A stretch of 64,000 nucleotides of DNA, taken from a virus. This document shows, one piece after another, positions 1 to 64,000 of this stretch. Where the stretch lies: the IMG/VR virus record IMGVR_UViG_3300045988_139374, positions 64,001 through 128,000 of that record. One strand, 5' to 3'. Positions within the stretch are counted from its first letter, which is position 1. Each line of letters begins with the position of its first letter. A program made the position numbers and the translations under genes. The notes under the pieces are model-generated. The model saw only the letters and a list, made by a program, of their open reading frames with translations. It was not told the DNA's origin and ran no database searches.

Positions 1-791
1 TTAAGCATTAGATTTTGCTCAGGAGTTAGATGACTCATAAAGTTATTCATTCCTGCATCAACTCCAGCTTGAATCTGAGGAGGATAATCCTGTCTAATAA
101 CACCAGTACCACCAGTTAGATTAATAGTATTAGGTAACGTATAAGAAGGAGCACCAACAGGAGCAGAAATAAATGCAGAATATGCATCCATAATTGCCTT
201 ATTATCATCAGTTTGATCAAGTGCTTTCATATCCTTATAACGACGATACTCGTTATCAATGATAGCCTTAGTAGTAGCATTACGTTCTTTAATAGCTGCA
301 AGTTTTGTGGAAAGCGCAGAGTTCATAGCAGCACGAGTTTCATTAATATAGTGATACTTGCCCTTCATAGATCTCTGAGATTTCATATAAGCAATATCTT
401 GAGCACAGTCCATAATAATACCATCTGCTTGAGCAATAATAGTATTGGTCATAGCATTTGTATCGCTATATTCATCAGCATATACTGTATTTTCTACTGT
501 CTCTCTAGGAGATACTTTATTATCTTCTTGAGCAGAATCATCTGTATTCTTTTTCTTTCTAGCTTTCTTAGGTTTTGTAGAGATAATATCAGCAGTCATG
601 GTATTTCCATCTACAGAAATAGGTACAGAAACATTGGTTCCAATTAGACTAGAAAAATTGGGCATTGTCTGATTGCTAGTTTGTGTAACAGTTCCTAGAC
701 TAATGGCTTGGACATCATTGGGCTTTCCATCGGTAGTATAGCTTTGATGCTCATCTACCATGGTAGGTACTTTAGGGAATTCGATTGCCAT
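1..791 (-). CDS. hypothetical protein, 3' end outside window
   Basis: Absent from the ORF track because it has no stop in the window. Hand translation from ATG 791..789 (AAAGGAGAG upstream) stays open to position 1: MAIEFPKVPTMVDEHQSYTTDGKPNDVQ... The listed + ORF 213..647 is its antisense shadow. Confidence 0.6.
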   Translation of the reverse strand, partial: MAIEFPKVPTMVDEHQSYTTDGKPNDVQAISLGTVTQTSNQTMPNFSSLIGTNVSVPISVDGNTMTADIISTKPKKARKKKNTDDSAQEDNKVSPRETVENTVYADEYSDTNAMTNTIIAQADGIIMDCAQDIAYMKSQRSMKGKYHYINETRAAMNSALSTKLAAIKERNATTKAIIDNEYRRYKDMKALDQTDDNKAIMDAYSAFISAPVGAPSYTLPNTINLTGGTGVIRQDYPPQIQAGVDAGMNNFMSHLTPEQNLML

Positions 792-808
792 AGTAAACTC
801 TCCTTTGG

Positions 809-845
809 TTATATATTATAAAAATGATCAATAGAGAAATCTATT
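809..845 (+). promoter_or_regulatory. promoter-like motif TATATTATAA-aaa-TGA plus hairpin AATAGA/TCTATT, upstream of DNA polymerase
   Basis: Variant of the GATATTATAA-N3-TGA box found nine times in intergenic regions. Followed by a 6-bp hairpin at 830..845. Confidence 0.45.
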
Positions 846-913
846 AATAGAAAGTGTAAAATTTCAAAAAGTATATACGATTTGACTTAATATTAATTGG
901 AGGTATCTAAATT

Positions 914-2470
914 ATGCAAGACAATGAAAAAAGTAAAAAGAAATCTTTTATAGTAAATAATGAACAATTTGAATTATTAATCCCAGGATATCCAAAAGGT
1001 TCTGATATTACAGTTATTAATACTTCTTATATTCCTAGAAAAAAGAATGATGATGGAACGTATCAAAAGGATTATATTGTAATTCTATTTAGAGACAATA
1101 TAACTGGTGGTAAAAAAGTTCATGTGATTCAAGAACCTTTGTATACTTTCTATAGAATCAAAGATGAAAGTCAAATTCCTAATTATACAATGTTCTTCAT
1201 TGAGAAAGAAAAGGTAGTTCCTTATACTTGTAAATATGCAAATATTCTGAAAGCAATTGCTGAGGTTACTGGAAGAATTGATGAGTTTCTTGAAAATGTA
1301 AACAATGGTCAGTATAGTGAGAATAAAAAACTTCATACAGATCCTAGTATATTCATGTCTGATATTCAGATTGAGAATTATTATAGATTTCTGTTTAATC
1401 TATCTTACAAGAATGAAGTTTTTAAACTTACTAAGGGATTTCTAGATATTGAAACTGATATTGCATATTGTCTAAATCAGTTTCCTGAACCTGGTGAAGT
1501 TCCTATTAATGCAATAGCTTATTGCGATGAAGCTCACAATACAGTGTATCAGTTTATATTAAATGATAGAAATAATCCTTTGGTTGAAGAGTATATGCAT
1601 TATACTGATAGACCTGGGTTCCAGAAAGAATTGTATGATTTCGTTGTAAATGCTGTAGGTGGATATAAGAAAGCTGTTAAATTCGGAGTAGATAAGATGG
1701 AATATAAACTTATCTTCTTTGATGACGAATATGAGCTTATTAAAACAGCATTTAAAATCATCAAAGCTACAGTTCCAGATTTTATTGAAGTCTGGAATAT
1801 GGCATTCGACTTGAATTATATTATAGAGAGAATTAAAGTTCTTGGCCATGATGAAACTGAAACTATATGTGATGGAAGATATCCATATTCATTTTTGAAA
1901 TTCTATGTAGATGAGAGAAACAAGAATAACTATGAAGAACGTGGTGATTACGTTGCCGCTTCTATGTATACTGTTTGGCTCGATCAGATGATCGAATTTG
2001 CATCTAGAAGAAAAGGTAGAGGCAGATATCAGAGTTTTAAACTGGATGCAATTGGTGAAGTTGTAGCTGGTGTTAGAAAACTAGATTATTCTCATATTAC
2101 TACTGACTTAGGTAAGCTTCCATATATTGATTTTAAAACATTCTCGTTCTATAACGTAATGGATGTTATTGTTCAGAAATGTATTGAAGCTAGTACTAAT
2201 GACCTTGAATATGTGTTTACTAAATGTCTAGTCAATAATACTAACTATGCGAAATGCCATAGACAGTCTGTATATCTTGCAAATCGATTCTGTAAAGACT
2301 TTTATGAATATGGATATGTAATCGGTAATAATAAAAATCTTTGGAATGAAAAGCCTACTACAAAATTTCCTGGAGCTATGGTTGGTGATCCAACTCATAA
2401 TGCAGATAGTGTAATGCTTCACATTAATGGTAGGCCAACTCAGTTGTCAAATAATGCTGTTGATTTCGAT
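914..2470 (+). CDS. family B DNA polymerase, exon 1 (3'-5' exonuclease domain up to motif A Asp)
   Basis: ExoI FLDIETD, ExoII WNMAFDLNYI and ExoIII YNVMDVIV are present. The ORF ends ...AVDFD directly before the in-frame TAA that begins the intron. RBS GGAGG lies upstream. Confidence 0.85.
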
Positions 2471-2859
2471 TAACTAAGTAGTCGCATCTTTATAGGAATA
2501 TAGAGATGAAAACTTTATTGCAAAAGCTGGAAAAGGCTAAAGCTCTTCTGCCATTAGAAATAATGGAATCGAAAGATAGAAATAAGTGAAGAGATGGACC
2601 AAGGTGAAATAAAAGCTATATATTGAATAAGAGATAAATATATAGTCCTAAAGTCTATTAACAATGTCTAATCAGCACCTAGATAATTCTAGAGTTCAAC
2701 GACTATTCCGAAAGGAATTAGGGCCAAGTGGTACCGAAGTATAAAGGGTCCCAATGCTTATATAAGTAATGGATTGTGATATAGTCTAGCCTCTAGGTAA
2801 CACCTAGAGAAGTTCATAAGAGAACTGCAAAGATTAACGACCTTTGTGAATAAACTGCG
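2471..2859 (+). mobile_element. group I self-splicing intron, ORF-less (389 nt)
   Basis: Classical core elements are present: P-like TTGCAAAAGCTGGAAAAGGC, Q-like AGTCCTAAAGTC, R GTTCAACGACTAT (2694..2706) and S GATATAGTCT (2778..2787). The exon ends in U (cgaU pairs with GUCG at 2481..2484 as P1) and the intron ends in G at 2859. Splicing restores D-YS-SLYPS. Confidence 0.8.
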
Positions 2860-3345
2860 TACTCTTCTCTTTATCCATCTATTATTCTTGAGAATAATCT
2901 TGCTCCTAATACACAGGTTGGTAGAATTATTATTGAAGATCCTGATGATCCTATGAAACCTTTCTCTCTTAATGAGCATCCTGATATGTATTCTTCTGGA
3001 GATGAAGTTGCAAAATATTCTCGAGGTGGTGAATTCCTTGAGAATATGATCTCTGGCAATATAATGGAATTCTGTAGAAGATGGATGCGACTTGGAGATA
3101 TCAATCAATGTATGGATGATATTAGAGAATACTTCAAATATAATCCCTCTTATGGTAGAGGAATTGATGATGAAGGATCTAATCAGCAAGCTATATTCTT
3201 TACAAGAGATAATATGATAGATGCAGTTAATTTTGTAGAGAAAGATTATAATCTTGATACTGCAGGATTAATTTTCTATAGCAATCTTGACAACGATATA
3301 AAGAAAGATCTTTCTGAAGAAATTAAAAAAGGAGCGTTTCTGTGA
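2860..3345 (+). CDS. family B DNA polymerase, exon 2 (motif A YSSLYPSIILENN... then stop after about 161 aa)
   Basis: Same frame as listed ORF 2953..3345. Hand translation from 2860 gives YSSLYPSIILENNLAPNTQVGRIIIEDPDDPMKPF... Motif B (KxxxNSxYG) and motif C (YGDTDS) are absent. Confidence 0.75.
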   Translation, partial: YSSLYPSIILENNLAPNTQVGRIIIEDPDDPMKPFSLNEHPDMYSSGDEVAKYSRGGEFLENMISGNIMEFCRRWMRLGDINQCMDDIREYFKYNPSYGRGIDDEGSNQQAIFFTRDNMIDAVNFVEKDYNLDTAGLIFYSNLDNDIKKDLSEEIKKGAFL

Positions 3346-3944
3346 GTAGTGATTTTAAAGAATTCTGTTCATATATTCAACCAATATTGAATAGCTGTTC
3401 AGGGTTTATTAAAACTGATGGTTATATGACTCATTTTCCTGGAGTTATTGTAACTATGGATGCAGATCAGACATTCTATGGAATCATTCATATACCAGTA
3501 ATTTATAATCTATATTTTACTTGTATTATTAGTGATATCATGGCAATGAAGAAACCAGAAAATCAGATATTTGAAAATCTCTATTTTAGTGGAAGTAATA
3601 TTAAAGGAAATACGCTATTAAGAGCTTTTGAATTATTTGATAATATTGATAGTAAAGTTAAATGTATCTATTATGAACCTGATTGCTATAATATTAATGG
3701 TTTCACAACTGTATCTGCAGTGTCAAATATTGGAAGTGTAAATGTATTTACAGCTTCTGATAGATATAGAATACCTGCTAGTAAAGCAATTACTCCATTA
3801 TCTAAAGGAGATACTGCATCTCTTAAAATATATGATTATGTAGTAAATCCTATAGATCCAGGTGTAAAGACTATCAGATATTCTATGTTTAAAAAGAAAT
3901 TCAAACTAGTAGTAGATGTATATTCTAACATTCTTACAATTTGA
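3342..3944 (+). CDS. hypothetical protein (GTG start overlapping polymerase stop, GTGA)
   Basis: 200-aa ORF, translationally coupled and followed by a terminator. I recognise no polymerase motifs. Confidence 0.55.
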   Translation: MSSDFKEFCSYIQPILNSCSGFIKTDGYMTHFPGVIVTMDADQTFYGIIHIPVIYNLYFTCIISDIMAMKKPENQIFENLYFSGSNIKGNTLLRAFELFDNIDSKVKCIYYEPDCYNINGFTTVSAVSNIGSVNVFTASDRYRIPASKAITPLSKGDTASLKIYDYVVNPIDPGVKTIRYSMFKKKFKLVVDVYSNILTI

Positions 3945-3953
3945 ATAAAAACA

Positions 3954-3992
3954 GGGTAGAGGAATAAATCCTCTACCCTATTATTTTTTTTT
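3954..3992 (+). terminator. intrinsic terminator GGGTAGAGGA-ataaa-TCCTCTACCC + T-run
   Basis: 10-bp perfect stem followed by TATTATTTTTTTTT. Confidence 0.8.
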
Positions 3993-4051
3993 GAAAATTA
4001 CTTACTTCCAAAACATCCATATAATTTATCACGCTAAGGAGGTCAATATAA

Positions 4052-6391
4052 ATGGCAAATGATAAAAATGCCAATCAGAGAAAGATCAATAATTCTCTAG
4101 ATTTGCTAGATCGTCAGGTCAATGACCTATACAGAACTACATATTCAACAACTAATACATCTGAAGAACTTAAATCTCAGCTATCTGATAAACTAGATGA
4201 TGCTATCAAGAAGTCTACACAAGAGGATGGAGATATCCAGAATCTTTCTAATACTTCTAAGATTATTATGAAGCTTATGAAGCCTGAAAATAATGGAGCT
4301 TCTAATAAGCTTAATAAATCTTTCGGTAAAGGTGTAGGAGATGATATCTCTGTTCTGTTTAACAATGCTGGTGTCCAGGCGTCTTTAATGGATACTTATG
4401 CAAAGACTAAATGGATCACTGAGCTTGATAATGAATTTGATCTAATCTGCAAATATATGCCTAAGTTACAAGCAGCTCTAGATATTAAGAGAGATGCAGT
4501 TCTTTGTTCTGATTTTTATACTAAAGAATTTCTTAATATAAGACCTAGATATGAAAATCCTACATCCTCTGCAAATGCTGCTATTTCTAGCAATATCGAA
4601 GAAATGGTTAAGAAGTATGATCTTTCCAATAGAGCAGAAAAATGGTATGACAATACTTCTAAGTATGGCGAACAATTTGTTTACTGTGTGCCTTATTCTT
4701 CAGCATTCCAAGAGCTTCTAAGGAGAAAGAATAATACTGGATACACTGCAACAATCCAGCATGAATCTACTATTTCTTCTAATAAAAATAGTAAGCCTAA
4801 TGTAACTGCAAATGCTGTAGTAAATGAAGCCGGTGAGATTTCTATTAAGGTTAACTTTGATACTTCTAAGGTTATTATAGAAGCTGTAGAGAAAGAACAA
4901 TATGTACGAAAAAATAGAGCTGCTGTAAATCCTAAATTTAGAGGATTGTCTGAATCTTTTATCATTACAGAATCTAATGATAAATTTGAAGATCATCTGA
5001 AAAAGAATGGTAAATCTACAGAAGTCAATTTTGATAATACAATTGGAGATACCATTGATTGGGAAGATGATAAGACAGCTGCAAATGGTCTAGTGGATCC
5101 TAATGGAACCGATTCTACTGCTAAGATTAGTCTGAATGGTGCAGTTCTTACTGATATTAAGCATGATAGAATTATTCCTATTTATATTGAGGATACAATA
5201 TTTGGCGGCTATTATATTAGATATAGTGAAGATCAGGATATCGATATCAATTCTATTGATAATATCACTGGATATAATTCTGTAACTGGAATGTTTGATA
5301 ACGGTCCTATTGGTGCTCAATCTTCTAATTATGATGAAGACGAAGTAAATAATAAGGATATGCTTCTAAGATCTCTAGCAGCAAATATTTCTGATAAAAT
5401 TGACTCTGCATTCATTAATGCAAATGCAGATCTCAAGAAAGAGTTGTATTTGCTTCTAAAGTTTAATGATAAATATAATCAGCTTGCTCATACTCCTGAT
5501 TTGGATATTGTATTTATTCCTGCAGATGATATTCATCATTTGAAGTTCAATGACGATCCTATTACTCATAGAGGAATTAGTGATCTTTGGAATTCGCTAG
5601 TATCTGCTAAGCAGTGGATTATGCTTAATACAACTTCTGTATTGGGATGGACTACTAGAGGCTTTGATCGTAGAATTTACTATGTGAAGCAGTCTCTAGA
5701 CACTAATGTCGCACAATCTCTTCTGAATGTTATTAGTACTATTAAGAAGGGCAATTTTGGTATTCGTCAGATGGAATCTGTTAATAATATTCTTAATATG
5801 GTTGGCAGATTTAATGACTTTGTTATTCCTGTTGGACCTAATGAAGATCCTCCGATTCGGTTTGATACTCAATCTGGTCAGCAATTTGATTTTCCTCAAG
5901 ACTTAATGGCAAATCTAGAAGAATCTGCTGTTAATGCAACTGATGTTCCTCTAGAAATTGTTAATAGTTCTACTGGTATGGACTTTGCAGTTAGATATAC
6001 AATGACTAATGCAAAGCTTCTCCGTAATGTCTTGAAGAGGCAAGCAAAGATGGAAGCATTCCTAGCTGATATCTTTACTAAGATTTATAAGTTCGAATAC
6101 AATGAAGATGTAGAGCTTACAGTCAATCTTCCTATTCCTGCTTTCTTGAGTATGACTCAAGGATCTCAGCTACTTCAGAGTGCTACTCAGTATGCTGAAT
6201 CTATTACTGATATTGAAATGAATGGCGAGCAAGATGAAGCTAAGAATGCATTCAAGAAACTTGTCATTCGTAAGCTAATTCCTTCTTATCTGTCTGATAA
6301 GGACATTGAAGAAATTAAGAATATTATCAAGATTGATAATAATATTACTAGCAGTGAAAATGGATTGAGTGCAGAAGATCTAGCAGACTAA
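4052..6391 (+). CDS. large virion-associated protein; portal candidate (unconfirmed)
   Basis: 779-aa ORF with RBS AAGGAGG, convergent with the sheath/tube operon, and with an acidic C-terminus. The assignment rests on size and context only. Confidence 0.3.
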   Translation: MANDKNANQRKINNSLDLLDRQVNDLYRTTYSTTNTSEELKSQLSDKLDDAIKKSTQEDGDIQNLSNTSKIIMKLMKPENNGASNKLNKSFGKGVGDDISVLFNNAGVQASLMDTYAKTKWITELDNEFDLICKYMPKLQAALDIKRDAVLCSDFYTKEFLNIRPRYENPTSSANAAISSNIEEMVKKYDLSNRAEKWYDNTSKYGEQFVYCVPYSSAFQELLRRKNNTGYTATIQHESTISSNKNSKPNVTANAVVNEAGEISIKVNFDTSKVIIEAVEKEQYVRKNRAAVNPKFRGLSESFIITESNDKFEDHLKKNGKSTEVNFDNTIGDTIDWEDDKTAANGLVDPNGTDSTAKISLNGAVLTDIKHDRIIPIYIEDTIFGGYYIRYSEDQDIDINSIDNITGYNSVTGMFDNGPIGAQSSNYDEDEVNNKDMLLRSLAANISDKIDSAFINANADLKKELYLLLKFNDKYNQLAHTPDLDIVFIPADDIHHLKFNDDPITHRGISDLWNSLVSAKQWIMLNTTSVLGWTTRGFDRRIYYVKQSLDTNVAQSLLNVISTIKKGNFGIRQMESVNNILNMVGRFNDFVIPVGPNEDPPIRFDTQSGQQFDFPQDLMANLEESAVNATDVPLEIVNSSTGMDFAVRYTMTNAKLLRNVLKRQAKMEAFLADIFTKIYKFEYNEDVELTVNLPIPAFLSMTQGSQLLQSATQYAESITDIEMNGEQDEAKNAFKKLVIRKLIPSYLSDKDIEEIKNIIKIDNNITSSENGLSAEDLAD

Positions 6392-6405
6392 TAATCAACA
6401 AAATT

Positions 6406-6440
6406 CCCAGAGGATCGTTAAGACCCTCTGGGATTATTAT
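6406..6440. terminator. bidirectional terminator hairpin CCCAGAGG/CCTCTGGG between convergent genes
   Basis: 8-bp GC-rich stem with A/T-rich flanks on both sides. Confidence 0.65.
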
Positions 6441-6493
6441 ATTAATTTACAGTGCCAAGGAGGATTTTTATTAGCACAATAATTTAATACTTA

Positions 6494-7375
6494 TTAGCCA
6501 AGCTGAGTGCCTCTAGAAGTCTTAGAAGCAACAGTGTTGCCCAGAGACTTGCTAGACAGAATGTCACCAACCAGACCGAATCCAGTATTCTCAACCTTAG
6601 ACTTATAAACATCGTACTGATAGTTGTTAGAGTCAAGGATAAGCATACGATTCTTATTCTTAGTGGTAAGATCATTCTGAAGCATCATGTTAGCATACTT
6701 ATTAACCTGATCGCCCATAATGGGATAGCAGTTAAAGCTCATGCTAACTTCCTGGAACTGAATATCGCCATGTGTAGAGTTATACATCTGACTAGTGGGA
6801 GCAGCAGTAGGCTGAGCATTGCACAACAGATATGCCTTCTCAATAGAACGCATAGTATTATCAGTGACATAGTACAGGAAAGTAAAGACCTCATAATCAG
6901 GACCAGGATCAGTAATAGAGCTACCAATCAGACCATGATAAGTCTTAGCCTTAGAATAAGGATCCTTAATACCAGTCAGATAATAAGACAGGTAGTTAGT
7001 CAGCAGAGAGCCAGAACGCTCGAAGAAGGACATGCTAACTTGGATAGAAGTATCCATGCTGACATTGTTGATAACCTGAAGTTCATTGACACCATTGGTA
7101 ACAGTACCAGCATCAGCAGTGATATCAGGAATACCATCAAGGCCACGGAACTCACCTTCCAGAATATGAACAAATCCATCCTGCAGGTTCTTAACCTTTG
7201 CATCTTGTGCAGCCAGCAGCTGCATATATCTAGGAACAGAAACAACAGTCAGGAAAGAATAGCCAGTCTCATAAAGATCAAACTGCTTCAGGTTGGAGTA
7301 GTCAGTAACACCCTTCATCAGAGTATACTCAGACACATTACGAGGCATCTTAATATAGTTCAAACCGACAGACAT
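6494..7375 (-). CDS. putative tail tube protein
   Basis: 293 aa, starts 18 nt after the sheath gene, RBS AAAGGAGG. The C-terminal pattern ...HGDIQFQEVSMSFNCYPI resembles the T4 gp19-type tube C-terminus. Codon usage is of the GC-richer 'structural' type. Confidence 0.5.
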   Translation of the reverse strand: MSVGLNYIKMPRNVSEYTLMKGVTDYSNLKQFDLYETGYSFLTVVSVPRYMQLLAAQDAKVKNLQDGFVHILEGEFRGLDGIPDITADAGTVTNGVNELQVINNVSMDTSIQVSMSFFERSGSLLTNYLSYYLTGIKDPYSKAKTYHGLIGSSITDPGPDYEVFTFLYYVTDNTMRSIEKAYLLCNAQPTAAPTSQMYNSTHGDIQFQEVSMSFNCYPIMGDQVNKYANMMLQNDLTTKNKNRMLILDSNNYQYDVYKSKVENTGFGLVGDILSSKSLGNTVASKTSRGTQLG

Positions 7376-7393
7376 ATTTTAGTTCCTCCTTTC

Positions 7394-9298
7394 TTAAGAA
7401 TTGTCACTGGTAGTATCAGTAACACCAGGGATCGGATTAGAGGACGGAGATCCCTCAACAGCAAAGACGTCAAAGACCTCAGCCTGCGGGAAATCTCTAT
7501 AATAGCAATACAGAGATGCATTGAAAATCTTATTAGCAGTCTGCACATCATCCTTAGTATAAACCAGAGTGATAGACTTAAAGAACTGCTCATACTTAGA
7601 AACGACGTTGTCCTGAATCAGATCCTTATACTTGCCGAAGTCAGTTGCATCGGGCTCCATCAGCATAAAGCGAATGGTAGGAACATAACGACGAATTGCC
7701 TTAACAACACGCTGTGTAACCAGAACATTGTTGATGTAAGACAGAGGACCATTATGATCCTGAGAAGTATAAGTGGACTGAATTGCTAGCTGACGATCAG
7801 CAGTCAGATTAACAAAGTTAACCTTCAGATCATCCAGAACCTGCTTCTGATCATAGTCAGGAGTAACACGAGGAATGATATTCAGAGTGCCCTCAATTGC
7901 ACTAGTGATGATGAAGTTGTTGAACTCACCAGCAATAGGTGCAGCAATATTGGTGCTATAGTGATTGACCAGCAGAGGAGCCAGATCATATCCCATAGTA
8001 ACACGAATTTCCTTATGAGAATACTCATCCAGGACATCATAGACAGACATATAGTCACCCACAAAGCAGCTCTGATTCCAACCAGAGCCAGCATCAAAGA
8101 GCAGCTGCACATCTTCTAGAGTCTCAATATTCAGACCTAGATCACGGAAATAGAAGAAGTCTTCCCGGAAATCCGCAAGAGATACGATTTGCCCCTTAAC
8201 ACTGAGAGGATAGTTGGCGTCAACACAAAAGTCAATCTTATGCTGATCCAGATCGAAGATCTCATCAGAGAACTCACCAGAGAAGAACTTAACTGCCTCA
8301 GCAGCCCACTCATCAGTAGCTGCTTCACCAGGGAACGGAGCATCACCAAACTTGCCGTTGCTACCAGACATCAGAGACATACCATAAACACTGGTAAGAT
8401 CCATGCCAGTATCATCAACACGAATGGTAGATAGAGCCTTACCCTTCAGAGAGCAACCGAACATGGGATCGATCTTATAAAGCTCATCAACAGTATAGCC
8501 AGTAACCTCAGCAACCTTTGCCAGGAATGCTTCCATACCGATATCATCTTGACCAACAATCAGCTGATCCATGGTACGGTTAGTCAGAAGCATGTTACGA
8601 CGCTCACCATTGACAGTATTAACTGCCTCAGGGTAAATAGAGAAACGCTGAGTCTCAACGATATCCTCATCCTCGACACTCATGATCTTATACAGCATAT
8701 AAGTCAGACGTCTAGAAGAAGTATAATCGGGAACAATACGTAGTTTCTTAACAGACTTGCCACGACCATTATCACAGACAACAAACAGAGGGAAGACTGT
8801 ATCAGTCTTCATAGCATCTGCCTTCTTCTTAACTTCTGCATAGGTCTTAGCATTCTCAACAGTCATAGTGGAATACTTAATCTTTGCAAAATTAGTCGTA
8901 GCAGGAGTGCCAGTGACCTCAGTAGTCTCCTTACCATGCTCATCAAGATACAGAGGCTTACCATCAGCAGAAGTCTTATTCTCCTTACCAGCAGTAATTT
9001 CAGCAGTGATGACTAGGTTAGCCAGAGTAGCATCTTCTGCAACAATACGCTTGCCCAGAACACGACCACCGGCCTTCAGGATTCTATGTGCTTCGAGCAG
9101 GGGCTGGCCATACTTAAAGAAGTTAGGAGTCTCGCCATACTCTTTCACAAAGTCATCATATACGTAATCAGTAATTTTCTCTGTGCCTTTGTCGGAGGAA
9201 AAGGCACACAGAAACAACGGCAGAGAGTCATCAGTCGAAGAAGCAGTACCCTTCGGCATTAGCACTTCATGCCAGTTAACTGTCATTCCAGCATACAT
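7394..9298 (-). CDS. putative contractile tail sheath protein
   Basis: 634 aa. The N-terminal pattern LFLCAFSSDKGTEK...GQPLLEAHRILKAGGRVLGKRIVAEDAT matches the conserved start of myovirus sheath proteins. The gene lies directly upstream of the tube candidate. Confidence 0.6.
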   Translation of the reverse strand: MYAGMTVNWHEVLMPKGTASSTDDSLPLFLCAFSSDKGTEKITDYVYDDFVKEYGETPNFFKYGQPLLEAHRILKAGGRVLGKRIVAEDATLANLVITAEITAGKENKTSADGKPLYLDEHGKETTEVTGTPATTNFAKIKYSTMTVENAKTYAEVKKKADAMKTDTVFPLFVVCDNGRGKSVKKLRIVPDYTSSRRLTYMLYKIMSVEDEDIVETQRFSIYPEAVNTVNGERRNMLLTNRTMDQLIVGQDDIGMEAFLAKVAEVTGYTVDELYKIDPMFGCSLKGKALSTIRVDDTGMDLTSVYGMSLMSGSNGKFGDAPFPGEAATDEWAAEAVKFFSGEFSDEIFDLDQHKIDFCVDANYPLSVKGQIVSLADFREDFFYFRDLGLNIETLEDVQLLFDAGSGWNQSCFVGDYMSVYDVLDEYSHKEIRVTMGYDLAPLLVNHYSTNIAAPIAGEFNNFIITSAIEGTLNIIPRVTPDYDQKQVLDDLKVNFVNLTADRQLAIQSTYTSQDHNGPLSYINNVLVTQRVVKAIRRYVPTIRFMLMEPDATDFGKYKDLIQDNVVSKYEQFFKSITLVYTKDDVQTANKIFNASLYCYYRDFPQAEVFDVFAVEGSPSSNPIPGVTDTTSDNS

Positions 9299-9437
9299 AA
9301 GCTGTCTTCCTCCTTGTTAGGTAAATTAATTTGAATCAAAAAGATTAAAGATTATAACTGATTCTTTAAATCAAGTATATAATTATTGTAATGTTGCTTT
9401 TAAGTACTCGATCTGGGGCACTATATAATGTGGCATC

Positions 9438-10220
9438 TTACATAGTGATGACTCTTTCTAGAGGACTCTCTTTATGAGTTCTCTTACCAGATTTTTCTTC
9501 ATCTGACAACAAGACAGCACTCATAATAGCTTCATCAAGATTCTCAGATGTCAAAGAAACAAACGGAGAAATATATTTAGAAGCTTCTTTGATTGAAATA
9601 GAAGTATATCCAGTCATTTTAGAATTAGCAGTTTTAGACAATCTAAAAGGAGTAGATATATCTTCAGGATCTCTACAGATCTTAGAATACAATAGTCCCA
9701 TTGCTTGAGCATGAATTTTGTATGTACCAGAATTCAATGCCATGCATTCAAATGGATATTGATATAATTCATTATAAGGAATAGTATTAGGAATTCTACC
9801 AGTCTGGATATGAAGTCTAAACAATTCTGCTAGATTATCCATATCTTGTTCAACATGGCAACGAGTAATTAGTTGATCGTCTTTATAGAAAATTAATACC
9901 CTATAATCAGAAGGATCTAGACCAGTATCAAGTTGAACATCCTTACGCTTTTCAATCTTTCCAGGACGGCAAAGGAAAATAGTAGGAAAATTAAATGCTC
10001 GTAGTTTACTAGGAGATCCATTAGCTGCGATAACTCGATAGTTAAAAGATCCCATTAGTCTTACATATGCTCCTTCAACTGTTGCTGAAGTAGATTTACC
10101 AGAACCAAAATAATCCTCAGGAATATAATATTCCAAAGAACCATCTTGATTAAATAGTAATGCATCTTCTTCCCTTCGTGCGAAAGGAGGAATTTCAGTA
10201 AATTTAAATGTTAGTGCCAT
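9438..10220 (-). CDS. hypothetical protein
   Basis: 260-aa ORF with RBS TAGGAGG. Confidence 0.6.
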   Translation of the reverse strand: MALTFKFTEIPPFARREEDALLFNQDGSLEYYIPEDYFGSGKSTSATVEGAYVRLMGSFNYRVIAANGSPSKLRAFNFPTIFLCRPGKIEKRKDVQLDTGLDPSDYRVLIFYKDDQLITRCHVEQDMDNLAELFRLHIQTGRIPNTIPYNELYQYPFECMALNSGTYKIHAQAMGLLYSKICRDPEDISTPFRLSKTANSKMTGYTSISIKEASKYISPFVSLTSENLDEAIMSAVLLSDEEKSGKRTHKESPLERVITM

Positions 10221-10252
10221 TGATTTATCCTCCTAAAAGGTATTATAAACAA

Positions 10253-10287
10253 GTTAAAAGCCAGAGATGAGGATTTCCCATCTCTGG
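10253..10287 (-). terminator. intrinsic terminator CCAGAGATG/CATCTCTGG
   Basis: 9-bp stem downstream of the glycosyltransferase gene, followed by a T-rich tract on the minus strand. Confidence 0.6.
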
Positions 10288-10301
10288 ATTATTACTATTA
10301 T

Positions 10302-11432
10302 TTAGTATACAGTATTCGTACATACTCCTGTTTCTTTAGCAAATAGAATAGTCTTATAATTATTGACAATTCTTTCATCATCAGGGTTATGTTCATAAGC
10401 AATAGCAATATGATAATATGCTTCATCAATGTTGCCAAGATAATAATTGCAAATAGACAGTAGATCGCTATCTTTTGCAATCCAATTATCATATCTTTCA
10501 AGCCAATCATATTTTCTAGTGCCAAATTTACGGCCCATATCAATATATCCTACAGCAATAGAATATAATCCTTGAGCCATATATACATCGGCAATACAGA
10601 AATATGGTTCTCTATATGTATAATTCAATTTAATCCATTCTATATACCATTTAATAGCATTATCATAATCACCCTTAACGAAATAATTATCTCCTAGATG
10701 GCCAATACAATCAAGCTTGATTCCGACTTTATCCTCATTATTGATCTCATCATACTCAAGAGTCTTTAGATACTGCTTAATAGAATTATCATAATCTCCA
10801 GCAATATAATATTCTCTAGCAAGAAGAGAACTTACGTGACTATCTTTAGGATTCTCTTCAACTGCAATTTTCAATAGAGGAAGATACGAAGATCTAGCTT
10901 TAGTAGTATCCATAAAATGATGAAGATAGATATTATCTCCAGCATCTAGGATATTCTCTTCCATATTAGGATCATTTTTCTCTAGAATCTCGTGAACAGG
11001 ATATTTCCAATGATAATTTTTTGTATGAATCTTATCATAAGTAAATACATTTGTAGGTTCACCATTGCTATTATGCGACCATGCATACATATAATGGCAT
11101 CTAGTATCTCCATCTTCCCAATTTTCTCTAAGTACATTACACCATCCCTTTTCAAAGATTTCATCGAAATCTGTGCATACACAAATTTCAACATCATCAG
11201 GGATTAATTTCATAGATTCATTACGTGCAACATCAAATCTCCAAGGATTAATAACTTTCTGTTCCACTCTAGTTACTCTAGGATCTTCTTTGAGTAATTC
11301 AAAAGAACCATCAGTAGAGCCTGTATCCAATACTACAATATAATCAGCCTCTGACATATTATCTAGCCATCTATTAATCCATTTAGATTCATTCTTACAG
11401 ATAGCATAAACACAAATTTTCTTATCAGTCAT
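10302..11432 (-). CDS. glycosyltransferase (GT-A/GT2-like N-domain) fused to TPR repeats
   Basis: N-terminus ICVYAICKNE...YIVVLDTGSTDGS is typical of GT2-type enzymes. The C-terminal half has repeated AxxYYxxGDYDxAIxxY TPR-like units. The start overlaps the upstream stop (ATGACTGA). Confidence 0.7.
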   Translation of the reverse strand: MTDKKICVYAICKNESKWINRWLDNMSEADYIVVLDTGSTDGSFELLKEDPRVTRVEQKVINPWRFDVARNESMKLIPDDVEICVCTDFDEIFEKGWCNVLRENWEDGDTRCHYMYAWSHNSNGEPTNVFTYDKIHTKNYHWKYPVHEILEKNDPNMEENILDAGDNIYLHHFMDTTKARSSYLPLLKIAVEENPKDSHVSSLLAREYYIAGDYDNSIKQYLKTLEYDEINNEDKVGIKLDCIGHLGDNYFVKGDYDNAIKWYIEWIKLNYTYREPYFCIADVYMAQGLYSIAVGYIDMGRKFGTRKYDWLERYDNWIAKDSDLLSICNYYLGNIDEAYYHIAIAYEHNPDDERIVNNYKTILFAKETGVCTNTVY

Positions 11433-11601
11433 CCTTAATCTCTCCTTCTTCTGTAACTAGATTACTAGTCAATTCTTTTCCACAGCAAATACAAAGGCAT
11501 TGAACATATCCTCTAGTATCCAGAATTAATTTAATAGCTTTATTAACAGGAATTTCTGTGACTACACCACAATCATCACATTTAAAAGCTACTACCTTCA
11601 T
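11425..11601 (-). CDS. small zinc-ribbon protein (CxxC...CxCxCCG)
   Basis: I prefer ATG 11601 (GGAG 8 nt upstream) over the track's GTG 11610. Product: MKVVAFKCDDCGVV...CLCICCGKE. Confidence 0.55.
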   Translation of the reverse strand: MKVVAFKCDDCGVVTEIPVNKAIKLILDTRGYVQCLCICCGKELTSNLVTEEGEIKDD

Positions 11602-11606
11602 AAAGA

Positions 11607-11780
11607 TCACTCCTTATTAGATACTTCAATGATTCTATCGCTTTCTACATTATTTCCACAATGAGGGCAAACACATCTGCATTTTCCAAAAATCTTAATA
11701 TAGTCTTCTCCAAATTGAGTTACAGGAACTTCAAAGTTTTCATTACAATCAGGGCAATAAAAAGATACTACATTTCTCAT
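11607..11780 (-). CDS. small zinc-ribbon protein, paralog of 11425..11601 (57 aa, below track cutoff)
   Basis: Hand translation gives MRNVVSFYCPDCNENFEVPVTQFGEDYIKIFGKCRCVCPHCGNNVESDRIIEVSNKE. RBS AGGAGG upstream. The stop TGA abuts the next gene. Confidence 0.5.
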   Translation of the reverse strand: MRNVVSFYCPDCNENFEVPVTQFGEDYIKIFGKCRCVCPHCGNNVESDRIIEVSNKE

Positions 11781-11797
11781 AATATTTAATCCTCCTA

Positions 11798-11834
11798 AAT
11801 AAAATAAAGGGAAGGAGCAGAGAGCTCCTTCCCC
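11798..11834 (-). terminator. intrinsic terminator GGGGAAGGAGC/GCTCCTTCCC + T-run
   Basis: Perfect GC-rich stem immediately after the fibre gene stop. Confidence 0.7.
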
Positions 11835-11869
11835 ACTTTTTACTTAGAAGTCGAATTGATAAAAGATTA

Positions 11870-13231
11870 TCAATAGTTATTGCCCTTAATAGAAACACTA
11901 TGGGTATGCTGTGCGATGCTATGAGTATGAGCAGTCGGCTTAGTGTAGCTGTGGCTATGAGCAGCAACCTTAAGAGCATAGGTGAAGGTGTTAGTGGTCG
12001 GAGTAATAGTATGGCTATGAGCTCCAATAGTAACACTGTGGCTATGAGCAGCGATAGTAACACTATGAGAGTGGCCACCTGCAGAGGTAGTAGCAACAGT
12101 ACCAGCACCTGCAGCACTCAGAGTTGCACCGGTGACATAAGTAATAGTATCACCAACAGTTGCAGAGACACTATGAGTATGTGCACCTGCAGCACCAGTT
12201 ACAGAGACACCAGTAACAACAGACTTGGAGCCAGTAGCAACATTGACAGTATGGCTATGAGCAGCAATAGTAACACTATGAGTATGTGCACCTGCAGCAC
12301 CAGTTGCAGAGACACCAGTAACAACAGTCATAGAACCAAGACTCAGAATGCCATCAGCATAGCTTGCAGGAGATGCTGCAGTACCAGTACTAGGAGTGAT
12401 GCTATGAGAGTGACTACCAGCAGAGCTGGAATTAACAGTAGCACCGCCACCAGCACTTAGAGTTGCACCAGTGACATAAGTCAGAGTTGCAGTACTAGGA
12501 GTGATACTATGAGTATGATTGCCAGCGGAACCAGTTGCAGTACCAACAGCAGTAACAGGAGAAAGTGTTGCAGTTGCAACATTGACAGTATGGCTATGAG
12601 CAGCAATAGTAACACTATGAGTATGTGCACCAGCAGAAGTAGAAGTAATAGTAGCCGCACCAGCTGCTGCAGAAGTAACAGTAGCACCACCACCAGAACC
12701 AGTAACAGTAGGAGCACCTGCAGTATCAGTAATACTAACAGTAGTATCGATAGCACCACCAGCACCAGTGTTAGAAGCTGCACCTGCACCTGCAGAACCA
12801 GTTGCCGTAGCACCAGCAGTAGCTGCAGTACCACTTAGAGTAATCTGGCCCTTCTTAGCGTAATCAGTCAGGTCAGTTGCAGTGGTGCCAATCTTTTCCC
12901 AGACATACTGAACATAACCAGCAGCGCCAGTACTATCGGGGCCCTTATCAATAGTAACAAATTCAACATAGGTACCAGAAATACCACCATCATTAGCGAC
13001 GAGGTAAATCTTACCCATAGTACTAGCTGCAGCAGTGGTAGCAGGAGCACCAATAGCACCATCTCCAGCAGCTTCTTTACGAGCATTATCAGTTACAAGC
13101 TGAACGCCTGCATTAATCATATCAGCAATGTTTTGCCAAGTCTTCGGATTACCAGATCCGTCCTGGATGTACTTAGCATTAAGGTCATAAGATACGCCTT
13201 CGACCTTAATCTGTTTGATGTTATCAGCCAT
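11870..13231 (-). CDS. tail fibre protein with GxHxH repeats (Phage_fiber_2 / T4 gp37-needle-like)
   Basis: I count 13 H-x-H motifs (AHTHSVTIAAHSHTVNV, GNHTHSIT, GSHSHSIT...) in a Gly/Ala/Thr/Ser-rich C-terminal 330 aa. Confidence 0.75.
   Translation of the reverse strand: MADNIKQIKVEGVSYDLNAKYIQDGSGNPKTWQNIADMINAGVQLVTDNARKEAAGDGAIGAPATTAAASTMGKIYLVANDGGISGTYVEFVTIDKGPDSTGAAGYVQYVWEKIGTTATDLTDYAKKGQITLSGTAATAGATATGSAGAGAASNTGAGGAIDTTVSITDTAGAPTVTGSGGGATVTSAAAGAATITSTSAGAHTHSVTIAAHSHTVNVATATLSPVTAVGTATGSAGNHTHSITPSTATLTYVTGATLSAGGGATVNSSSAGSHSHSITPSTGTAASPASYADGILSLGSMTVVTGVSATGAAGAHTHSVTIAAHSHTVNVATGSKSVVTGVSVTGAAGAHTHSVSATVGDTITYVTGATLSAAGAGTVATTSAGGHSHSVTIAAHSHSVTIGAHSHTITPTTNTFTYALKVAAHSHSYTKPTAHTHSIAQHTHSVSIKGNNY
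12170..12631. repeat. internal direct repeats of the fibre gene
   Basis: A 56-nt perfect duplicate lies at 12237..12292 and 12576..12631. A second, about 50-nt near-duplicate lies at about 12170..12220 and 12274..12325. These encode the repeated AHTHSVTIAAHSHTVNVAT units. Confidence 0.85.
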
Positions 13232-13315
13232 ATTGTTTTAACCTCGCTTAACTGAAATTATTAACGGCAAATATCCATCGATCTGTAATGGATAATGGAT
13301 TATTAGAATGTTTTT

Positions 13316-13358
13316 CTTAAAAATAAATGATCCAGTAGAGAATGTTCTCTACTGGATC
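13316..13358 (-). terminator. intrinsic terminator GATCCAGTAGAGAA/TTCTCTACTGGATC
   Basis: 14-bp perfect stem with a T-run on the minus strand. Confidence 0.75.
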
Positions 13359-13420
13359 TTAATTCACTTAGAATTTACGCAACAGGCAAAGCTTCATATA
13401 CACCAAAACTACAACTAAAA

Positions 13421-14803
13421 TTACTTGACAGTAACAGTAGAGGTCTTCTTGGTGACAACGGGAGTGATGGTCTCCGTAGCAACAGTAATAGTACCATTGG
13501 GAGCCTGTGCATCCTCGGTAGTAGCAACAGTAGGAGTGACAGACTTCTTGGTGCCAGTAAAGGCAGCAGTGAAGGTAGGCTGAGTAACAATAGCTGCAGT
13601 AGTCTCGGTAGCAATAGTAGTACCCAGAACAGCACCAGTACCAGTGAAGGTAGCCTCACCATTGTACTCTGCCTTAGCAGTAGCACCAGTTGCAACTGCA
13701 ACAGTAGAGGTACCAAAGGTGGGCAGTGCACCAGACAGCTTCGGAGCAGTGTAGGTAACTGCACCAGCAGCGGTGACAGCAGCAGCATAGAATGCAGCAT
13801 CATCAGTAGCAGTGGTATAGCTCAGACTCAGAGACTCCTCAGTCTTATCAACACTGAACTTAACACCCTTCTGAACGAAAGATGCAGTAGCATCAGCAGC
13901 CTTCTCAACCTTGCCATCAGTCATAGTATAACCAGTACCAGCATCGGTAACAGTTGCAACATCAGCAGTGTTCAGGGTAACAGATGCATTCAGAGCAGGC
14001 AGAGCAACCTTACCAGCAGGTGTATAGTTTGCAGTGTGAGTCTCATCAGCAGCAGTAGCAGCGATAGTAACACTAGCAGTCTTTTCGTAAGTTGCAGCTG
14101 CATTTGTGTCCTGAGTCACAGTAACAGCGCCAGCAGGAGTAACATCCAGAGCAGAGTAAGTCTTAGGAACTGCAACAGTAGTACCATCCAGAGTATACTC
14201 GCCAGGCTTAGCAGTGGTCAGATCAGCGATCTTGTCGAAGACCTCAACAGTGCCAGCTGCAGTATCCTTATGAGACAGAGCCTTCAGGTTCAGAGCCGTG
14301 GGGCCTTCCAGCTCCTCAGCAGTGATATTATCCTGCAGATCAATACCAGCAATGGTAGTGGTCTTTGCAACATAAGTCTTAGCAGCAGTAGCAACAGTCA
14401 GGTGAGTAGACTGGTCACCCAGCTCTTCCCAAGCAGTGCCATTGTAAATATACTCCTTAGAGTTATCCTTCATGACAACAACGTCACCGGAAACAGGCTC
14501 AGCAACAGCAGCAGCAATTGCCTCCAGATCAGTCTGGCCCTCAGTACGATTAATAACGCCACGGAAGTGCATTGCACCTTCCAGAGATGCAACCTTCTTC
14601 TTAACGTATGCTGCAACTGCACCTTCAGTAGGCAGGTTAACGCCTTCCTCGGTCAGCTCAACAGACACGTCCTTATAAACGGCGTCATGGAAACCTTCAA
14701 CAACCTTACGAAGGTCGGCATCCTTAACGAAATAGACTTCAGAACCGACTGTAATCTTCTTAAGGGTATTGGCATTATCATAAGTAGGATTAATAGCAGC
14801 CAT
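13421..14803 (-). CDS. fibre-like structural protein, Ala/Thr-rich
   Basis: 460 aa with RBS AAAGGAG. The C-terminal 300 aa are dominated by T/A/V/G beta-strand-like low-complexity sequence. GC-richer codon usage. Confidence 0.6.
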   Translation of the reverse strand: MAAINPTYDNANTLKKITVGSEVYFVKDADLRKVVEGFHDAVYKDVSVELTEEGVNLPTEGAVAAYVKKKVASLEGAMHFRGVINRTEGQTDLEAIAAAVAEPVSGDVVVMKDNSKEYIYNGTAWEELGDQSTHLTVATAAKTYVAKTTTIAGIDLQDNITAEELEGPTALNLKALSHKDTAAGTVEVFDKIADLTTAKPGEYTLDGTTVAVPKTYSALDVTPAGAVTVTQDTNAAATYEKTASVTIAATAADETHTANYTPAGKVALPALNASVTLNTADVATVTDAGTGYTMTDGKVEKAADATASFVQKGVKFSVDKTEESLSLSYTTATDDAAFYAAAVTAAGAVTYTAPKLSGALPTFGTSTVAVATGATAKAEYNGEATFTGTGAVLGTTIATETTAAIVTQPTFTAAFTGTKKSVTPTVATTEDAQAPNGTITVATETITPVVTKKTSTVTVK

Positions 14804-14877
14804 TGAAATTATTCTCCTTTAATTAATATTTTTGTGATAAATAATTTAAACGAGATATCAAAAAAAAATACTATTAC

Positions 14878-15645
14878 TTATCCGACAGAGAATCCATCTT
14901 TGAAAATCAAAGATTCATCAGGACCTTTAGTAACAGTAAATTTTTTATTAATTTCATCAGTGATAGACTTTTGATTCATTGTACCATCAGTCTGATCACC
15001 GAGAGCACCATATAGTTTCATTACGCCAGGTACAATAGAAGTTGCTAGAGGCGCTTTATTAATTTGTTCGAATTTCTTCGTATCAGGTTTATATTCGTAT
15101 ACAAATGTACTAGGAATATCAATGTATAGTTTATAGTCATAACCAACAAGAGATTCCTTATAAGTATTATCTGTATAGAATTTACCCTCATGAAGATATC
15201 CATGACAAATTAATCCACCATTAGAGAATTTTACTTTACTCAGAGGAATAGATTCGTCAGCAAAAGATTCAAAGTTAATAGTTACAGTTCCATCTTCCTG
15301 AGTTTCCATTCCAGTACCGAGCTTAATAGCTCCGTACTTATCAGCAGCAGCTGCAGGAATATCAACGATTGCATCATTGATAGGAAGCATTTCACCATTA
15401 ATAGTGATAGCATCAATCTTAGCAGAATTGACTATAGTAAATTTACCTGTATCTGTAGCTCCAATTTGTTCTTGAGTTCTAGACTTATCATAAATATACA
15501 AAAGTCCATTCTCTTTACAAATTGTAAAATACTTCTCAGGCATTAGATTATCATTTACAGATCTCATTTCTTGCTTCGTCATTAATAGACGAGCATCAAC
15601 AGGATCACGTGTAGATAGTCTAAATCCTTGGATGACATCAATCAT
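14878..15645 (-). CDS. fibre/baseplate-associated protein
   Basis: 255 aa. The motif ATSIVPGVMKLYGALGDQTDG resembles the AxxxxxGxVKL motif common in fibre proteins. Confidence 0.5.
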   Translation of the reverse strand: MIDVIQGFRLSTRDPVDARLLMTKQEMRSVNDNLMPEKYFTICKENGLLYIYDKSRTQEQIGATDTGKFTIVNSAKIDAITINGEMLPINDAIVDIPAAAADKYGAIKLGTGMETQEDGTVTINFESFADESIPLSKVKFSNGGLICHGYLHEGKFYTDNTYKESLVGYDYKLYIDIPSTFVYEYKPDTKKFEQINKAPLATSIVPGVMKLYGALGDQTDGTMNQKSITDEINKKFTVTKGPDESLIFKDGFSVG

Positions 15646-15668
15646 CCTATCTCCTCCTTTCTACTAAA

Positions 15669-17750
15669 TTAATCAGTAAAAGCAAAAGAAAGTTTAAATT
15701 TATTGATAGTAAGAGATTCACTAGTATACCAGACATTGAAATCAGTTTCAGTACCCGGATCCCAATAAACCTTCTTCTCCCAACCATTGATTTGTTCAAA
15801 TCCATTCGGATCTTTGATAGATTGAATATCTCCTAGATCTTTTCTATAAGCAAATACCAGATGCTGATCATTTGCGGTATATTTATGAGAAGTACCTTCA
15901 GTGATCAGAGTCTTATCTTCAATTTCTTCCTTCTCCAAGTTATCGATATTGGTAGGAATAGAATCAGAGACACCGAAATAAACGCACTTAACAGGATCCG
16001 GAGTATCAGGAGCAATGATCATGTTCATAAACTCATCAAATGTAGTTCCCTTAGGAATTACTTGACCTTGCTTCAAAGCACCAATAGGAACGATAACAGT
16101 AATATCTTCATTGATAGATGCTTCAGCAATAGAGCTAATGACATTATTCTCATCAATAGTAATATTCTTACCAGGAGTCAGCTTATCTTGCTTAGTCTTC
16201 AGCTGATCATTTAGATACTTATTAACCAGCGGAGAAACAACATCTTCCAGATGTTCATTCAAGTAATCAGTAACCTGATCTCCAGCCATGATATTAATGT
16301 AAGTAGCTAGATCAATAGGATAACTTACAGACAACCAAGCATACTTATCATCTAGAGTAATATCAGTTTCTCTATCATAAGCATGAAGTTTCTTATACTG
16401 ACTCTGAACTTTAGAATCAAAAGGTTCAAACTTACCTAGAGTGGTAAATTGAACTTTAGCGCCCATGTCAAGTTCACCAGTAGAAGAAATCCAGTCGCCC
16501 AGAATAGTTTCTCCATCATAAGAGTCAATATATTCAACTCTACGGAAAACACCAACTTCTCCATCCTTGACCATAATACAGTCAGCAACTAGCTTATCTC
16601 CCTTAACAGTGAGATTAGGCTTAGCAGCTTCAGTCTTAGTAGGAACAGCTCTCAAAACAACTGGTTCTTTAAAGATCAGAGTCTGATCTTCAGGTTCAGA
16701 AGGAGAAGTAATATCAATCCTCTTTAGATTAACACTCTTAAATCTCTTAATATCGGTATATCCAAAAATACGAAGGTCAATAGGGCCGATGACAGTATTC
16801 AGCAGTTCAGGATTCTGACCCATAAAGAAATTGGTAACCGCTACAGAGTTACCTCTTGCAAGCATTGCACCAAACTCTTCTTCATCACCAGTAAATCCAT
16901 TTTCTACTGCATATTCATAAGCAGACTTACCATCGTCACCAGGATTACCCTGCTTTCCAGGATCGCCCTTGTCTCCCTTAGTGCCAGCAGCAATTTTTCC
17001 TAGATACTGATAACCAGTAATGGTCTCCTCAATATTAGAATTATTCTGGCAGCACTTGCAAGTACACTTACTTACAGTAGAATCGCCAGTTCTAATATAT
17101 AGATCAGAAACAGGATCATTCAAAACAGCCACAAACTTGCCACGAGGAATAGTATTCTTCTTAGCTTCTGCTTCTTCAATAGATTCAAAGACGCAATAGA
17201 CTTCGAAATTAGCAGCTTCTCCCTTTTCGCCCTTAAGAGATGCTAGCCATTCATCTTCTGTTCCTTCATATCCCATAGCTACTGCACATTCATATGCAGA
17301 AGGACCTTGGGATCCAGTAGCAGCTTTCCAAGTAATACCATCAAGGCTATACTGAAATACACCAGCTTCATTTTCTCTAACAAGAGTAATCTTCTGACCA
17401 TCGTTTTCAACACTACATACAGGATTACTAATAGTGTCAGATGTAGCAAGAATAGTGATATCCAGAACATCACTGGGTTGAACATAGATAACCTTACCAG
17501 AATATTCCTCAGATCCGTCAATCTGAAGATAGGCACTAGTTCCCATTGCTCCAAGAGAGGAATTATAATTAACACCAATCTTAGATACAATGCCAGTAAT
17601 GACATTCTTTTCACCATTTAGCTTATAGAAACATTCAACTTTGTCACCAGTTTTTACAGTGACAATTTTAGAAACTCCACTATCAAAGGTTAGTGAAAAC
17701 CTCAGATTAGGGAGAATGGTATATTTATTGTCAAGCAACATGGCCATCAA
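15669..17750 (-). CDS. tail fibre protein with short collagen-like segment
   Basis: 693 aa. Contains GDKGDPGKQGNPGDDGKSAYEYAVENGFTGDEEEF and a second SAYECAVAMGYEGTEDEWLASLKGEKGE unit, both typical of Gram-positive phage fibres. Confidence 0.7.
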   Translation of the reverse strand: MMAMLLDNKYTILPNLRFSLTFDSGVSKIVTVKTGDKVECFYKLNGEKNVITGIVSKIGVNYNSSLGAMGTSAYLQIDGSEEYSGKVIYVQPSDVLDITILATSDTISNPVCSVENDGQKITLVRENEAGVFQYSLDGITWKAATGSQGPSAYECAVAMGYEGTEDEWLASLKGEKGEAANFEVYCVFESIEEAEAKKNTIPRGKFVAVLNDPVSDLYIRTGDSTVSKCTCKCCQNNSNIEETITGYQYLGKIAAGTKGDKGDPGKQGNPGDDGKSAYEYAVENGFTGDEEEFGAMLARGNSVAVTNFFMGQNPELLNTVIGPIDLRIFGYTDIKRFKSVNLKRIDITSPSEPEDQTLIFKEPVVLRAVPTKTEAAKPNLTVKGDKLVADCIMVKDGEVGVFRRVEYIDSYDGETILGDWISSTGELDMGAKVQFTTLGKFEPFDSKVQSQYKKLHAYDRETDITLDDKYAWLSVSYPIDLATYINIMAGDQVTDYLNEHLEDVVSPLVNKYLNDQLKTKQDKLTPGKNITIDENNVISSIAEASINEDITVIVPIGALKQGQVIPKGTTFDEFMNMIIAPDTPDPVKCVYFGVSDSIPTNIDNLEKEEIEDKTLITEGTSHKYTANDQHLVFAYRKDLGDIQSIKDPNGFEQINGWEKKVYWDPGTETDFNVWYTSESLTINKFKLSFAFTD

Positions 17751-17795
17751 CCAATCCTTTCTTTATGATAATTATTATAAAGTTTACGAGCAAAT

Positions 17796-17823
17796 GCCGG
17801 TAGGATCTACTCATCCTACCGGC
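17796..17823. terminator. hairpin GCCGGTAGGAT/ATCCTACCGGC
   Basis: 11-bp perfect stem of the GGTAG family. The U-tract is weak, so function is uncertain. Confidence 0.4.
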
Positions 17824-17981
17824 AATGCATAAAGTTTTTGAAAGGAGTAAACAAACGAAGGAAAACAAAAATCAACGCAATCGAAAACCACCGTGACCAG
17901 CACATTAACAGCTAGGGAAAACAATAATTTGGAGGCACAAATCTCATGGCAGAAGAAATTTGCTTTATTTTCGTCCAGCTA

Positions 17982-19181
17982 TTACTTAAATGTTACATTT
18001 CTTTCTAGCAGATTGTTCATACATTCACGAAGATTTGCAACAAAAGTATCATAGAAAATCTTATCCTTAGCATTGATAGAATGATAAGCTCTACCTCTAG
18101 GATTAATACGATCAATTGCAATAATATTACGAATAAAATAATACATAAAAGTATGTTCTGCCATATTATCAGGATTCATATTGCAACAATACTTACAATA
18201 TGCAAGGCAAATCATCATAGCCTGATCTTTAGTAAACTCAGTTAGATGGCGAATAATGACATCGGGGCAAGTACGAATATCATTAATGATAGCATCATTA
18301 GTTTCATACTTATGGATGAAAGAATCATAAACTCTATTAGGCTTCTTCATCTCAATGGACTTAATCTTGCAATGCTTGCAGAATTCTTTAAATTCATCAA
18401 GATTAAAAGCTTTATCGATATTATCTCTAATAGCTTCTAGATTCTTTACCATTACATCATTGCCATTATTCTTAGCAACTACGATAGCATTGTTAATCTG
18501 ATCCTTACGTTCGTCATCAAAGCTAAGCATCAAATCACCAATCTGAGTTGCCATATCATCTGCAATATTAGCAGTATCTTTAGTAAATCCAGAAAATAGA
18601 GTATCAAGATCAACAGTCTTCTGAGAAGACTTTTTATATTCTTCTACATATTCATCAATTAGCATCTTAGCAACTTGATTCTTATGGAGAATTCTATTGC
18701 TAGGAACACCAACAGTATTTGCATTAGCCATAATCTGGCTTACAGTGTTCTGCATAAACTTAGGCATGTTGGAATAATAGTCAATATTATTACCAGCAAT
18801 TCTATTAGCCATTAGATATGCAATCTTAGAAACTGCATCTGCTTCAGGAATTTTATCTTTACAAGAATCAAGGAAATTATTCAAATCAGCATTTAGATCA
18901 GGAGTTTCATCATTGATCATAGCATCAAAATTTTCAAGATTCTTCTGCTGAATTTCTTCAATAGAAGTTTCAGTATCAATTACATTATAACTTCCAGTAG
19001 CAGGGTTATAAGAACCAAGAACCTTTTGAGGTTTAGATTCTTCTTTCTTTTCATCTTCAGAAATAGTATTCATTGCATTTACTGATTCTTCGATATTATT
19101 TACATTCTCAAGAATCTTAGGTGCAGATTCAGGTGTAGCATTTAGAAGATTTTCATATTCCTTATCAATATTAGTAGACAT
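17982..19181 (-). CDS. hypothetical protein
   Basis: I prefer ATG 19181 (AAAGGAG upstream, MSTNIDKEY...) over the track start at 19247. Confidence 0.6.
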   Translation of the reverse strand: MSTNIDKEYENLLNATPESAPKILENVNNIEESVNAMNTISEDEKKEESKPQKVLGSYNPATGSYNVIDTETSIEEIQQKNLENFDAMINDETPDLNADLNNFLDSCKDKIPEADAVSKIAYLMANRIAGNNIDYYSNMPKFMQNTVSQIMANANTVGVPSNRILHKNQVAKMLIDEYVEEYKKSSQKTVDLDTLFSGFTKDTANIADDMATQIGDLMLSFDDERKDQINNAIVVAKNNGNDVMVKNLEAIRDNIDKAFNLDEFKEFCKHCKIKSIEMKKPNRVYDSFIHKYETNDAIINDIRTCPDVIIRHLTEFTKDQAMMICLAYCKYCCNMNPDNMAEHTFMYYFIRNIIAIDRINPRGRAYHSINAKDKIFYDTFVANLRECMNNLLERNVTFK

Positions 19182-19203
19182 TAATATTCTCCTTTTATAT
19201 AAA

Positions 19204-19995
19204 TTACTTAATAGGCTCAATATCTCCACCAATCTGCTGAAGTGCAAGCTTAATATAAGTCATAATATCAGCAGAATCAGGAGAATTCAATACAAAAGTC
19301 TGATAGAAATTTCTGAAAAATCCACCAGTAGGATCAGAAACAATACTAGCAATATATGGTGCTAGTGTAGGTGCTTGATTACTATAAACAATGCTTAGAA
19401 TATTATCTAGAGAAATATTAAAAGAATCAATCTGATTAATTACATAATCGATATTACAGTGAATAGCTGCAAGTACAGGATCTTTAAATAGCTTCTTAGA
19501 ATAGCTATAGGTAGCATCGTTCTCTTTTCTAAGTTGAGAGAAATTAAATGCTGAATTAAGAGCATCTTTCTCTTGAATTAGATACATAGCATAAAACATT
19601 TTTAGATGCTCAGAAAAAGAAGATACAAAGAAATCATATAGCCAAAATGCCGCAGAATACAATTCAGTATCTTCATGAGGATTAAAACTCAATCCATAGA
19701 AATTACAGATCTTATTGATGATATTCAGATAAGTCTTATTTCTAGTATTGATAATATCAGGATTATTTGCACCAAATCCATCAGACAGATTTTTAAACGT
19801 CAATTCATAAGCATATACTAGATTAGGATTAGAAGCTTGATATGGATTAAATCTATTATTCAATGCATTATCAAGAGCATCGAGAATATAATCGTCTCCA
19901 AATTGACCAAGAATACCTGCTAGTTGATTATCAATATTGACATTTGTTACTGCAGGATTATACTGGAAAGGTGTACCATTAAATTCAACGGCCAT
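19204..19995 (-). CDS. hypothetical protein
   Basis: 263-aa ORF with RBS GGAGGAG. Confidence 0.6.
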   Translation of the reverse strand: MAVEFNGTPFQYNPAVTNVNIDNQLAGILGQFGDDYILDALDNALNNRFNPYQASNPNLVYAYELTFKNLSDGFGANNPDIINTRNKTYLNIINKICNFYGLSFNPHEDTELYSAAFWLYDFFVSSFSEHLKMFYAMYLIQEKDALNSAFNFSQLRKENDATYSYSKKLFKDPVLAAIHCNIDYVINQIDSFNISLDNILSIVYSNQAPTLAPYIASIVSDPTGGFFRNFYQTFVLNSPDSADIMTYIKLALQQIGGDIEPIK

Positions 19996-20103
19996 ATACT
20001 TTACTCCTCCATTTTAAAATAATAAAGCACGTAGAGCGATTTTGATTACTATCTGGTTAATAAATTATTTATATTTTAATTTAAATAAATCAAAAATTAA
20101 AAA

Positions 20104-20137
20104 GATAATATAAATATGACATTAGAATATGAATTCT
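20104..20137 (+). promoter_or_regulatory. promoter-like motif GATAATATAA-ata-TGA plus short hairpin
   Basis: Two mismatches to the repeated box. Hairpin AGAAT/ATTCT at 20124..20137. Lies upstream of gene 20181. Confidence 0.35.
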
Positions 20138-20180
20138 TTTGCCAAAGATATATCTAAAAAAAGAGAAAGGATTGATAATA

Positions 20181-20522
20181 ATGAAAAAGAAGACTGCTAA
20201 AAAGCATTACTCACAACTGTATAAGGCTTCTACAATTCAGCAAACAATCTATGATGATGATGCAGATTGGAATAGTCTTACATACTTTTATAGTGGTCAT
20301 ATTATCACTGTCAAGAAATGTAAGAAGTATTTTTCAAAGAAACAATTGTCTAGATTGCTATCTGATAGAAAGACCATTTATAAATTCTGCGATGATATGA
20401 ATGTCAGTTATCCTGATATCAATACCATTATCAGTTGTCTTAAATGGGACACATATAAAGATGCCAAGAGATTCAGCATTGTTTTATTGAATGATATATT
20501 TGCTATTAATCATGAAGGTTAA
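20181..20522 (+). CDS. hypothetical protein
   Basis: I prefer the ATG at 20181 with an AGAAAGG RBS over the track's TTG start at 20139. Confidence 0.55.
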   Translation: MKKKTAKKHYSQLYKASTIQQTIYDDDADWNSLTYFYSGHIITVKKCKKYFSKKQLSRLLSDRKTIYKFCDDMNVSYPDINTIISCLKWDTYKDAKRFSIVLLNDIFAINHEG

Positions 20523-20618
20523 AGCATTTATATATTTTTGAGTAATAAGAGAAAGAAGGAATGCGTATAAGACAACGTGTCCGCAGTAGGAAACTCGTTG
20601 AAAGAAATGGAGATTAAT

Positions 20619-21482
20619 ATGTACTATTATAAAGACCGTCACAGTAAGCAATCTAAGTATACCACTAAAAGAAGAAAGAAAGTCAATTCCATTGCTATTA
20701 CTATTAGCAATTTCAGTGTTACAGTAATGGCAATCTGGCTTATGATGGTTGCTTCTATCATTGGGCTTACGAATACCACATTAGTCCCTAACTATAATGA
20801 AGATATTATCGATCCTTTAAAGATCGGCTCTAAATATCGTCATACAGCTGTAGTTGCCACTCATATTGCAACTACTTCTTTTATAGCAACTCCAATTAAT
20901 GCTATTACAACTACTAATCCTATTGAAGAGGAAAAAATGATTCTGCCAATGTCTGAAGAAGCAGAATTAGAATATGAAGCAGAACTTGCAGCGGAATTGA
21001 TTGCTAGTTCTGAAGAAGCTCAGCAGATTGAGGAAGTTCAACGGCAACCAGTTGTTGAAGAAATTACTACTCAGCCTATTAAAGAGGCAACTCCTGTTAC
21101 TGAAAATATCGAAGAAGAAAACCATACACAATGGTGGACTGAAGAAGATTATCAGTATCTGTTGATGATTATTGTTGGAGAAGCTCAAAACTGTTCTCGA
21201 CAGGAGCAAATGTATGTTGGTTCTGTCGTTCTAAATAGATTACATTCTTCTTGGTTCCCCAAGCAGAATACTATTAAGCAGGTAGCTACTGCTAAAGGTC
21301 AATATGCATGCATGTGGGATGGCAATGCATATAAGACTCCTACTGAAACTAATAAAGAAGTAGCTCTTGAATTACTTAAAAATGGTAGTGTATTACCTGG
21401 AAATGTTGTGTTCCAGGCATTGTTTAAGCAAGGCAATGGTGTTTATTGTAAGATCAATAAAACATATTTCTGCTATAAATAA
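20619..21482 (+). CDS. cell-wall hydrolase, SleB/Hydrolase_2-like, with N-terminal membrane anchor (endolysin candidate)
   Basis: C-terminus IIVGEAQNCSRQEQMYVGSVVLNRL...IKQVATAKGQYACMWDG matches the SleB-family signature. A TM segment (ITISNFSVTVMAIWLMMVASIIGL) and an acidic linker precede it. Confidence 0.7.
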   Translation: MYYYKDRHSKQSKYTTKRRKKVNSIAITISNFSVTVMAIWLMMVASIIGLTNTTLVPNYNEDIIDPLKIGSKYRHTAVVATHIATTSFIATPINAITTTNPIEEEKMILPMSEEAELEYEAELAAELIASSEEAQQIEEVQRQPVVEEITTQPIKEATPVTENIEEENHTQWWTEEDYQYLLMIIVGEAQNCSRQEQMYVGSVVLNRLHSSWFPKQNTIKQVATAKGQYACMWDGNAYKTPTETNKEVALELLKNGSVLPGNVVFQALFKQGNGVYCKINKTYFCYK

Positions 21483-21505
21483 TACATTGCTTTTGATATA
21501 AAGAG

Positions 21506-21542
21506 GTCGGTAGGGAGAAATCTCTACCGACTTTATTTTTTA
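21506..21542 (+). terminator. intrinsic terminator, 11-bp stem with GAAA loop + T-run
   Basis: GTCGGTAGGGA-gaaa-TCTCTACCGAC followed by TTTATTTTTT. Confidence 0.8.
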
Positions 21543-21558
21543 TTTTTAATAGTAAATA

Positions 21559-21605
21559 CTTAGATATTATAATAATGAAATAGAGATACGAAGATACTCT
21601 ATTTC
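21559..21605 (+). promoter_or_regulatory. promoter-like motif CTTAGATATTATAA-taa-TGA plus 9-bp hairpin
   Basis: Matches the repeated box. Hairpin GAAATAGAG/CTCTATTTC at 21577..21605. Confidence 0.55.
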
Positions 21606-21652
21606 AGTCGTCTAATTCACCATAATGCAAAATGTACTGGAGGTACAAAATC

Positions 21653-22039
21653 ATGGCTAATTACAATGTTGGTATTAACCCGTTCATCAATGACAATACC
21701 GGTCATACATCAGTTTCCGCTGGTGTTGATCTGAGTCATCAGATGCCGAATCCGCAGAACAAAGCTTGCTTCAAGCTGATCAAAAAGATGAAGGGCTCAC
21801 AGCAGGTTGATGTGATCTGCAAAAGCTTTGCAGAAATGCCTCCGAAGCTTGAGCTTCTTCAGCTCAAGCAGGAGCTCATCAACCTTGGTGAGCTGGGTGC
21901 ATTGAATGCATCCATCGAGGACCTTTCTGAGTCCGACTTCAAGGTGAGTTTTGTCCACAATGGATCTCTGGTTGAGATCTGTTATGGGCTGATCATGGAA
22001 ACTGAACATAATACGGTTCAGTACGATCCTATGATCTAA
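21653..22039 (+). CDS. hypothetical protein with deviant (GC-richer) codon usage
   Basis: ATG 21653 after GGAGG. About 43-48% GC by hand count against about 30% in its neighbours. The gene has its own promoter-like box and terminator. Confidence 0.6.
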   Translation: MANYNVGINPFINDNTGHTSVSAGVDLSHQMPNPQNKACFKLIKKMKGSQQVDVICKSFAEMPPKLELLQLKQELINLGELGALNASIEDLSESDFKVSFVHNGSLVEICYGLIMETEHNTVQYDPMI

Positions 22040-22046
22040 ACAAAAG

Positions 22047-22085
22047 ACCGAGTGGACTAAACATCCACTCGGTTTTATTTTTTTA
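22047..22085. terminator. bidirectional terminator ACCGAGTGGA/TCCACTCGGT
   Basis: 10-bp stem with a T-run on + and an A-run upstream. Lies between convergent genes. Confidence 0.75.
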
Positions 22086-22086
22086 T

Positions 22087-22680
22087 TTATTCATCTTCCA
22101 TTACAATATTATCGTAGTTTTCTTCATCATCATAAGATTCCTCTTTTTTAATCTCTGCAGGATGAAGATCGTCTCCTTCCGCATCTGCTCCATGCTTCTT
22201 ATAATATTCAATAGCTTCTTGCTCTGCTTGTATTCCATAATGAAATCCATCATAAATGATAGTAATGTATTTATTATATAGCAAATCAAAGATTTCATCT
22301 GAATTAAAAGCTGTCATAATAGCAATGTCAATAGGACAAGAAGAATCATAAATGCCACTATGATTAGAATTTAGATTAAGCCATCCATACCCATCTTTTT
22401 CAATCTTAGATTTTACTTCTTTTATAATATATTCTTCTACATTGTCTTTAAATACTTGAAAATCAGACATAGATATTAGAATGCAATTTCTAATAGTTTC
22501 GTCATTATTACATTCACTTAGAATAAATTTATATAGCTCACCATTTTTATCAAATACTATTTTCTTATAATTATTACTAATCTTCTTTCTATATTTATAT
22601 ACAATAAAAGCTATAATCAATATAATTGATATAATAATTAATAATACAATCTTACCTTGTTTATTCGGGCTAATAAGCAT
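22087..22680 (-). CDS. hypothetical membrane-anchored protein
   Basis: 197 aa with an N-terminal TM (IVLLIIISIILIIAFIV) and an acidic C-terminus. RBS AAAGGAGAG. Confidence 0.55.
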   Translation of the reverse strand: MLISPNKQGKIVLLIIISIILIIAFIVYKYRKKISNNYKKIVFDKNGELYKFILSECNNDETIRNCILISMSDFQVFKDNVEEYIIKEVKSKIEKDGYGWLNLNSNHSGIYDSSCPIDIAIMTAFNSDEIFDLLYNKYITIIYDGFHYGIQAEQEAIEYYKKHGADAEGDDLHPAEIKKEESYDDEENYDNIVMEDE

Positions 22681-22782
22681 AATTAACGACTCTCCTTTTC
22701 TTTTTTATTATAAAAATTAAATAAATGTTTTTGTATTTTTGAAACCTTAATATTAATAACTAAAGAAAGGAGAAAGATATAA

Positions 22783-23011
22783 ATGGTTATTCAAAATCCA
22801 TCAACTCCAATTACTGTTTATTATCAAGATAGTACCACTAATCAGAGTTTTATGAATATGTATTATTTTCTTAAAGCTCGTGGTATTAAGAATAATAAAT
22901 TCTTTTTGTTGTTGTATGATGGTGGATTAATGGGCGTAGACCCAAGGGACCCAAATCTACCTAAACCAATGAAGATGCGCGTTCTTCGAGAATGCATGGT
23001 TAACTATTGGT
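22783..23011 (+). CDS. terL: terminase large subunit, exon 1
   Basis: 76-aa ORF ending ...RVLRECMVNYW, then TAA at the intron start. RBS AAAGGAGAAAG. Confidence 0.65.
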
Positions 23012-24225
23012 AAACTAAGAAATGCCCCTCATTATGGTGACATAGTGTTGAATGCTATTGAACTGCTGGGAAAGGCTAAAGCTCTCTTACCTACAATCAG
23101 GTGTCGAAAGACAGAAACAAGTAGAGAGATGGGTCATGGTGAAATAAAAGCTTATTATATTTCTATCCCTATTATAATAAGTCCTAAAACCTAAAATCAA
23201 TGTCTAATCAGCAACCAACAAACTTATATTAATCTATTTCAATTTTACTAGGAGGGTTAATATGAGTACCAACGGCAAACCTTTAAACGATATTACTGGA
23301 AAGATTTATCACAGTAACAATTGTGGAGATTTTGAAATCTTAGGTGAGATCGAGTATGTAGGAAAAGAGATTCATACAAGTCCATCAAATACAAGATATG
23401 CTTTGAGATTCCTGAATACAGGATATGTAACTGATGCATCACTAGATGCAATTAGACATGGAAGAGTATATGATAGATATACTCCAAATGTTGCTGGGGT
23501 TGGATATATTGGAACAAATATGATTATCAGTGATCCATATCCTTGCCAGTTTTATAAAGCTTGGAACGATATGATGAATAGATGCTATAATAAAGCTGAT
23601 AAAGATTATCCTTTATATGGAGGCATCGGAATCACAGTAGATCCTAGATGGCATAACTTCTCTACATTTATGCTTGATGTTCCATTTCTTCCGCTTTACG
23701 AAAAGAAGTTAATGTATCCTTCTATTTATCAACTTGATAAAGATTTTCTACAAATTCATGTTCCTAAAAATAAAAGAATTTATTCTAGAAATACATGTAT
23801 GTGGTTATCAAAACTTGATAATGTTTTAATGATGTCAAAAGATCGTGATATTAAAGATGGTAATCCATATGTAGGTGTAGTCTATTCTCACAATTGCTGG
23901 AAAACTGTAATAAATGGAGCAGTCTATGGAAAATTTAATGATCCTAAAGCTGCTGCAAATCTTTTCAATTATTTATATCCAAAGCTTAAAGGACCTTTTA
24001 ATGATATCACTATTCTAAATAATGTAGAATATATTCCATTAGAAGAATTGTCGAAATATATTGTTGGTTCAACGACTATCCAAACTGGAGTAGAGCCGCC
24101 TAAAACGGTTCGAAGTAATAGCACACCTCCAATTAATTTTACAGCTACAATTGGAGATGAAGATATAGTCTGAGCTTATGTAACACATAAGATTAACAAG
24201 CGTTAATATATAAAAAATAACGCAG
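23012..24225 (+). mobile_element. group I intron carrying a homing-endonuclease ORF (boundaries +/- a few nt)
   Basis: The 5' 250 nt are homologous to the polymerase intron (GGAAAGGCTAAAGCTCT, GAGATGGGTCATGGTGAAATAAAAGCT, AGTCCTAAAACC...ATGTCTAATCAGCAACC). R GTTCAACGACTAT lies at 24067..24079 and S GATATAGTCT at 24162..24171. The 3' end AATAACGCAG aligns with AATAAACTGCG of the first intron. Splicing gives ...NYW-C-TTNFIRELCRIPTEGG... Confidence 0.7.
23262..24173 (+). CDS. intron-encoded homing endonuclease candidate (family not resolved)
   Basis: 303-aa ORF inside the intron with its own RBS AGGAGGG. It contains the YKAWNDMMNRCYN...YGGIGITVDPRW motif seen in phage endonuclease-like proteins. 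Its last 110 nt overlap the intron R and S core elements. Confidence 0.55.
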   Translation: MSTNGKPLNDITGKIYHSNNCGDFEILGEIEYVGKEIHTSPSNTRYALRFLNTGYVTDASLDAIRHGRVYDRYTPNVAGVGYIGTNMIISDPYPCQFYKAWNDMMNRCYNKADKDYPLYGGIGITVDPRWHNFSTFMLDVPFLPLYEKKLMYPSIYQLDKDFLQIHVPKNKRIYSRNTCMWLSKLDNVLMMSKDRDIKDGNPYVGVVYSHNCWKTVINGAVYGKFNDPKAAANLFNYLYPKLKGPFNDITILNNVEYIPLEELSKYIVGSTTIQTGVEPPKTVRSNSTPPINFTATIGDEDIV

Positions 24226-26246
24226 GTACGACTAATTTCATAAGGGAACTATGTAGGATCCCAACCGAAGGCGGTGCAGTTGGAGCTGGTAAAAGATTCG
24301 AACTAAATCGTGGTAACTTAGCCATGGCATATATGTTCGTTTATAATATTAACCAATTTGTAGAATTTCCTCGACAGCATGGTAAAACTGTTAGCGCCCT
24401 TTGTTGGTATCTTTGGGTTTTTAATTTCGGTGCAACAAATACTAGAATAATGTTTGCTAATAAGAAGCATGAAGACTCTAAAGCAAACTTGAGAACCATG
24501 AAGAATCTAAGAGCTGCCTTACCAGAATATTTGCGTATGGAAGCTCAGTTAGATAGAGATGGTAAACAAATACGTGCTCCAAATACAGCAGAAACATTAC
24601 AGAATCCTATAAATAGAAACTTGATTACCACTCTACCTGGTGCTAGAACTCCGGCTCTAGCAGAAGGTGCAGGACGTGGTGCTACAGTTGCAATTCAATA
24701 TTATGATGAGTTTGCTTTCTTGCCTTATAATGATATTGTATATACTGCTGCTATGCCTGCATTCTCTAAAGCATCTGAGAACGCTAAGTCTAATGGATCT
24801 CCTTATGGAGTATTGATTACTACTACTCCTGGAGACTTGACTACTAGAGAAGGTCAATTTGCTAATCATGTTAGATTGAATGGTACTGAATGGAATGAAA
24901 GTTTTTATGACCTAAGTTATGATGATCTTAAGAAAGTCATTGATGCTAATACAGATTCTAACTTCATGCATATTAGATATACTTATCAAATGCTTGGTAA
25001 TGGTACTGAGTATTTTGATCGCATGGTTAAGGATCTGCAGAAAGACTGGGTTAAGATTCGTCGTGAGGTTCTACTAGAATGGGCTAAGACTGCTGATAAC
25101 AGTCCTTTTAATAGAGAAGATTTGGATATTATCGGAGCTCAAGTAAAGCAGGAACCTAGAAGTATTTTGAGATTTGGTAAAGCTGGACAATTCGTAATGA
25201 AGATTTGGGATACTATACCTATGAATAGTATGTATCCATTCATTATCGGCGTTGACGTTTCTTCTGGTATACATAAAGACTCGTCTGCTATTACAGTTAT
25301 TGATTCTCAAACTACTAAAGTCATTGCTACATTTAAATGTAACTTTATTACGATGCCAGAATTGGCTGATATGATATATCAGTTTACAACTACTTATGCA
25401 AAGAATGCTATTATAAATATCGAAAACAATGGAGGTTTTGGAAGTTCTGTTCTACAGATGCTTATTAAAACTTCTATTAAAAAGAATCTCTATTATGAAA
25501 TTAAAGATCGTATAGATGAAGAGCAATTTGATGGAATGACAGTCAAGCGTAGACCTAAGAAATGTAAAGTCTATGGCTCTACTTCTGGAAAGAATAAACG
25601 TAATCAGCTTATTGAATTGCTGCATCAAAGAGTTCAGCATCATAGAGATAAATTTAATAGTAAAGATATTTATGATGAACTTTGCACAATGGTTGTTAAG
25701 CCTAATGGTAAAGTAGAGCATGCAGACGATGCACATGATGACTTGGTATTCTCTTATCTTTGGGCTTTGTATGTTTTCTATTATGGAGAAGATCTTGCTA
25801 CAAGATTTCATATTATGAAGACAGAGATCTATACTGATGATCATTATGATGAAACTTCTTATAGTCTAGAAGAAGAATATGGTGAAGAAGGAGAAAAACT
25901 AGATCCTAGTGTATTTGCTGATGATGCAGATGCTACTACTCATATGATAAATGATCAGCTCGATTATTTGAGCAAATCTAAGCGTATGAGTATGGAAGAT
26001 TTCCATCTTGCTCAATTAAATGAAGATGAGAAATCTCTGGAAAGAATCAGAAAAACTACAATAGGAAGAAAAGCTATCTCTGATGCTTATCATATTCCTG
26101 AAGATTATTTGGAGAAGCAAGAAAATAATGGATATACAGATATTAGTGCAGATCTGAATAAAATTTGGTATGGAGATAATTCTAAGAATCCTACTAACCC
26201 AACTTTAGCAGGAAACTTAAGTGATCTATTTAATAGAATAAATTAA
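24226..26246 (+). CDS. terL: terminase large subunit, exon 2
   Basis: The frame is open from 24207. Walker A-like EFPRQHGKTVS, Walker B-like IQYYDEFAF, nuclease-type IIGVDVSSG and AHDDLVFS are present. Confidence 0.8.
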
Positions 26247-26251
26247 ATTTT

Positions 26252-26290
26252 AGAGGTAGAGATTTAATCTCTACCTCTATTTTATTTTTC
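26252..26290 (+). terminator. intrinsic terminator AGAGGTAGAGAT/ATCTCTACCTCT + T-run
   Basis: 12-bp stem followed by ATTTTATTTTT. Confidence 0.8.
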
Positions 26291-26335
26291 AATTAGATAT
26301 AATAAATATGAATAGATAGGTATACACTATCTATA
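26291..26335 (+). promoter_or_regulatory. promoter-like motif AATTAGATATAATAA-ata-TGA plus hairpin
   Basis: Matches the repeated box. Hairpin ATAGATAG/CTATCTAT at 26313..26335. Confidence 0.55.
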
Positions 26336-26361
26336 ATCGTCATAATAGAAAGGAATAAAAT

Positions 26362-27504
26362 ATGAAAGAATTATTAATCGAAGGAAAATATGCTACTGCA
26401 AAGGTATTTACAGTAGACAATGAGAAGGATGCAATTGATCAGCATGCTAAAGCACAGATTAAAATGATCTGCGATGATGAAGTATCTAAGGATGCTATCA
26501 TTCGAGTTATGCCTGATGTCCATGCTGGAAAAGTTGGTCCTATTGGTCTTACAATGAAATTAAATCATTGTAGAATCATTCCTAATCTTCTTGGTAATGA
26601 TCTTGGATGTGGAGTTAGCATTTTCAAGATCCATCCTGGGAAGAAACTTACTACATCTGATTTTAATAAATTGGATAAAGTAATTAGAGAGAATATTCCT
26701 GTAAATCTTGCAAGAGGGCCTAGGGATTTATATGGATTTGGTGTGATCAATGCTTTAGGATTTAATACTCCTATACATTCTGATAAGCTGACTCTCTGTT
26801 ATGGAACTCTTGGAAATGGTAATCATTTCATTGAGATCGATATGGATGAGCATGGAGAATATTATCTTACTATTCATACCGGTAGTAGATCTATTGGCCC
26901 TGTTATTAATGATTATTTTAATAGAAAGGGTCAAGAAGAACTCAAATTAAAAGGAATCAATGTTCCTTATGAAATGACATATGTAGAAGATATGTTATAT
27001 GTCCAATATGTAGATGATGTTCGAAAAGCAACTGAATTTGCAAGATTGAATAGAAATAGAATTAGATCTATCATTTGCAGAAAGATGAAATGGGATTCAG
27101 AAATTGAATTTAATGCTCCTCATAATACAATTTCTGAAAAGCATTGCCTCTGTAAAGGAGCAGCATGCGAATTTGAAATGGAGAATAATATCTATATTCC
27201 TATCAATATGAAAGATGGCATTCTCTATGGAGAATTAAATGCAAAGAATAGTGATGAATGGAATTATTCTCTTCCTCATGGTTCCGGCAGATTAATCAAA
27301 AGAAGCGAAGTTAAAAACTCTGTTACTCTTAATATGTTTAAGAAGGAAATGGATGGAGTATTCTCTACATCTGTTTCTAAGGATACACTTGATGAGTCTC
27401 CTTTTGCATATAGAAGAATTGATGAAATCAGAGAAGCTGTATCTGATATTGTCAATGTAAAAGGTGTACTTACTCCTGTGTATAATTTCAAAGGAGGAAA
27501 TTAA
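26362..27504 (+). CDS. rtcB: RtcB-family RNA 3'-phosphate ligase
   Basis: MPDVHAGK, GNDLGCGVS, GTLGNGNHFIEID, HTGSRSIG, APHNTI and LPHGSGRL match the RtcB metal- and GTP-binding motifs. At 380 aa it is of the short RtcB2-like size. Confidence 0.9.
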   Translation: MKELLIEGKYATAKVFTVDNEKDAIDQHAKAQIKMICDDEVSKDAIIRVMPDVHAGKVGPIGLTMKLNHCRIIPNLLGNDLGCGVSIFKIHPGKKLTTSDFNKLDKVIRENIPVNLARGPRDLYGFGVINALGFNTPIHSDKLTLCYGTLGNGNHFIEIDMDEHGEYYLTIHTGSRSIGPVINDYFNRKGQEELKLKGINVPYEMTYVEDMLYVQYVDDVRKATEFARLNRNRIRSIICRKMKWDSEIEFNAPHNTISEKHCLCKGAACEFEMENNIYIPINMKDGILYGELNAKNSDEWNYSLPHGSGRLIKRSEVKNSVTLNMFKKEMDGVFSTSVSKDTLDESPFAYRRIDEIREAVSDIVNVKGVLTPVYNFKGGN

Positions 27505-28112
27505 TGCTAATTCAAATTAGTTCTGGTATCGGAGCTCCTGCAGAATGTGAGCGAGCAGTTTATCTCTTTTCACAGAAGCTCATCTCTGAACTTGATGCTA
27601 CTATTGTCAAGAAGAAAGAATCTGGATTTCATAAAGGATGCTATAAATCTTGCATTCTGAAAACTGATAAGCAAATTAATTCCATTGAATACAATGGCAC
27701 TATTCAGTGGATCTGTAAAAGTCCTTTTAGAATTGGATGGCCTAGAAAGAATTGGTTCATTGATGTGAGCACCATTGATGAAGCTCAATTTATCGATCCT
27801 AATGTTGAAGGGCAAATCTCTTATGAAACTTTTCGTAGTGGAGGAAATGGAGGACAGAATGTAAATAAAGTAGAAACTGCAGTAAGAGGAGTTCATAAGC
27901 CTACTGGGATTTCTGTAGTTTCTATGAAGGAAAGATCTCAGCTTCAGAATAAGAAGGATGTAGAAAATCGCATTTCTGAAAGAATTGTAGATATTAATAA
28001 AAATAGTGAAGCAATTCAAAAGAATTCTGAATGGAAAGAGATCAATAAAATTGTACGTGGCAATCCTATTAGAGTATATAAGGGACCAAATTTTAAAAGA
28101 ATCGATAAATAA
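27504..28112 (+). CDS. prfH: peptide chain release factor H-like protein (GGQ domain)
   Basis: Matches PrfH as I recall it along its full length: MLIQISSGIGAPAEC, GTIQWICKSPFR...RKNWF, YETFRSGGNGGQNVNKVETAVRGVH, ERSQLQNK, RGNPIRVY. The start overlaps the rtcB stop (TAATG). Confidence 0.85.
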   Translation: MLIQISSGIGAPAECERAVYLFSQKLISELDATIVKKKESGFHKGCYKSCILKTDKQINSIEYNGTIQWICKSPFRIGWPRKNWFIDVSTIDEAQFIDPNVEGQISYETFRSGGNGGQNVNKVETAVRGVHKPTGISVVSMKERSQLQNKKDVENRISERIVDINKNSEAIQKNSEWKEINKIVRGNPIRVYKGPNFKRIDK

Positions 28113-28143
28113 AAATTCATATAAAAAGAAAGGAAGTTTTATT

Positions 28144-28524
28144 ATGGATTACCGTTTTAATTATGATGATGCTATCGTCAATTATCAAGTTGTAGAAATT
28201 AATGGCATCAAGTGTTTATTTACAGAGAGCCGTCTTCATAGATTCCCACTCCCTGGATTCATCAAAATGTATGATCTTAGACATGGAGATAATCCCAGTC
28301 GTCCTAAAACTCTTGAACCTGCTGTTGTAGTAAATTTCTTTGGCACTATTATCACTGATCACACTTTCAATCTTAATGAAAGTAAAGCAACTGGTAATCC
28401 TGTTGATAAATTTATGCGCCTCAACAGAAACAACTTTAAATATGCATATGAAGACGATGTATGCGGCACTGATGCATGCAAATGGATCAGTGATCATAGT
28501 GTTGAAAAAGACTATGATGAATAA
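28144..28524 (+). CDS. hypothetical protein, third gene of the rtcB-prfH transcription unit
   Basis: I prefer the ATG at 28144 with an AGAAAGGAAG RBS over the track's upstream start. The motif LFTESRL...PGFIKMYDLRHGDNPSRP...VVVNFFGTIIT resembles a small domain I recall from conjugative-element polyvalent proteins, but I am not sure of that recollection. Confidence 0.5.
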   Translation: MDYRFNYDDAIVNYQVVEINGIKCLFTESRLHRFPLPGFIKMYDLRHGDNPSRPKTLEPAVVVNFFGTIITDHTFNLNESKATGNPVDKFMRLNRNNFKYAYEDDVCGTDACKWISDHSVEKDYDE

Positions 28525-28532
28525 ATAAAAAG

Positions 28533-28571
28533 TCCGGGTAGGATCACTCCTACCCGGATTTATTTTTTTTT
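28533..28571. terminator. bidirectional terminator TCCGGGTAGGA/TCCTACCCGGA + T9
   Basis: 11-bp stem flanked by an A-run and a T-run, between convergent genes. Confidence 0.8.
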
Positions 28572-28581
28572 GTATTACTAG

Positions 28582-28974
28582 CTAAGATTTTATATAAACC
28601 ATATTAGTGTATCTACAATTCTTAGGATCACCATCTATATTAGAAGCATGATAACCCCTCTCTAAATAACTACTTGCATTAGCAATATAGCTACAAGCTA
28701 CCAAGTCTTTAATATAAAATGGTTCTAATCTCCATTTTCCATCTTTCACGCATGAAAGATTTACATATGGAATATTATTCTTAAAAGCCCAAGAAATATA
28801 AGAATCATTAATTACAGAATATACTTGTCCAGTCTTAGTAATACAATATAAATTAGGAAGAAGACCAGGATATGAGAGAATCTTAGCTTCTTCCATGCTA
28901 TCATGACTACTGAATCCTCTAACAGTAATCATGTTTTGCATCAGATCATAGTATCCATCTTTAGAAGAGTCCAT
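28582..28974 (-). CDS. free-standing HNH_3/NUMOD4-like endonuclease homolog, possibly inactive
   Basis: TKTGQVYSVINDS...YVNLSCVKDGKWRLEPFYIKDLVACSYIAN...ASNIDGDPKNCRYTNMVY follows the HNH_3 layout. However, the usual His before IDG is Asn. Confidence 0.45.
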   Translation of the reverse strand: MDSSKDGYYDLMQNMITVRGFSSHDSMEEAKILSYPGLLPNLYCITKTGQVYSVINDSYISWAFKNNIPYVNLSCVKDGKWRLEPFYIKDLVACSYIANASSYLERGYHASNIDGDPKNCRYTNMVYIKS

Positions 28975-29000
28975 AACAGGTTCTCCTATTCTTATGGGTA

Positions 29001-30236
29001 TTACTTATATCCAAAAGCTTTCATTGTATCAATTTCTGTAAGCTGAACGGTAGAATCATGGAATGCTTTCATAGACTTATTCTTATAAATAGAGAAAACT
29101 TGCATAAGAGTAAGTCCAACATTTTTAATTCCAAGTTTCTTATAGAAATTACCAGCACATGCATTACAGGGTTTTTCATGGGGGCAAAGATAAGCCATTC
29201 TCATCTTAACTTTCTTACCAATAAATTGATCTCGGTTTTGAGAATTAAGCTCAATTAGCTTACCATTGCTTCCTATAATATTGTTATACATATACTGGTT
29301 TACATTTTTAGGGGTTAGCTCTATTGTAATATGTCTATCAGTATGGCAATCAGTACCATCTTCATCCAAAATCAAGTCTTGATATGCCATAGTAGTAAGG
29401 TTCTCTAGATAGCCGCCACCTTCAGTTTTCTTACCACGAGAATATGCACCTTCTATGCCAGAATTAGAATATAGAGAATATTCTTCTCTCTTAATTCCTT
29501 CCATATAGTTAGAAGTAGCAATACGAAATTCTTGTTTAGAATCAGGGTTGGGATCTCTAGTAGCGCCTTTCCAGATAAACATATTTTTGAAATTATTATT
29601 AATATTAGATCTTGCTCCAGAAATAAAAGAATCCATTGCTGGATCATCTTTCAAAAGCTCCTTAGCATAAGCAATGAGTTCATCCTCGATTTGCTTAGCT
29701 ACAACAGTATCTCCAGCTTCAAGCTCCTTTTGATGCTCCTTAATTAGTTTATCCTTCAGTTTATCAATTTGAACACTACATGTCAAAAGATCTTCAGAAT
29801 AATTTGGAGCTAACACAGTAACAAATTGCATTGCAAACTGAGTCTTCATCAAATAATTCTTAAGGGTTTGAACAGAGATTCGATCTTCCATTAAAGCATA
29901 TGAAAGATCTTGGTTCATATCTTCCAACTGGCCACCATTGATAGTTTTATTTACATATCCAAACAATTCAAAAAGATCTTGCTCAATGAACCATTTGTTG
30001 AAAATCCAAATACCTACAGTGGTAGTAAAAGTATTTTTATTTTTGTGGTTTTCTGGACCATAATATCCAGGAGGAACCTTTAGAATATCATATGGATGGC
30101 ATTTACATTTACCATCATATTCACCAAATAGTCCAAAAATAAAAGAAGATGTGATTTTATCCTCTGTAATATTAAGGAGCTCTGCTTTAAGAGTAGGATC
30201 TGTAACTTCTGTAGATACTCTCTTCTTAACGGCCAT
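29001..30236 (-). CDS. RNA polymerase beta-prime-like subunit, C-terminal half (bridge helix to trigger loop)
   Basis: TTVGIWIFN, ISGARSNINNNFKNMFIWKGATRDP (compare ADSGARGS..QLAGMRGLM), NYMEGIKREEYSLYSNSG...KKTEGGGYLENL (compare [27 protein letters not shown].SGYL), CNACAGNFY and GLTLMQVF...MKAFHDS (compare GEPGTQLTMRTFH). Confidence 0.8.
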   Translation of the reverse strand: MAVKKRVSTEVTDPTLKAELLNITEDKITSSFIFGLFGEYDGKCKCHPYDILKVPPGYYGPENHKNKNTFTTTVGIWIFNKWFIEQDLFELFGYVNKTINGGQLEDMNQDLSYALMEDRISVQTLKNYLMKTQFAMQFVTVLAPNYSEDLLTCSVQIDKLKDKLIKEHQKELEAGDTVVAKQIEDELIAYAKELLKDDPAMDSFISGARSNINNNFKNMFIWKGATRDPNPDSKQEFRIATSNYMEGIKREEYSLYSNSGIEGAYSRGKKTEGGGYLENLTTMAYQDLILDEDGTDCHTDRHITIELTPKNVNQYMYNNIIGSNGKLIELNSQNRDQFIGKKVKMRMAYLCPHEKPCNACAGNFYKKLGIKNVGLTLMQVFSIYKNKSMKAFHDSTVQLTEIDTMKAFGYK

Positions 30237-30248
30237 AATTTACCTCCA

Positions 30249-31064
30249 TTAGAAGTAAATATGATAAGTAATATCAATACCCTTAGTAAGATCAATCAGA
30301 GGCTCATTAGGAATATTGAGCTGAGTCATAGGAGTAATATCCTGATACCAACGATAACCAGAAGACTCGTTATACCATGCGGTTAGCAGAGAAATAGAAT
30401 TGATCTTTGCATCATTGATAGAAGTAGTAGCTCTGAAATAATCACGGAAATCATCCTTAGTGATTCTCAGGTTCATCTCAACGAAAGTCTCAGCATCAGT
30501 TTCATTCTGAGAATCATACAGATTCTTATCAATGATCGTGCCATCTGTAAAGCGCATATACATCTTAGGATCAGACTCAAAAGCTTTGAAGTAATATGCA
30601 TAACGATCAGTTAGAGTCTTACGACCATAATACTTCTGACGAAGTTCATCAGTCAGATCATTCTGCTTCAGCTGATAACGGAAAGGAACTAGATCTCCAT
30701 TAGGAGCAATTCTCTTAGTATATCTTACAGGATAAACTGCAGAGTTTTCGGTACCGCAGCCTTGAGTTCCGCAGCAGAACAGGCAAATCTTAGGCAGATT
30801 TGCCGGAGAAGTACCATGTGCAACAGAATTTTCTAGAGATAGAGATTCATTATAAGTGGGCAAATGAACAAGTTCAGGAAGATTGAAACACTTCTCAGCA
30901 ACAAACTGAGAACCAGCAATAACAACTCTGTTATGAGTAGTTAGCAGAACTTCTCCAGTATCGATATCCTTAAAGATAACTTCACCACGCAGGAAAGGCT
31001 TATGAATATTTACATCTTCACGACTCTTTTGAGAGTCAAAGAATGTCAAATGTTTATCAGACAT
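30249..31064 (-). CDS. hypothetical (probably structural) protein
   Basis: I prefer ATG 31064 (GGAGG 8 nt upstream, MSDKHLTFF...) over the track start at 31079. Confidence 0.55.
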   Translation of the reverse strand: MSDKHLTFFDSQKSREDVNIHKPFLRGEVIFKDIDTGEVLLTTHNRVVIAGSQFVAEKCFNLPELVHLPTYNESLSLENSVAHGTSPANLPKICLFCCGTQGCGTENSAVYPVRYTKRIAPNGDLVPFRYQLKQNDLTDELRQKYYGRKTLTDRYAYYFKAFESDPKMYMRFTDGTIIDKNLYDSQNETDAETFVEMNLRITKDDFRDYFRATTSINDAKINSISLLTAWYNESSGYRWYQDITPMTQLNIPNEPLIDLTKGIDITYHIYF

Positions 31065-31114
31065 ATCTAAAACCTCCATTTTAGTTAATTATTTGAATGT
31101 TCCGGTATATAAGA

Positions 31115-34100
31115 TTACTGGTCGAATTGATGTGCAGGAAATTCTTGAGTATTAATAGAATAATAATCATCTATGAGATTATATCTTTCAGATTTAGACT
31201 GACTATGATTCATAGACTGTCTAGCATCATTCATAAGTAATACAGAATAGAAATCATAGAAATCAGATCTTGTAATATCATCTTGATATCTCATTCTATC
31301 CTCTAAGTATCTACTAATAAGAAGGATGCCAATATCTACGAGCCAATCATCTCTATAATAATCATCATAAGTATTATTATATTCTGTATGAATAGATTCC
31401 AAAATATTCACATGCTCTTCATATACTAGATCAATAAGCATATGAACAATAGCATCTACGGCATAATCATCAATTTCTTTAATGTAATGATTCTCCGCAT
31501 TAAACTCTTCAGAATTCATTGTAAGAGTTGTATAATGCTCTTTATAATCTCGAATGATTTTTTCTACTTGCTTATAATTATCAGAGTTATAATACTCAGA
31601 ATAATTTTTAGTAAGCCAAGTAGTAATATCAAACCAGACTTTATCAATCATTCTACATTTCTCTTTAGCAGTAAGACCTGTAGTCATACCTTGGATAGCA
31701 TCTTCTATTTTAATAATTTCACTCTTATCAAATAGATATTTAAGAAGAATATGATCAATTAATTGAACATAATTCTCAAATTTATCATCTATTGAATATA
31801 TAATAGAAGAATCATGAGTAAAGATCTTAAAAGACTTAAAGAAATCAATAACTTCTGTTACATATTGCTTAATGAAATCAATAGAAATAGAAGGCAATCC
31901 TGCAAATACAGTATCAAGATTAATTCTATCTTGATCTATATAATCCTTCATATAAGATACTATTGCTTGAATAGCATTTACACAAGCTTCCTGTCTTGTA
32001 TCTTTACTATTCATATTAAGAATTCTAGTGACAAAAGAGAATAGAGATCCATCTTTATATCTTAAGAATTCTCTATATGTATATGCCATTTTAGCAGTAC
32101 CAATTTTCTTAAGATCATTATTCTCTTTAATATACAAATCAAGATTATGATCTTCAGAGAATGTATCAGGTACTACGAAGCATAGATTATTATCATCGAT
32201 AGATTCTACAAGCCATTTCCAATCGCGAGTAAAATCATCAGGATTATGATAATCTTCTTCTTTAGGCAATACAATAAATTTAGATTTATATCCATTTGCT
32301 TTATATTTATCTACAATAGTATTATTACCAACAAGGAAATATTCCATGTTATAATTCATAGTAAGTAGACTCTTATAAAGATAACGATATGCATCATAAA
32401 TCTCTTTAGATGGAGGATTCCTCATGACTTTAATGATATGATCATAACAATCTTTATTTGTAAAGAAAATATCTTGAAGTTGTTTAAAAGAAATAATAGA
32501 GTTATTATCTGGAACTGCATATGTATCTACATGCAGATCCTTAAGTGTTAATCCTTTATGATTTTCTTCTAACCAAGCAGAAATCTTTGCCAAATCTGCT
32601 TCCATATTAAATCCTAGAATCTGTGCACATTTAGATCTAGTATCTACTATAGTATCTTCTACTCCATAATAGATATAGCTTAAAGAAAATAGAGCAATAA
32701 TAGTATCTACTAATTCAAATTTCTTTGTCGTAGATACATTAGGAAGATTAATCATAAGAGTAGATTTATCTACGTTATTATACATAAGAATATTCATAAA
32801 ATATCCTAAAGTAAAATTACGTTTTGCAAGATCAATAACTGCTTCTATAGAATAATACTTCGATCTCAGGACAGTAAAATCTAGATCTTTGATATCTTGT
32901 TTTACGTCTTTATATTGCTTATCTCCAGTCCAATATGCATCAGATTCTACTACAGTATCATATTTCAATACACTAGAGTCTTTACGGATATAATTATCAT
33001 ATTTATCAAGCAATGGAACCTTAATAAATTTCAAATCATAATCTTTATCGTTGTCTTCAGATACTATTGTATTACCCATTGAGTCTGTAGTAACTTTCTT
33101 TTCGTCGTAATAATCTAGAATGTCTTTAGAATTTACATATCTATCTTTCATGATATAATATCTAAAAACTTCAATATTCTCTGCTCCGAAAATAGAAACT
33201 ATATCAACGATGCATTTATCTGTAGATTTAAACTTAATAAGTTTATTAAGATTCTTTACCAAAGCAACTTGATACTTTAGAGGAATATCTTTAAAATACT
33301 TTACTCCATTAGATTCAAAGATATATTTACAAGTACGTGTATCAAATATATCTCGTCTAATAATATATTCAGGCAGCTCAACAATCAAATCAATGATTGT
33401 TTGAATAGTAAGAAAGATCATCATAAAATTATCGTAATAATCAGATCTATACTTATAAGCTTCTGAATATCCAGTATACAATAGATATAGTCTATTTGCT
33501 TCAAAGAGATCTTTAAATCTACGTTGTACTTCTTGAGCATCTGATTCTGGACAGTATAGAAGAGCAAATCTATCTGCAACTCGTGCATTATAATAATCTA
33601 CTTCTCTATCTCCAATATGCATTATATATCTTACATCAGATTGAGTAAGATCCCAAGATGCTAAAGTATTAGTATCATTGTAGATATTTTCGCATGTTCC
33701 ATTTTCACAGATCAAATTCTTCTGTGATACAGAAAGTTGATCAATTGGCTGATAATCAGAAACTACGATACGATTTCCATCATCATCGTAATCATATTCT
33801 TCTTTATAAAAAGCAGATACATGATCGATGCTTGTTGGAGTTACAGAATTGATATATTTAGTATCAATCCACAAACCTTTCCAAGCACCAGTTTCATCGT
33901 AATTAGGCTGACCATGAAGCATACGATAATAGTTATTTTGCTCTTCATAGTTATCCTTAAAAATCTGAATTGCTAAATTCAATAACTTCTGTCTATCAGC
34001 CTTTGGAATCAAGTTATTGTCTCTAGCAAATGCCGCAGCTGTTTCTTTAGAATATAGGTGCTCAAGAATCTCTTCATCATAATAGAAATTACTAAATGAT

Positions 34101-34285
34101 ATAGTATTATTACCTATTGCAACTAGTGTATCTCCATTAAGCATAGATTCTTTTGTCTCGTTTTTATTTGCCAAATCATAGTCTTTTACGACTATTCCAG
34201 TGGCAATTTGTCGAGCATTATATACTATTTCGTCCAGCAGAGGGTTATCTGTAAATACCTTGTTGGACAAGGATACTTTTTCCAT
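31115..34285 (-). CDS. large hypothetical protein (1056 aa)
   Basis: Long uninterrupted ORF with RBS TAGGAGGA. I found no RNAP motifs (no NADFDGD) and recognise no function. Confidence 0.6.
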   Translation of the reverse strand: MEKVSLSNKVFTDNPLLDEIVYNARQIATGIVVKDYDLANKNETKESMLNGDTLVAIGNNTISFSNFYYDEEILEHLYSKETAAAFARDNNLIPKADRQKLLNLAIQIFKDNYEEQNNYYRMLHGQPNYDETGAWKGLWIDTKYINSVTPTSIDHVSAFYKEEYDYDDDGNRIVVSDYQPIDQLSVSQKNLICENGTCENIYNDTNTLASWDLTQSDVRYIMHIGDREVDYYNARVADRFALLYCPESDAQEVQRRFKDLFEANRLYLLYTGYSEAYKYRSDYYDNFMMIFLTIQTIIDLIVELPEYIIRRDIFDTRTCKYIFESNGVKYFKDIPLKYQVALVKNLNKLIKFKSTDKCIVDIVSIFGAENIEVFRYYIMKDRYVNSKDILDYYDEKKVTTDSMGNTIVSEDNDKDYDLKFIKVPLLDKYDNYIRKDSSVLKYDTVVESDAYWTGDKQYKDVKQDIKDLDFTVLRSKYYSIEAVIDLAKRNFTLGYFMNILMYNNVDKSTLMINLPNVSTTKKFELVDTIIALFSLSYIYYGVEDTIVDTRSKCAQILGFNMEADLAKISAWLEENHKGLTLKDLHVDTYAVPDNNSIISFKQLQDIFFTNKDCYDHIIKVMRNPPSKEIYDAYRYLYKSLLTMNYNMEYFLVGNNTIVDKYKANGYKSKFIVLPKEEDYHNPDDFTRDWKWLVESIDDNNLCFVVPDTFSEDHNLDLYIKENNDLKKIGTAKMAYTYREFLRYKDGSLFSFVTRILNMNSKDTRQEACVNAIQAIVSYMKDYIDQDRINLDTVFAGLPSISIDFIKQYVTEVIDFFKSFKIFTHDSSIIYSIDDKFENYVQLIDHILLKYLFDKSEIIKIEDAIQGMTTGLTAKEKCRMIDKVWFDITTWLTKNYSEYYNSDNYKQVEKIIRDYKEHYTTLTMNSEEFNAENHYIKEIDDYAVDAIVHMLIDLVYEEHVNILESIHTEYNNTYDDYYRDDWLVDIGILLISRYLEDRMRYQDDITRSDFYDFYSVLLMNDARQSMNHSQSKSERYNLIDDYYSINTQEFPAHQFDQ

Positions 34286-34375
34286 TTACATCTTATCCTC
34301 CTATCTCTTAATAATTACATATATGTCAACTCTCTCATCCTCCACATTTCATTAATCTAAGGAGGTAAATTTATT

Positions 34376-35242
34376 ATGGAAACTAGTGTTGTTCAATATA
34401 ATAATGATACCAAAATTGCCGACTCTAAAGATATAAATGTATATCTTGCGCAGGAGTATATCAATACTCAAGATCCAATTCCAGCTATATATTTTCCTAG
34501 ATGTGAATATCCATTAACTTTCTATCAGACTAGAGATACTCTAGCAGATATGGATAAATATAAAGCATTTATAGACAATTGCACTCATAGATTCAGAAAA
34601 TCTAGAACATATAAATCTTATAAATCATATCTTATGAGTATGGGTCTTGATAGATGTCAAGTTATTGGAAATATTCAAGATGGAATGGCTAATATAGAAA
34701 TGCATCATAATTTTCTCACTATTTATGATATTACTATATTAATATCTCAGCATATTTTAAATACTGCTGGCAGATGCACTACATTTGATATAGTAGCCCT
34801 ATTGATGCAAGAGCATAGAAATAATAATATTCCTATCGTAATGCTTTCAGAAACAGTCCATCAGCTATATCATGACAATCCAGATTTTTATATTCCTATT
34901 TCTATGACATTTGGTAAATGGTGGGATCTGCTAATAAAATATAGATATGGAATAACTCTTGATATTGCCTACAAAGTAGTAAAATATATTCAAAATTGTC
35001 AGAGAAATAATGAATTAAATTCTGTAGAATTTTTCAAACTGTCTGATGATATTAAGAATTGGGGAGAATATAATGAATACAATTATTATAACAATTATTG
35101 TGGCAACATTGTTAATTATGGTTACGGCAATAATAGTAACTCTAAGTTTGAGTTTAACACGCCTGTTGAAAACTCTTCTCCGGATCTCAGAAATTCGGCA
35201 GGAGTCGGACAAATTCTCACTGCAAACGAAATATACGGTTAA
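34376..35242 (+). CDS. hypothetical protein, IEMHH...TxHQLYH family (paralog of 60258..61070)
   Basis: RBS AAGGAGG. Shares ...NIEMHHNF... and SETVHQLYHDNPDFYIP with the 60258 gene product (KIEIHHTPF, ATEHELVHNGYLFIP). The tail is N/Y-rich and low-complexity. Confidence 0.55.
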   Translation: METSVVQYNNDTKIADSKDINVYLAQEYINTQDPIPAIYFPRCEYPLTFYQTRDTLADMDKYKAFIDNCTHRFRKSRTYKSYKSYLMSMGLDRCQVIGNIQDGMANIEMHHNFLTIYDITILISQHILNTAGRCTTFDIVALLMQEHRNNNIPIVMLSETVHQLYHDNPDFYIPISMTFGKWWDLLIKYRYGITLDIAYKVVKYIQNCQRNNELNSVEFFKLSDDIKNWGEYNEYNYYNNYCGNIVNYGYGNNSNSKFEFNTPVENSSPDLRNSAGVGQILTANEIYG

Positions 35243-35561
35243 AGAATCTAGAGATCTACTAGAATATCTTATAAATCAAAAGCTTGCAGAGTGGCAAATC
35301 TATAATCTAAATCCTGAGACAGAAAATTATATGTCTCAGAATAGTATGGATAATTGTATTGTCTATATTATTAAAGGAATCATCAATGAAATGACTCCTG
35401 TTCAAAAGATGATTCTTTCTGTAGGTTATCCTATGGAAACAGAAGCTGAACAAATTGAGAGTATAAAAAATAAAGCAAAGTTTGTTGTATTAAATTATTC
35501 TATTGAACAAAATACTCCTAAAGAACAAGGAGAATCGTTAAAGAATATTAATACATTTTAA
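35073..35561 (+). CDS. membrane-anchored hypothetical protein
   Basis: ATG 35073 after GGGGAG. N-terminal TM TIIITIIVATLLIMVTAIIVTL. Overlaps the previous ORF by 170 nt in another frame. Confidence 0.5.
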   Translation: MNTIIITIIVATLLIMVTAIIVTLSLSLTRLLKTLLRISEIRQESDKFSLQTKYTVKESRDLLEYLINQKLAEWQIYNLNPETENYMSQNSMDNCIVYIIKGIINEMTPVQKMILSVGYPMETEAEQIESIKNKAKFVVLNYSIEQNTPKEQGESLKNINTF

Positions 35562-35707
35562 TTTTTAATCCTATAACAATTTATTACTCGGAAAGATGTA
35601 TTGAGCAAAGTGTATCTTTCTGATATATCTGATTGGTAGGCTTCATAAAAGATCTCTCACATCTTTGTTTCTCTTTCAACCTCACAAATTGATAAGAAAT
35701 TCTTACT

Positions 35708-35722
35708 AATCAGATATTATAT
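35708..35722 (+). promoter_or_regulatory. promoter-like motif AATCAGATATTATAT abutting tRNA-Gly
   Basis: Same box as the other eight copies. The tRNA 5' end starts at the next base. Confidence 0.5.
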
Positions 35723-35798
35723 GCAGCTGTAGTTCAATTGGTAGAGCGTCTGCCTTCCACGCAGAATGTTGCGAGTTCGAGTCTCGTTAGCTGCTCCA
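35723..35798 (+). tRNA. tRNA-Gly (anticodon TCC), CCA encoded
   Basis: Hand-folded cloverleaf: acceptor GCAGCTG/TAGCTGC, D GTTC/GAGC, anticodon stem TCTGC/GCAGA with loop CTTCCAC, T GCGAG-TTCGAGT-CTCGT. Confidence 0.85.
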
Positions 35799-35939
35799 TT
35801 AGAATTTAGGTTTTGGCTTTCCCTAAATTCTAAAAATTCCATCTTTTCGTCAACGTTCGTATTTTTTCACATCCATCCGCATTTGTTCCTTTCTGTTTTT
35901 CTCTCGGCTAGTACTCTGGCTAGTCGAGAGTTTTTATGA

Positions 35940-36010
35940 TGCGCCATCGCCAAGCGGTAAGGCAGGGGACTTTGACTCCCCCATCGTAGGTTCGACTCCT
36001 GCTGGCGCAA
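35940..36010 (+). tRNA. tRNA-Gln (anticodon TTG)
   Basis: Acceptor TGCGCCA/TGGCGCA, D region TCGCCAAGCGGTAAGGCA (as in bacterial tRNA-Gln), anticodon stem GGGGA/TCCCC with loop CTTTGAC, T GTAGG-TTCGACT-CCTGC. Confidence 0.85.
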
Positions 36011-36015
36011 TTTAT

Positions 36016-36104
36016 GCTGGAGTAGCTCAGCTGGCCAGAGCGGATGTTTTGTAAGCATCGTGCCTTTACGGATCTCGCAGGTTCGAATCCTGTCTCCAGC
36101 TCCA
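36016..36104 (+). tRNA. tRNA-like gene, anticodon TGT (Thr) with atypical 17-nt variable region, CCA encoded
   Basis: Acceptor GCTGGAG/CTCCAGC, D GCTC/GAGC, anticodon stem GATGT/GCATC with loop TTTGTAA, T GCAGG-TTCGAAT-CCTGT. However, 17 nt (GTGCCTTTACGGATCTC) lie between the anticodon and T arms. Confidence 0.6.
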
Positions 36105-36160
36105 TTTCTTCTATCATTCTCTTCATGTTCAACTCCTTTCTCGTTTCAAAAAAAAATAAT

Positions 36161-36196
36161 AGAGGTAGGGATTTGATTCCCTACCTCTATTTATTT
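36161..36196. terminator. bidirectional terminator AGAGGTAGGGA/TCCCTACCTCT
   Basis: 11-bp stem flanked by A9 and T-rich tracts. Ends both the tRNA cluster (+) and gene 36198..37010 (-). Confidence 0.75.
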
Positions 36197-36197
36197 G

Positions 36198-37010
36198 TCA
36201 ATGAACAGATCTTCTATATAAGTCAGATACAATACTCATCAGATCTCTTAGAATTAGTAGATTACGATTGATATCTATTACCTTGATCATGCTATCATCG
36301 ATCTCACCCAATGAAGCAGCTCTGTAAAACGTATTAATCGTATATCCAGAGAATGAATCAAAGTTTCTATAATACTGTTTAGGAAGAGATCTAGTAATGA
36401 ATGCCTCATACATATTAGCCATCCATTTCATAGTACCTTTAATATCTTCCCGTTGAAGTTTGTAACAGAGATTACATATTAAATCTAGCATTCCATCTTG
36501 ATGTAAAATTAGCATATCGTCTCCGATACCTTTTACATCAATATTGGTATTGACAATTCCACTTACAGGGTCTACGATATCTCCATAATAAATTTCGAGA
36601 TCAGCAGCTTGCAAGTACACGGTGTAAACATTTTTGACTTTAAATTCAAATGGTGGAAATATTGTAGATGCAAGATTCCTACCAGCAATAAACATTGCAT
36701 CGTTTTTTACAGAAACTACTTCAGAATCTTCAATATTATTTGCAAATACCAATCGTCTCTTTGCTTCAATAATTCCCTTTTGAATATCTTTATATACCGA
36801 TTTGTCTTTCTTTATCCAAAGGCCAATTTTAGTCTCTCGTTCATTTCTATCCATTGCTAAATAGATTTTATGATCTTCCACACTTATGCGCTTAGTGTAT
36901 AATAGAGCATTAATATTAGCCTTAGATAAATCATACTCACGGATAAAAGTATTTATAAAGTATTTATATTGAGTTTTATAATTCAAAGATCTCCATAATT
37001 CTGTCGGCAT
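36198..37010 (-). CDS. hypothetical protein
   Basis: 270-aa ORF. Only weak polymerase-palm-like strings are present (see rejected list). Confidence 0.55.
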   Translation of the reverse strand: MPTELWRSLNYKTQYKYFINTFIREYDLSKANINALLYTKRISVEDHKIYLAMDRNERETKIGLWIKKDKSVYKDIQKGIIEAKRRLVFANNIEDSEVVSVKNDAMFIAGRNLASTIFPPFEFKVKNVYTVYLQAADLEIYYGDIVDPVSGIVNTNIDVKGIGDDMLILHQDGMLDLICNLCYKLQREDIKGTMKWMANMYEAFITRSLPKQYYRNFDSFSGYTINTFYRAASLGEIDDSMIKVIDINRNLLILRDLMSIVSDLYRRSVH

Positions 37011-37036
37011 CTTGCATAACCCCTTTTATTGGCATA

Positions 37037-37258
37037 TTAAGGATAACCAGAAGAGAGATCAGATCTACTAATAGTTTCTGTAGTATCTCTTCCGCACTCT
37101 GGACATTTCATTCTGTACTGATCAAATAGTAAGCTATTATTTTTAGCTACTGTATGAATAGTTTCAGAAATTGTAGCTGTCCATTCACATTGACAATATG
37201 TGCACTTAAAGCTTATTTCTTTAAGTGTTCCATGTTTGATGATTTTCAATAAACTCAC
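37037..37258 (-). CDS. small zinc-ribbon protein
   Basis: CTYCQC...CPECG. The start is ambiguous between GTG 37258 and TTG 37249, which lies 8 nt after AAGGAGG. Confidence 0.5.
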   Translation of the reverse strand: MSLLKIIKHGTLKEISFKCTYCQCEWTATISETIHTVAKNNSLLFDQYRMKCPECGRDTTETISRSDLSSGYP

Positions 37259-37264
37259 CTCCTT

Positions 37265-37792
37265 TTAATAATCATCACTTATAGGAAGAGTATTTGTCAT
37301 AATCTGGTTCTCAACAGATAATGTCAAATATCTCTTACGGTCGTTATCGAAATTTTGAATTCCCATTACTGACATAAAGTCGCATCCATCTTGCGGAATA
37401 TAGTTTATGTCCTCTGCATTGTTTATGATTGAATATTTAATATCATATCTTGTCTGAATCAATTTCATAAAAGATTCATTTAGAATAGATACATAATCAG
37501 CATTGATATAGTCTGCAATACAGACATATACATGCCGCCCATCATATAGTGCAGTAAGAATAGACATAAGAGATGAACAAGCTGTAGGATCATTTAATAC
37601 ATAATTATAGTACCATGCATCAAAAGATCTTTCAACTTGTTCTCCCATTTCAACAGATGGATATAATGACTTATCAGGAGGGTTTACAAACAATCCAGGA
37701 AGTTTTTCGATATACTGTGTCGGAGAAGAGAGATTAAATACAGTAAAGTCAGAATTTCTCGGAATTGCTCTAAAAGGTCCAAAGACAAGCAT
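37265..37792 (-). CDS. hypothetical protein, paralog of 37807..38508
   Basis: Shares a PPxxxxY...F..Y..Y...D.......L...LY.G block with the upstream gene product. Confidence 0.55.
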   Translation of the reverse strand: MLVFGPFRAIPRNSDFTVFNLSSPTQYIEKLPGLFVNPPDKSLYPSVEMGEQVERSFDAWYYNYVLNDPTACSSLMSILTALYDGRHVYVCIADYINADYVSILNESFMKLIQTRYDIKYSIINNAEDINYIPQDGCDFMSVMGIQNFDNDRKRYLTLSVENQIMTNTLPISDDY

Positions 37793-37806
37793 TATATTAC
37801 CACCAC

Positions 37807-38508
37807 TTATCCAAACGTAACTGCTGCTTTGAGCAAAGATACTCCTCCAGTAGCCATCATCAGATTCTTTGCATCATAGTAGATTGTCATAGGATCAACT
37901 CCAGGACCAGCCATAGGAGCCAATTCCATACGAAGCTTTCTATCTGCTTCTGGAGATCTAGACAATGGATCGGAAAATGCTAGATACTTAGAAAGATTCA
38001 TATAATTGTTTACATACAAAATATCTGCTATGTGGCCATCATATCTAATATCATGTGCATATGGAGTATCAATACCAGTACCAATTGTAATACCAAATCT
38101 GGTAAAGAAATACAATAGTAGAGTATTGGTCCATAATGCATCATCTTCCAGATGACTAGGAGTATACAGAATGATATTACCACCATAGCTGAGATACATT
38201 AGCATGCTTCCAATGAACTCTTGAACAGTAGAATCATAATCAAGATAATCATTGTATTCATTAATGAATCCTTCAGAGTCTCCATCTATTTCCTTATACA
38301 TTGCACTAGGAGGAGGACAAAGAATTGTAGCCTTCTGACAATGCTCAGGAAACCAAACCTCAAGCATATTATCTGTCTCATCCATATCCATACAGATTAC
38401 TGTATTAGGATTGAGAGCTGCCCCAGGAGGGGGCATTCTCATGAGATTGTTTTTCAATACATCGATGTGAGGTTCATCGATGATATACATGGTGCCGGTA
38501 AGAAGCAT
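37807..38508 (-). CDS. hypothetical protein
   Basis: 233-aa ORF with RBS AAGAGGAAG. Confidence 0.55.
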   Translation of the reverse strand: MLLTGTMYIIDEPHIDVLKNNLMRMPPPGAALNPNTVICMDMDETDNMLEVWFPEHCQKATILCPPPSAMYKEIDGDSEGFINEYNDYLDYDSTVQEFIGSMLMYLSYGGNIILYTPSHLEDDALWTNTLLLYFFTRFGITIGTGIDTPYAHDIRYDGHIADILYVNNYMNLSKYLAFSDPLSRSPEADRKLRMELAPMAGPGVDPMTIYYDAKNLMMATGGVSLLKAAVTFG

Positions 38509-38526
38509 AATATCACTTCCTCTTAA

Positions 38527-40131
38527 TTAATTTTCAAAATCCTCAAGATTAATCTTTACATTAGGCTTAGACTTGAGCATTTCGATCATAGGATTAGAAT
38601 ACTCTTTGGTATCATCCTTAGGAGGTTCAGGATCCTTCTTTTCTTCCTCCTTATCCTCAATGGGATTCATAGCATCGATGACCCATTCATCGCTCTCACG
38701 ATTATAGAATGCCTTGCATACCTTTCCTTCATGCACAGTATAAGGTGTGCATACGATGGTATTGATAATAGACGGATCCTTTGCTCCTTCATATGCATTC
38801 TTTACTGCATCGATGTCAGAGTTATCATTCACGACAAAATACAATACATCTTCTTCCATCTCTTCTTTAGGAGGAAGCTTTGCAACAATCTCATATTCGA
38901 TATTATCTTCTTCTTCATCAGATTCAGAATCAGAAGAATCATCTGCAGGATTCTCAAGTTCCTTAGGTTCATCATGAGATTCCTCAGGAATGCTCTCTTC
39001 AATAGTATTGTCGTGAATGATCTGCTTCATCTGATCGAAGTTAATCTCTTCAGGCTGCTCAGGTTCAACCGATTTCGGTTCCTCTACAACTTCAGGAACT
39101 ACTGCAACAGTTTCAGGCTCAACTTCAGGTACAGATACAGTGGGAGCAGGTTCAGCATAGCTGATTTCCTCAGCAGGATGCTTCTGAAGCATAGCTTCTT
39201 CTTCCTTCTTTTTCTGCTCTTCCTTCCACTGATCATAGGTGATGCCCATCATCTTTTCATCAAAGATAATAGTATCATTTTCCATAAGACGAACGATGCG
39301 CTTTCCACGATAAAGTCTGGTAGTCATATTCTTATTCTCCTCTTCATTTGTATTGATAGTGAAAATTCTACTTACTTCAGGAGGTTTTGCTAGGTCTCTA
39401 GCTCTATAAATTCTTCCACATTTCTTGCAGATTAATTTATTAAAGCCATCATCATAGTCAATCTCTCCACCACAAATTGTTCCATCATCTAATTCATTTC
39501 CACATTTGAGCTTTCTGCCATCAAGCTCATACAAATATGGAAAATCCAAGATTACTGGATGACAACCTACTCTAATTCCTACATTCATGAAGAAATTAAT
39601 GCCGATATCTTCCATTACATATTTGCCAATAATCTTTCTTGACAAAATATAGAAATAGTCATCAGCAATCTGATAAAATTCATCAAATGTAGTAATACGA
39701 TATACTCTTTCAAAGGATGCAATTGTTCCACACGGAGAACACTCGAATACCTTGCAACAATAAGGCTTAAGAAGCTCTTGGTTATGATATTCTGCAGGAT
39801 TATCAGTAATACCTACAGAATCAATTGCCACTTTGAATACTGCATTGGGTGCAGCAGGATGGATATAAACTAGTCGATTGGTGCCACCAGCAAATCTAGT
39901 AAATCCTCTGAAATGCATTACTTCATCAATCTTATCCATCTTATACTTATTATTTCCGGAGTATCTCGGAGATAAAATAAGTTTACGAATATAATCAATG
40001 TCCTGCATAGACATGAGGCTCAAAATTGGAACAGTACGCATCTTATCCCAATTGAATTGCTCAAGTGTAGTAGTTCCTCCATACATGACATTCATTAATT
40101 CTTTTTCTTCTTCAGATCTCAATATTATCAC
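38527..40131 (-). CDS. atypical protein-kinase-like protein with zinc ribbon and acidic Pro/Glu-rich tail
   Basis: G-loop-like FAGGTNRLVY, VAIK-like AVFKVAID, catalytic-loop-like MEDIGINFFMNVG, DFG-like VILDFPY, then CGNELDDGTICGG...CKKCG and an E/P/V-rich disordered region. The exact start is uncertain. Confidence 0.45.
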   Translation of the reverse strand: MIILRSEEEKELMNVMYGGTTTLEQFNWDKMRTVPILSLMSMQDIDYIRKLILSPRYSGNNKYKMDKIDEVMHFRGFTRFAGGTNRLVYIHPAAPNAVFKVAIDSVGITDNPAEYHNQELLKPYCCKVFECSPCGTIASFERVYRITTFDEFYQIADDYFYILSRKIIGKYVMEDIGINFFMNVGIRVGCHPVILDFPYLYELDGRKLKCGNELDDGTICGGEIDYDDGFNKLICKKCGRIYRARDLAKPPEVSRIFTINTNEEENKNMTTRLYRGKRIVRLMENDTIIFDEKMMGITYDQWKEEQKKKEEEAMLQKHPAEEISYAEPAPTVSVPEVEPETVAVVPEVVEEPKSVEPEQPEEINFDQMKQIIHDNTIEESIPEESHDEPKELENPADDSSDSESDEEEDNIEYEIVAKLPPKEEMEEDVLYFVVNDNSDIDAVKNAYEGAKDPSIINTIVCTPYTVHEGKVCKAFYNRESDEWVIDAMNPIEDKEEEKKDPEPPKDDTKEYSNPMIEMLKSKPNVKINLEDFEN

Positions 40132-41657
40132 CCCCCATAGAGTCGTACATCATTTTTCTGTTTTGCACCTTGCATTGCAATCATAAAACGATTATGGGCA
40201 TCTATTTCAGGTGTTTGTGGAACAACTCCTTCCGTTGTAACTACTGGTGGTGCGTTCTCCGGCACCCGGGACACCATATTTGTACTTCCATAGCTTGGTG
40301 TAGGCCTAGGTGTATTCATTGTCATAGCTTCTTTCTTATTCCTTTCATACACCTTTTTAAGAAGCTCCTCAATGGATACATATTCATCGTCTTTAGACGA
40401 AATAGGAATTTGAGTGTTCGATTCTCTAGCAAGACTTGCTCTGAAGTTATTAGTAGAATACTTATCATATCCTACTTTGGATCTCTTCTTTGCATCTCTC
40501 ATCGCAGACTGGATACGAAGAGAATATGCATTATCAAGGAACTGAGACAAAGTATAGTTAGTACCAGGTTCAAATCCCAATGCACGATCATGAGAATCTT
40601 TGATCTTCTGATGCATCTGTTCTGCATATGCAATTCTCTGAGGCATCTGCATTTCAAGATTGTCCAAATAATGACAAGCATCATATGCAGATCTAGTTTC
40701 CATATACTTATCATACTTCTCCTTTTCTTCAGGAGATGCACAAGTATAATTGAAGGGTTTTGCATGAGGCTGTTCTTTAACAGGGTCAAAATACTTTCTT
40801 GTTTTGTCTTCATCAAAGTCCTGATGCAAGTAAGTTGCTGCTGCTCTTGCAAGATCTGTGAAAACATTGATTTGATTGTTTCTGGCTTTTTCAAATTCCT
40901 CCTGACGTTTCTGGCTCATCATAGCTCCATACTGAGGATTACTATAGATAGGAGCTCCATAATAATCATATCCAACAACATAACCCTGAGGTTCCTGTAC
41001 TGCATCTTTACCAAGAACTTTTTCCATGATAGAAGCAGGATCTACGCTAGACGAATCTTCATAAAGAATTTCCTGAAGATCGAGGTTATAAGGATTCTGA
41101 CTATAAAGAGTTCTATTATAATAATTATAGAAGTTATACTGATTGAGACCAGAATTTTGTGCAGAATAATAAATATTATTAGTCCGCTTAGAAGGATCAT
41201 AAGGTTCAAATCCAAGCTGATTGGTATTAGCAGGATTCTGAACTGCAGACATAAAAGGATTATAACCCTGAGCTACAGAAGGAGGAGTGAATGTCTTTGT
41301 GACAGGATCATATCCACCTTGATTTACAGTTGCTCCACCCTGAATATATCCAGTATTCACTGCATTAGGGTTTACAGGATTATATCCAGATCCAGGGATA
41401 TTAGGATAAGCTGCTTGCTGCTGATGCATAGGAGGATTATATACTCCCATCATAGGCTGCTGTGGAGGAATAGTAACAGTAGTACCATTACTAAAGGTTG
41501 CTTCGATAGGAGTATTTACTCCAGGAATAATCTGACTCATCCCATTGCTATAGTTAGGATAAGAAGGAGGGTATCCATATCCTGGATACCCTCCAATACC
41601 ATAACCAGTATTAGGAGGAGTCATAAAATTACCTGAATACATATTTGTATCCATCAT
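40128..41657 (-). CDS. hypothetical protein with Y/G/P/N/Q-rich low-complexity N-terminal 200 aa
   Basis: 509-aa ORF with a GYGIGGYPGYGYPPSYPNYSNG...-type composition, followed by a helical-looking C-domain. Confidence 0.6.
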   Translation of the reverse strand: MMDTNMYSGNFMTPPNTGYGIGGYPGYGYPPSYPNYSNGMSQIIPGVNTPIEATFSNGTTVTIPPQQPMMGVYNPPMHQQQAAYPNIPGSGYNPVNPNAVNTGYIQGGATVNQGGYDPVTKTFTPPSVAQGYNPFMSAVQNPANTNQLGFEPYDPSKRTNNIYYSAQNSGLNQYNFYNYYNRTLYSQNPYNLDLQEILYEDSSSVDPASIMEKVLGKDAVQEPQGYVVGYDYYGAPIYSNPQYGAMMSQKRQEEFEKARNNQINVFTDLARAAATYLHQDFDEDKTRKYFDPVKEQPHAKPFNYTCASPEEKEKYDKYMETRSAYDACHYLDNLEMQMPQRIAYAEQMHQKIKDSHDRALGFEPGTNYTLSQFLDNAYSLRIQSAMRDAKKRSKVGYDKYSTNNFRASLARESNTQIPISSKDDEYVSIEELLKKVYERNKKEAMTMNTPRPTPSYGSTNMVSRVPENAPPVVTTEGVVPQTPEIDAHNRFMIAMQGAKQKNDVRLYGG

Positions 41658-41688
41658 TAGCTTTTATGATCTCCTTTTCTGTTTTAAT

Positions 41689-41729
41689 TGAACTCTTCTC
41701 CTGAATCGTTCATAGTTATAATATCTTTT
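41689..41729 (-). promoter_or_regulatory. promoter-like motif AAAAGATATTATAA-cta-TGA plus hairpin TGAAC/GTTCA
   Basis: Read on the minus strand. Lies immediately after the stop of the upstream gene and before gene 40128..41657. Confidence 0.45.
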
Positions 41730-41731
41730 TA

Positions 41732-42637
41732 TTATTCAAATTCGTTATCAGAAGTTTCCTTAAGATTGATACTATTGTTATAGATAGTATTTGCATCTCT
41801 AAAGTTGTCAATCAACACATTAGGATTCTCACCAGAAAGGAGAGCAGTCTCCAGAACACAAGCTTCATAATTCAGATCGCCCATGAACATTCTGAACAGA
41901 AAATTGAATCCTTTATAGAAATTCTCAGCATCCTTTGCAGTCATATAAGGAATCATACGAGGAATTACTCCACAAGCAAAAGTATTGTGAACAGATGCAC
42001 CATAATTATTAACTGCAGATGCAATATAAAGATGGAAAAGTCCAGAGTTCACAATATCCTCAATCTCCTTAGGAGCTTTACGGAAAACATCGTCAACGAT
42101 CCCAGCAATATCGTACTTAATATAATCATTAGCACTATATTCATCGAAATTAAAGGGCTTGACACCATAATTTCCAGCTAGATCATTTACGCTCTTAGCA
42201 ATAGACCAGAACAGATTGTTAGAAGCCTGAACAAAAGAGCTAACAATAGTTCTAGAAATAGTATCAGCATTATCAGATGCTGTACGAACAGTATCTTTTC
42301 TGCACAGGAATGCAGTATCTGCAGGAATCTTAGAAAGCTCAAAGTTATATCTGTCTGCAATATCACAGAAGCAAGCTCTAACAGTATTAGAGCCACTTGC
42401 ATTATCATCATAGCAATACAGAGTGACATTATCAAAAGTCACTGCAGGCTTATTGGGAACATACTTAGGCTGATCAACTTCTTCAGACTTAACTTCTTCA
42501 AGAGGAGAAGCAATAGTAGTGACGTTCATCCCTTCATGGATCTTAATGCCCATGGATTCAATGAACTTTCTAACATCTTTAGGATTGTTACCATTGTAGA
42601 TCTTATTGGGAATGATTTTCTTAGCGTTGTTCATCAT
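41732..42637 (-). CDS. hypothetical protein
   Basis: 301-aa ORF with RBS AGAAAGGAAA. Confidence 0.6.
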   Translation of the reverse strand: MMNNAKKIIPNKIYNGNNPKDVRKFIESMGIKIHEGMNVTTIASPLEEVKSEEVDQPKYVPNKPAVTFDNVTLYCYDDNASGSNTVRACFCDIADRYNFELSKIPADTAFLCRKDTVRTASDNADTISRTIVSSFVQASNNLFWSIAKSVNDLAGNYGVKPFNFDEYSANDYIKYDIAGIVDDVFRKAPKEIEDIVNSGLFHLYIASAVNNYGASVHNTFACGVIPRMIPYMTAKDAENFYKGFNFLFRMFMGDLNYEACVLETALLSGENPNVLIDNFRDANTIYNNSINLKETSDNEFE

Positions 42638-42662
42638 AATAATTTTCCTTTCTTTTTAGAGC

Positions 42663-43007
42663 TTATTTATCGAAATCATCTGTGGAATCATGATCCACAT
42701 ATGATTCATTCATCATTTCAGACATTGCATCAAAGTCTTCTTCAGAAGGATCAAATCCATTATCAATTTCTTCCGTCATCTTTTTGCAATAATCTTCGCA
42801 GAATTGATTAAGATCAATACCTTGCTGCTTGAGTTTAATTCTTTCAGCCATATAGATCATAAAAGTATATTTATGAATCTTATCCTGAGTAAAATCAATA
42901 AGCGTAAGGATGTCTTTGATATCGCCTAATCTAATAACAATAAGTGCTAAAAGAATAGCAATGCAGCCAAATGCTCCCCAAAAGCAGATGTAATTATACA
43001 TAGTCAT
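42663..43007 (-). CDS. small membrane protein
   Basis: N-terminal TM ICFWGAFGCIAILLALIVI and an acidic C-terminus. RBS GGAGG. Confidence 0.55.
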   Translation of the reverse strand: MTMYNYICFWGAFGCIAILLALIVIRLGDIKDILTLIDFTQDKIHKYTFMIYMAERIKLKQQGIDLNQFCEDYCKKMTEEIDNGFDPSEEDFDAMSEMMNESYVDHDSTDDFDK

Positions 43008-43476
43008 CTAAATTTTTACCTCCATCCATCTTAAGCATCCCAATTAGGGCATCTAAGAATTTATTCTGTATAGATATTGTTGTACCCACATTAAAATCTA
43101 ATAATGTAAAAGGTTTAATAATAATATTTGTTTTATTACTTTCTCCTTCTACGCTTAATTGACATGGATAGTTGTAAGTATTTTCATAGCATCCTACACT
43201 TACAATGTTTCCATCTTGATTATATTTAGATTTAAATATAAGAGAAGTAATTAATTTATACATGGATTCAGATTCCATTTTTATAGTTACCACTTCTCCT
43301 CCAAGTAAATCCAATATAGTAATCATATGGACATAAGTAGAGATAAACCTTCTTTCAGGATGTTCAGGATCATAGTCATAATCCGAAATCTTAGATGAAA
43401 GATAGACCTTGTGATCAAAAGTCCATTCTCCAATTTTATTGATTACCTGGTCTATTAAACTCCCGATATTTTCCAT
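42994..43476 (-). CDS. hypothetical protein
   Basis: 160-aa ORF that overlaps its neighbours by 14 and 41 nt. Confidence 0.5.
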   Translation of the reverse strand: MENIGSLIDQVINKIGEWTFDHKVYLSSKISDYDYDPEHPERRFISTYVHMITILDLLGGEVVTIKMESESMYKLITSLIFKSKYNQDGNIVSVGCYENTYNYPCQLSVEGESNKTNIIIKPFTLLDFNVGTTISIQNKFLDALIGMLKMDGGKNLDDYV

Positions 43477-44185
43477 TCCTGTTCACCAAACTTAAATACT
43501 CATTCATATTGAATCTAGAATAGTCAAAACGTACTGCAAGTTTACCACTAGTAGTACAATCCCTATTTTCAATATAGGATTTAATAAATGTAGTAGAATA
43601 ATTATCTACTGTATTATTGCACATAGCGATAAAATAAGCTAGTTCATTAGTGATGTCTTCTCCAATAAATGGATTACTTCTAACAAACATTTCTTTAGCA
43701 TGTTCTAGAGCCGGAATATCTTTAATATTTACATGACCTTTTACATGATAAAACTCAAGTGGAATCTGATTAGCCAAAATAGTATAGATAATATCCATAT
43801 AGTAATTCTGATTTTTGATTCTACCTTTAGGTCCTAAAACATTTCCATAGTTATTTGTATCAATTACCCATCTATAGAGCCATTCTCTAATACCAATAAT
43901 AGCATTCTGATTATCTCCAAAGATCTTAATTCTATATCCTTTATACTTAACAGCTGCCTGCACTCCTAATAGAAGTGCATACAATTCTCCTTGCTGTGAA
44001 GTAGAGTTTAAAAGAATTGTCGCACCTTGCTCAATACACATATCGTTATGATAAACACAATATGCTGGAGCTGTATATGGAACATTAATGCCTTTAGAGA
44101 AATCTGGATTCTGTGATGAGGCATCTGTAAAAATACAGATAGTCTCATCATTAAAAAATTCTTCTTTAGTAGCGATTTTATACAC
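43436..44185 (-). CDS. RNase H1-like ribonuclease
   Basis: DEDD-type layout: IFTDAS, QQGELYALL, IFGDNQNAI, YHVKGHVN. GTG start. Confidence 0.7.
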   Translation of the reverse strand: MYKIATKEEFFNDETICIFTDASSQNPDFSKGINVPYTAPAYCVYHNDMCIEQGATILLNSTSQQGELYALLLGVQAAVKYKGYRIKIFGDNQNAIIGIREWLYRWVIDTNNYGNVLGPKGRIKNQNYYMDIIYTILANQIPLEFYHVKGHVNIKDIPALEHAKEMFVRSNPFIGEDITNELAYFIAMCNNTVDNYSTTFIKSYIENRDCTTSGKLAVRFDYSRFNMNEYLSLVNRNGKYREFNRPGNQ

Positions 44186-44216
44186 TATTCATCACCATTC
44201 CTTTCTTTATAAGTAT

Positions 44217-44265
44217 ATTGAAGAAATAATAAATCTTAACTTCTTCAATATTATAATATCTGATT
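44217..44265 (-). promoter_or_regulatory. promoter-like motif AATCAGATATTATAA-tat-TGA plus 9-bp hairpin
   Basis: Read on the minus strand. Hairpin ATTGAAGAA/TTCTTCAAT. Lies upstream of the RNase H gene. Confidence 0.55.
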
Positions 44266-44269
44266 ATAA

Positions 44270-44305
44270 TAAAAATTAAAACCCAAGAGGATTACTCCTC
44301 TTGGG
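44270..44305 (-). terminator. intrinsic terminator CCCAAGAGG/CCTCTTGGG + T-run
   Basis: 9-bp stem followed on the minus strand by TTTTAATTTTT. Confidence 0.75.
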
Positions 44306-44312
44306 ATAATTA

Positions 44313-44636
44313 TTATCTAGGAATACAGAGCATTTTCCATTTAATAGTCATGTTTGTAGTACTAACCAATTTATATCCATTATCATAATTTCCAAGTTTC
44401 CATACGTAAAACATTTGCATTGTATCATATGGAAAATCATTACTTGGTGTTGTAGATATGAATGATAATCCTGGATATATATCATATGGGATTGCCCACA
44501 TTGATAATACCCAATATTTATACACATCTAGATCTCCAGAGTACGATCCATTATAATCATGCCCATTTAAAGTTATAAGTTGTGTGGTAGATGTAGAAAC
44601 TGTTGTAAGGTTCTTCACTTTAATAGAAGCGTCAGA
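44313..44636 (-). other. cassette 3: ORF opening SDASIKVKNL..., no ATG and no RBS at the conserved junction
   Basis: Open from the codon after TAG (44637..44639). Begins with the box TGACGCTTCTA (44624..44634). The track's GTG start at 44618 has no SD. In the same frame as cassette 2, separated from it only by TAA-TTA-AAA-TAG. Confidence 0.5.
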
Positions 44637-44645
44637 CTATTTTAA

Positions 44646-45089
44646 TTATTTATTCACCCAATGATCTATATTATTCATATCATCATTATAAGTACTATTA
44701 TCTTTAATATACCAAAATTTGCATATAATAGGATTATTATAATCACGATATACTGATGTAGCAGAAATTGTTTCATCTATTGATAGATAAATACGACACC
44801 CATTATACATACCATAATATTTACTAAGTCCAAGGTCTGTTAATTCATCTCCTGGAAAAATAATCGCTGTATACCTATATAAGCTACTAACATTTCCAGC
44901 TATTTCTTTAATGGCATAACAAGGATATGCTTGTAAAACAACTATTGTATTTCTTAGCTGTGCATAATATTTTGTGGATGACTGTGGGATCTTGCACGTT
45001 CCACTTTCAATCTTAGAAGCGTCATACTCATTAAACATAGATAATATTTGCATGGTATGAAGTATCATAAGATGATGATGTACCATCAC
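44646..45089 (-). CDS. cassette 2: ORF containing YDASKIESG... junction
   Basis: The only cassette with upstream ATGs. The first 21 codons overlap the end of cassette 1 in another frame. Box TGACGCTTCTA at 45014..45024. Confidence 0.4.
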   Translation of the reverse strand: MMVHHHLMILHTMQILSMFNEYDASKIESGTCKIPQSSTKYYAQLRNTIVVLQAYPCYAIKEIAGNVSSLYRYTAIIFPGDELTDLGLSKYYGMYNGCRIYLSIDETISATSVYRDYNNPIICKFWYIKDNSTYNDDMNNIDHWVNK

Positions 45090-45255
45090 TCCAATGTTTT
45101 ATCCATCTACAATATAATTTTCCTTTATTTTGATAAACCCAGTCTGCATCATGGCTTACATCATCTAATATATCAAATCCTATCAATGTACCATTTAATG
45201 TATATCCATCTTTAGTAATATAAATATTACTAAGCTTCTTTATAGAAGCGTCAAA
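45031..45255 (-). other. cassette 1: 74-codon ORF FDASIKKLSNIYITKDG... with no Met, GTG or RBS
   Basis: Hand translation. Preceded in frame by TGA TAA and begins with the box TGACGCTTCTA (45243..45253). Absent from the ORF track because it has no start codon. Confidence 0.45.
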
Positions 45256-45257
45256 TT

Positions 45258-45303
45258 ATCAAAAAAAAAATAAAATGAGTGAAGATTTTATTCTTCACTC
45301 ATT
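45258..45303 (-). terminator. intrinsic terminator AATGAGTGAAGA/TCTTCACTCATT + T10
   Basis: 12-bp stem followed on the minus strand by TTTATTTTTTTTTT. Lies between gene 45311..45868 and cassette 1. Confidence 0.8.
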
Positions 45304-45310
45304 CTTTCAG

Positions 45311-45868
45311 TTATTTCTGAATGTCGGTGTATCTTGTAAATATATCGTATGCTCTATGAATAAGATTGGTATATTGTCCTTTAAAACTAAGATCATATAA
45401 TTCATGAATAACATCTGTTCCGATAATATTCATATCTTTATCGTACCTAATAATATTAATATTAGGTATAGTATTTATCGAAAACTGATATCCATATTTA
45501 GCTTTATACATATCTGTATTGAAAATAAGGTTGTTAAACTGTCCATTGCACACATCCATACATGGAATAACATTTACATCTACATCTTTTTTACCTGCTC
45601 TCATAGTATAGCTAGTATTAGGCGAAGCTATTCTAATATAACCATCAACAGAAACTCGAATATATCCATCTAATTTAAATTTATCACCATTTACATGGCA
45701 TAATACATATAAAATATTTCCTTTAATACGTTGAAAAGCTACTTCATCTTTATAATCTCTATTTCCAATAGGAATATTTTTTGGAATGATTGTTCCTAAA
45801 TCTCCATAGGTGAAAAAATCATTATTTTCACAATTAATTTCAGCGGTCAATGCACTAGTAATACCCAT
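45311..45868 (-). CDS. hypothetical protein
   Basis: 185-aa ORF with RBS AGAAAGGAAAA. Confidence 0.6.
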   Translation of the reverse strand: MGITSALTAEINCENNDFFTYGDLGTIIPKNIPIGNRDYKDEVAFQRIKGNILYVLCHVNGDKFKLDGYIRVSVDGYIRIASPNTSYTMRAGKKDVDVNVIPCMDVCNGQFNNLIFNTDMYKAKYGYQFSINTIPNINIIRYDKDMNIIGTDVIHELYDLSFKGQYTNLIHRAYDIFTRYTDIQK

Positions 45869-45902
45869 AATTCATTTTCCTTTCTGTTATGAAATAATTA
45901 TT

Positions 45903-45942
45903 ATGAATAGATATTTTCTATTCATATTTATAATATCTAATT
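45903..45942 (-). promoter_or_regulatory. promoter-like motif AATTAGATATTATAA-ata-TGA plus hairpin ATGAATAGA/TCTATTCAT
   Basis: Read on the minus strand. The first 28 nt are nearly identical to the copy at 26291. Confidence 0.55.
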
Positions 45943-45980
45943 AAAACAAAATTTCCGGTAGAGATTAAATCTCTACCGGA
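45943..45980 (-). terminator. intrinsic terminator TCCGGTAGAGAT/ATCTCTACCGGA
   Basis: 12-bp stem with T-rich tracts on both sides. Confidence 0.75.
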
Positions 45981-45987
45981 TTTATTT

Positions 45988-46764
45988 TTAAACTGTCATG
46001 ATTAGAGGAATACTCTTATTATTAGCACTAACGTAATTAGATTCAAGATAATCAATTACATTATCTCTCTTACTAGCTTCATTCTCAAGATTTCCAATCT
46101 TAAGATCTAGAGTTGAAAATACTGTTTCCAATCCATCCCAATATTTTAAGTTATTAGAGAGGAAAGCTGCAACGTCAGCTTGAGCTAATTGTTCAAACTT
46201 TTCCATTGCAGTAGCAGGAATACTAGTAAGAGAATCTAAATGCTTTAGCAGAAGAATGATATTAAATTCTCCAATTGATACATCATAGTTGCCAGTTGCA
46301 ACTAGACGAATTCTATTAGGAGGTTCAAATTCAGGAATGATCTGATTACTAAACATAGAAGCATAATCAGCTCTTCCTTTCATTCCTAGGATATCATCCA
46401 TAGTAAAGTTTGCTGCTAGACCAGCATCTATAGTGCCATATCCAAAAGTTTGTGCAAGTCCAATAGATCTATTTCCATATTTGGTCCAATCTATATCTCC
46501 TACACCAAGAATAGTTTGCCCACCAATGAAATCTTCATTGATATAATACCAGCCTTCTTTTTTAGGAGCTGTTTGCTCATTAATCTTAAAAGAAAGCTTT
46601 CTAGGACAATATCTAGAATATGTAGTAAGAGAATCTTCTTTAATAACATTTGCCCAAGCATCTTTTCCAAATTCTGCAGGCAAATGCTTAGTAAGAGGAA
46701 TAAGTCCTAATCTCCACTCAATTTTATCTACCAATTTTGCAATATTATTTTGATATCCAGCCAT
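45988..46764 (-). CDS. hypothetical (head-module) protein
   Basis: 258-aa ORF downstream of the prohead protease. Confidence 0.55.
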   Translation of the reverse strand: MAGYQNNIAKLVDKIEWRLGLIPLTKHLPAEFGKDAWANVIKEDSLTTYSRYCPRKLSFKINEQTAPKKEGWYYINEDFIGGQTILGVGDIDWTKYGNRSIGLAQTFGYGTIDAGLAANFTMDDILGMKGRADYASMFSNQIIPEFEPPNRIRLVATGNYDVSIGEFNIILLLKHLDSLTSIPATAMEKFEQLAQADVAAFLSNNLKYWDGLETVFSTLDLKIGNLENEASKRDNVIDYLESNYVSANNKSIPLIMTV

Positions 46765-46771
46765 AGGTCAT

Positions 46772-47107
46772 TTAACCTACTTTCTTAATAACAATGGATC
46801 CATTATTACATTCAATCTTATATTGATTAGGACACACAGAATCGATGGTAGATTGTAGCAAACCTACAACTACATTAGCAATGAAAGGTTCAAGAAATTT
46901 ATTAAAGAATTTATCATTAGTAAGAGCAACATCAACTTGCATACCATCATCAGAAATGGTAGTGCAAACATGGAGTTTCTTCTTAGTGGTATCTTTTTCT
47001 TTACAAAGATCTTGATATTCTTCTACACAATTCAAATCATCAATACAAGGTGTAATAACAGAATTTAGTTTATCAATATCTTCATTGGTAAATTTCTGTG
47101 TACTCAT
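46772..47107 (-). CDS. hypothetical protein
   Basis: I prefer ATG 47107 (GGAG 8 nt upstream) over the track's TTG at 47113. Confidence 0.55.
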   Translation of the reverse strand: MSTQKFTNEDIDKLNSVITPCIDDLNCVEEYQDLCKEKDTTKKKLHVCTTISDDGMQVDVALTNDKFFNKFLEPFIANVVVGLLQSTIDSVCPNQYKIECNNGSIVIKKVG

Positions 47108-47128
47108 AATCAATTCTCCTTTCGTAGA

Positions 47129-47989
47129 TTAAATGTAATTTTGAATCTCATTTGCAATATAGTCTTCAATACTCATAACGATAGTATTTTTTCCAGCTTC
47201 AGTAAGAGCTAGCTTATGAGGATTAATAATATCTACTGTATCATACTTAGTCATATCATAGCATTCCTGGAGCATCTTAAAATTAGAACTCTTATCCTTG
47301 ACATAGCTAATAGCAGATTCTTTAATAGTAGAAATTGCATTAACTACATCTTGATTAGAAAATTCCTTAATGAAAGATTTACTTCCATCCATTGCATTAG
47401 ACATAGCAAAGTTAGACTTAGGAATAGCAATACTAGAAGCAGATTCATTTAGAACTCCTCTTGTATATGCGTGAGGATGAGAAGGATAAATGACATAGTC
47501 ATAAGTAATCATCTTAAGATTCTCAACAACTGCACCCTGAGGAGTACTAGAAATAGTACCAAGTGCACGAAGTGAAAATGCAGGAAGAACTCCTTGACGC
47601 AGATCCTTATCAAAAGCTTCGCCTAGAGCATTATTAGTTCCCTGGAAGGTAGACATAACATTATCGCCTTCCATCCAAAGCTTTAGATATCTAACACAGA
47701 TCTTAGTCGGATCAATAGTTTGCTGACGAACTAGAGAACTAGCATCTGCTCCAATAGGATGTCCAGCTTCTCCACATAGTTGTCCAGCTGCTAGCAATTC
47801 TTGCTGTCTAGGAGCATTAACTTCTCTAATCAGATCTGCAGTCCTATAAATACGTCCATTACGATTCTTTTCATTGCCTGTCTGAAGAGTGCCGATACCA
47901 GTAACACGATTATTATTTTTATCTTCTCTAATGTCTACACTTTCCATGCAAACACTAGATTCATTTAGAATATATCCAATTTTGCCCAT
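47129..47989 (-). CDS. prohead protease, T4 gp21-like (S77 family)
   Basis: GNEKNRNGRIYRTADL (compare T4 VNRNKRLYP), CGEAGHP (compare GELNHP) and PAFSLRALGT (compare GVSSRGLGS). ATG 47989 follows GGAGG. Confidence 0.75.
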   Translation of the reverse strand: MGKIGYILNESSVCMESVDIREDKNNNRVTGIGTLQTGNEKNRNGRIYRTADLIREVNAPRQQELLAAGQLCGEAGHPIGADASSLVRQQTIDPTKICVRYLKLWMEGDNVMSTFQGTNNALGEAFDKDLRQGVLPAFSLRALGTISSTPQGAVVENLKMITYDYVIYPSHPHAYTRGVLNESASSIAIPKSNFAMSNAMDGSKSFIKEFSNQDVVNAISTIKESAISYVKDKSSNFKMLQECYDMTKYDTVDIINPHKLALTEAGKNTIVMSIEDYIANEIQNYI

Positions 47990-48088
47990 GGTAATAATAC
48001 CTCCCATGCTAAAATTTGTTAGGCTAATTACTAAAAAGTTAAGGAATAATACCCGAATAGACTATTTGCCTATTCGGGTAATTTTTAA

Positions 48089-48811
48089 TTATTCATCATA
48101 ATATTTAATCTCTGCATTCTTATGAAGCCTAAATCTAACTTTAATAGGATTACCATTTTTTGCAACGATAAAATCATATAGTTTTTCTAGAAAAGCAATA
48201 TTGAATACATCGTCATCATTTCTAATCTTCTTTTCTAGAATTCTAACTTGCTTTCTACCATTCTTTTCAATAATGGCTTTCTCATCAATAGTAAATACGT
48301 TTCCTCTTTCTGTTGCTGCAAGATAACCAAATACTCTATCTAGAAATTCAATATTATCAGGATGCATATTCCTATTATTACGAGCAGATTTCCACCAATT
48401 CAATTCTGCTTGATAAGATGAATTTCCATTATTATATGCCATATTTGCTCCTAGATAATCACACATAAGTTCAACAAGATATCTAAGAGGAATACGTACA
48501 GCATATCCTCCTTCATCAAAATCATCTGTCCAAAATTCATAATGATGAGGATTACATGCCTTATGATGCATCCAAGGTTCAGAATATCCGCAAATTTGTT
48601 TATTCTTAATAATAGGAGATAATCCAGGAGTGGTATACTTTACGTTTGTAATAAATTCTTTTGGAGAAAATTTAGAAAGATCATGTGTTAATCCAACAAA
48701 AGGCATTCCACATCTGGAGCAATAAATATATACATATTTCTTATGATTAAGAATAGTTTTAAGATGGAGTTTCATTTTCTTCCATGTAAAATCTGTATTA
48801 AATTCTTCCAT
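48089..48811 (-). CDS. DUF5662-family protein
   Basis: LKTILNHKKYV...GLTHDLSKFSPKEF...GYSEPWMHHKACNPHHYEFWTDD matches the DUF5662 signature as I recall it. ATG 48811 follows AAGGAGAA. Confidence 0.6.
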   Translation of the reverse strand: MEEFNTDFTWKKMKLHLKTILNHKKYVYIYCSRCGMPFVGLTHDLSKFSPKEFITNVKYTTPGLSPIIKNKQICGYSEPWMHHKACNPHHYEFWTDDFDEGGYAVRIPLRYLVELMCDYLGANMAYNNGNSSYQAELNWWKSARNNRNMHPDNIEFLDRVFGYLAATERGNVFTIDEKAIIEKNGRKQVRILEKKIRNDDDVFNIAFLEKLYDFIVAKNGNPIKVRFRLHKNAEIKYYDE

Positions 48812-48833
48812 AATTATTTTCTCCTTATAATCA

Positions 48834-49832
48834 TTAAGCAAAATCAGCACATTTTTTAAAAGTAATTGTCATCTGACAATTCATATGATCTCCACTACGA
48901 AGATAGATCTCATGCTTTTTTAGCATATAATACACTCCAGTATATTTGGGGTTATCTTCATAATTAGCTAGAGTATATTGTTTATTAGGAGTAAAAATTC
49001 TACTATCCATATCGATTTTAGAAATAATAAGAGTACTAGCATTTTCGGCAATCTTAGTTTTAAGATTAGATGCAGCATTCTTATCTTCAGATACTGTAAT
49101 AATAGAAGATCCACTATCACTAATATTAGTAATCTTAGAAGTATTAACTGCAGAAGATTGTAGATTTGTGCCTTGCTCTACATTAACTGCACTAATATTT
49201 CCAATAATAGAACTAGAAGATCTATCAATAGAAATTTGACAGTCAGTTCCTGGCACATAAATAATATATGCATCTTGATCAGGATCTTCTACGATACCAG
49301 AAGATAGTCCTTGATATTTTGTGAGATCTCGAACATCAATTGCTATATTAGGATGATCTCCATCTTTAGCATCAATATATGAACCATCAAAACTTCTTAA
49401 ATAAGTTTTCTCGAAATCCATATAAAACATATAATTTCCTTTATAGAAAGATGCTTTATTATTTAGATATCCAATAAACTTAACTACAGAACTTAGATTA
49501 GGACATACAAATGTTTTAATTGAAGTATCGTGATCAAAAGGTTGCAATACAAGGTTATTCATATCTTTCAAAGCTTCTTTTACTAAGGCTTGAGTGGATT
49601 TTCCTTGCATAATTCCACCAAAAGATTTTTGATTCTTCTTTTGTAAATCTAGACTGTATAGTCCAATTCTACAATTCTTATATGATGTACCTCTATCTTC
49701 ATGTAATTCATCAAGTTCTTTATAAGAATTAGGATCGTCTGCCATTAAATAATCAAATTCTCCATAAATAACTTTCTTAGGAGTAGCAGATGTAGATCCT
49801 TTATTTCTTGTGGAATAAAGTTTTAGATACAT
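48834..49832 (-). CDS. hypothetical structural protein; baseplate-hub-like C-terminus (weak)
   Basis: 332 aa. The C-terminal pattern TGVYYMLKKHEIYLRSGDHMNCQMTITF loosely resembles gp27/gpD-type hubs. The upstream 64-aa ORF ends one nucleotide before its ATG. Confidence 0.35.
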   Translation of the reverse strand: MYLKLYSTRNKGSTSATPKKVIYGEFDYLMADDPNSYKELDELHEDRGTSYKNCRIGLYSLDLQKKNQKSFGGIMQGKSTQALVKEALKDMNNLVLQPFDHDTSIKTFVCPNLSSVVKFIGYLNNKASFYKGNYMFYMDFEKTYLRSFDGSYIDAKDGDHPNIAIDVRDLTKYQGLSSGIVEDPDQDAYIIYVPGTDCQISIDRSSSSIIGNISAVNVEQGTNLQSSAVNTSKITNISDSGSSIITVSEDKNAASNLKTKIAENASTLIISKIDMDSRIFTPNKQYTLANYEDNPKYTGVYYMLKKHEIYLRSGDHMNCQMTITFKKCADFA

Positions 49833-49833
49833 C

Positions 49834-50028
49834 TTACTCTTTATTATATGTAGATGGAAGTAGATTTACGTTGATATAAATAAGAGGCATCATCTTATTT
49901 TCATAATCATGATCTACTGTAATATATCTAATACATTGCTTAGGAATTTCTATTGCTTTATCTTCGCCTTCTTTATTAAAGGCCAATTCACATTCATAAG
50001 TAAAAGTACTGATAAAAGCTTTCCCCAT
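49834..50028 (-). CDS. small hypothetical protein
   Basis: ATG 50028 after AAGGAGGA. Confidence 0.5.
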   Translation of the reverse strand: MGKAFISTFTYECELAFNKEGEDKAIEIPKQCIRYITVDHDYENKMMPLIYINVNLLPSTYNKE

Positions 50029-50074
50029 TTTGCTATCCTCCTTAATAGAATTATATAGGAGTGAACCCAATAAG

Positions 50075-50113
50075 AAATTTTAGAAAAGAGGAGGATCATA
50101 TAAGATCCTCCTC
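50075..50113 (-). terminator. intrinsic terminator GAGGAGGATC/GATCCTCCTC
   Basis: 10-bp stem followed on the minus strand by TTTTCTAAAATT. Confidence 0.7.
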
Positions 50114-50117
50114 AATT

Positions 50118-50798
50118 TTATTCCCAATATTCTAAAGATGATTGTCCAAAGAAAAATGCTTTAATTCTGCAGAAAATATAATGAATATATTCTTGCCTAC
50201 AGATATTATACAATATAGATCTATCAGATACAGGATTCTTTATATCTCTTGCGATGCATTTTTTAATTTCAATATTCTTAATTCCTTTAATACAATCCAT
50301 ACGAATATCTAATATTGCAGAATTATAAAAAGTGCAAGGTTCATAAAAGATAGAATCATGCCAATTGGAAAAATTCATTAAACTATTGCTGAATAATACT
50401 CTATTGAATTTACAATGACTAAATAAAGCTCTATCCATCTTACAAGTCTCAAATCTCATATGCTTGAAACTACAATGCTCACTCCAACTAGATACAAGGT
50501 TTGACATTGTGAAAGAAGCAAAAGAGAAATCACAATCGTCAAAATGGACACTATCTAATTTAGTATTAAAGAATTTTGCTCCAAAGAAATTACAATGCCT
50601 AAAAACAGATACGTCTAAATTTGCATTAGAAAAATCTACATTTTGAAAGCTTGCATATTGAAGATTTTTAAATGACAGATCCATCCCGCTAAGATCTAAT
50701 CCATCAAATATTGCTCTATATGACTCCCAATCTTCTACGTCTTGTGCAAGATAATGAGCGTGTCTCTCAAGAATCTTATTAAGGGTTTCCTCTGTCAT
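50118..50798 (-). CDS. pentapeptide-repeat protein
   Basis: About 25 consecutive A(D/N)(L/F)xx-type pentads (ANLDV SVFRH CNFFG AKFFN TKLDS VHFDD CDFSF ASFTM ...). Confidence 0.8.
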   Translation of the reverse strand: MTEETLNKILERHAHYLAQDVEDWESYRAIFDGLDLSGMDLSFKNLQYASFQNVDFSNANLDVSVFRHCNFFGAKFFNTKLDSVHFDDCDFSFASFTMSNLVSSWSEHCSFKHMRFETCKMDRALFSHCKFNRVLFSNSLMNFSNWHDSIFYEPCTFYNSAILDIRMDCIKGIKNIEIKKCIARDIKNPVSDRSILYNICRQEYIHYIFCRIKAFFFGQSSLEYWE

Positions 50799-50911
50799 AC
50801 TACCAATTCCTTTCTTTTTAGAATAATTAATTAGGAGTCGATTTGATTATAAACCTTAAAAATGGCTCAGTGGAACACTAATATAATCAAATCTAAGGAG
50901 GTAGATGATCA

Positions 50912-53900
50912 ATGGTCGTACTTGAAGATCTTAAAGATTTGCTTATGTATAAGAAGCAATTCTTCCTTCCTGTGAATATGAAGGATAAACGTCATGGATC
51001 TGCAATCATGCTCATGACCCCAAATTATCAGTCATCTATGCTAGCAATGACTGAACCTTATACACTAAATAGACGTACCTTTGAGTCTTATTATATCGAA
51101 AAAACTATTACAAGATATATTCAACAACAGACTGAATCTGTTGTTGAAATTACTGATCCTGGTGAGTATCTTTTTGAAGTTGAATTGACTTCTAAAGAGA
51201 GAAAAGAACTTGATGATAGTGAATTCGGCATTCCTGAACAAAGAAGATATCCTCTGAATGATGAATCTCATGTACTAGCTGCTATTAGATTCTTTAATCA
51301 TGTAGAAAAGGAATATGAAGCAGAACTTGCTAAGAATATCATTAAAAAGATTAAAGAATATGATATGGCTGACAAAGTTCATGTAGGAGATGGAAATAGA
51401 TTTAAGCCCTATTGGGAAAAATCTGGGCTTGCTAATAAATCTACTAATGAATCTGGTCAAATTGTTAAATCTGCTCCTGATCCTGAGGAATATAAGAAAA
51501 CTCTTATTAATGCAGTAAAGGATACTCTTCATCTTAAGGGATATAAATGTGGAATTCATAAAGATGATAGATGGGGTACTGATGAATTTATCAATGGTGT
51601 GAATTCTCTTTATATTGGCAGATATGATGATACAGAAATTAAAGATGTAGTCAATCAAATCAAAGCTGTTATTGGTCCTGGATATAAAGTATGTGAAGAC
51701 GATTTTAATACTGTCTTTATTGATGGTCCTAATAAAGCAATGAGAGAATTCACTGAAGATGAATATTTCAATGAGTTTAATATTAAGAGCTTTATTAGTG
51801 GTACTGCTATATCTTCTGCTAATAAGAAGATGAATAAGGATTATCGTCTTCTAACCTTTACTGGATATGAAAGAGATATCAATGTTGTGCAGAAGTATAT
51901 TGATCAAGAATATATTAAGGCATGCATGGCAAAAGTCAAACAAAAGATGCCTTATGATAAGATCAATATTATTTGCTGTGGTGATGGATCTAAGCCTGAA
52001 GAATTTACTCCTACTTCTGTTCTGGTATATACTCCTGAGGCTTTTAAACATGCCGGTGGAAAGTTTGGATATGGAGACTATATTAAATATATTCTCCAGC
52101 TATATGCAGTTTATTGCATCAAGATGCCTATTGGAAGCAAATATGAAAGAGTTCTAGATAGTCTTGCAGAACCTGCTGCTATTCTATTTTCTGGAGTTGC
52201 AGCAAAAGAAATTGCTAAGAAAACTAATGATGATCAATTTACTGTAGAACGAGTATTCCAATATATTATTGATAAAGATGGCATTGATACACTACTTAAA
52301 ATTCTCAGATACAATGCAACTGCTGCTGTTATGAAATATGCAGCAGAATATGGAAAGATTTATTATCCTATTAATAGATCTCTCTTTGTAGAAATAGCTG
52401 AAGAGAATGAAGAATATCTAAAATCTCTTCAAGAAGATACTACTATTCCTGTTCCTAATCCTATGCCTGATAGTATTAGAAAGCTTGGAAATACTGCAGA
52501 ACGCATTAAGAGAAGGCTTAAGTCTAAGACTATTTATAAGCTTAATAAACTTAAAAGAGATCTTGAAAAAGGAACTGGAGATTCTGATAATCCTGGATAC
52601 ACTATTCAAAGTCTTGATGTAGGTATTCCTACTCCTTCTAATGGATCTTCTGCTCCTAGTGAATCTTTCAGTCTTTCTAAACTGAATCTCTGGTCTCAAG
52701 GAGATTATGTAAATGAAAATGGATTTGTATATCTATTTGAAGATTCTACAAAATATGATATGCAACTTCGTAAAGCTCTTTATAGAGATAGATTGAAAAA
52801 TGATAAAGCTGTTATTCAGCTATATAAGAAGGTAAAAGCTGATATGCCTATCATCAGATATACCTTTGTTAAAATGAATAGATACAATAACCGTAATCTA
52901 TTCTATGATCTATCTTATTACAATGAGTCTTTCTTTAGAAATATGGCTATGATCAATGATAGTGATCGTAAAAATATTATGAGACTCTTTAAAACCTATA
53001 TTGAGCTTATGGAACGTCTACTAAATGATGATTCTCTAAGTGGATATTCTAAGAAAACTGTTTTTATCCCTGTACTAGATTGGAGACATAATAACTCTCT
53101 AAAGATGTGGATGTATAAAGAGGATATTAATCCTATTTCTGCCATCTATTATTATATGAGAAATAATCCTAAAGAACTCTCTAAACTATTTGGAGATAAA
53201 GACGTTGTTTTTCTTGGAGCTAAAAATTACTTCAAAGTAAACTTTGCTAAGGATGATTTTAGTAAGAGTGGAAATGTAACTAAATTCCTAAATCTTATTA
53301 AAAGAATTGTAGCCCTTGGGTATAATTCTCCTGCAGATCCTGATCCTGAAGGTGAGCTTGAAGATTCTCCTAAGGGAATTGCTATGGCTATCATTGATAA
53401 GGTTGAACAATCTAAAAATGTTCAAATCAATGATATCTCTAAACTAGATAATCTTTCTAATGATCAGAATCTTTATAATGATCAACCTGCAAAGGCAAGT
53501 ATGATTCCTGATGAAACTGCTGTGAAAAAGAAAGTAGTAGATACTGCATATAAAGTATCTGATGATGTGGTCACTACTACTTATGCAACAAATGTCAAAA
53601 ATAAGGTTGTTAAAGTTTCTGTAGATAGAAAGACTGTTACTAAAGAAGAGAATAAAGCAGCCACTGGAGTATCTGGTACCAAATCTGTAAATAGTACTTC
53701 TTCTAAAGAAAAGAAGGATGCTATTGTTGACTCTGTTGCTCAGGCAGCAAGAAATTCTGACAGTGTAGATACTGCTATGAATAAACTTGATGACGATCAG
53801 CAGTTTAAAGATATGGTCAATGCTATTCAGAATGATGATGAAGAGAATGTCAGAGTTGATAAGTCTCAAGCATCTGCTGTTATTGCTAAGCAAGAAGAAT

Positions 53901-56900
53901 TTCATAAGAAAGACGTTGAAGGAAAATCTGTTCAGGATCTTCTAAATGTGGATACCGCAGAAAAAGAATTGCCTGAAACTAAGTTAAAAGTATCTTCTAT
54001 CAATGACGATTGGCAACATATGACTTTCATGAACTTTGATAAAGATTATGATCCTGATAGTGATATTGTAAAGATGCTCGATGCTATGCAGCATTGGACT
54101 TATCCTATTGCTGTTACAAATGTTAGTGTTAAAGATAATTCTACATCTGAAGACATTGTAAATCTATGGACCATTGAATGTATAGATTATAAGAAAACTA
54201 AGTTTACACTTAAGGTTGATATTCCTAAATTTATCAATGGATCCAACTTCCTAAAACTCCGTGGCAATGAAAAGACACTGATGATTCAATCTGCACTTCT
54301 ACCCATTATCAAAACTGGTTTGGGAGAGTGCCAAATTATTGGTTCTGGCGGATATAACAAGATCTTTGTCAGAAGATTTGGTTCTCGTAAGGGTCAATCT
54401 AATGCCTATGCTAATAAACTCATTAGAGCTATTAGCAAGTATTGTGATAAGCATGATGATATTAAGTATGTAGCTGGTGATAATACTAAGGTTTGTACTA
54501 AATATGAATTGCCTATCGACTATATTGACCTTGCCCAAGTATTTAACTCTATTGAATCTGCTGGTCTAAAGATTTTCTTTAATCAAGATGAACTTAGATC
54601 TGAATATGAAGTGGATGATACTAAGGGCATTCCTATTGGTGTATTTACTCAATTTGATTCTAAGGATAAGACTGGTAAGGATGTAATCATTTACTATGAC
54701 GGAACTTCTAGTCCTACTCTAGCTGGTTATATCACTACTTTGCTATTTTATAGATCTCAGGAGTTTATGGAATTCTATAATAGTCTAAAGATTACTGGTA
54801 CTCGCTGTACTTATTCTAAGGCTAGTATTTTGAATTGTGAGATTCCTGTTATTCTAATTTGCTCTTATCTTGAGGGTCTGATTAAGACCATGAATAAGGC
54901 TGGAATTAAGTATGAATTCGTACAAGAGCTAAATAAGGATATCAAATATAGTACTTATCAGGATTATATTGAATTCTCTGATGGCTATCTTGTATATGAA
55001 GCAAATTACTCTTCTAGCATGCTTATGAATGGTCTTAAGGAAAATGATACTTCTTCTTATTCCATCAAGGATGTAAATAATAGAAGAATGTATCTAGAGT
55101 TCCTTGAGACTTATACTAATAGTCTAAATTCTGATGGTCTAGAAAACTCTTATGACTGTATGATTGATCCTATTACTAAGGAAATTCTTGAGAGATTCAA
55201 GCTTCCTAGTGATTACGTTGGTATTCTAATCCATGCAAGTAATATGCTTGCAGATAATAAGTACATACGTCATATCGATCAAGGTGGTCGTAGATGGCGT
55301 CGTAAAGAACTTATCGCAGGTTACTTCTATAAAGCTCTTACTACTTCTTATCAGGATTATGCTAACCAGAATCGTCATACTCGTAAGAGAACAAAGATGA
55401 CGATTAAGCAATCTGCTGTTATCGATCTAATTGTTTCTAAAGACCCTGCTACCTCTGACCTTTCTATTAACAATGCTCTAAATGACGTTGAATGCTCAAA
55501 CTCTGTTACTAACAAAGGTCTAGTTGGTATGAATGTTGCTCGTGGTTATACTATTGCTACACGTGGATATGATGATTCTATGCTTAATCTATTAGGCATG
55601 GATACTGGATTCTCTGGCAATGTTGGTATTAATCGTCAAGCAACTGTTAATGCTAATATTGAAGGTGGAAGAGGATTTGTTAAAACTATTGATGGTAATA
55701 CAGATAAATTGTCTTCTGCTGCTTCTTTTACTATGACAGAAGCTGTTACTCCTCTTGGTACTACTCATGATGATCCTCCTAGATCTCTGATGACTTATGT
55801 CCAGACTTCTAAGCACATGATTCGTTGTGATAATAACGATCCTACTCTACTTACTACTGGTGCGGATGAAGCATTGCCTTATCTGACTTCTGATATCTTT
55901 GCTTATAAAGCTAAGGAAGATGGTAAGATTGTAGAATTGGTACAAGAAGGTTTTGGTAAGAGAAACTATATCGTTGTAGAATATAAGAGTGGTAAACATG
56001 AATTTATCAATCTTTCTGAAGAGGTTAAGAAAAACTCTGATGGTGGATATTATGTGCCTATGAAACTTGATACAGATATGAGTGTTGGTAAGACTTTCAA
56101 AGCTGGTCAAATTCTTGCATATGATAAGCTATCTTTCTCTAAATCTCTTGGCGAATCTGGTAATCTAGCTGCTAATATGGGCACTCTTGCAAAGATTGCT
56201 ATTATTAATACTGATGAAGGATTCGAAGACTCTGCAATGATTACTGAATCTTTTGCCAATAAACTAGGAACTCAAGTTATTCAAGGAATTGAAACTAGAC
56301 TAGAGAAAGGTTCTAATATTCAGGTTAGTAAATATCTTGGAGATCAAGTTATGGAAGGTGATACTCTATTCACTTTCCAAGCTGACTTTGATGACGAAGC
56401 TATGAATAGCCTGCTCAAGAATCTAGCAATGGATGCTGGTGAAATTTCTGAATTGGGCAGAAATCCTGTTAAATCTAAATATACTGGTATCGTATGTGAT
56501 ATTCAAATCTATCGTACATGCGATATTGATACTTGCTCCGAATCTCTACGTAAATTCATTGGACTTTATGAGAAGAGAGTTAAAGATATCAAAAAAGTAT
56601 ATGATCAGTACGGAATTGATTCTGCCATTCTTCCTAAGACTGGTAAAGTTCCTGAAGTTGGCAAAACTAAAAATCTAGATGATTCTGTTCTAGTAATCTA
56701 TTATATCAAATATACAGATACTATGTCTGCTGGTGATAAGATTACTTTCTATTCTGCAAATAAGGGTATCATTAAGAAGATTATTCCTAAGGATGTAGAA
56801 CCTTATACTGCTTTCAGACCTAATGAGCATATTGATAGTTTCATGTCTCTAAGCTCTATCTCTGGACGTATGACTTGTTCTATTCCTCTATTTGCAGCAA

Positions 56901-56977
56901 CTTCTAAACTTATGGTAGAATTGGATAGATCCGTTAAAGATCTAGCTGGAATTCCTTACGACGAGAGTCAATTGTAA
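50912..56977 (+). CDS. RNA polymerase beta-like subunit fused to an N-terminal extension of about 1040 aa
   Basis: From about nt 54030: VDIPKFINGSNFLKLRGNEKTLMIQS (compare IPLMT..G.FIINGTERVIVSQ), RRWRRKELIAGYFYKAL, NKGLVGMNVARGYTIATRGYDDSMLNLLGMDTGFSGNVGINRQ, HDDPPRSLMTYVQTSKHMI (compare [20 protein letters not shown]), EGFEDSAMITESF (compare GYNFEDSI), GDKITFYSANKGIIKKIIP (compare GDKMAGRHGNKGV) and SGRMTCS. Confidence 0.85.
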   Translation: MVVLEDLKDLLMYKKQFFLPVNMKDKRHGSAIMLMTPNYQSSMLAMTEPYTLNRRTFESYYIEKTITRYIQQQTESVVEITDPGEYLFEVELTSKERKELDDSEFGIPEQRRYPLNDESHVLAAIRFFNHVEKEYEAELAKNIIKKIKEYDMADKVHVGDGNRFKPYWEKSGLANKSTNESGQIVKSAPDPEEYKKTLINAVKDTLHLKGYKCGIHKDDRWGTDEFINGVNSLYIGRYDDTEIKDVVNQIKAVIGPGYKVCEDDFNTVFIDGPNKAMREFTEDEYFNEFNIKSFISGTAISSANKKMNKDYRLLTFTGYERDINVVQKYIDQEYIKACMAKVKQKMPYDKINIICCGDGSKPEEFTPTSVLVYTPEAFKHAGGKFGYGDYIKYILQLYAVYCIKMPIGSKYERVLDSLAEPAAILFSGVAAKEIAKKTNDDQFTVERVFQYIIDKDGIDTLLKILRYNATAAVMKYAAEYGKIYYPINRSLFVEIAEENEEYLKSLQEDTTIPVPNPMPDSIRKLGNTAERIKRRLKSKTIYKLNKLKRDLEKGTGDSDNPGYTIQSLDVGIPTPSNGSSAPSESFSLSKLNLWSQGDYVNENGFVYLFEDSTKYDMQLRKALYRDRLKNDKAVIQLYKKVKADMPIIRYTFVKMNRYNNRNLFYDLSYYNESFFRNMAMINDSDRKNIMRLFKTYIELMERLLNDDSLSGYSKKTVFIPVLDWRHNNSLKMWMYKEDINPISAIYYYMRNNPKELSKLFGDKDVVFLGAKNYFKVNFAKDDFSKSGNVTKFLNLIKRIVALGYNSPADPDPEGELEDSPKGIAMAIIDKVEQSKNVQINDISKLDNLSNDQNLYNDQPAKASMIPDETAVKKKVVDTAYKVSDDVVTTTYATNVKNKVVKVSVDRKTVTKEENKAATGVSGTKSVNSTSSKEKKDAIVDSVAQAARNSDSVDTAMNKLDDDQQFKDMVNAIQNDDEENVRVDKSQASAVIAKQEEFHKKDVEGKSVQDLLNVDTAEKELPETKLKVSSINDDWQHMTFMNFDKDYDPDSDIVKMLDAMQHWTYPIAVTNVSVKDNSTSEDIVNLWTIECIDYKKTKFTLKVDIPKFINGSNFLKLRGNEKTLMIQSALLPIIKTGLGECQIIGSGGYNKIFVRRFGSRKGQSNAYANKLIRAISKYCDKHDDIKYVAGDNTKVCTKYELPIDYIDLAQVFNSIESAGLKIFFNQDELRSEYEVDDTKGIPIGVFTQFDSKDKTGKDVIIYYDGTSSPTLAGYITTLLFYRSQEFMEFYNSLKITGTRCTYSKASILNCEIPVILICSYLEGLIKTMNKAGIKYEFVQELNKDIKYSTYQDYIEFSDGYLVYEANYSSSMLMNGLKENDTSSYSIKDVNNRRMYLEFLETYTNSLNSDGLENSYDCMIDPITKEILERFKLPSDYVGILIHASNMLADNKYIRHIDQGGRRWRRKELIAGYFYKALTTSYQDYANQNRHTRKRTKMTIKQSAVIDLIVSKDPATSDLSINNALNDVECSNSVTNKGLVGMNVARGYTIATRGYDDSMLNLLGMDTGFSGNVGINRQATVNANIEGGRGFVKTIDGNTDKLSSAASFTMTEAVTPLGTTHDDPPRSLMTYVQTSKHMIRCDNNDPTLLTTGADEALPYLTSDIFAYKAKEDGKIVELVQEGFGKRNYIVVEYKSGKHEFINLSEEVKKNSDGGYYVPMKLDTDMSVGKTFKAGQILAYDKLSFSKSLGESGNLAANMGTLAKIAIINTDEGFEDSAMITESFANKLGTQVIQGIETRLEKGSNIQVSKYLGDQVMEGDTLFTFQADFDDEAMNSLLKNLAMDAGEISELGRNPVKSKYTGIVCDIQIYRTCDIDTCSESLRKFIGLYEKRVKDIKKVYDQYGIDSAILPKTGKVPEVGKTKNLDDSVLVIYYIKYTDTMSAGDKITFYSANKGIIKKIIPKDVEPYTAFRPNEHIDSFMSLSSISGRMTCSIPLFAATSKLMVELDRSVKDLAGIPYDESQL

Positions 56978-56987
56978 AAAAAATAAA

Positions 56988-57023
56988 TCCCGGTAGAGAT
57001 TAACTCTCTACCGGGACTTTTAG
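56988..57023. terminator. bidirectional terminator TCCCGGTAGAGA/TCTCTACCGGGA
   Basis: 12-bp stem with A8 upstream and a T-rich tract downstream, between convergent genes. Confidence 0.8.
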
Positions 57024-57311
57024 TTATTTTTCAAATGTGAAGCTGTGCTCATCCTCACGATTAAGAACGATATCAAATGCAATCCTGCACATCATATCAT
57101 CCTGATAATCCTTTGAAATGATAATGTTCTTACACTTCATTGCATAGAGGACCATCATATTATTATAATCATCTTCTTCCTTGCTATCTGCAAAGACAGC
57201 ATAGAAGATATTATCGTCATTGGTCATCTTTTTGAGATCAGTGAGGCGAGACTGAATCTCTTCTTCAGTCTTTCCCTTAGTAGGGAGCAAGAGAAAAGTA
57301 CCATTAATCAT
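57024..57311 (-). CDS. hypothetical protein
   Basis: 95-aa ORF with RBS GAAAGGAAGGAA. Confidence 0.5.
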   Translation of the reverse strand: MINGTFLLLPTKGKTEEEIQSRLTDLKKMTNDDNIFYAVFADSKEEDDYNNMMVLYAMKCKNIIISKDYQDDMMCRIAFDIVLNREDEHSFTFEK

Positions 57312-57332
57312 ATTAAAACATTCCTTCCTTTC

Positions 57333-57575
57333 TTAAAAAATATTACCCTGAGAATCTTGCATACACTCCTTACCACACCAAGCACAAATGCAATGATTTG
57401 AACAGCCATCATAATAAGTCCATTGAATCTGAGAAGGCCAGCAATGCCAACCAATATTACAATAGAATTTTCTTAAAGGTTTAACAAACCCTGCAATTGC
57501 CCAGAAAGGGAAAAGCATTAAGCAACCAATAGAAAATGCTGAAATTGCATAAATCGTAATATCAAAAGCATCCAT
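57333..57575 (-). CDS. small membrane protein with Cys/Trp-rich C-terminus
   Basis: TM IYAISAFSIGCLMLFPFWAIAGF followed by CNIGWHCW...CSNHCICAWCGKEC. Confidence 0.5.
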   Translation of the reverse strand: MDAFDITIYAISAFSIGCLMLFPFWAIAGFVKPLRKFYCNIGWHCWPSQIQWTYYDGCSNHCICAWCGKECMQDSQGNIF

Positions 57576-57587
57576 TTATATTCCTCC

Positions 57588-57884
57588 TCAGCAATTAGGG
57601 CAACTGTATTTTGCTTCAAGATCTTCTACTCTCTTCAGTGCCAGTTTACCAATGCCAATCCAGAGAGGATTGCAAACGATCTCGATAGGATTGATATCCT
57701 GCTGATTAGAGAATACAACAGTAAAACTCTCAATCTGCTGATAGAGATATGACTCAGGCTTGAGCTGATAATCAAGAGCATAGCCATCGCAATAGGTTAG
57801 AGGAGTCTTCTGACCCATAGGAATACACTCTGCTTTGATCATTGCCAGGATTTGCTTCCGGTGCTTACTGCTTTTGTTTTTCAT
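57588..57884 (-). CDS. hypothetical protein
   Basis: I prefer ATG 57884 (AGAAAGGAAG upstream), which removes the overlap with the upstream gene. Confidence 0.5.
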   Translation of the reverse strand: MKNKSSKHRKQILAMIKAECIPMGQKTPLTYCDGYALDYQLKPESYLYQQIESFTVVFSNQQDINPIEIVCNPLWIGIGKLALKRVEDLEAKYSCPNC

Positions 57885-57901
57885 TTTCTTCTTCCTTTCT
57901 A

Positions 57902-58180
57902 TTACTTCTGCATTCCTGCAGCACATCCGATGAAAATTGGTTTGAGTACTATATGATATTTTCTATTGAAACTAAGGATAATATTATAAAGAGTACTCAA
58001 ACTATACTTAGCTACAAGCAGCGACTTATTAGAAGAGTAGTAATAATAAATCGCGGTAGGAATTCCATCTTCTTTAGGAGGAATAATTTCCAATCCAATA
58101 TAATAGAATTTATTGCTCTTAAAAAGATTGCCAATCCATATGCCTGCAGCTTTAATTAAGATTGCTTTTTCTTCATCCAT
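57902..58180 (-). CDS. hypothetical protein
   Basis: 92-aa ORF. Its start overlaps the upstream stop (TAATG). Confidence 0.5.
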   Translation of the reverse strand: MDEEKAILIKAAGIWIGNLFKSNKFYYIGLEIIPPKEDGIPTAIYYYYSSNKSLLVAKYSLSTLYNIILSFNRKYHIVLKPIFIGCAAGMQK

Positions 58181-59181
58181 TAATTATTTCCTTTCATATT
58201 GCAATCGGAGAAAGAATTCATGACATCAAGCATATCGTAATGATTATATCCTTTCAGATATGACTGATACTTTATAATGAAATCGAATAGATATGCATCG
58301 TCTTCATATGTGTAAGGATATTCCATACTAAGGCTAAAAGGAGATACAGGCTGATCAATGTCATAAATTACTTTATTTTTTTGATCATAGCAATTAAGAA
58401 GAATCTTAGAAGATTCTTCGACTTTTCTTACGAAATAGATGTTACTATCATCAAGAAAATTTAAGTTATGAGTATCCCATCTAGGCCTTACAATATCTCC
58501 TACTGTAAAATTATGAGTAACGCTATAGGATTTATTAAATAATGGATGGATATCAGGAAAATCTGTGCCCTCCTTAGGTTTGAAATTATCAAAGAAGATC
58601 TGGAGAAGCTCTCCATTACTACCAAGAAGGCAAGAGCATGCTGTATTATCTTTCCCAGATTTATACCGATCTCCTCTAATGATCACAGTTGCATCCAGCA
58701 AATGAAACTGAAGATCGATAAACATCTTATTTGCTGGTTCATCCTTAACACATTTTTCGTTGAAATACTTAATATAATCAATAGCGCAGTCAAAAGAATC
58801 AAATATTCCACCAGGCTCATTACGGATATTATTAAGAGAACTCAACGAAGATTTATTACCCCTATAGACTGTATATACAAGATCAGGATTGCTATTGAGA
58901 TAGTCATATGCAATATCCGATCTTGTAATATATGCGTCAATAGCAGCCTTAATATCTTTATCCTCTGTAAAAGACTTAAGTTGCATAAACAAAAGTCTCT
59001 TATTATCAACAGGAATGTTGGAATCATAGATCATATGAAGTAAAACTTCATCAGTAGTTACTTCTTCATAGAAATCTTTCCTATTGCTTTTGAGACTCTC
59101 ATACATATCTCTCATAGTAAAGGCGAGAATTTCCTTATTATCAATGACGGAATCGATAAAAGCTTTCTTATCCTTGTTCAT
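58180..59181 (-). CDS. hypothetical protein, tandem paralog of 59202..60119
   Basis: The N-terminal 100 aa align with the neighbour (FIDSVIDN.../FIKSIIND..., IDAYITRSDIAYDYL/IDAYIKCRKYEYDLI). Confidence 0.6.
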   Translation of the reverse strand: MNKDKKAFIDSVIDNKEILAFTMRDMYESLKSNRKDFYEEVTTDEVLLHMIYDSNIPVDNKRLLFMQLKSFTEDKDIKAAIDAYITRSDIAYDYLNSNPDLVYTVYRGNKSSLSSLNNIRNEPGGIFDSFDCAIDYIKYFNEKCVKDEPANKMFIDLQFHLLDATVIIRGDRYKSGKDNTACSCLLGSNGELLQIFFDNFKPKEGTDFPDIHPLFNKSYSVTHNFTVGDIVRPRWDTHNLNFLDDSNIYFVRKVEESSKILLNCYDQKNKVIYDIDQPVSPFSLSMEYPYTYEDDAYLFDFIIKYQSYLKGYNHYDMLDVMNSFSDCNMKGNN

Positions 59182-59201
59182 AATGCATTTTCCTTTCTTT
59201 A

Positions 59202-60119
59202 TTAAACAAGATCAATATACTGAATCGGGAAACCTTCTGCCAATGCAGTCTTTTTATTGTTATTACGAACAACTGCATTGTGGCCAACAAAAGAATTGTC
59301 ATTCAAATATGCAATGATATAATTCTCTTTCTCAGTTACATCGCAAAGGCCTCTGGTATAGAAGCTATTATAGACCTTTACCTTTTTATTAGGAATGAAC
59401 TTATCGATGCCTTTGAACTTGAAAAGATGATCGTAAGGAATCTCTACAGATTCACTGTAATCAAAGATAGGATATTTCTTTTCAGAAGGACTATGCTCAT
59501 CGACTCTAAAGTCATAGATGAAGAGATCGATGATATGGCCATCTTTATTAAAGTAAATATCTCCATTAGAGCAATCAAGATCTTCATACTCCTCTTTGAA
59601 AAGCAGAGTTTTAGATACCATATAGAACAACTGATAGCTAGTATCATGAGTATCTTCTTCATCTTCTCGATACTGTTCGTGATCAAGAATGATCATTGCT
59701 TGTGCAGCATCAAGATCAATTGCTGTACAAATAAATCTGTTACACTGACCCTGATGATTGCTTAACTCCTCAATGCATCTGTCTGTATGTTTCTCATGAT
59801 ACTTCATAGAGTAAACATTATAGACAAATTTCATTCCCTGACCAGTTTTCTTTCTAATAAGATCATACTCGTATTTTCGACACTTAATATAAGCATCGAT
59901 AGTCTTTCTGAATTCTTCATCAGCAAATGCCATCAGATTGGTAAGCAATCTGAACTTATCATTCAGAGTATGCATAGACTCAGTAATGAGAATATACAGC
60001 ATTTCATTGCTTACCAATTTCCAATTATTATTGAAAATCTCTCTCATAGCCTTAGAGGGTACACAGACAGAATCGTTGATGATAGATTTGATAAATTGTT
60101 CCTTGTTTGTAATACTCAT
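59202..60119 (-). CDS. hypothetical protein, tandem paralog
   Basis: ATG 60119 after AAAGGAAG. Confidence 0.6.
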   Translation of the reverse strand: MSITNKEQFIKSIINDSVCVPSKAMREIFNNNWKLVSNEMLYILITESMHTLNDKFRLLTNLMAFADEEFRKTIDAYIKCRKYEYDLIRKKTGQGMKFVYNVYSMKYHEKHTDRCIEELSNHQGQCNRFICTAIDLDAAQAMIILDHEQYREDEEDTHDTSYQLFYMVSKTLLFKEEYEDLDCSNGDIYFNKDGHIIDLFIYDFRVDEHSPSEKKYPIFDYSESVEIPYDHLFKFKGIDKFIPNKKVKVYNSFYTRGLCDVTEKENYIIAYLNDNSFVGHNAVVRNNNKKTALAEGFPIQYIDLV

Positions 60120-60154
60120 TTTAGTACTTCCTTTCATATTAAGAAAATTATTCG

Positions 60155-60197
60155 GTGAAGATCATTCCATAAATCTTCACTATTATAATATCTAATT
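60155..60197 (-). promoter_or_regulatory. promoter-like motif AATTAGATATTATAA-tag-TGA plus hairpin GTGAAGAT/ATCTTCAC
   Basis: Read on the minus strand, upstream of gene 59202..60119. Confidence 0.55.
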
Positions 60198-60257
60198 AAA
60201 ATAAAATATTTAATGGTATAAAATCAACTAAACTATAATGAGTGAGAGGGTTTAATT

Positions 60258-61070
60258 ATGATTAATCCTGTTAATCTTATCAAATTAGATGATATCAGAG
60301 ATAGCTCTGGTAAAACGTTCCATATAGGACAATTACCTGATTATGATCAAGAAGATTATGACCTTGCAAATCCAAAAGACTTTGAAAGATATGTAAAGGA
60401 CGTTAAATCTGAAGTTCGAGGATCTTTTGAATATAGAGAGATGGTCAAATATCTTAGAGAATATTGTGGAATGGATAGATCTGGGCTTAATCCTGATATT
60501 ACTAATAATGATAGCAAACGTGTAAAAATTGAAATTCATCATACTCCATTTGTATTGGAAGATATAGTACGAATTGTTTATGAAAAGAGACTAGCTAATC
60601 ATGAAGACCTTTCTGTAGAAATGGTTGCTAAAGAAGTAATGGCTTGCCACTATAGATGTATTATAGGATTATATCCTCTTACAGCTACAGAGCATGAATT
60701 GGTCCATAATGGATATTTATTTATTCCGCCGTCTAAAGTATTTGGTAGATATGATTTATTTATGCAAGAATATGCTCCTTATATAGATCCTGCTGATAAA
60801 GAAACTATTGAAGAAATAGAAGGTCATGAAAAATCATTTAATCCTGAAGAGCAAAATATGCTACTATCTCAGTCTAATATTTACTTAGATCCGGAGGGTG
60901 CATATCAAGTTCCTCAACTAGACCAATTTAGTCAATCTATTTCTAATAGAATTGATATGATTAAAGATAATATGTATGCTTTGCCAACTATGCAAGAAGC
61001 ACAGCAATTACCTGTACATCAACAAGATATAGAAGCTATAACTTTTCTAGACGATTCTAGCAGTAATTAA
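60258..61070 (+). CDS. hypothetical protein, IEIHH...TEHELVH family (paralog of 34376..35242)
   Basis: 270 aa. A TATAAT-like -10 element lies about 25 nt upstream. Confidence 0.55.
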   Translation: MINPVNLIKLDDIRDSSGKTFHIGQLPDYDQEDYDLANPKDFERYVKDVKSEVRGSFEYREMVKYLREYCGMDRSGLNPDITNNDSKRVKIEIHHTPFVLEDIVRIVYEKRLANHEDLSVEMVAKEVMACHYRCIIGLYPLTATEHELVHNGYLFIPPSKVFGRYDLFMQEYAPYIDPADKETIEEIEGHEKSFNPEEQNMLLSQSNIYLDPEGAYQVPQLDQFSQSISNRIDMIKDNMYALPTMQEAQQLPVHQQDIEAITFLDDSSSN

Positions 61071-61086
61071 AAGGAGGAAAACTAAT

Positions 61087-61587
61087 ATGAATTATGAAGC
61101 TCCTATTCTAGAGGAAGTTGAAATTCCTAGAGATTGTCATGTATATTTCCAAGATCCTGTAGATCTTAAGATTCAGAATGATAATAATCAGAGTGATATG
61201 AAGGTTGTTCTTCATGATGATGAAGATCCTACTGATTCTACTTCTAGTGACATTCCTGTACATACTCCTGATGAAAAACCTCCCGTTGAAGCTAATAGTC
61301 CTATTGAGGCTATTAGTAAACTAAGAATGGATCCTCGTAATGTTATGATTGCCAAATATGGTGATAATTATTACGTTGATCACAATGATCTTAAGTGCTA
61401 TATGGATGCATGTAAGGAAACTAAGTATGAAAATGCGCTAAATAATATCATTAAGGTTCATGAAGACGATGATATTAGTGCTTCTAATATTAGAGTCATT
61501 ATGACTAAATCCGATTATAGTGCAATGAGTGAATCTACCAAGAACAAAATTAACGAATCTTCTGTTAGTTTTGATATCTATGGTTGA
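61087..61587 (+). CDS. hypothetical protein carrying one copy of a 95-aa repeat domain
   Basis: RBS AAAGGAGGAAA. The domain ...NSPIEAISK...VMIAKYGDNYYVDHNDLKCYMDA...ALNNIIKVHE...ASNIRVIM is shared with the next gene. Confidence 0.6.
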   Translation: MNYEAPILEEVEIPRDCHVYFQDPVDLKIQNDNNQSDMKVVLHDDEDPTDSTSSDIPVHTPDEKPPVEANSPIEAISKLRMDPRNVMIAKYGDNYYVDHNDLKCYMDACKETKYENALNNIIKVHEDDDISASNIRVIMTKSDYSAMSESTKNKINESSVSFDIYG

Positions 61588-61643
61588 TTATAAATTATCC
61601 GGATAATATATTTTATATTCTTTTGCAAAGGAAGGTATATCTT

Positions 61644-62366
61644 ATGCTAAACTTTTTTGATGAATCTGATGAGATGACCATGGCTGTTCAGGTTGGTCCT
61701 GACTCTGAGGTTGTTGCTTCTTCTGAAGATGAGAAGATCGATAATCCTATCTCTGCTGCTAAGAGTGATCCTGAGACTATTTCTGTTGCTAAGTGCAATG
61801 AAAGCTATTATGTTGACTGCAAGGATGTTGTTAAGTACGCTAAGATTGCAGAAAGCAATCTGATGGATTCTTTGAACAAGATCATTGCTTGCAATGAAGG
61901 TGTTAGTGCTCAGAATCTGTTCGTTGTTGTTGATGAGAGCACTATGAAGTATGTCCCCGGTCTGGAGAGATATGGCGTTCAGTGCACTCAGTACATTGTT
62001 CGTGAAAGTGATGGCGTCGATGATGTCGAGATGGATGTCCAAGTTGGTCCCAATGAGGATGAAGTCAAGGTGTCTGAGGATCCCCAGGTTGTCAATCCTG
62101 TAGATGCTGTCAAGCGTGAGTATAACAATGTCGTCGTTGCTAAGACTCCTGATGACAAGTTCTTCACTGATGTTGAGGATGTGCAGAAGTGTGCAGAGCT
62201 GAAGTGTGAGAGTGTAGTTGAGACTCTGAATGGCATTATTGCTGCTAATGAAGGCATGAGTGCTCAGAATCTGAGTGTCCTGATTCATCCGAATACTTCT
62301 AAGGAAGTTAAGGATCTGATGGAAAGTGCCGGTGTCAATATGGTTATTGATACGGACGAAATTTAA
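61644..62366 (+). CDS. hypothetical protein with two tandem copies of the same 95-aa domain
   Basis: ATG 61644 after AAGGAAGG. Each copy is preceded by (A/D)VQVGP(D/N). GC-richer codon usage. Confidence 0.6.
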   Translation: MLNFFDESDEMTMAVQVGPDSEVVASSEDEKIDNPISAAKSDPETISVAKCNESYYVDCKDVVKYAKIAESNLMDSLNKIIACNEGVSAQNLFVVVDESTMKYVPGLERYGVQCTQYIVRESDGVDDVEMDVQVGPNEDEVKVSEDPQVVNPVDAVKREYNNVVVAKTPDDKFFTDVEDVQKCAELKCESVVETLNGIIAANEGMSAQNLSVLIHPNTSKEVKDLMESAGVNMVIDTDEI

Positions 62367-62385
62367 CTCCGATCATTTAAATAAT

Positions 62386-62419
62386 GGTGCTATGGAGCAA
62401 TCCATAGCACCTCTTTTTA
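62386..62419 (+). terminator. intrinsic terminator GGTGCTATGGA/TCCATAGCACC + T-run
   Basis: 11-bp stem followed by TCTTTTTA. Confidence 0.75.
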
Positions 62420-62485
62420 TATAAATTTAAATCGTTTTTTTGACTATAAATTAATAATTACTAAATATAAGGAGGAATTCAAATA

Positions 62486-63268
62486 ATGGCTATATTTACA
62501 GAATATACTTGCTTAAATTGGTTTAATGAATCTTCATATAAGCCAATTATTTCTTGGGAAGAAGTAGAAGATATTTTAAATATTTGTAAATCATTTATAG
62601 ACAAGCACCAATTTCTAAGATCATGCACTACATATACTACAAAAGAAAAATATGATAAATATGCAGCTGAAGCATCTACTCCTGAATATTCTAAAACCAA
62701 TGGCAAATATCATAATTTTACTATATGCTCTGTTGATGTAAAGAATAAATCTAAAGGAGCAGTAGATGCTGTTGCAAATCTTCAAAAAGAAATATTTGAA
62801 TATCGTAAGAAAACAAAGAAAGATTTTTATATCGGTGGTGGAGATGGAAAATTATTTATACGAATCCTTAAGATTGATAATGAATATATAGCGAGAACTA
62901 AAATCCCACAAGTTCTTAAGAATATTATTAAAAGGATTAAAGAACTAGATAAGCAATATCATGCAAAATACAAGAATGAATGCTATTATAAAATTACTAT
63001 TCTAACTCAAGCTAAAATTAAAGAAAATATTAGTGACGAATTAGAAGGTTCTGAATTTGCAACCGTAGATATTATCGATGTTAAAGATGATAAAAAATGG
63101 AAAGATCCAAATTTGTCAAGAACTGAATTTATTGATCAAGTAAATTCAAGATGGCAAATATTTGGTGATCTAATAAATGATATTCAAAAAGAATTTAAAG
63201 GATATATTGACTACGATGGAGACAAATTTGATGCTCAAATTTATTTTATAAATAAAGATAATGAATAA
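62486..63268 (+). CDS. hypothetical protein, MAIFTE family member 1
   Basis: RBS AAGGAGGAA, 260 aa. Confidence 0.6.
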   Translation: MAIFTEYTCLNWFNESSYKPIISWEEVEDILNICKSFIDKHQFLRSCTTYTTKEKYDKYAAEASTPEYSKTNGKYHNFTICSVDVKNKSKGAVDAVANLQKEIFEYRKKTKKDFYIGGGDGKLFIRILKIDNEYIARTKIPQVLKNIIKRIKELDKQYHAKYKNECYYKITILTQAKIKENISDELEGSEFATVDIIDVKDDKKWKDPNLSRTEFIDQVNSRWQIFGDLINDIQKEFKGYIDYDGDKFDAQIYFINKDNE

Positions 63269-63303
63269 TATAATCATTAAATTTAATGGAGTGATTAAAA
63301 GAG

Positions 63304-63740
63304 ATGGCTATTTTTACTGAAGAATATTGTGTAAATATATTCTTGAAGGTAAATCTTCATATTCATTTCATGGAATTACTTTAGATTGCTCTGATGCAGA
63401 AAATCCTGAAAAAGTTATTTCTTTTGCAAATAAATATTATCAGGAAATTGAGAGGCAAGCTGCTGAATCTATTTGGAAAGATATGGATAATGATTATGAC
63501 TATTATGGTAATAAACCTCAAAAAGCTGCTCTAGATTCATTCTTTAAGAAATATCCTAAATATAAAGATATAATTCCTATTCTTCAACTTAAGAAAGGCT
63601 TTATTGATGAAGATGATTGTCTAAGCATCTACTTTAATATAAAGGATGATCCTACTGGTTCTAAAAGAATGTTAAATTTATATATTAAATTTAGCAGTTC
63701 TGGAAATATGAAAATTATTGATATTGACTTTGATAGATAA
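63304..63740 (+). pseudogene. MAIFTE family member 2, reading frame broken after codon 11 (-1 shift needed)
   Basis: ATG 63304 gives MAIFTEEYCVN and then stops after 26 codons. The long ORF (track 63327..63740, TTG start) lies in the -1 frame and continues family-like sequence (ILEGKSSYSF...). Confidence 0.5.
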
Positions 63741-63751
63741 GGAGAATTATA

Positions 63752-64000
63752 ATGGCTATTTTTACTGAAGAATATTGTGTAAATATGCTCGATGAATTTA
63801 ATAACAGAGTAGAAGGAATTGAATTTACTCCTGAGCAGATTCAAAAGATTTGTGAGGATTGTAAATCTATTCCACTAAGTATTGCTGAAAGTTATCTTAT
63901 TGAGGCTTCTACAAATTCTAAATTGAATAAAATTGGTCTAAATGGTGCAACACCTGCAATAAATGCTGCTGCGAATGAAATTGTGGATACATGCAAGGCT
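63752..64000 (+). CDS. hypothetical protein, MAIFTE family member 3, 3' end outside window
   Basis: Absent from the ORF track. Hand translation gives MAIFTEEYCVNMLDEFNNRVEGIEF..., open to the window end. RBS AAGGAG. Its first 35 nt are identical to 63304..63338. Confidence 0.6.
   Translation, partial: MAIFTEEYCVNMLDEFNNRVEGIEFTPEQIQKICEDCKSIPLSIAESYLIEASTNSKLNKIGLNGATPAINAAANEIVDTCKA

Follow-up and report, generated by a model that had tools for sequence, protein, structure and literature searches.

Why should a virus carry genes that bacteria use against damage to their own ribosomes? The question is raised by a three-gene locus in a stretch of viral DNA of 64,000 nucleotides (positions 64,001 to 128,000 of IMG/VR record IMGVR_UViG_3300045988_139374), the whole of which we refer to as the window. 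The locus encodes a release factor H (PrfH) next to an RtcB RNA ligase, a pair with which bacteria free toxin-cut ribosomes and seal them again. PrfH-RtcB has so far been viewed as a purely bacterial defense against bacteriocins, and we know of no other system that reverses a cut in the decoding center. A rescue-and-repair operon of RtcB2 and PrfH was reportedly described from E. coli and Salmonella by Maviza and colleagues in 2022. The function of the bacterial pair has been described by Tian et al. 2022 (PMC9304027) and Maviza et al. 2026 (PMC13166195), and PrfH has been stated to be found only in bacteria (Tian et al. 2022, PMC9304027).

The three genes form a compact, co-oriented unit on the + strand (26362..28524) with a strong hairpin terminator on either side. 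rtcB (26362..27504) encodes a 3'-phosphate/5'-OH RNA ligase of 380 aa, prfH (27504..28112) encodes a 202 aa release factor of the short PrfH subfamily, and the third gene (28144..28524) encodes a 126 aa LPD28-domain protein. Translational coupling of the first two genes is seen directly: the stop codon TAA of rtcB and the ATG of prfH have base 27504 in common, producing a TAATG overlap. The ribosome-binding sites are purine-rich (AAAGGA for rtcB, AAGGAGG for prfH and AAAGGAAG for the third gene). The 31-nt gap between prfH and the LPD28 gene is free of terminators, and the LPD28 gene is probably co-transcribed with rtcB-prfH. The 5' limit of the unit is a hairpin at the end of the upstream terminase gene (26251..26279, + strand; 13-bp stem with 5 GC pairs, then TTTTATTTTT); the terminase (TerL) gene itself ends at 26246. 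The 3' limit is a hairpin with a T-run (28530..28571, + strand; hairpin at 28530-28561 with a 14-bp stem and 7 GC pairs, followed by ATTTTTTTTT, with T9 after the stem) that is terminator-like on either strand. Terminator-like sites are in excess in the region, with 7 found and 1.2 expected from shuffles.

The first-pass annotation, made from the sequence alone, had described a self-contained unit that included a promoter-like box. The three genes, their TAATG coupling and the terminators stand, but the box is not confirmed. A putative AT-rich promoter-like segment can be read directly from the sequence (26295..26337, + strand), with AGATATAATAAATAT at 26295-26309 and TATAAT hexamers at 26296-26301 and 26332-26337. 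However, neither hexamer has a usable -35, and a sigma-70 scan found promoter sites to be no commoner than in shuffles (16 versus 18.1). The AGATATAATAAATAT motif is also not enriched within the window (31 matches versus 25.5 expected). Two related contigs, L020 and L021, have AGATATTATAATATT after the hairpin, at a position matching that of the AGATATAATAAATAT box in the window.

The identity of the second gene is directly supported. Its product matches the PrfH equivalog model TIGR03072 of NCBIfam (IPR017509) end to end (residues 1-197 of the protein, positions 1-200 of the 200 in the profile) with 171.1 bits, only 4.5 above the curated cut-off of 166.65, which the orthologue in L009 (155.9 bits) does not reach. 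Scores with other release-factor models are far under their cut-offs: 79 bits for RF2 (cut-off 370), 71 for RF1 (400) and 30 for ArfB (100). We therefore reject a generic RF fragment. ArfB is rejected as well: its match spans just residues 103-128, and the protein has a recognition domain at its N terminus and lacks a tail. The best matches among solved structures are 9mor (E = 4.7e-33) and 7sa4 (E = 1.2e-26), both of them PrfH, whereas RF1 and RF2 structures match the GGQ domain only (E 1e-13 to 1e-10). The GGQ motif is G116-G117-Q118, within a Pfam RF-1 domain at residues 103-194; N-terminal RF domain 1 is absent, and alignments with E. coli PrfH (3-201) and CgPrfH (5-207) run the full length of the protein. 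rtcB, the operon partner of PrfH, lies directly upstream. Thus, the profile comparison with RF1, RF2 and ArfB, which the first-pass annotation had set as its own refutation test, groups the 202-aa protein with PrfH, and the TAATG overlap and full-length PrfH match reported there, GGQ included, are borne out.

The first gene encodes an RtcB (Pfam PF01139, E = 1.4e-40, 140.3 bits versus a cut-off of 27) that also matches phrog_1075, a large phage family annotated 'tRNA splicing ligase' (E = 1.2e-88). The catalytic motifs are intact. In an alignment with E. coli RtcB, residues D80, C83, N154, H155, H172, R176, H254, H306 (the nucleophile), R310 and R314 are all present; their E. coli counterparts are, in order, D75, C78, N167, H168, H185, R189, H281, H337, R341 and R345, which we take to be the essential ones on the basis of mutagenesis from the Shuman laboratory. 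The earlier statement that all RtcB ligase motifs are there was correct. The label RtcB2, used there for the bacterial counterpart, does not hold for the sequence. The similarity of the ligase to Salmonella RtcB2 (25% identity, 90 bits) does not exceed that to E. coli RtcB1 (28% identity, 110 bits), and the ligase scores below the cut-offs of both models for PrfH-coupled RtcBs (TIGR03073, 84 versus 271.8 bits; NF007153, 110.9 versus 407). The PrfH-adjacent RtcB of a bacterial chromosome, L011, also falls below both cut-offs, so these models span only part of the PrfH-coupled ligases. By sequence comparison, the phage ligase lies outside the characterized enterobacterial RtcB2 clade; it is a member of a clade of short RtcBs of Firmicutes type, whose bacterial representatives occur with PrfH, on their own, or with a different RNA ligase. 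Because the phage ligase falls outside the RtcB2 clade and its nearest bacterial kin are sometimes solo or with another ligase, rRNA specificity is not readable from the ligase.

The third gene product is an LPD28 protein (Pfam PF18843, E = 1.9e-18, 66.3 bits versus a cut-off of 27, residues 13-82). Its relatives (239 representatives at E <= 1e-3) are mostly stand-alone proteins of 90-130 aa. An LPD28-domain gene lies 3' of rtcB or prfH in L001, L002, L009, L012 and L014, and its constant companion is rtcB, not prfH. The protein has no match in PHROGs or NCBIfam. An AF2 model reached a pLDDT of 85 with a 61-sequence alignment (41, and unusable, with a 10-sequence alignment), and Foldseek searches of PDB and BFVD gave no fold match, with all E > 1.

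Is the operon really a phage operon? The window has genes for TerL, tail sheath and DNA polymerase, and split multisubunit RNA polymerase beta genes (phrog_2962, phrog_3148), a phage context that is directly observed and is that of a jumbo phage. The closest TerLs, at 29-36% identity, are from the Bacillus phages Goe21, BpSp, PBS1 and AR9, the Staphylococcus phage S6 and the Fusobacterium JD-Fnp phages, and the sequence places the phage among AR9/PBS1-like jumbo phages with multisubunit RNA polymerases. Contigs related to it are up to 160-288 kb long. When 20 kb of the window was compared with INPHARED by megablast, nothing matched, and the phage thus has no cultured relative there at the nucleotide level. 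Rfam searches of the window and L001 found nothing beyond three tRNAs, and no match was found for an insertion in the TerL of L001.

A trivial explanation is that bacterial DNA was mis-assembled into the contig, or was picked up recently, and has no role in the phage. Some caution is warranted here, as many PrfH matches among INPHARED 'phages' are short, unverified and bacterial-looking: tblastn with PrfH gave only five near-full-length matches, none of them a verified phage with the pair, and all were either short fragments without verification or GC-rich stretches of bacterial appearance (for example OR850930, Salmonella, and a region of OQ572403 with a GC content of 67%). However, L009, L019/L027, L020 and L021 (TerL 67-80% identical) have rtcB-prfH in the same slot as the window, with TerL on one side and the RNA polymerase genes on the other, and the relatives (TerL 67-87% identical overall) were assembled independently from several sources. 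The GC content of the operon is that of the phage background, and the best PrfHs in bacterial species genomes are 45-48% identical, with none above 48%. The pair is also under purifying selection: dN/dS is 0.05-0.10 for rtcB and 0.08 for prfH, with 0.08-0.09 for the LPD28 gene, similar to the 0.04 of an RNA polymerase gene. The conserved slot, the GC content, the selection and the distance to bacterial PrfHs effectively refute contamination, to which we give almost no credence.

The arrangement is not unique to this phage. At least 14 other distinct metagenomic viral contigs have rtcB upstream of prfH; the genes are directly adjacent on most of them, and 1-1.5 kb apart in L022 and L030. In L026 (292 kb) and L005/L032 (239 kb), jumbo-phage RNA polymerase genes lie within 5 kb of the pair, representing two further jumbo-phage lineages. 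Carriage of the complete pair by phages had been called undescribed as an anti-defense strategy, and we found no paper describing such carriage, although a passing mention of phage RFH-RtcB in Burroughs & Aravind 2016 NAR is possible.

The pair appears to have been acquired as such from a bacterium. The nearest PrfHs are from Lachnospiraceae, and relatives of the phage were assembled from gut metagenomes, pig gut among them; the hosts are probably low-GC gut bacteria of the Lachnospiraceae/Clostridia. The closest cellular kin of the operon are chromosomal rtcB-prfH pairs of these Firmicutes. L011 has the same arrangement, with an RtcB 44% and a PrfH 50.5% identical to those of the phage, which is consistent with acquisition as a pair, and a lineage of Lachnospiraceae/Clostridia such as L011 is the likely donor. 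Unlike the phage PrfH, the chromosomal PrfHs of Firmicutes keep a His-His/His-Lys motif and have neither the loop insertion discussed below nor an LPD28 neighbor. A single acquisition in the phage family is suggested by synteny and one shared one-residue insertion only. In neighbor-joining trees, built without bootstrap support, the RtcBs of the window, L009, L012, L014, L019 and L020 group together with L021 apart, and the PrfHs of the window subclade and of L019-L021 are not recovered as sisters.

Comparison with the E. coli/Salmonella RtcB2-PrfH operon brings out what may be conserved in function. In both, rtcB precedes prfH and the genes overlap or abut, PrfH is a tail-less protein of ~200 aa with a GGQ motif, and RtcB has ~380 aa and a full active site. 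The phage unit differs in being encoded by a virus and in having an extra LPD28 gene. In E. coli PrfH (PMC9304027), the residues that recognize the 3'-phosphate of cleaved A1493, and h18/S12, are the G10-P12 loop, R83, H85, H86, R88, K89, N90 and R189, with H86 being the His that binds the 3'-phosphate. The phage PrfH, 37% identical to that of E. coli, keeps R76, R81, K82, N83 and R185 (R83, R88, K89, N90 and R189 in E. coli) and the G-A-P loop, and the R185-G-N-P motif is conserved. In contrast, H85 is replaced by G78, H86 by W79 and G87 by Pro; PrfHs of the window subclade share the Gly and the Trp, and their base-sandwiching loop is longer by one inserted residue. Almost every other PrfH examined, those of the phage relatives L019-L021 among them, has His where E. 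coli has H86. Because of these changes (H86 to Trp, H85 to Gly and the insertion), the lesion recognized in the window subclade may differ from that of E. coli.

Loss of the phosphate-binding His and the loop insertion could also mean that the phage PrfH has drifted toward a general ribosome-rescue or alternative release factor for phage translation, independent of RNA damage, as in ArfB or the dual-activity CgPrfH. A PrfH subfamily that rescues intact stalled ribosomes does exist, and huge phages are known to have RF1, RF2, tmRNA and SmpB. CgPrfH (bioRxiv 10.1101/2025.01.09.632186; PDB 9mor) has the same two-domain core as the phage protein and is its best-scoring solved structure. However, the basic C-terminal tail (~25-30 residues) that confers activity on intact non-stop ribosomes, and that the dual-activity subfamily needs, is absent: the phage protein ends directly after the conserved RGNPxRxYxG block, and we reject membership of that subfamily. 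That prfH is so tightly coupled in translation to an RNA ligase gene also points to damage repair. We consider drift to general rescue quite improbable.

A stronger competitor is that the module serves mainly in tRNA repair, with RtcB re-sealing tRNAs cut by anticodon nucleases of the host and PrfH as an optional factor that frees ribosomes jammed by a cut tRNA or an empty A site. Two close relatives, L012 and L014 (TerL 87% identical), keep rtcB and the LPD28-domain gene and have no prfH; prfH has been lost there and is dispensable within the family, and rtcB is the constant element. The similarity of the ligase to the tRNA-repairing RtcB1 of E. coli, which is as great as that to RtcB2, the solo or otherwise partnered bacterial members of its clade and the phrog_1075 match all agree with tRNA repair, which is the usual reading of a phage RtcB and is how it is treated in a review of jumbo phages (Iyer et al. 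2021, PMC7824862). The altered pocket, H86W with the insertion, could likewise mean a different stalled-ribosome substrate. Against this, the PrfH of E. coli does not act on intact ribosomes, its recognition domain being built for the cleaved 16S end (PMC9304027), and most of the residues contacting that end are retained in the phage protein. Several diverged branches have also retained prfH under purifying selection. Furthermore, RtcB2 by itself can repair cleaved ribosomes (Maviza et al. 2026, PMC13166195), and loss of prfH therefore need not imply a change of substrate. We regard a module devoted mainly to tRNAs as possible, at something like half the weight of the reading that we prefer.

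That preferred reading, to which we give about even chances, is that the operon is a phage-borne, bacterial-type PrfH-RtcB system for "rescue then repair", vertically inherited in AR9/PBS1-like jumbo phages of low-GC gut bacteria. By analogy with E. coli, a ribonuclease active during infection would cut RNA of the ribosomal A-site or decoding region; the substrate may be 16S rRNA, between A1493 and G1494. The cut would leave a 3'-phosphate or 2',3'-cyclic phosphate and a 5'-OH, and the ribosome would stall. RtcB would afterwards re-seal the break in a GTP-dependent reaction, and the translation apparatus would stay running for the phage. The damage might be done by a host effector of the abortive-infection, toxin-antitoxin or CRISPR-associated type, or by a toxin from a competitor. 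We infer a counter-defense role for the pair. In such a role, the phage ligase would undo an attack by the host on the translation apparatus, as do T4 Pnkp/Rnl1 in response to PrrC, and the RtcB and Rnl1/2 of jumbo phages. Jumbo phages are already known to have RtcB together with a peptidyl-tRNA hydrolase (PTH2) for ribosome rescue (Iyer et al. 2021, PMC7824862). These systems are understood to repair tRNA, and they have PTH2 in place of a release factor that binds the ribosome; that review does not list a PrfH partner, which implies damage to rRNA or at the level of the ribosome.

The damage might instead come from outside. The pair could guard the infected cell against ribotoxins of competitors (bacteriocins, contact-dependent inhibition, LXG-type toxins) rather than against host immunity, and so protect the long replication cycle of a jumbo phage. 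The only nucleases known experimentally to cut between A1493 and G1494 are colicin E3-type bacteriocins and CdiA-CT (PMC9304027), we found in the literature no anti-phage system or host nuclease that cuts the decoding center during infection, and the gut metagenomes of the relatives, with nearest PrfHs from Lachnospiraceae, speak of a dense habitat. However, RNA-repair genes of phages are generally aimed at intracellular effectors (Iyer et al. 2021, PMC7824862), and several jumbo-phage lineages have the pair, repeatedly and independently, which suggests a pressure that comes with infection itself. We think it unlikely that external toxins are the main target.

We also entertain a bolder version of the preferred reading, as a tentative proposal: that the pair marks new ribotoxins of gut Firmicutes that are triggered by infection and cut the decoding center. 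The remodeled pocket (His86 to Trp, Lys/Gly87 to Pro and the insertion) would then fit a broken end differing in nucleotide or chemistry from the colicin E3 lesion, and LPD28 might be an RNA-repair accessory.

Carriage of this apparently intact pair suggests that cutting of the ribosome is a hazard that these phages must survive during infection. Stable inheritance of PrfH-RtcB in several jumbo-phage lineages implies that RNA damage at the level of the ribosome is recurrent in infection, and would mean that RNA repair by phages reaches beyond tRNA to the ribosome. Ready comparisons for what PrfH senses are offered by the naturally occurring pocket with Trp in place of His and by the phage relatives that lack prfH. 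The pair also provides a handle for searches: the hosts, which are probably Lachnospiraceae, should encode a matching nuclease, possibly a new class of anti-phage effector.

We find that a phage genome carries rtcB and prfH in a compact unit on the plus strand (26251-28571 of the window). A hairpin terminator with a 13-bp stem (26251-26279, plus strand) closes the terminase gene upstream, and an AT-rich spacer of ~80 nt with two TATAAT hexamers separates it from rtcB. Three plus-strand open reading frames follow: rtcB (380 aa, 26362..27504), prfH (202 aa, 27504..28112) and a gene with an LPD28 domain (126 aa, 28144..28524). At the 3' end, a GC-rich hairpin (14-bp stem) followed by a T9 run (28530-28561, plus strand) closes the unit. 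rtcB and prfH share base 27504 (TAATG), and the prfH ribosome-binding site, AAGGAGG, lies within the 3' end of rtcB. The third frame starts 31 nt after prfH with its own ribosome-binding site, AAAGGAAG, and there is no terminator in the gap. The three coupled genes and the terminator described in the first-pass annotation are thus borne out, and terminator-like sites are enriched around the unit (7 vs 1.2 expected from shuffles). The promoter-like box is the only part of that description left unconfirmed, because sigma-70-like sites around the unit are no more common than in shuffles (16 vs 18.1 expected). The box motif is not enriched across the window as a whole. Two related viral contigs, L020 and L021, have a similar box, AGATATTATAATATT, in the same position, 3' of a hairpin.

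Our preferred reading, to which we give about an even chance, is that the phage pair rescues ribosomes and then repairs them. We postulate that a nuclease active during infection would break RNA at the decoding site, that PrfH would recognize the broken ribosome and free the peptide, and that RtcB would re-seal the break; phage translation would then go on. What the sequence shows directly is which genes these are, that their active sites are intact, that they are coupled, and that they reside on a phage, are conserved and are under selection; the substrate, the attacker and any part played by the LPD28 protein are inferred. The attack could also come from competitors' bacteriocins, with the pair giving protection against these instead of against host immunity, and to this we assign a small probability.

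The first gene encodes an RtcB ligase. It matches Pfam PF01139 (E = 1.4e-40) and PHROG 1075, 'tRNA splicing ligase' (E = 1.2e-88), and alignment with E. coli RtcB supports the earlier claim of intact active-site motifs: D80, C83, N154, H155, H172, R176, H254, H306, R310 and R314 are all kept. H306 is the guanylylated histidine, and the set corresponds to the essential residues of E. coli RtcB. The proposal that the ligase is an RtcB2 fails by sequence. The protein is below the cut-off in both models of PrfH-coupled RtcB (84 vs 271.8 bits and 111 vs 407 bits), and is 25% identical to Salmonella RtcB2 vs 28% to E. coli RtcB1. The PrfH-adjacent ligase of a bacterial chromosome contig, L011, likewise fails both models, so at least two RtcB clades are PrfH-coupled, the proteobacterial clade being the only one studied. 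The closest bacterial RtcBs of the window's clade are mixed, some with PrfH (L011 and L099), some solo (L097 and L098) and one beside a PF09414 RNA ligase (L100). Therefore, this short RtcB clade has several alternative partners. In L100 (147 kb), the RNA ligase stands in place of PrfH (4001-6013).

The second gene encodes PrfH. It matches the NCBIfam equivalog TIGR03072 over its full length (171.1 bits vs a cut-off of 166.65); RF2 (79 bits), RF1 (71 bits) and ArfB (30 bits) models match the GGQ domain alone. The profile search proposed for distinguishing PrfH from ArfB or a generic release factor thus came out for PrfH. The top two matches among solved structures are also both PrfH (9mor from Capnocytophaga, E = 4.7e-33; 7sa4 from E. 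coli, E = 1.2e-26), and the GGQ is at residues 116-118. Unlike the dual-activity subfamily of Capnocytophaga PrfH (CgPrfH), which is defined by a basic C-terminal tail, the window PrfH has no tail. In E. coli PrfH, the residues binding the 3'-phosphate of cleaved A1493 and touching h18 have been described (Tian et al. 2022, PMC9304027). R83, R88, K89, N90 and R189 of this pocket are conserved in the window PrfH, and H85, H86 and G87 are replaced by G, W and P. L009 (a related viral contig), P0008 and P0017 share the Trp-Pro pair and have Asn at the H85 position, and the pocket histidine is retained in almost all other PrfHs, including those of phage relatives L019-L021. The recognition pocket therefore looks altered in the window's subclade, judging from these substitutions. 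PrfH could have drifted into a general rescue factor; this too has a small probability.

The 753-2720 region of L004/L029, a 76-kb IMG/VR viral contig, has a bona fide PrfH (TIGR03072, 178 bits) 0.8 kb from a Tpt1/KptA RNA 2'-phosphotransferase; RtcB is absent both from the ~2 kb of upstream contig and from the 5 kb downstream. Therefore, PrfH may also be coupled to this other RNA-repair chemistry.

The third gene encodes a protein with an LPD28 domain (PF18843, E = 1.9e-18), which belongs to the 'large polyvalent protein-associated' domains of phages and conjugative elements. Conserved positions of the protein include R30, P37, Y43, R46 (in an RHGD motif), P54, N64 and G67. The confident AF2 model (pLDDT 85) is beta-rich with a C-terminal helix and has no Foldseek neighbor in PDB or BFVD, which suggests that the fold may be undescribed. 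The related contig L014 encodes a fusion of LPD28 with a YunG-like domain, and L009 has two LPD28 paralogues (231 and 224 aa).

The module is on a real phage, as had been claimed: it is flanked by terminase, tail sheath, DNA polymerase, virion protein and split beta-type RNA polymerase genes (29001..30236, minus strand; 50912..56977). The large terminase (TerL, a 640-aa ORF at 24324..26246, upstream of the unit) is nearest to those of Bacillus phages Goe21, BpSp, PBS1 and AR9, Staphylococcus phage S6 and Fusobacterium JD-Fnp phages (29-36% identity), and the window therefore belongs to a jumbo phage of the AR9/PBS1 type that lacks a close relative in culture. A 130-aa gene on the minus strand (28582..28974) has weak HNH-endonuclease similarity (PHROG 59, E = 1.3e-06). 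Its position is the same in all family members (42-99% identity), so it is a stable resident and not a mobile homing endonuclease. Three tRNA genes (Gly-TCC, Gln-TTG and Thr-TGT; 35723-36104) were found with ARAGORN and confirmed by Rfam. GC content is 0.38-0.46 over tail-sheath/fibre-like genes (6001-16000, peak at 12001-14000) vs 0.28-0.34 elsewhere, and long antisense ORFs overlap these genes.

L001 (IMG/VR, 160 kb) is the same phage (97-99% amino-acid identity). Its terminase is split after codon ~370 by a ~400-nt insertion (~3542-3942) with stops in all frames and no Rfam match; this may be an ORF-less intron or another kind of mobile insertion, carried by part of the population. In more distant relatives (L012, L014, L019 and L021), the TerL alignment likewise stays unbroken only as far as residue ~370. 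More distant family members are 67-80% identical in TerL and 76-83% in an RNA polymerase piece. These members, L009 (103 kb), L019/L027 (136 and 288 kb), L020 and L021, have the rtcB-prfH pair at the same place, with TerL on one side and, on the other, the conserved HNH-like gene, which is followed by the minus-strand RNA polymerase gene. Contamination or recent capture is excluded because the module has the GC content of the phage background (0.325), dN/dS against L001 and L002 is low (rtcB 0.05-0.10, prfH 0.08, LPD28 gene 0.08-0.09; RNA polymerase gene 0.04), and no PrfH in the GTDB bacterial species genomes is >48% identical to the window's. The nearest of these are from Lachnospiraceae (COE1, Enterocloster, Eisenbergiella and Blautia).

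prfH is missing from two relatives, L012 (263 kb) and L014 (137 kb), although both retain rtcB (61-63% identical) and a gene with an LPD28 domain (around 6001-10164). Their TerL is 87% identical over the first ~370 residues, the only stretch that aligned unbroken, compared with 67-80% in prfH-bearing relatives. prfH is thus dispensable in this phage family, and its absence here looks like secondary loss. The LPD28 gene goes with rtcB, or with this variable accessory region, and not with prfH, and the slot between TerL and RNA polymerase behaves as a variable accessory-gene island. Such a loss is in line with reported work in which RtcB2 was able to repair cleaved ribosomes by itself and PrfH only speeded repair of translating ones (PMC13166195). 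The main rival to rescue followed by repair has the ligase acting mainly in tRNA repair, with PrfH as an optional helper; we consider this unlikely.

The same rtcB-prfH arrangement lies beside smpB in L011 (a 1.26-Mb contig; RtcB 44% and PrfH 50.5% identical to the window proteins), which suggests that the two genes were acquired together, from an operon of Clostridia type. In every family member examined, the N-terminal loop has one inserted residue (SSG[IL]xxPxEC vs bacterial SSG-QGPxEC). This common insertion and the fixed genomic slot suggest one old acquisition in the phage family; an unbootstrapped NJ tree did not resolve it. Scanning IMG/VR with a PrfH alignment yielded about twenty viral contigs with full-length PrfH. 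rtcB is upstream of prfH on at least 14 distinct viral contigs; on most the two genes adjoin, and on L022 and L030 a gap of 1-1.5 kb separates them. Two of these contigs, L026 (292 kb) and L005/L032 (239 kb), are separate lineages, with jumbo-phage RNA polymerase genes within 5 kb of the pair and no match to the window TerL or RNA polymerase; L036 has a UvsX-like recombinase nearby. L015 (GCA_028691315.1, 246 kb, binned as a 'Candidatus Izemoplasmatales' MAG) encodes an RtcB and a PrfH that share 51% and 45% identity with their window counterparts, and may be a jumbo phage, because a gp25-like baseplate gene lies beside them. No verified phage in INPHARED has the pair.

The bacterial PrfH-RtcB system is already known (PMC9304027; PMC13166195), and Burroughs and Aravind predicted that it takes part in biological conflicts and spreads horizontally. 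Phage RNA repair is established, including RtcB and PTH2 in jumbo phages (PMC7824862), and RF1, RF2, tmRNA and SmpB are known on huge phages. Tian et al. (PMC9304027) state that PrfH occurs solely in bacteria. Consistent with the first-pass annotation, the searchable literature, one relevant 2016 paper aside, contains no description of PrfH or PrfH-RtcB on a phage. Phage rtcB-prfH is no surprise of principle, and we regard it as a lead of moderately high interest: a system already known from bacteria, here in a virus, with an uncharacterized ligase clade, an apparently modified recognition pocket and an extra gene.

Follow-up and report, generated by a model that had tools for sequence, protein, structure and literature searches.

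Organization of the cassette locus

The window (the whole 64-kb stretch of DNA that was analysed) belongs to a type of jumbo phage, ~225–277 kb in size, that is present in many human-gut assemblies. Genes for a prohead protease, virion proteins, sheath, terminase and RNase H lie near the locus described here, as does the gene for a 2,021-aa RNA polymerase beta-like protein of the phiKZ/AR9 type. The locus contains three consecutive open reading frames (cassettes 1–3), each headed by the 11-nt sequence TGACGCTTCTA (termed the junction box). The box is found exactly three times in the window, always on the minus strand, and at all three copies it is read as x-D-A-S. With one mismatch allowed, the only other matches in the window are at positions 1954 and 63901, both within ordinary long genes. 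None of 100 shuffled sequences gave as many as five matches. The features are listed in Table 1.

Table 1. Features of the cassette array and its borders (window positions)
Feature	Positions	Strand	Basis or remark
185-aa open reading frame	45311..45868	-	normal start; within the variable segment; in other strains replaced or joined by a 74–78-aa gene
Intrinsic-terminator-like hairpin of the upstream 185-aa gene	45272..45305	-	14-bp stem and T-run; left array boundary
T-run and GATAAT, AT-rich promoter-like element abutting the first box	45255..45271	-	sequence
Junction box 1 (TGACGCTTCTA)	45243..45253	-	exact match
Cassette 1, 74 codons and TAA, KKLSNIY...ANIIYV family	45031..45255	-	open frame
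Junction box 2	45014..45024	-	exact match
Cassette 2, Y-DASKIESG..., 126 codons and TAA	44646..45026	-	open frame
Junction box 3	44624..44634	-	exact match
Cassette 3, S-DASIKVKNLTT...CIPR, 107 codons and TAA	44313..44636	-	open frame
Intrinsic-terminator-like hairpin ending the array	44282..44305	-	5′ arm missing in cassette-free strains

A preliminary description of this DNA reported three minus-strand, box-headed open reading frames of 74, 126 and 107 codons between two terminators, with unrelated sequences past the box. The box positions and hairpins found here agree with this, and the three cassette peptides are mutually unrelated (BLASTP E of at least 2). Also in agreement, cassette 1 has an in-frame TGA TAA directly upstream and no Met codon, and cassettes 2 and 3 lie in one frame with TAA-TTA-AAA-TAG between them. 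Two cassettes had been described as having no start codon or SD. This holds for those two and extends to the third: an ATG is present five codons 5′ of box 2 (ATGTTTAATGAGTAT), but it is incidental: it arises where cassette 1 ends in ...YV-stop, and in relatives the codon is ATA. All the window cassettes are therefore effectively start-less.

AF2 predicts cassette 1 to be a compact all-beta domain of 74 residues with high confidence (pLDDT 94.1), and searches of PDB and BFVD gave no significant match to this fold; for cassette 3 AF2 gives no confident structure (pLDDT 37). A family search with the 185-aa open reading frame gave no match. TR/VR sequences are absent from all three window cassettes, no paired small open reading frames were found 3′ of them, and the box displays no dyad symmetry.

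Variation of the locus in related strains

The array is flanked by the genes for a 258-aa virion protein and RNase H, which are 92%–100% conserved among close relatives, and the interval between these two genes is 0.6–2.2 kb long. Box-headed open reading frames of differing types are found in it, from 0 to 3 in number, and all junctions fall on boxes. Even near-identical strains differ in the number and type of cassettes. For example, P0001 reads MFNEY|DAS followed by cassette 3, i.e. cassette 2 is absent. In L015 and L002 the entire array is gone through a deletion at an AATC microhomology, which also removed half of the closing terminator. A DNA search of GenBank phages gave no match.

Cassette 3 is the commonest last cassette at this locus. 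A profile search of 1.8 billion proteins shows its family to be confined to the window clade and always to consist of small proteins; orthologues have a dN/dS of 0.21–0.49. Cassette 2 was found, among the fetched loci, only in the window and in L018, and its C-terminal end has a weak similarity to a module of L238 that is fused to another sequence (see below). The cassette 1 family has paralogues at further loci.

An element of the T-run and GATAAT type is present 5′ of the first box of the array in all relatives. At ordinary genes the same type of element is followed by a leader with an SD and ATG.

Start-less open reading frames elsewhere in the genomes

Scans of viral contigs show the box at many further loci of the same jumbo-phage genomes. 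The related DNA analysed, 474 kb in total, contains 92 different start-less open reading frames that begin with DAS, and genomes of related gut jumbo phages (~270 kb) carry dozens each. A stop codon lies one codon before the GAC in 50 of the 92, and three of 34 analysed have no ATG, GTG or TTG at all. Most are 68–125 aa long (three are 250–306 aa), and the sequences are rich in I, Y, S, N and T, with ...YYI as a common ending. Cassettes are found on both strands, but the boxes inside one array are direct repeats, and inverted boxes are represented only by a leader segment (the anti-box, below) and by some opposite-strand arrays. Internal boxes are positioned -2 to 19 nt past the preceding stop, and terminators are present at the ends of arrays. 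Two loci show changes: a cassette at L075 4037 is broken by a stop codon, and in L096 a mutated box coincides with an ATG that overlaps the preceding stop.

The start-less cassettes share a consensus longer than 11 nt, T-A-R-T-(C/A)-TGACGCTTCT-A-N-N-A-A. Within the box, the codons for D, A and S show zero synonymous variation, and the Lys codon at position 5 varies. The dN/dS of orthologous cassettes is 0.2–0.5, with some paralogue pairs above 1; the orthologue values indicate that the cassettes are real coding sequences under purifying selection. Family, fold and sequence searches for a function of the cassettes gave nothing significant.

Several readings of the start-less frames were tried and rejected. 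Hidden conventional starts do not fit, as no ATG, GTG, TTG or near-cognate codon keeps a constant position relative to the box, and the SD is absent. An NTG overlapping the box (CTG/ATG/TTG-ACG-CTT-CTA) followed by a -1 frameshift, an RF2/antizyme-like +1 shift at the box TGA-C, and bypass of the gene-60 type from the upstream gene or previous cassette do not fit either: inspection of the sequences gave neither slippery nor matched codons, and upstream frames and last codons are inconsistent. Long ordinary open reading frames fit table 11, which disposes of an alternative genetic code, and an RNA element was rejected for want of an Rfam match, a tmRNA or a conserved fold. None of the phage tRNAs (Gly, Gln, Thr, Leu(tag), and Met(cat) with G1-C72) is suitable as a dedicated decoder. 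The box is not a general phage promoter, as it is present at DAS open reading frames only. Box matches outside the clade are in unrelated genes and represent k-mers by descent, with double matches at about the chance expectation.

Fusions of a constant N-terminal part with different modules

A query with a long DAS open reading frame identified many proteins of ~420–439 aa that start with MAIIDKIKVGSTTYDVSPS..., continue for 137 residues to ...IYSMNQTLTSLN, and then read DASNK.... In P0046, P0052 and P0054 (~420 aa) and in locus L225, an SD and ATG are followed by a 137-aa sequence ending in ...TSLN (termed the N-part), an exact box, and DASNK.... L225 will be used as an example. Here the master gene, a 423-aa open reading frame, occupies positions 10001–11272, and the box lies 143 codons past the SD and ATG. 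The nucleotide sequence across the junction is ...CTA AAT GAC GCT TCT AAT..., an exact TGACGCTTCTA.

The N-part is conserved at 12 or more loci. A single N-part (80%–97% identity) is joined at the exact box to eight distinct modules, which comprise a long module of the DGR type (L225, L229, L231 and L232) and small cassettes of 69–98 aa (L236–L239). The small-cassette fusions and those with a diverged box came from a metagenome scan with the N-part alone. The L239 module, DASIKKLSNIYIT...HANIVYI, has a 49% identity to window cassette 1 (E = 1.5e-18). The L237 module reads DASTKIKS...RVYYI, and L236 and L238 carry two more small cassettes fused to the N-part. In L226, L233 and L234 the N-part is joined to modules with a diverged box (DAY...).

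The same module families are fused in some genomes and start-less in others. The long module is fused in L225 and L229–L232 and start-less in L034, L224 and L246; the family of cassette 1 (KKL) is fused in L239 and start-less in the window, L034, L045 and L094. L246, a locus from a genome nearly identical to that of the window, has ten additional silent cassettes; the N-part is absent from both L246 and the window. In L238 and L239 the next box, with its cassette, follows 6–7 nt past the stop of the fused cassette, which indicates that the expression site heads an array. L239 and L045 represent the same locus, and their left and right homologies overlap solely in the box (L045 8817–8832); relative to L045, the L239 insert has the order [box-cassette][box′-cassette][box*-leader-N-part].

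The preliminary description had proposed that the cassettes are orphan C-terminal modules for a gene elsewhere and that the junction permits replacement of its tip by recombination. This proposal is supported. The box/DAS junction that it suggested seeking within a full-length fibre gene is present in relatives (P0046, P0052, P0054 and L225), the fusions of the N-part at the box include the cassette 1 family (L239), and the breakpoints between strains coincide with boxes. Its 11-nt box is correct as the identity between the master junction and silent copies, where only 11–12 nt are the same; as a description of the start-less cassettes it is too short, as these keep the longer motif.

Leader and neighbours of the master gene

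The ~560-nt leader and N-part unit opens with a variant box (TGACGCTATTAC) behind a terminator and ATAATC, and has box-type sites at both borders, the variant box and the junction box. The genomic position of the unit of promoter and N-part differs among strains. The leader contains five repeats of TTGTGAAGAC...TTTAAGA and, ~165 nt 5′ of the ATG, an inverted copy of the extended box (termed the anti-box). Complementarity of the anti-box to the extended box spans 15–16 nt. Between two diverged lineages the anti-box stands out as a conserved island; it is mutated in L229. The L075 anti-box was considered as a separate ncRNA gene, but a 17-mer scan gave no homologous locus, and the sequence is a conserved segment of the master-gene leader.

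The neighbours of the master gene in L225 include a Xer-like tyrosine recombinase (positions 5018–6007) and an HNH-like protein (6084–7310). The recombinase gene is ~4 kb from the master gene and is found near the master locus in two strains; the protein scores as Xer-type, under the cut-offs for integron integrases. There is no such gene at the window locus. A paralogue of the N-part, followed by a fibre-repeat protein, is also present, as is a reverse transcriptase with a TR/VR pair; the reverse transcriptase is missing in some strains. In the L225 TR/VR pair, template adenines account for 11 of the 13 differences, and the long module is therefore a DGR target.

Domain searches gave a weak match to the IMC domain, under the cut-off. 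Together with the DGR targeting and the N-part paralogue beside a fibre-repeat protein, this context suggests that the master protein may be a receptor-binding fibre. Fold and sequence searches with the modules themselves gave no significant match.

Proposed exchange of modules

The window open reading frames probably represent a silent archive of alternative C-terminal tips for a fibre-like gene located elsewhere, with tips exchanged from box to box. In this process the master gene would provide the promoter, SD, ATG and the constant 137-aa N-part ending in ...TSLN, followed by the box GAC GCT TCT, which encodes D-A-S. A crossover inside the box would place the constant part in frame with a new tip, because all stored modules open with the same box. 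The arrays would serve as archives in which box-bounded blocks are gained, lost and swapped by box-to-box recombination, and the box-bounded unit of promoter and N-part could settle before different arrays. A deletion between direct boxes within an array would move the next cassette to the expressed position. Exchange with a remote array could take place by a double crossover at flanking boxes, by gene conversion, or by movement of the box-bounded N-part unit.

The catalyst may be general recombination acting on 11–16 bp, or else the Xer-like recombinase or HNH-like protein beside the master locus, and tip exchange may be frequent or programmed, or else an occasional evolutionary event. All the evidence comes from comparison of strains. 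The shared junction of 11–12 nt is short for RecA-type recombination, a point against the archive reading, as is the lack of dyad symmetry in the box. A further such point is the promoter-like element at first boxes which, with the terminators at array ends, hints at transcription of the arrays and would allow expression in place.

Possible extensions of the archive reading, and alternative explanations

One tentative extension of the archive reading is a programmed switch of host range. A box-bounded mobile activator unit, composed of the promoter, the leader with its anti-box and repeats, the ATG and the fibre N-part, would travel between the silent tip cassettes, of which a genome has more than 30, through the action of a dedicated recombinase or nuclease. 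Every burst would then release virions that differ in their tips.

A related possibility, about equally tentative, concerns the sub-mechanism of the archive reading. The box may be the core site of a shufflon- or integron-like, site-specific recombination by the Xer-like recombinase, with excision, integration or inversion of box-bounded units, the unit of promoter and N-part included, at high frequency. The position of a recombinase resembling Xer proteins and integron integrases near the master locus in two strains is consistent with this, as are the placement of the N-part unit between the variant box (TGACGCTATTAC) and the junction box, the conserved inverted anti-box ~165 nt before the ATG, the five leader repeats of TTGTGAAGAC...TTTAAGA (candidate accessory binding sites), the synonymous invariance of the box codons, and the occurrence of cassettes on both strands. 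However, the box does not have the inverted arms typical of most tyrosine-recombinase sites, and a Xer-type recombinase may merely resolve genome multimers. Boxes are also mostly direct repeats, so that reciprocal exchange with distant arrays would delete segments of the genome.

The cassettes could instead be expressed in place as free proteins of ~75–125 aa, through a signal independent of a start codon and SD. The abutting AT-rich promoter would then yield a transcript almost without a leader, with the box at its 5′ end or close to it, and internal cassettes would be translated by re-initiation past the preceding stop. This is improbable, and it is not exclusive of the archive reading. At all first-in-array boxes a T-run and (G/T)ATAAT end 1 nt before TGACGC; the pairing of this element with the box is also seen in a divergent intergenic region that has no terminator, and ordinary genes are driven by the same element. 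The phage encodes a phiKZ/AR9-type RNA polymerase, and transcription from AR9 early promoters starts 6 nt past an AT-rich element (PMC5312081). By this analogy the 5′ end of the transcript would fall inside the first box of an array. Arrays are bounded by terminators, internal boxes are close to the prior stop (-2 to 19 nt), base conservation reaches upstream of the in-frame stop, L096 has an ATG overlapping the prior stop where its box is mutated, and cassette 1 is predicted to be a self-contained domain by AF2. Against this, we know of no bacterial mechanism for start-codon-free initiation that would apply here. There is no start or near-cognate codon at a constant distance from the box, RNA analyses gave neither a conserved fold nor an Rfam or tmRNA match, and the fused forms already offer a sufficient conventional route of expression.

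Joining at the RNA level is very unlikely. Here the leader anti-box would pair with the box of a cassette transcript, and trans-splicing or template switching by the reverse transcriptase would follow, with the DNA unchanged. The complementarity of the anti-box to 15–16 nt of the extended box, the reverse transcriptase beside the master gene in some strains, and the transcribed appearance of the arrays speak for it. Fusions are, however, directly visible in the DNA assemblies of several strains, no ribozyme or intron model gave a match, and the anti-box is mutated in L229. A standard DGR with its TR/VR pair accounts for the reverse transcriptase, which is absent in some strains.

Least probable of all is that the cassettes are decaying, functionless remnants of tandem duplications (an alternative raised in the preliminary description) or of past exchanges: start codons are missing, a cassette in L075 is interrupted by a stop, and two strains have lost all cassettes at the window locus, but decay is contradicted by 92 distinct intact open reading frames of 68–306 codons in a genome of ~30% GC, by the orthologue dN/dS of 0.2–0.5, the invariant box and the confident fold of cassette 1, and by the presence of fused, expressed members of the same cassette families.

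Comparison with known systems

Fibre tips determine which hosts a phage can infect. Known variation of tips within a single genome takes the form of inversion among 2–7 alternatives, or of point diversification by a DGR. Under the archive reading, a gut jumbo phage would keep dozens of unrelated, selectively maintained tip domains, addressable through a single 11-nt in-frame junction. If switching is active, it would bring the logic of antigenic variation to a virus of bacteria, would account for the strain-level hypervariability of gut jumbo phages, and would offer a natural plug-in site for the engineering of fibre tips. It would also account for a class of start-less open reading frames that gene callers mis-annotate with spurious N-terminal extensions. 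A literature search gave no occurrence of the motif in a phage context and no description of a comparable phage system.

Antigenic variation from silent cassettes is known from Neisseria pilE/pilS, Borrelia vlsE/vls (with 17-bp flanking repeats) and the trypanosome VSG archives. As in these systems, the promoter, the start and the constant 5′ part come from one expression site, and the variable part exists in many silent copies that lack a promoter and are truncated at the 5′ end; selection keeps the copies intact, and short conserved border sequences are common to the cassettes and the expression site. An expression locus, silent copies, a common border, and modules that are silent or fused in different genomes are all found here. 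Unlike these systems, the archive is carried by a jumbo phage of lytic type, and its product is a fibre-like protein of the virion; the junction is just 11–12 nt and on the 5′ side only; the cassettes are whole unrelated domains, not variants of one sequence; and the archives are scattered in many small arrays, with an apparently mobile constant unit. The phage system thus differs from known archives in its phage host, its tiny 5′-only junction, the number and dispersal of cassettes, the direct sites, the apparently mobile constant unit, and the coexistence with a DGR.

In Mu G/Gin, P1 C/Cin, p15B Min and the R64 shufflon (Rci), inverted sites govern 2–7 alternatives at one compact locus beside a dedicated invertase. 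Here also, alternative C-terminal parts are fused in frame with one constant N-terminal part, and the site of crossover is in coding sequence, where constant and variable parts meet. The Xer-like gene ~4 kb from the master gene is a candidate for the recombinase. Inverted flanking sites are not found, as the boxes of an array are direct repeats; sites are mostly direct, and the alternatives number in the dozens per genome, spread over many loci.

Start-less C-terminal modules downstream of or apart from a full-length gene, with a short common junction for replacement, are shared with the Rhs/CdiA orphan tips. Unlike those, the phage loci have no immunity genes, toxin domains, PxxxxDPxGL or VENN; the junction is ...TSLN|DAS, and the modules are ~75–125-aa beta domains of a putative virion protein. 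An integron has an imperfect hairpin of the attC type at the 3′ end of the cassette, and attI/Pc next to the integron integrase. The phage site in contrast is 5′ of the cassette, linear and without a conserved fold, and the cassettes are without starts.

Modular shuffling in T4-type phages involves promoter/stem-loop (PeSL) motifs (PMC2839356, PMC4122927). There, as here, a short motif bordering small variable open reading frames is a recombination junction beside promoter or terminator elements, and strain-specific insertions, deletions and swaps occur in hyperplastic regions. PeSL motifs lie between genes, and the open reading frames that they flank are complete, each having a start; here the motif supplies the opening codons of modules that have no start, and links these in frame to a different gene. 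A hairpin, an AT-rich element and the box precede the arrays as in PeSL, yet the open reading frames are incomplete and the motif is coding.

A final likeness is to DGRs of the BPP-1 Mtd type: the long module of the master gene in L225 bears a VR, with the TR and reverse transcriptase alongside. If programmed switching is true, with a DGR layered on one class of tip, a single protein would be subject to two independent means of diversification. Both the DGR and the box system diversify the tip of this protein; the DGR mutates one module in place, and the box system swaps whole modules.

Fusion of modules at the junction box

In the related phage locus L225, a complete diversity-generating retroelement (DGR) targets the master gene's long DAS module. 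The master gene is the normally started fibre-like gene whose N-terminal part is joined at the 11-nt box to variable modules. The DGR consists of a variable repeat (VR), a template repeat (TR) and a reverse transcriptase (RT) gene, whose positions are listed in the table below. Template adenines are the site of 11 out of the 13 differences between TR and VR. Some strains, e.g. L224, are without the RT.

The box also joins a long DAS module to a different N-terminal sequence. The L233 fusion open reading frame has, over its first ~150 residues, the N-terminus of an accessory open reading frame that is DGR-adjacent (269 aa in L225), followed by the box and the long module. Thus a second N-terminal partner can receive modules via the box.

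The master gene is preceded by a conserved leader, with a variant box forming the 5′ edge. The leader also contains a hairpin, five repeats (TTGTGAAGAC...TTTAAGA) and, in inverted orientation, an “anti-box” whose sequence is complementary to 15–16 nt of the extended box.

Positions of features in the window and in related phage loci
Feature	Location	Strand	Remarks
DGR VR	L225 11170-11258		
DGR TR	L225 12250-12338		
DGR RT	L225 12388-13779		
Fusion open reading frame	L233 2148-3473		442 aa
Conserved master-gene leader	L225 9440-10000; L226 3540-4000		~560 nt; alignment A3
Cassette-3 relative, mutated box	L096 9990-10030		
Interrupted KKL-type cassette	L075 4037-4260		
Deletion site	L015 and L002, variable segment about 480-500		
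tRNA-Thr(tgt)	window 36016-36104	+	89 nt; long variable arm, ~17 nt
tRNA-Leu(tag)/tRNA-Met(cat) pair	L034 7014-7204; L019 2459-2649; L040 6119-6309; L224 5122-5312		
Pentapeptide-repeat protein	window 50118-50798	-	adjoins RNAP beta-like gene
Multisubunit RNAP beta-like protein, phiKZ/AR9-type	window 50912-56977	+	2,021 aa; phrog_3148, E = 1.8e-134

Variant, decaying and lost cassettes

The L096 relative of window cassette 3 has a box that reads GAC ACT TCT (D-T-S), and an ATG three codons 5′ of it overlaps the preceding stop (AAATGA). Such an ATG is present in only a few cases; the public protein call P0013 has it together with an intact box. The L075 cassette of the KKL type (the family of window cassette 1) has an in-frame stop (...GSTIY*) and resumes in another frame (...HANIVYI); it is a decaying archive member.

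L015 and L002 lost their cassettes by deletion between AATC microhomologies, one shortly 5′ of the first box and the other within the closing terminator, the hairpin that ends the array; these strains therefore keep half a hairpin.

Several public calls (P0027–P0038, P0045 and P0073) place spurious N-terminal extensions on DAS open reading frames, e.g. MVVVQELVLKIIMQILFIFNES followed by DAS... These originate where gene callers read the end of the preceding cassette in a different frame and reach an ATG.

In unrelated smaller phages (L026/L037/L060, L149, L161/L208, L163/L168/L175), TGACGCTTCT occurs as two in-frame copies in structural genes, e.g. a portal-MuF-like open reading frame with ATDASKK and ATDASIKK. 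Chance alone would give roughly as many loci of this kind, but every copy lies in the D-A-S frame.

Transfer RNA genes

DAS arrays immediately adjoin the tRNA-Leu(tag)/tRNA-Met(cat) pair in several strains. This tRNA-Met has G1-C72, which rules out an initiator; it is therefore of the elongator or Ile2 type. The window has a cluster of tRNA-Thr(tgt), tRNA-Gly(tcc) and tRNA-Gln(ttg), where the tRNA-Thr carries its Thr anticodon on a body of class II. Its L004 counterpart is of ordinary size (76 nt).
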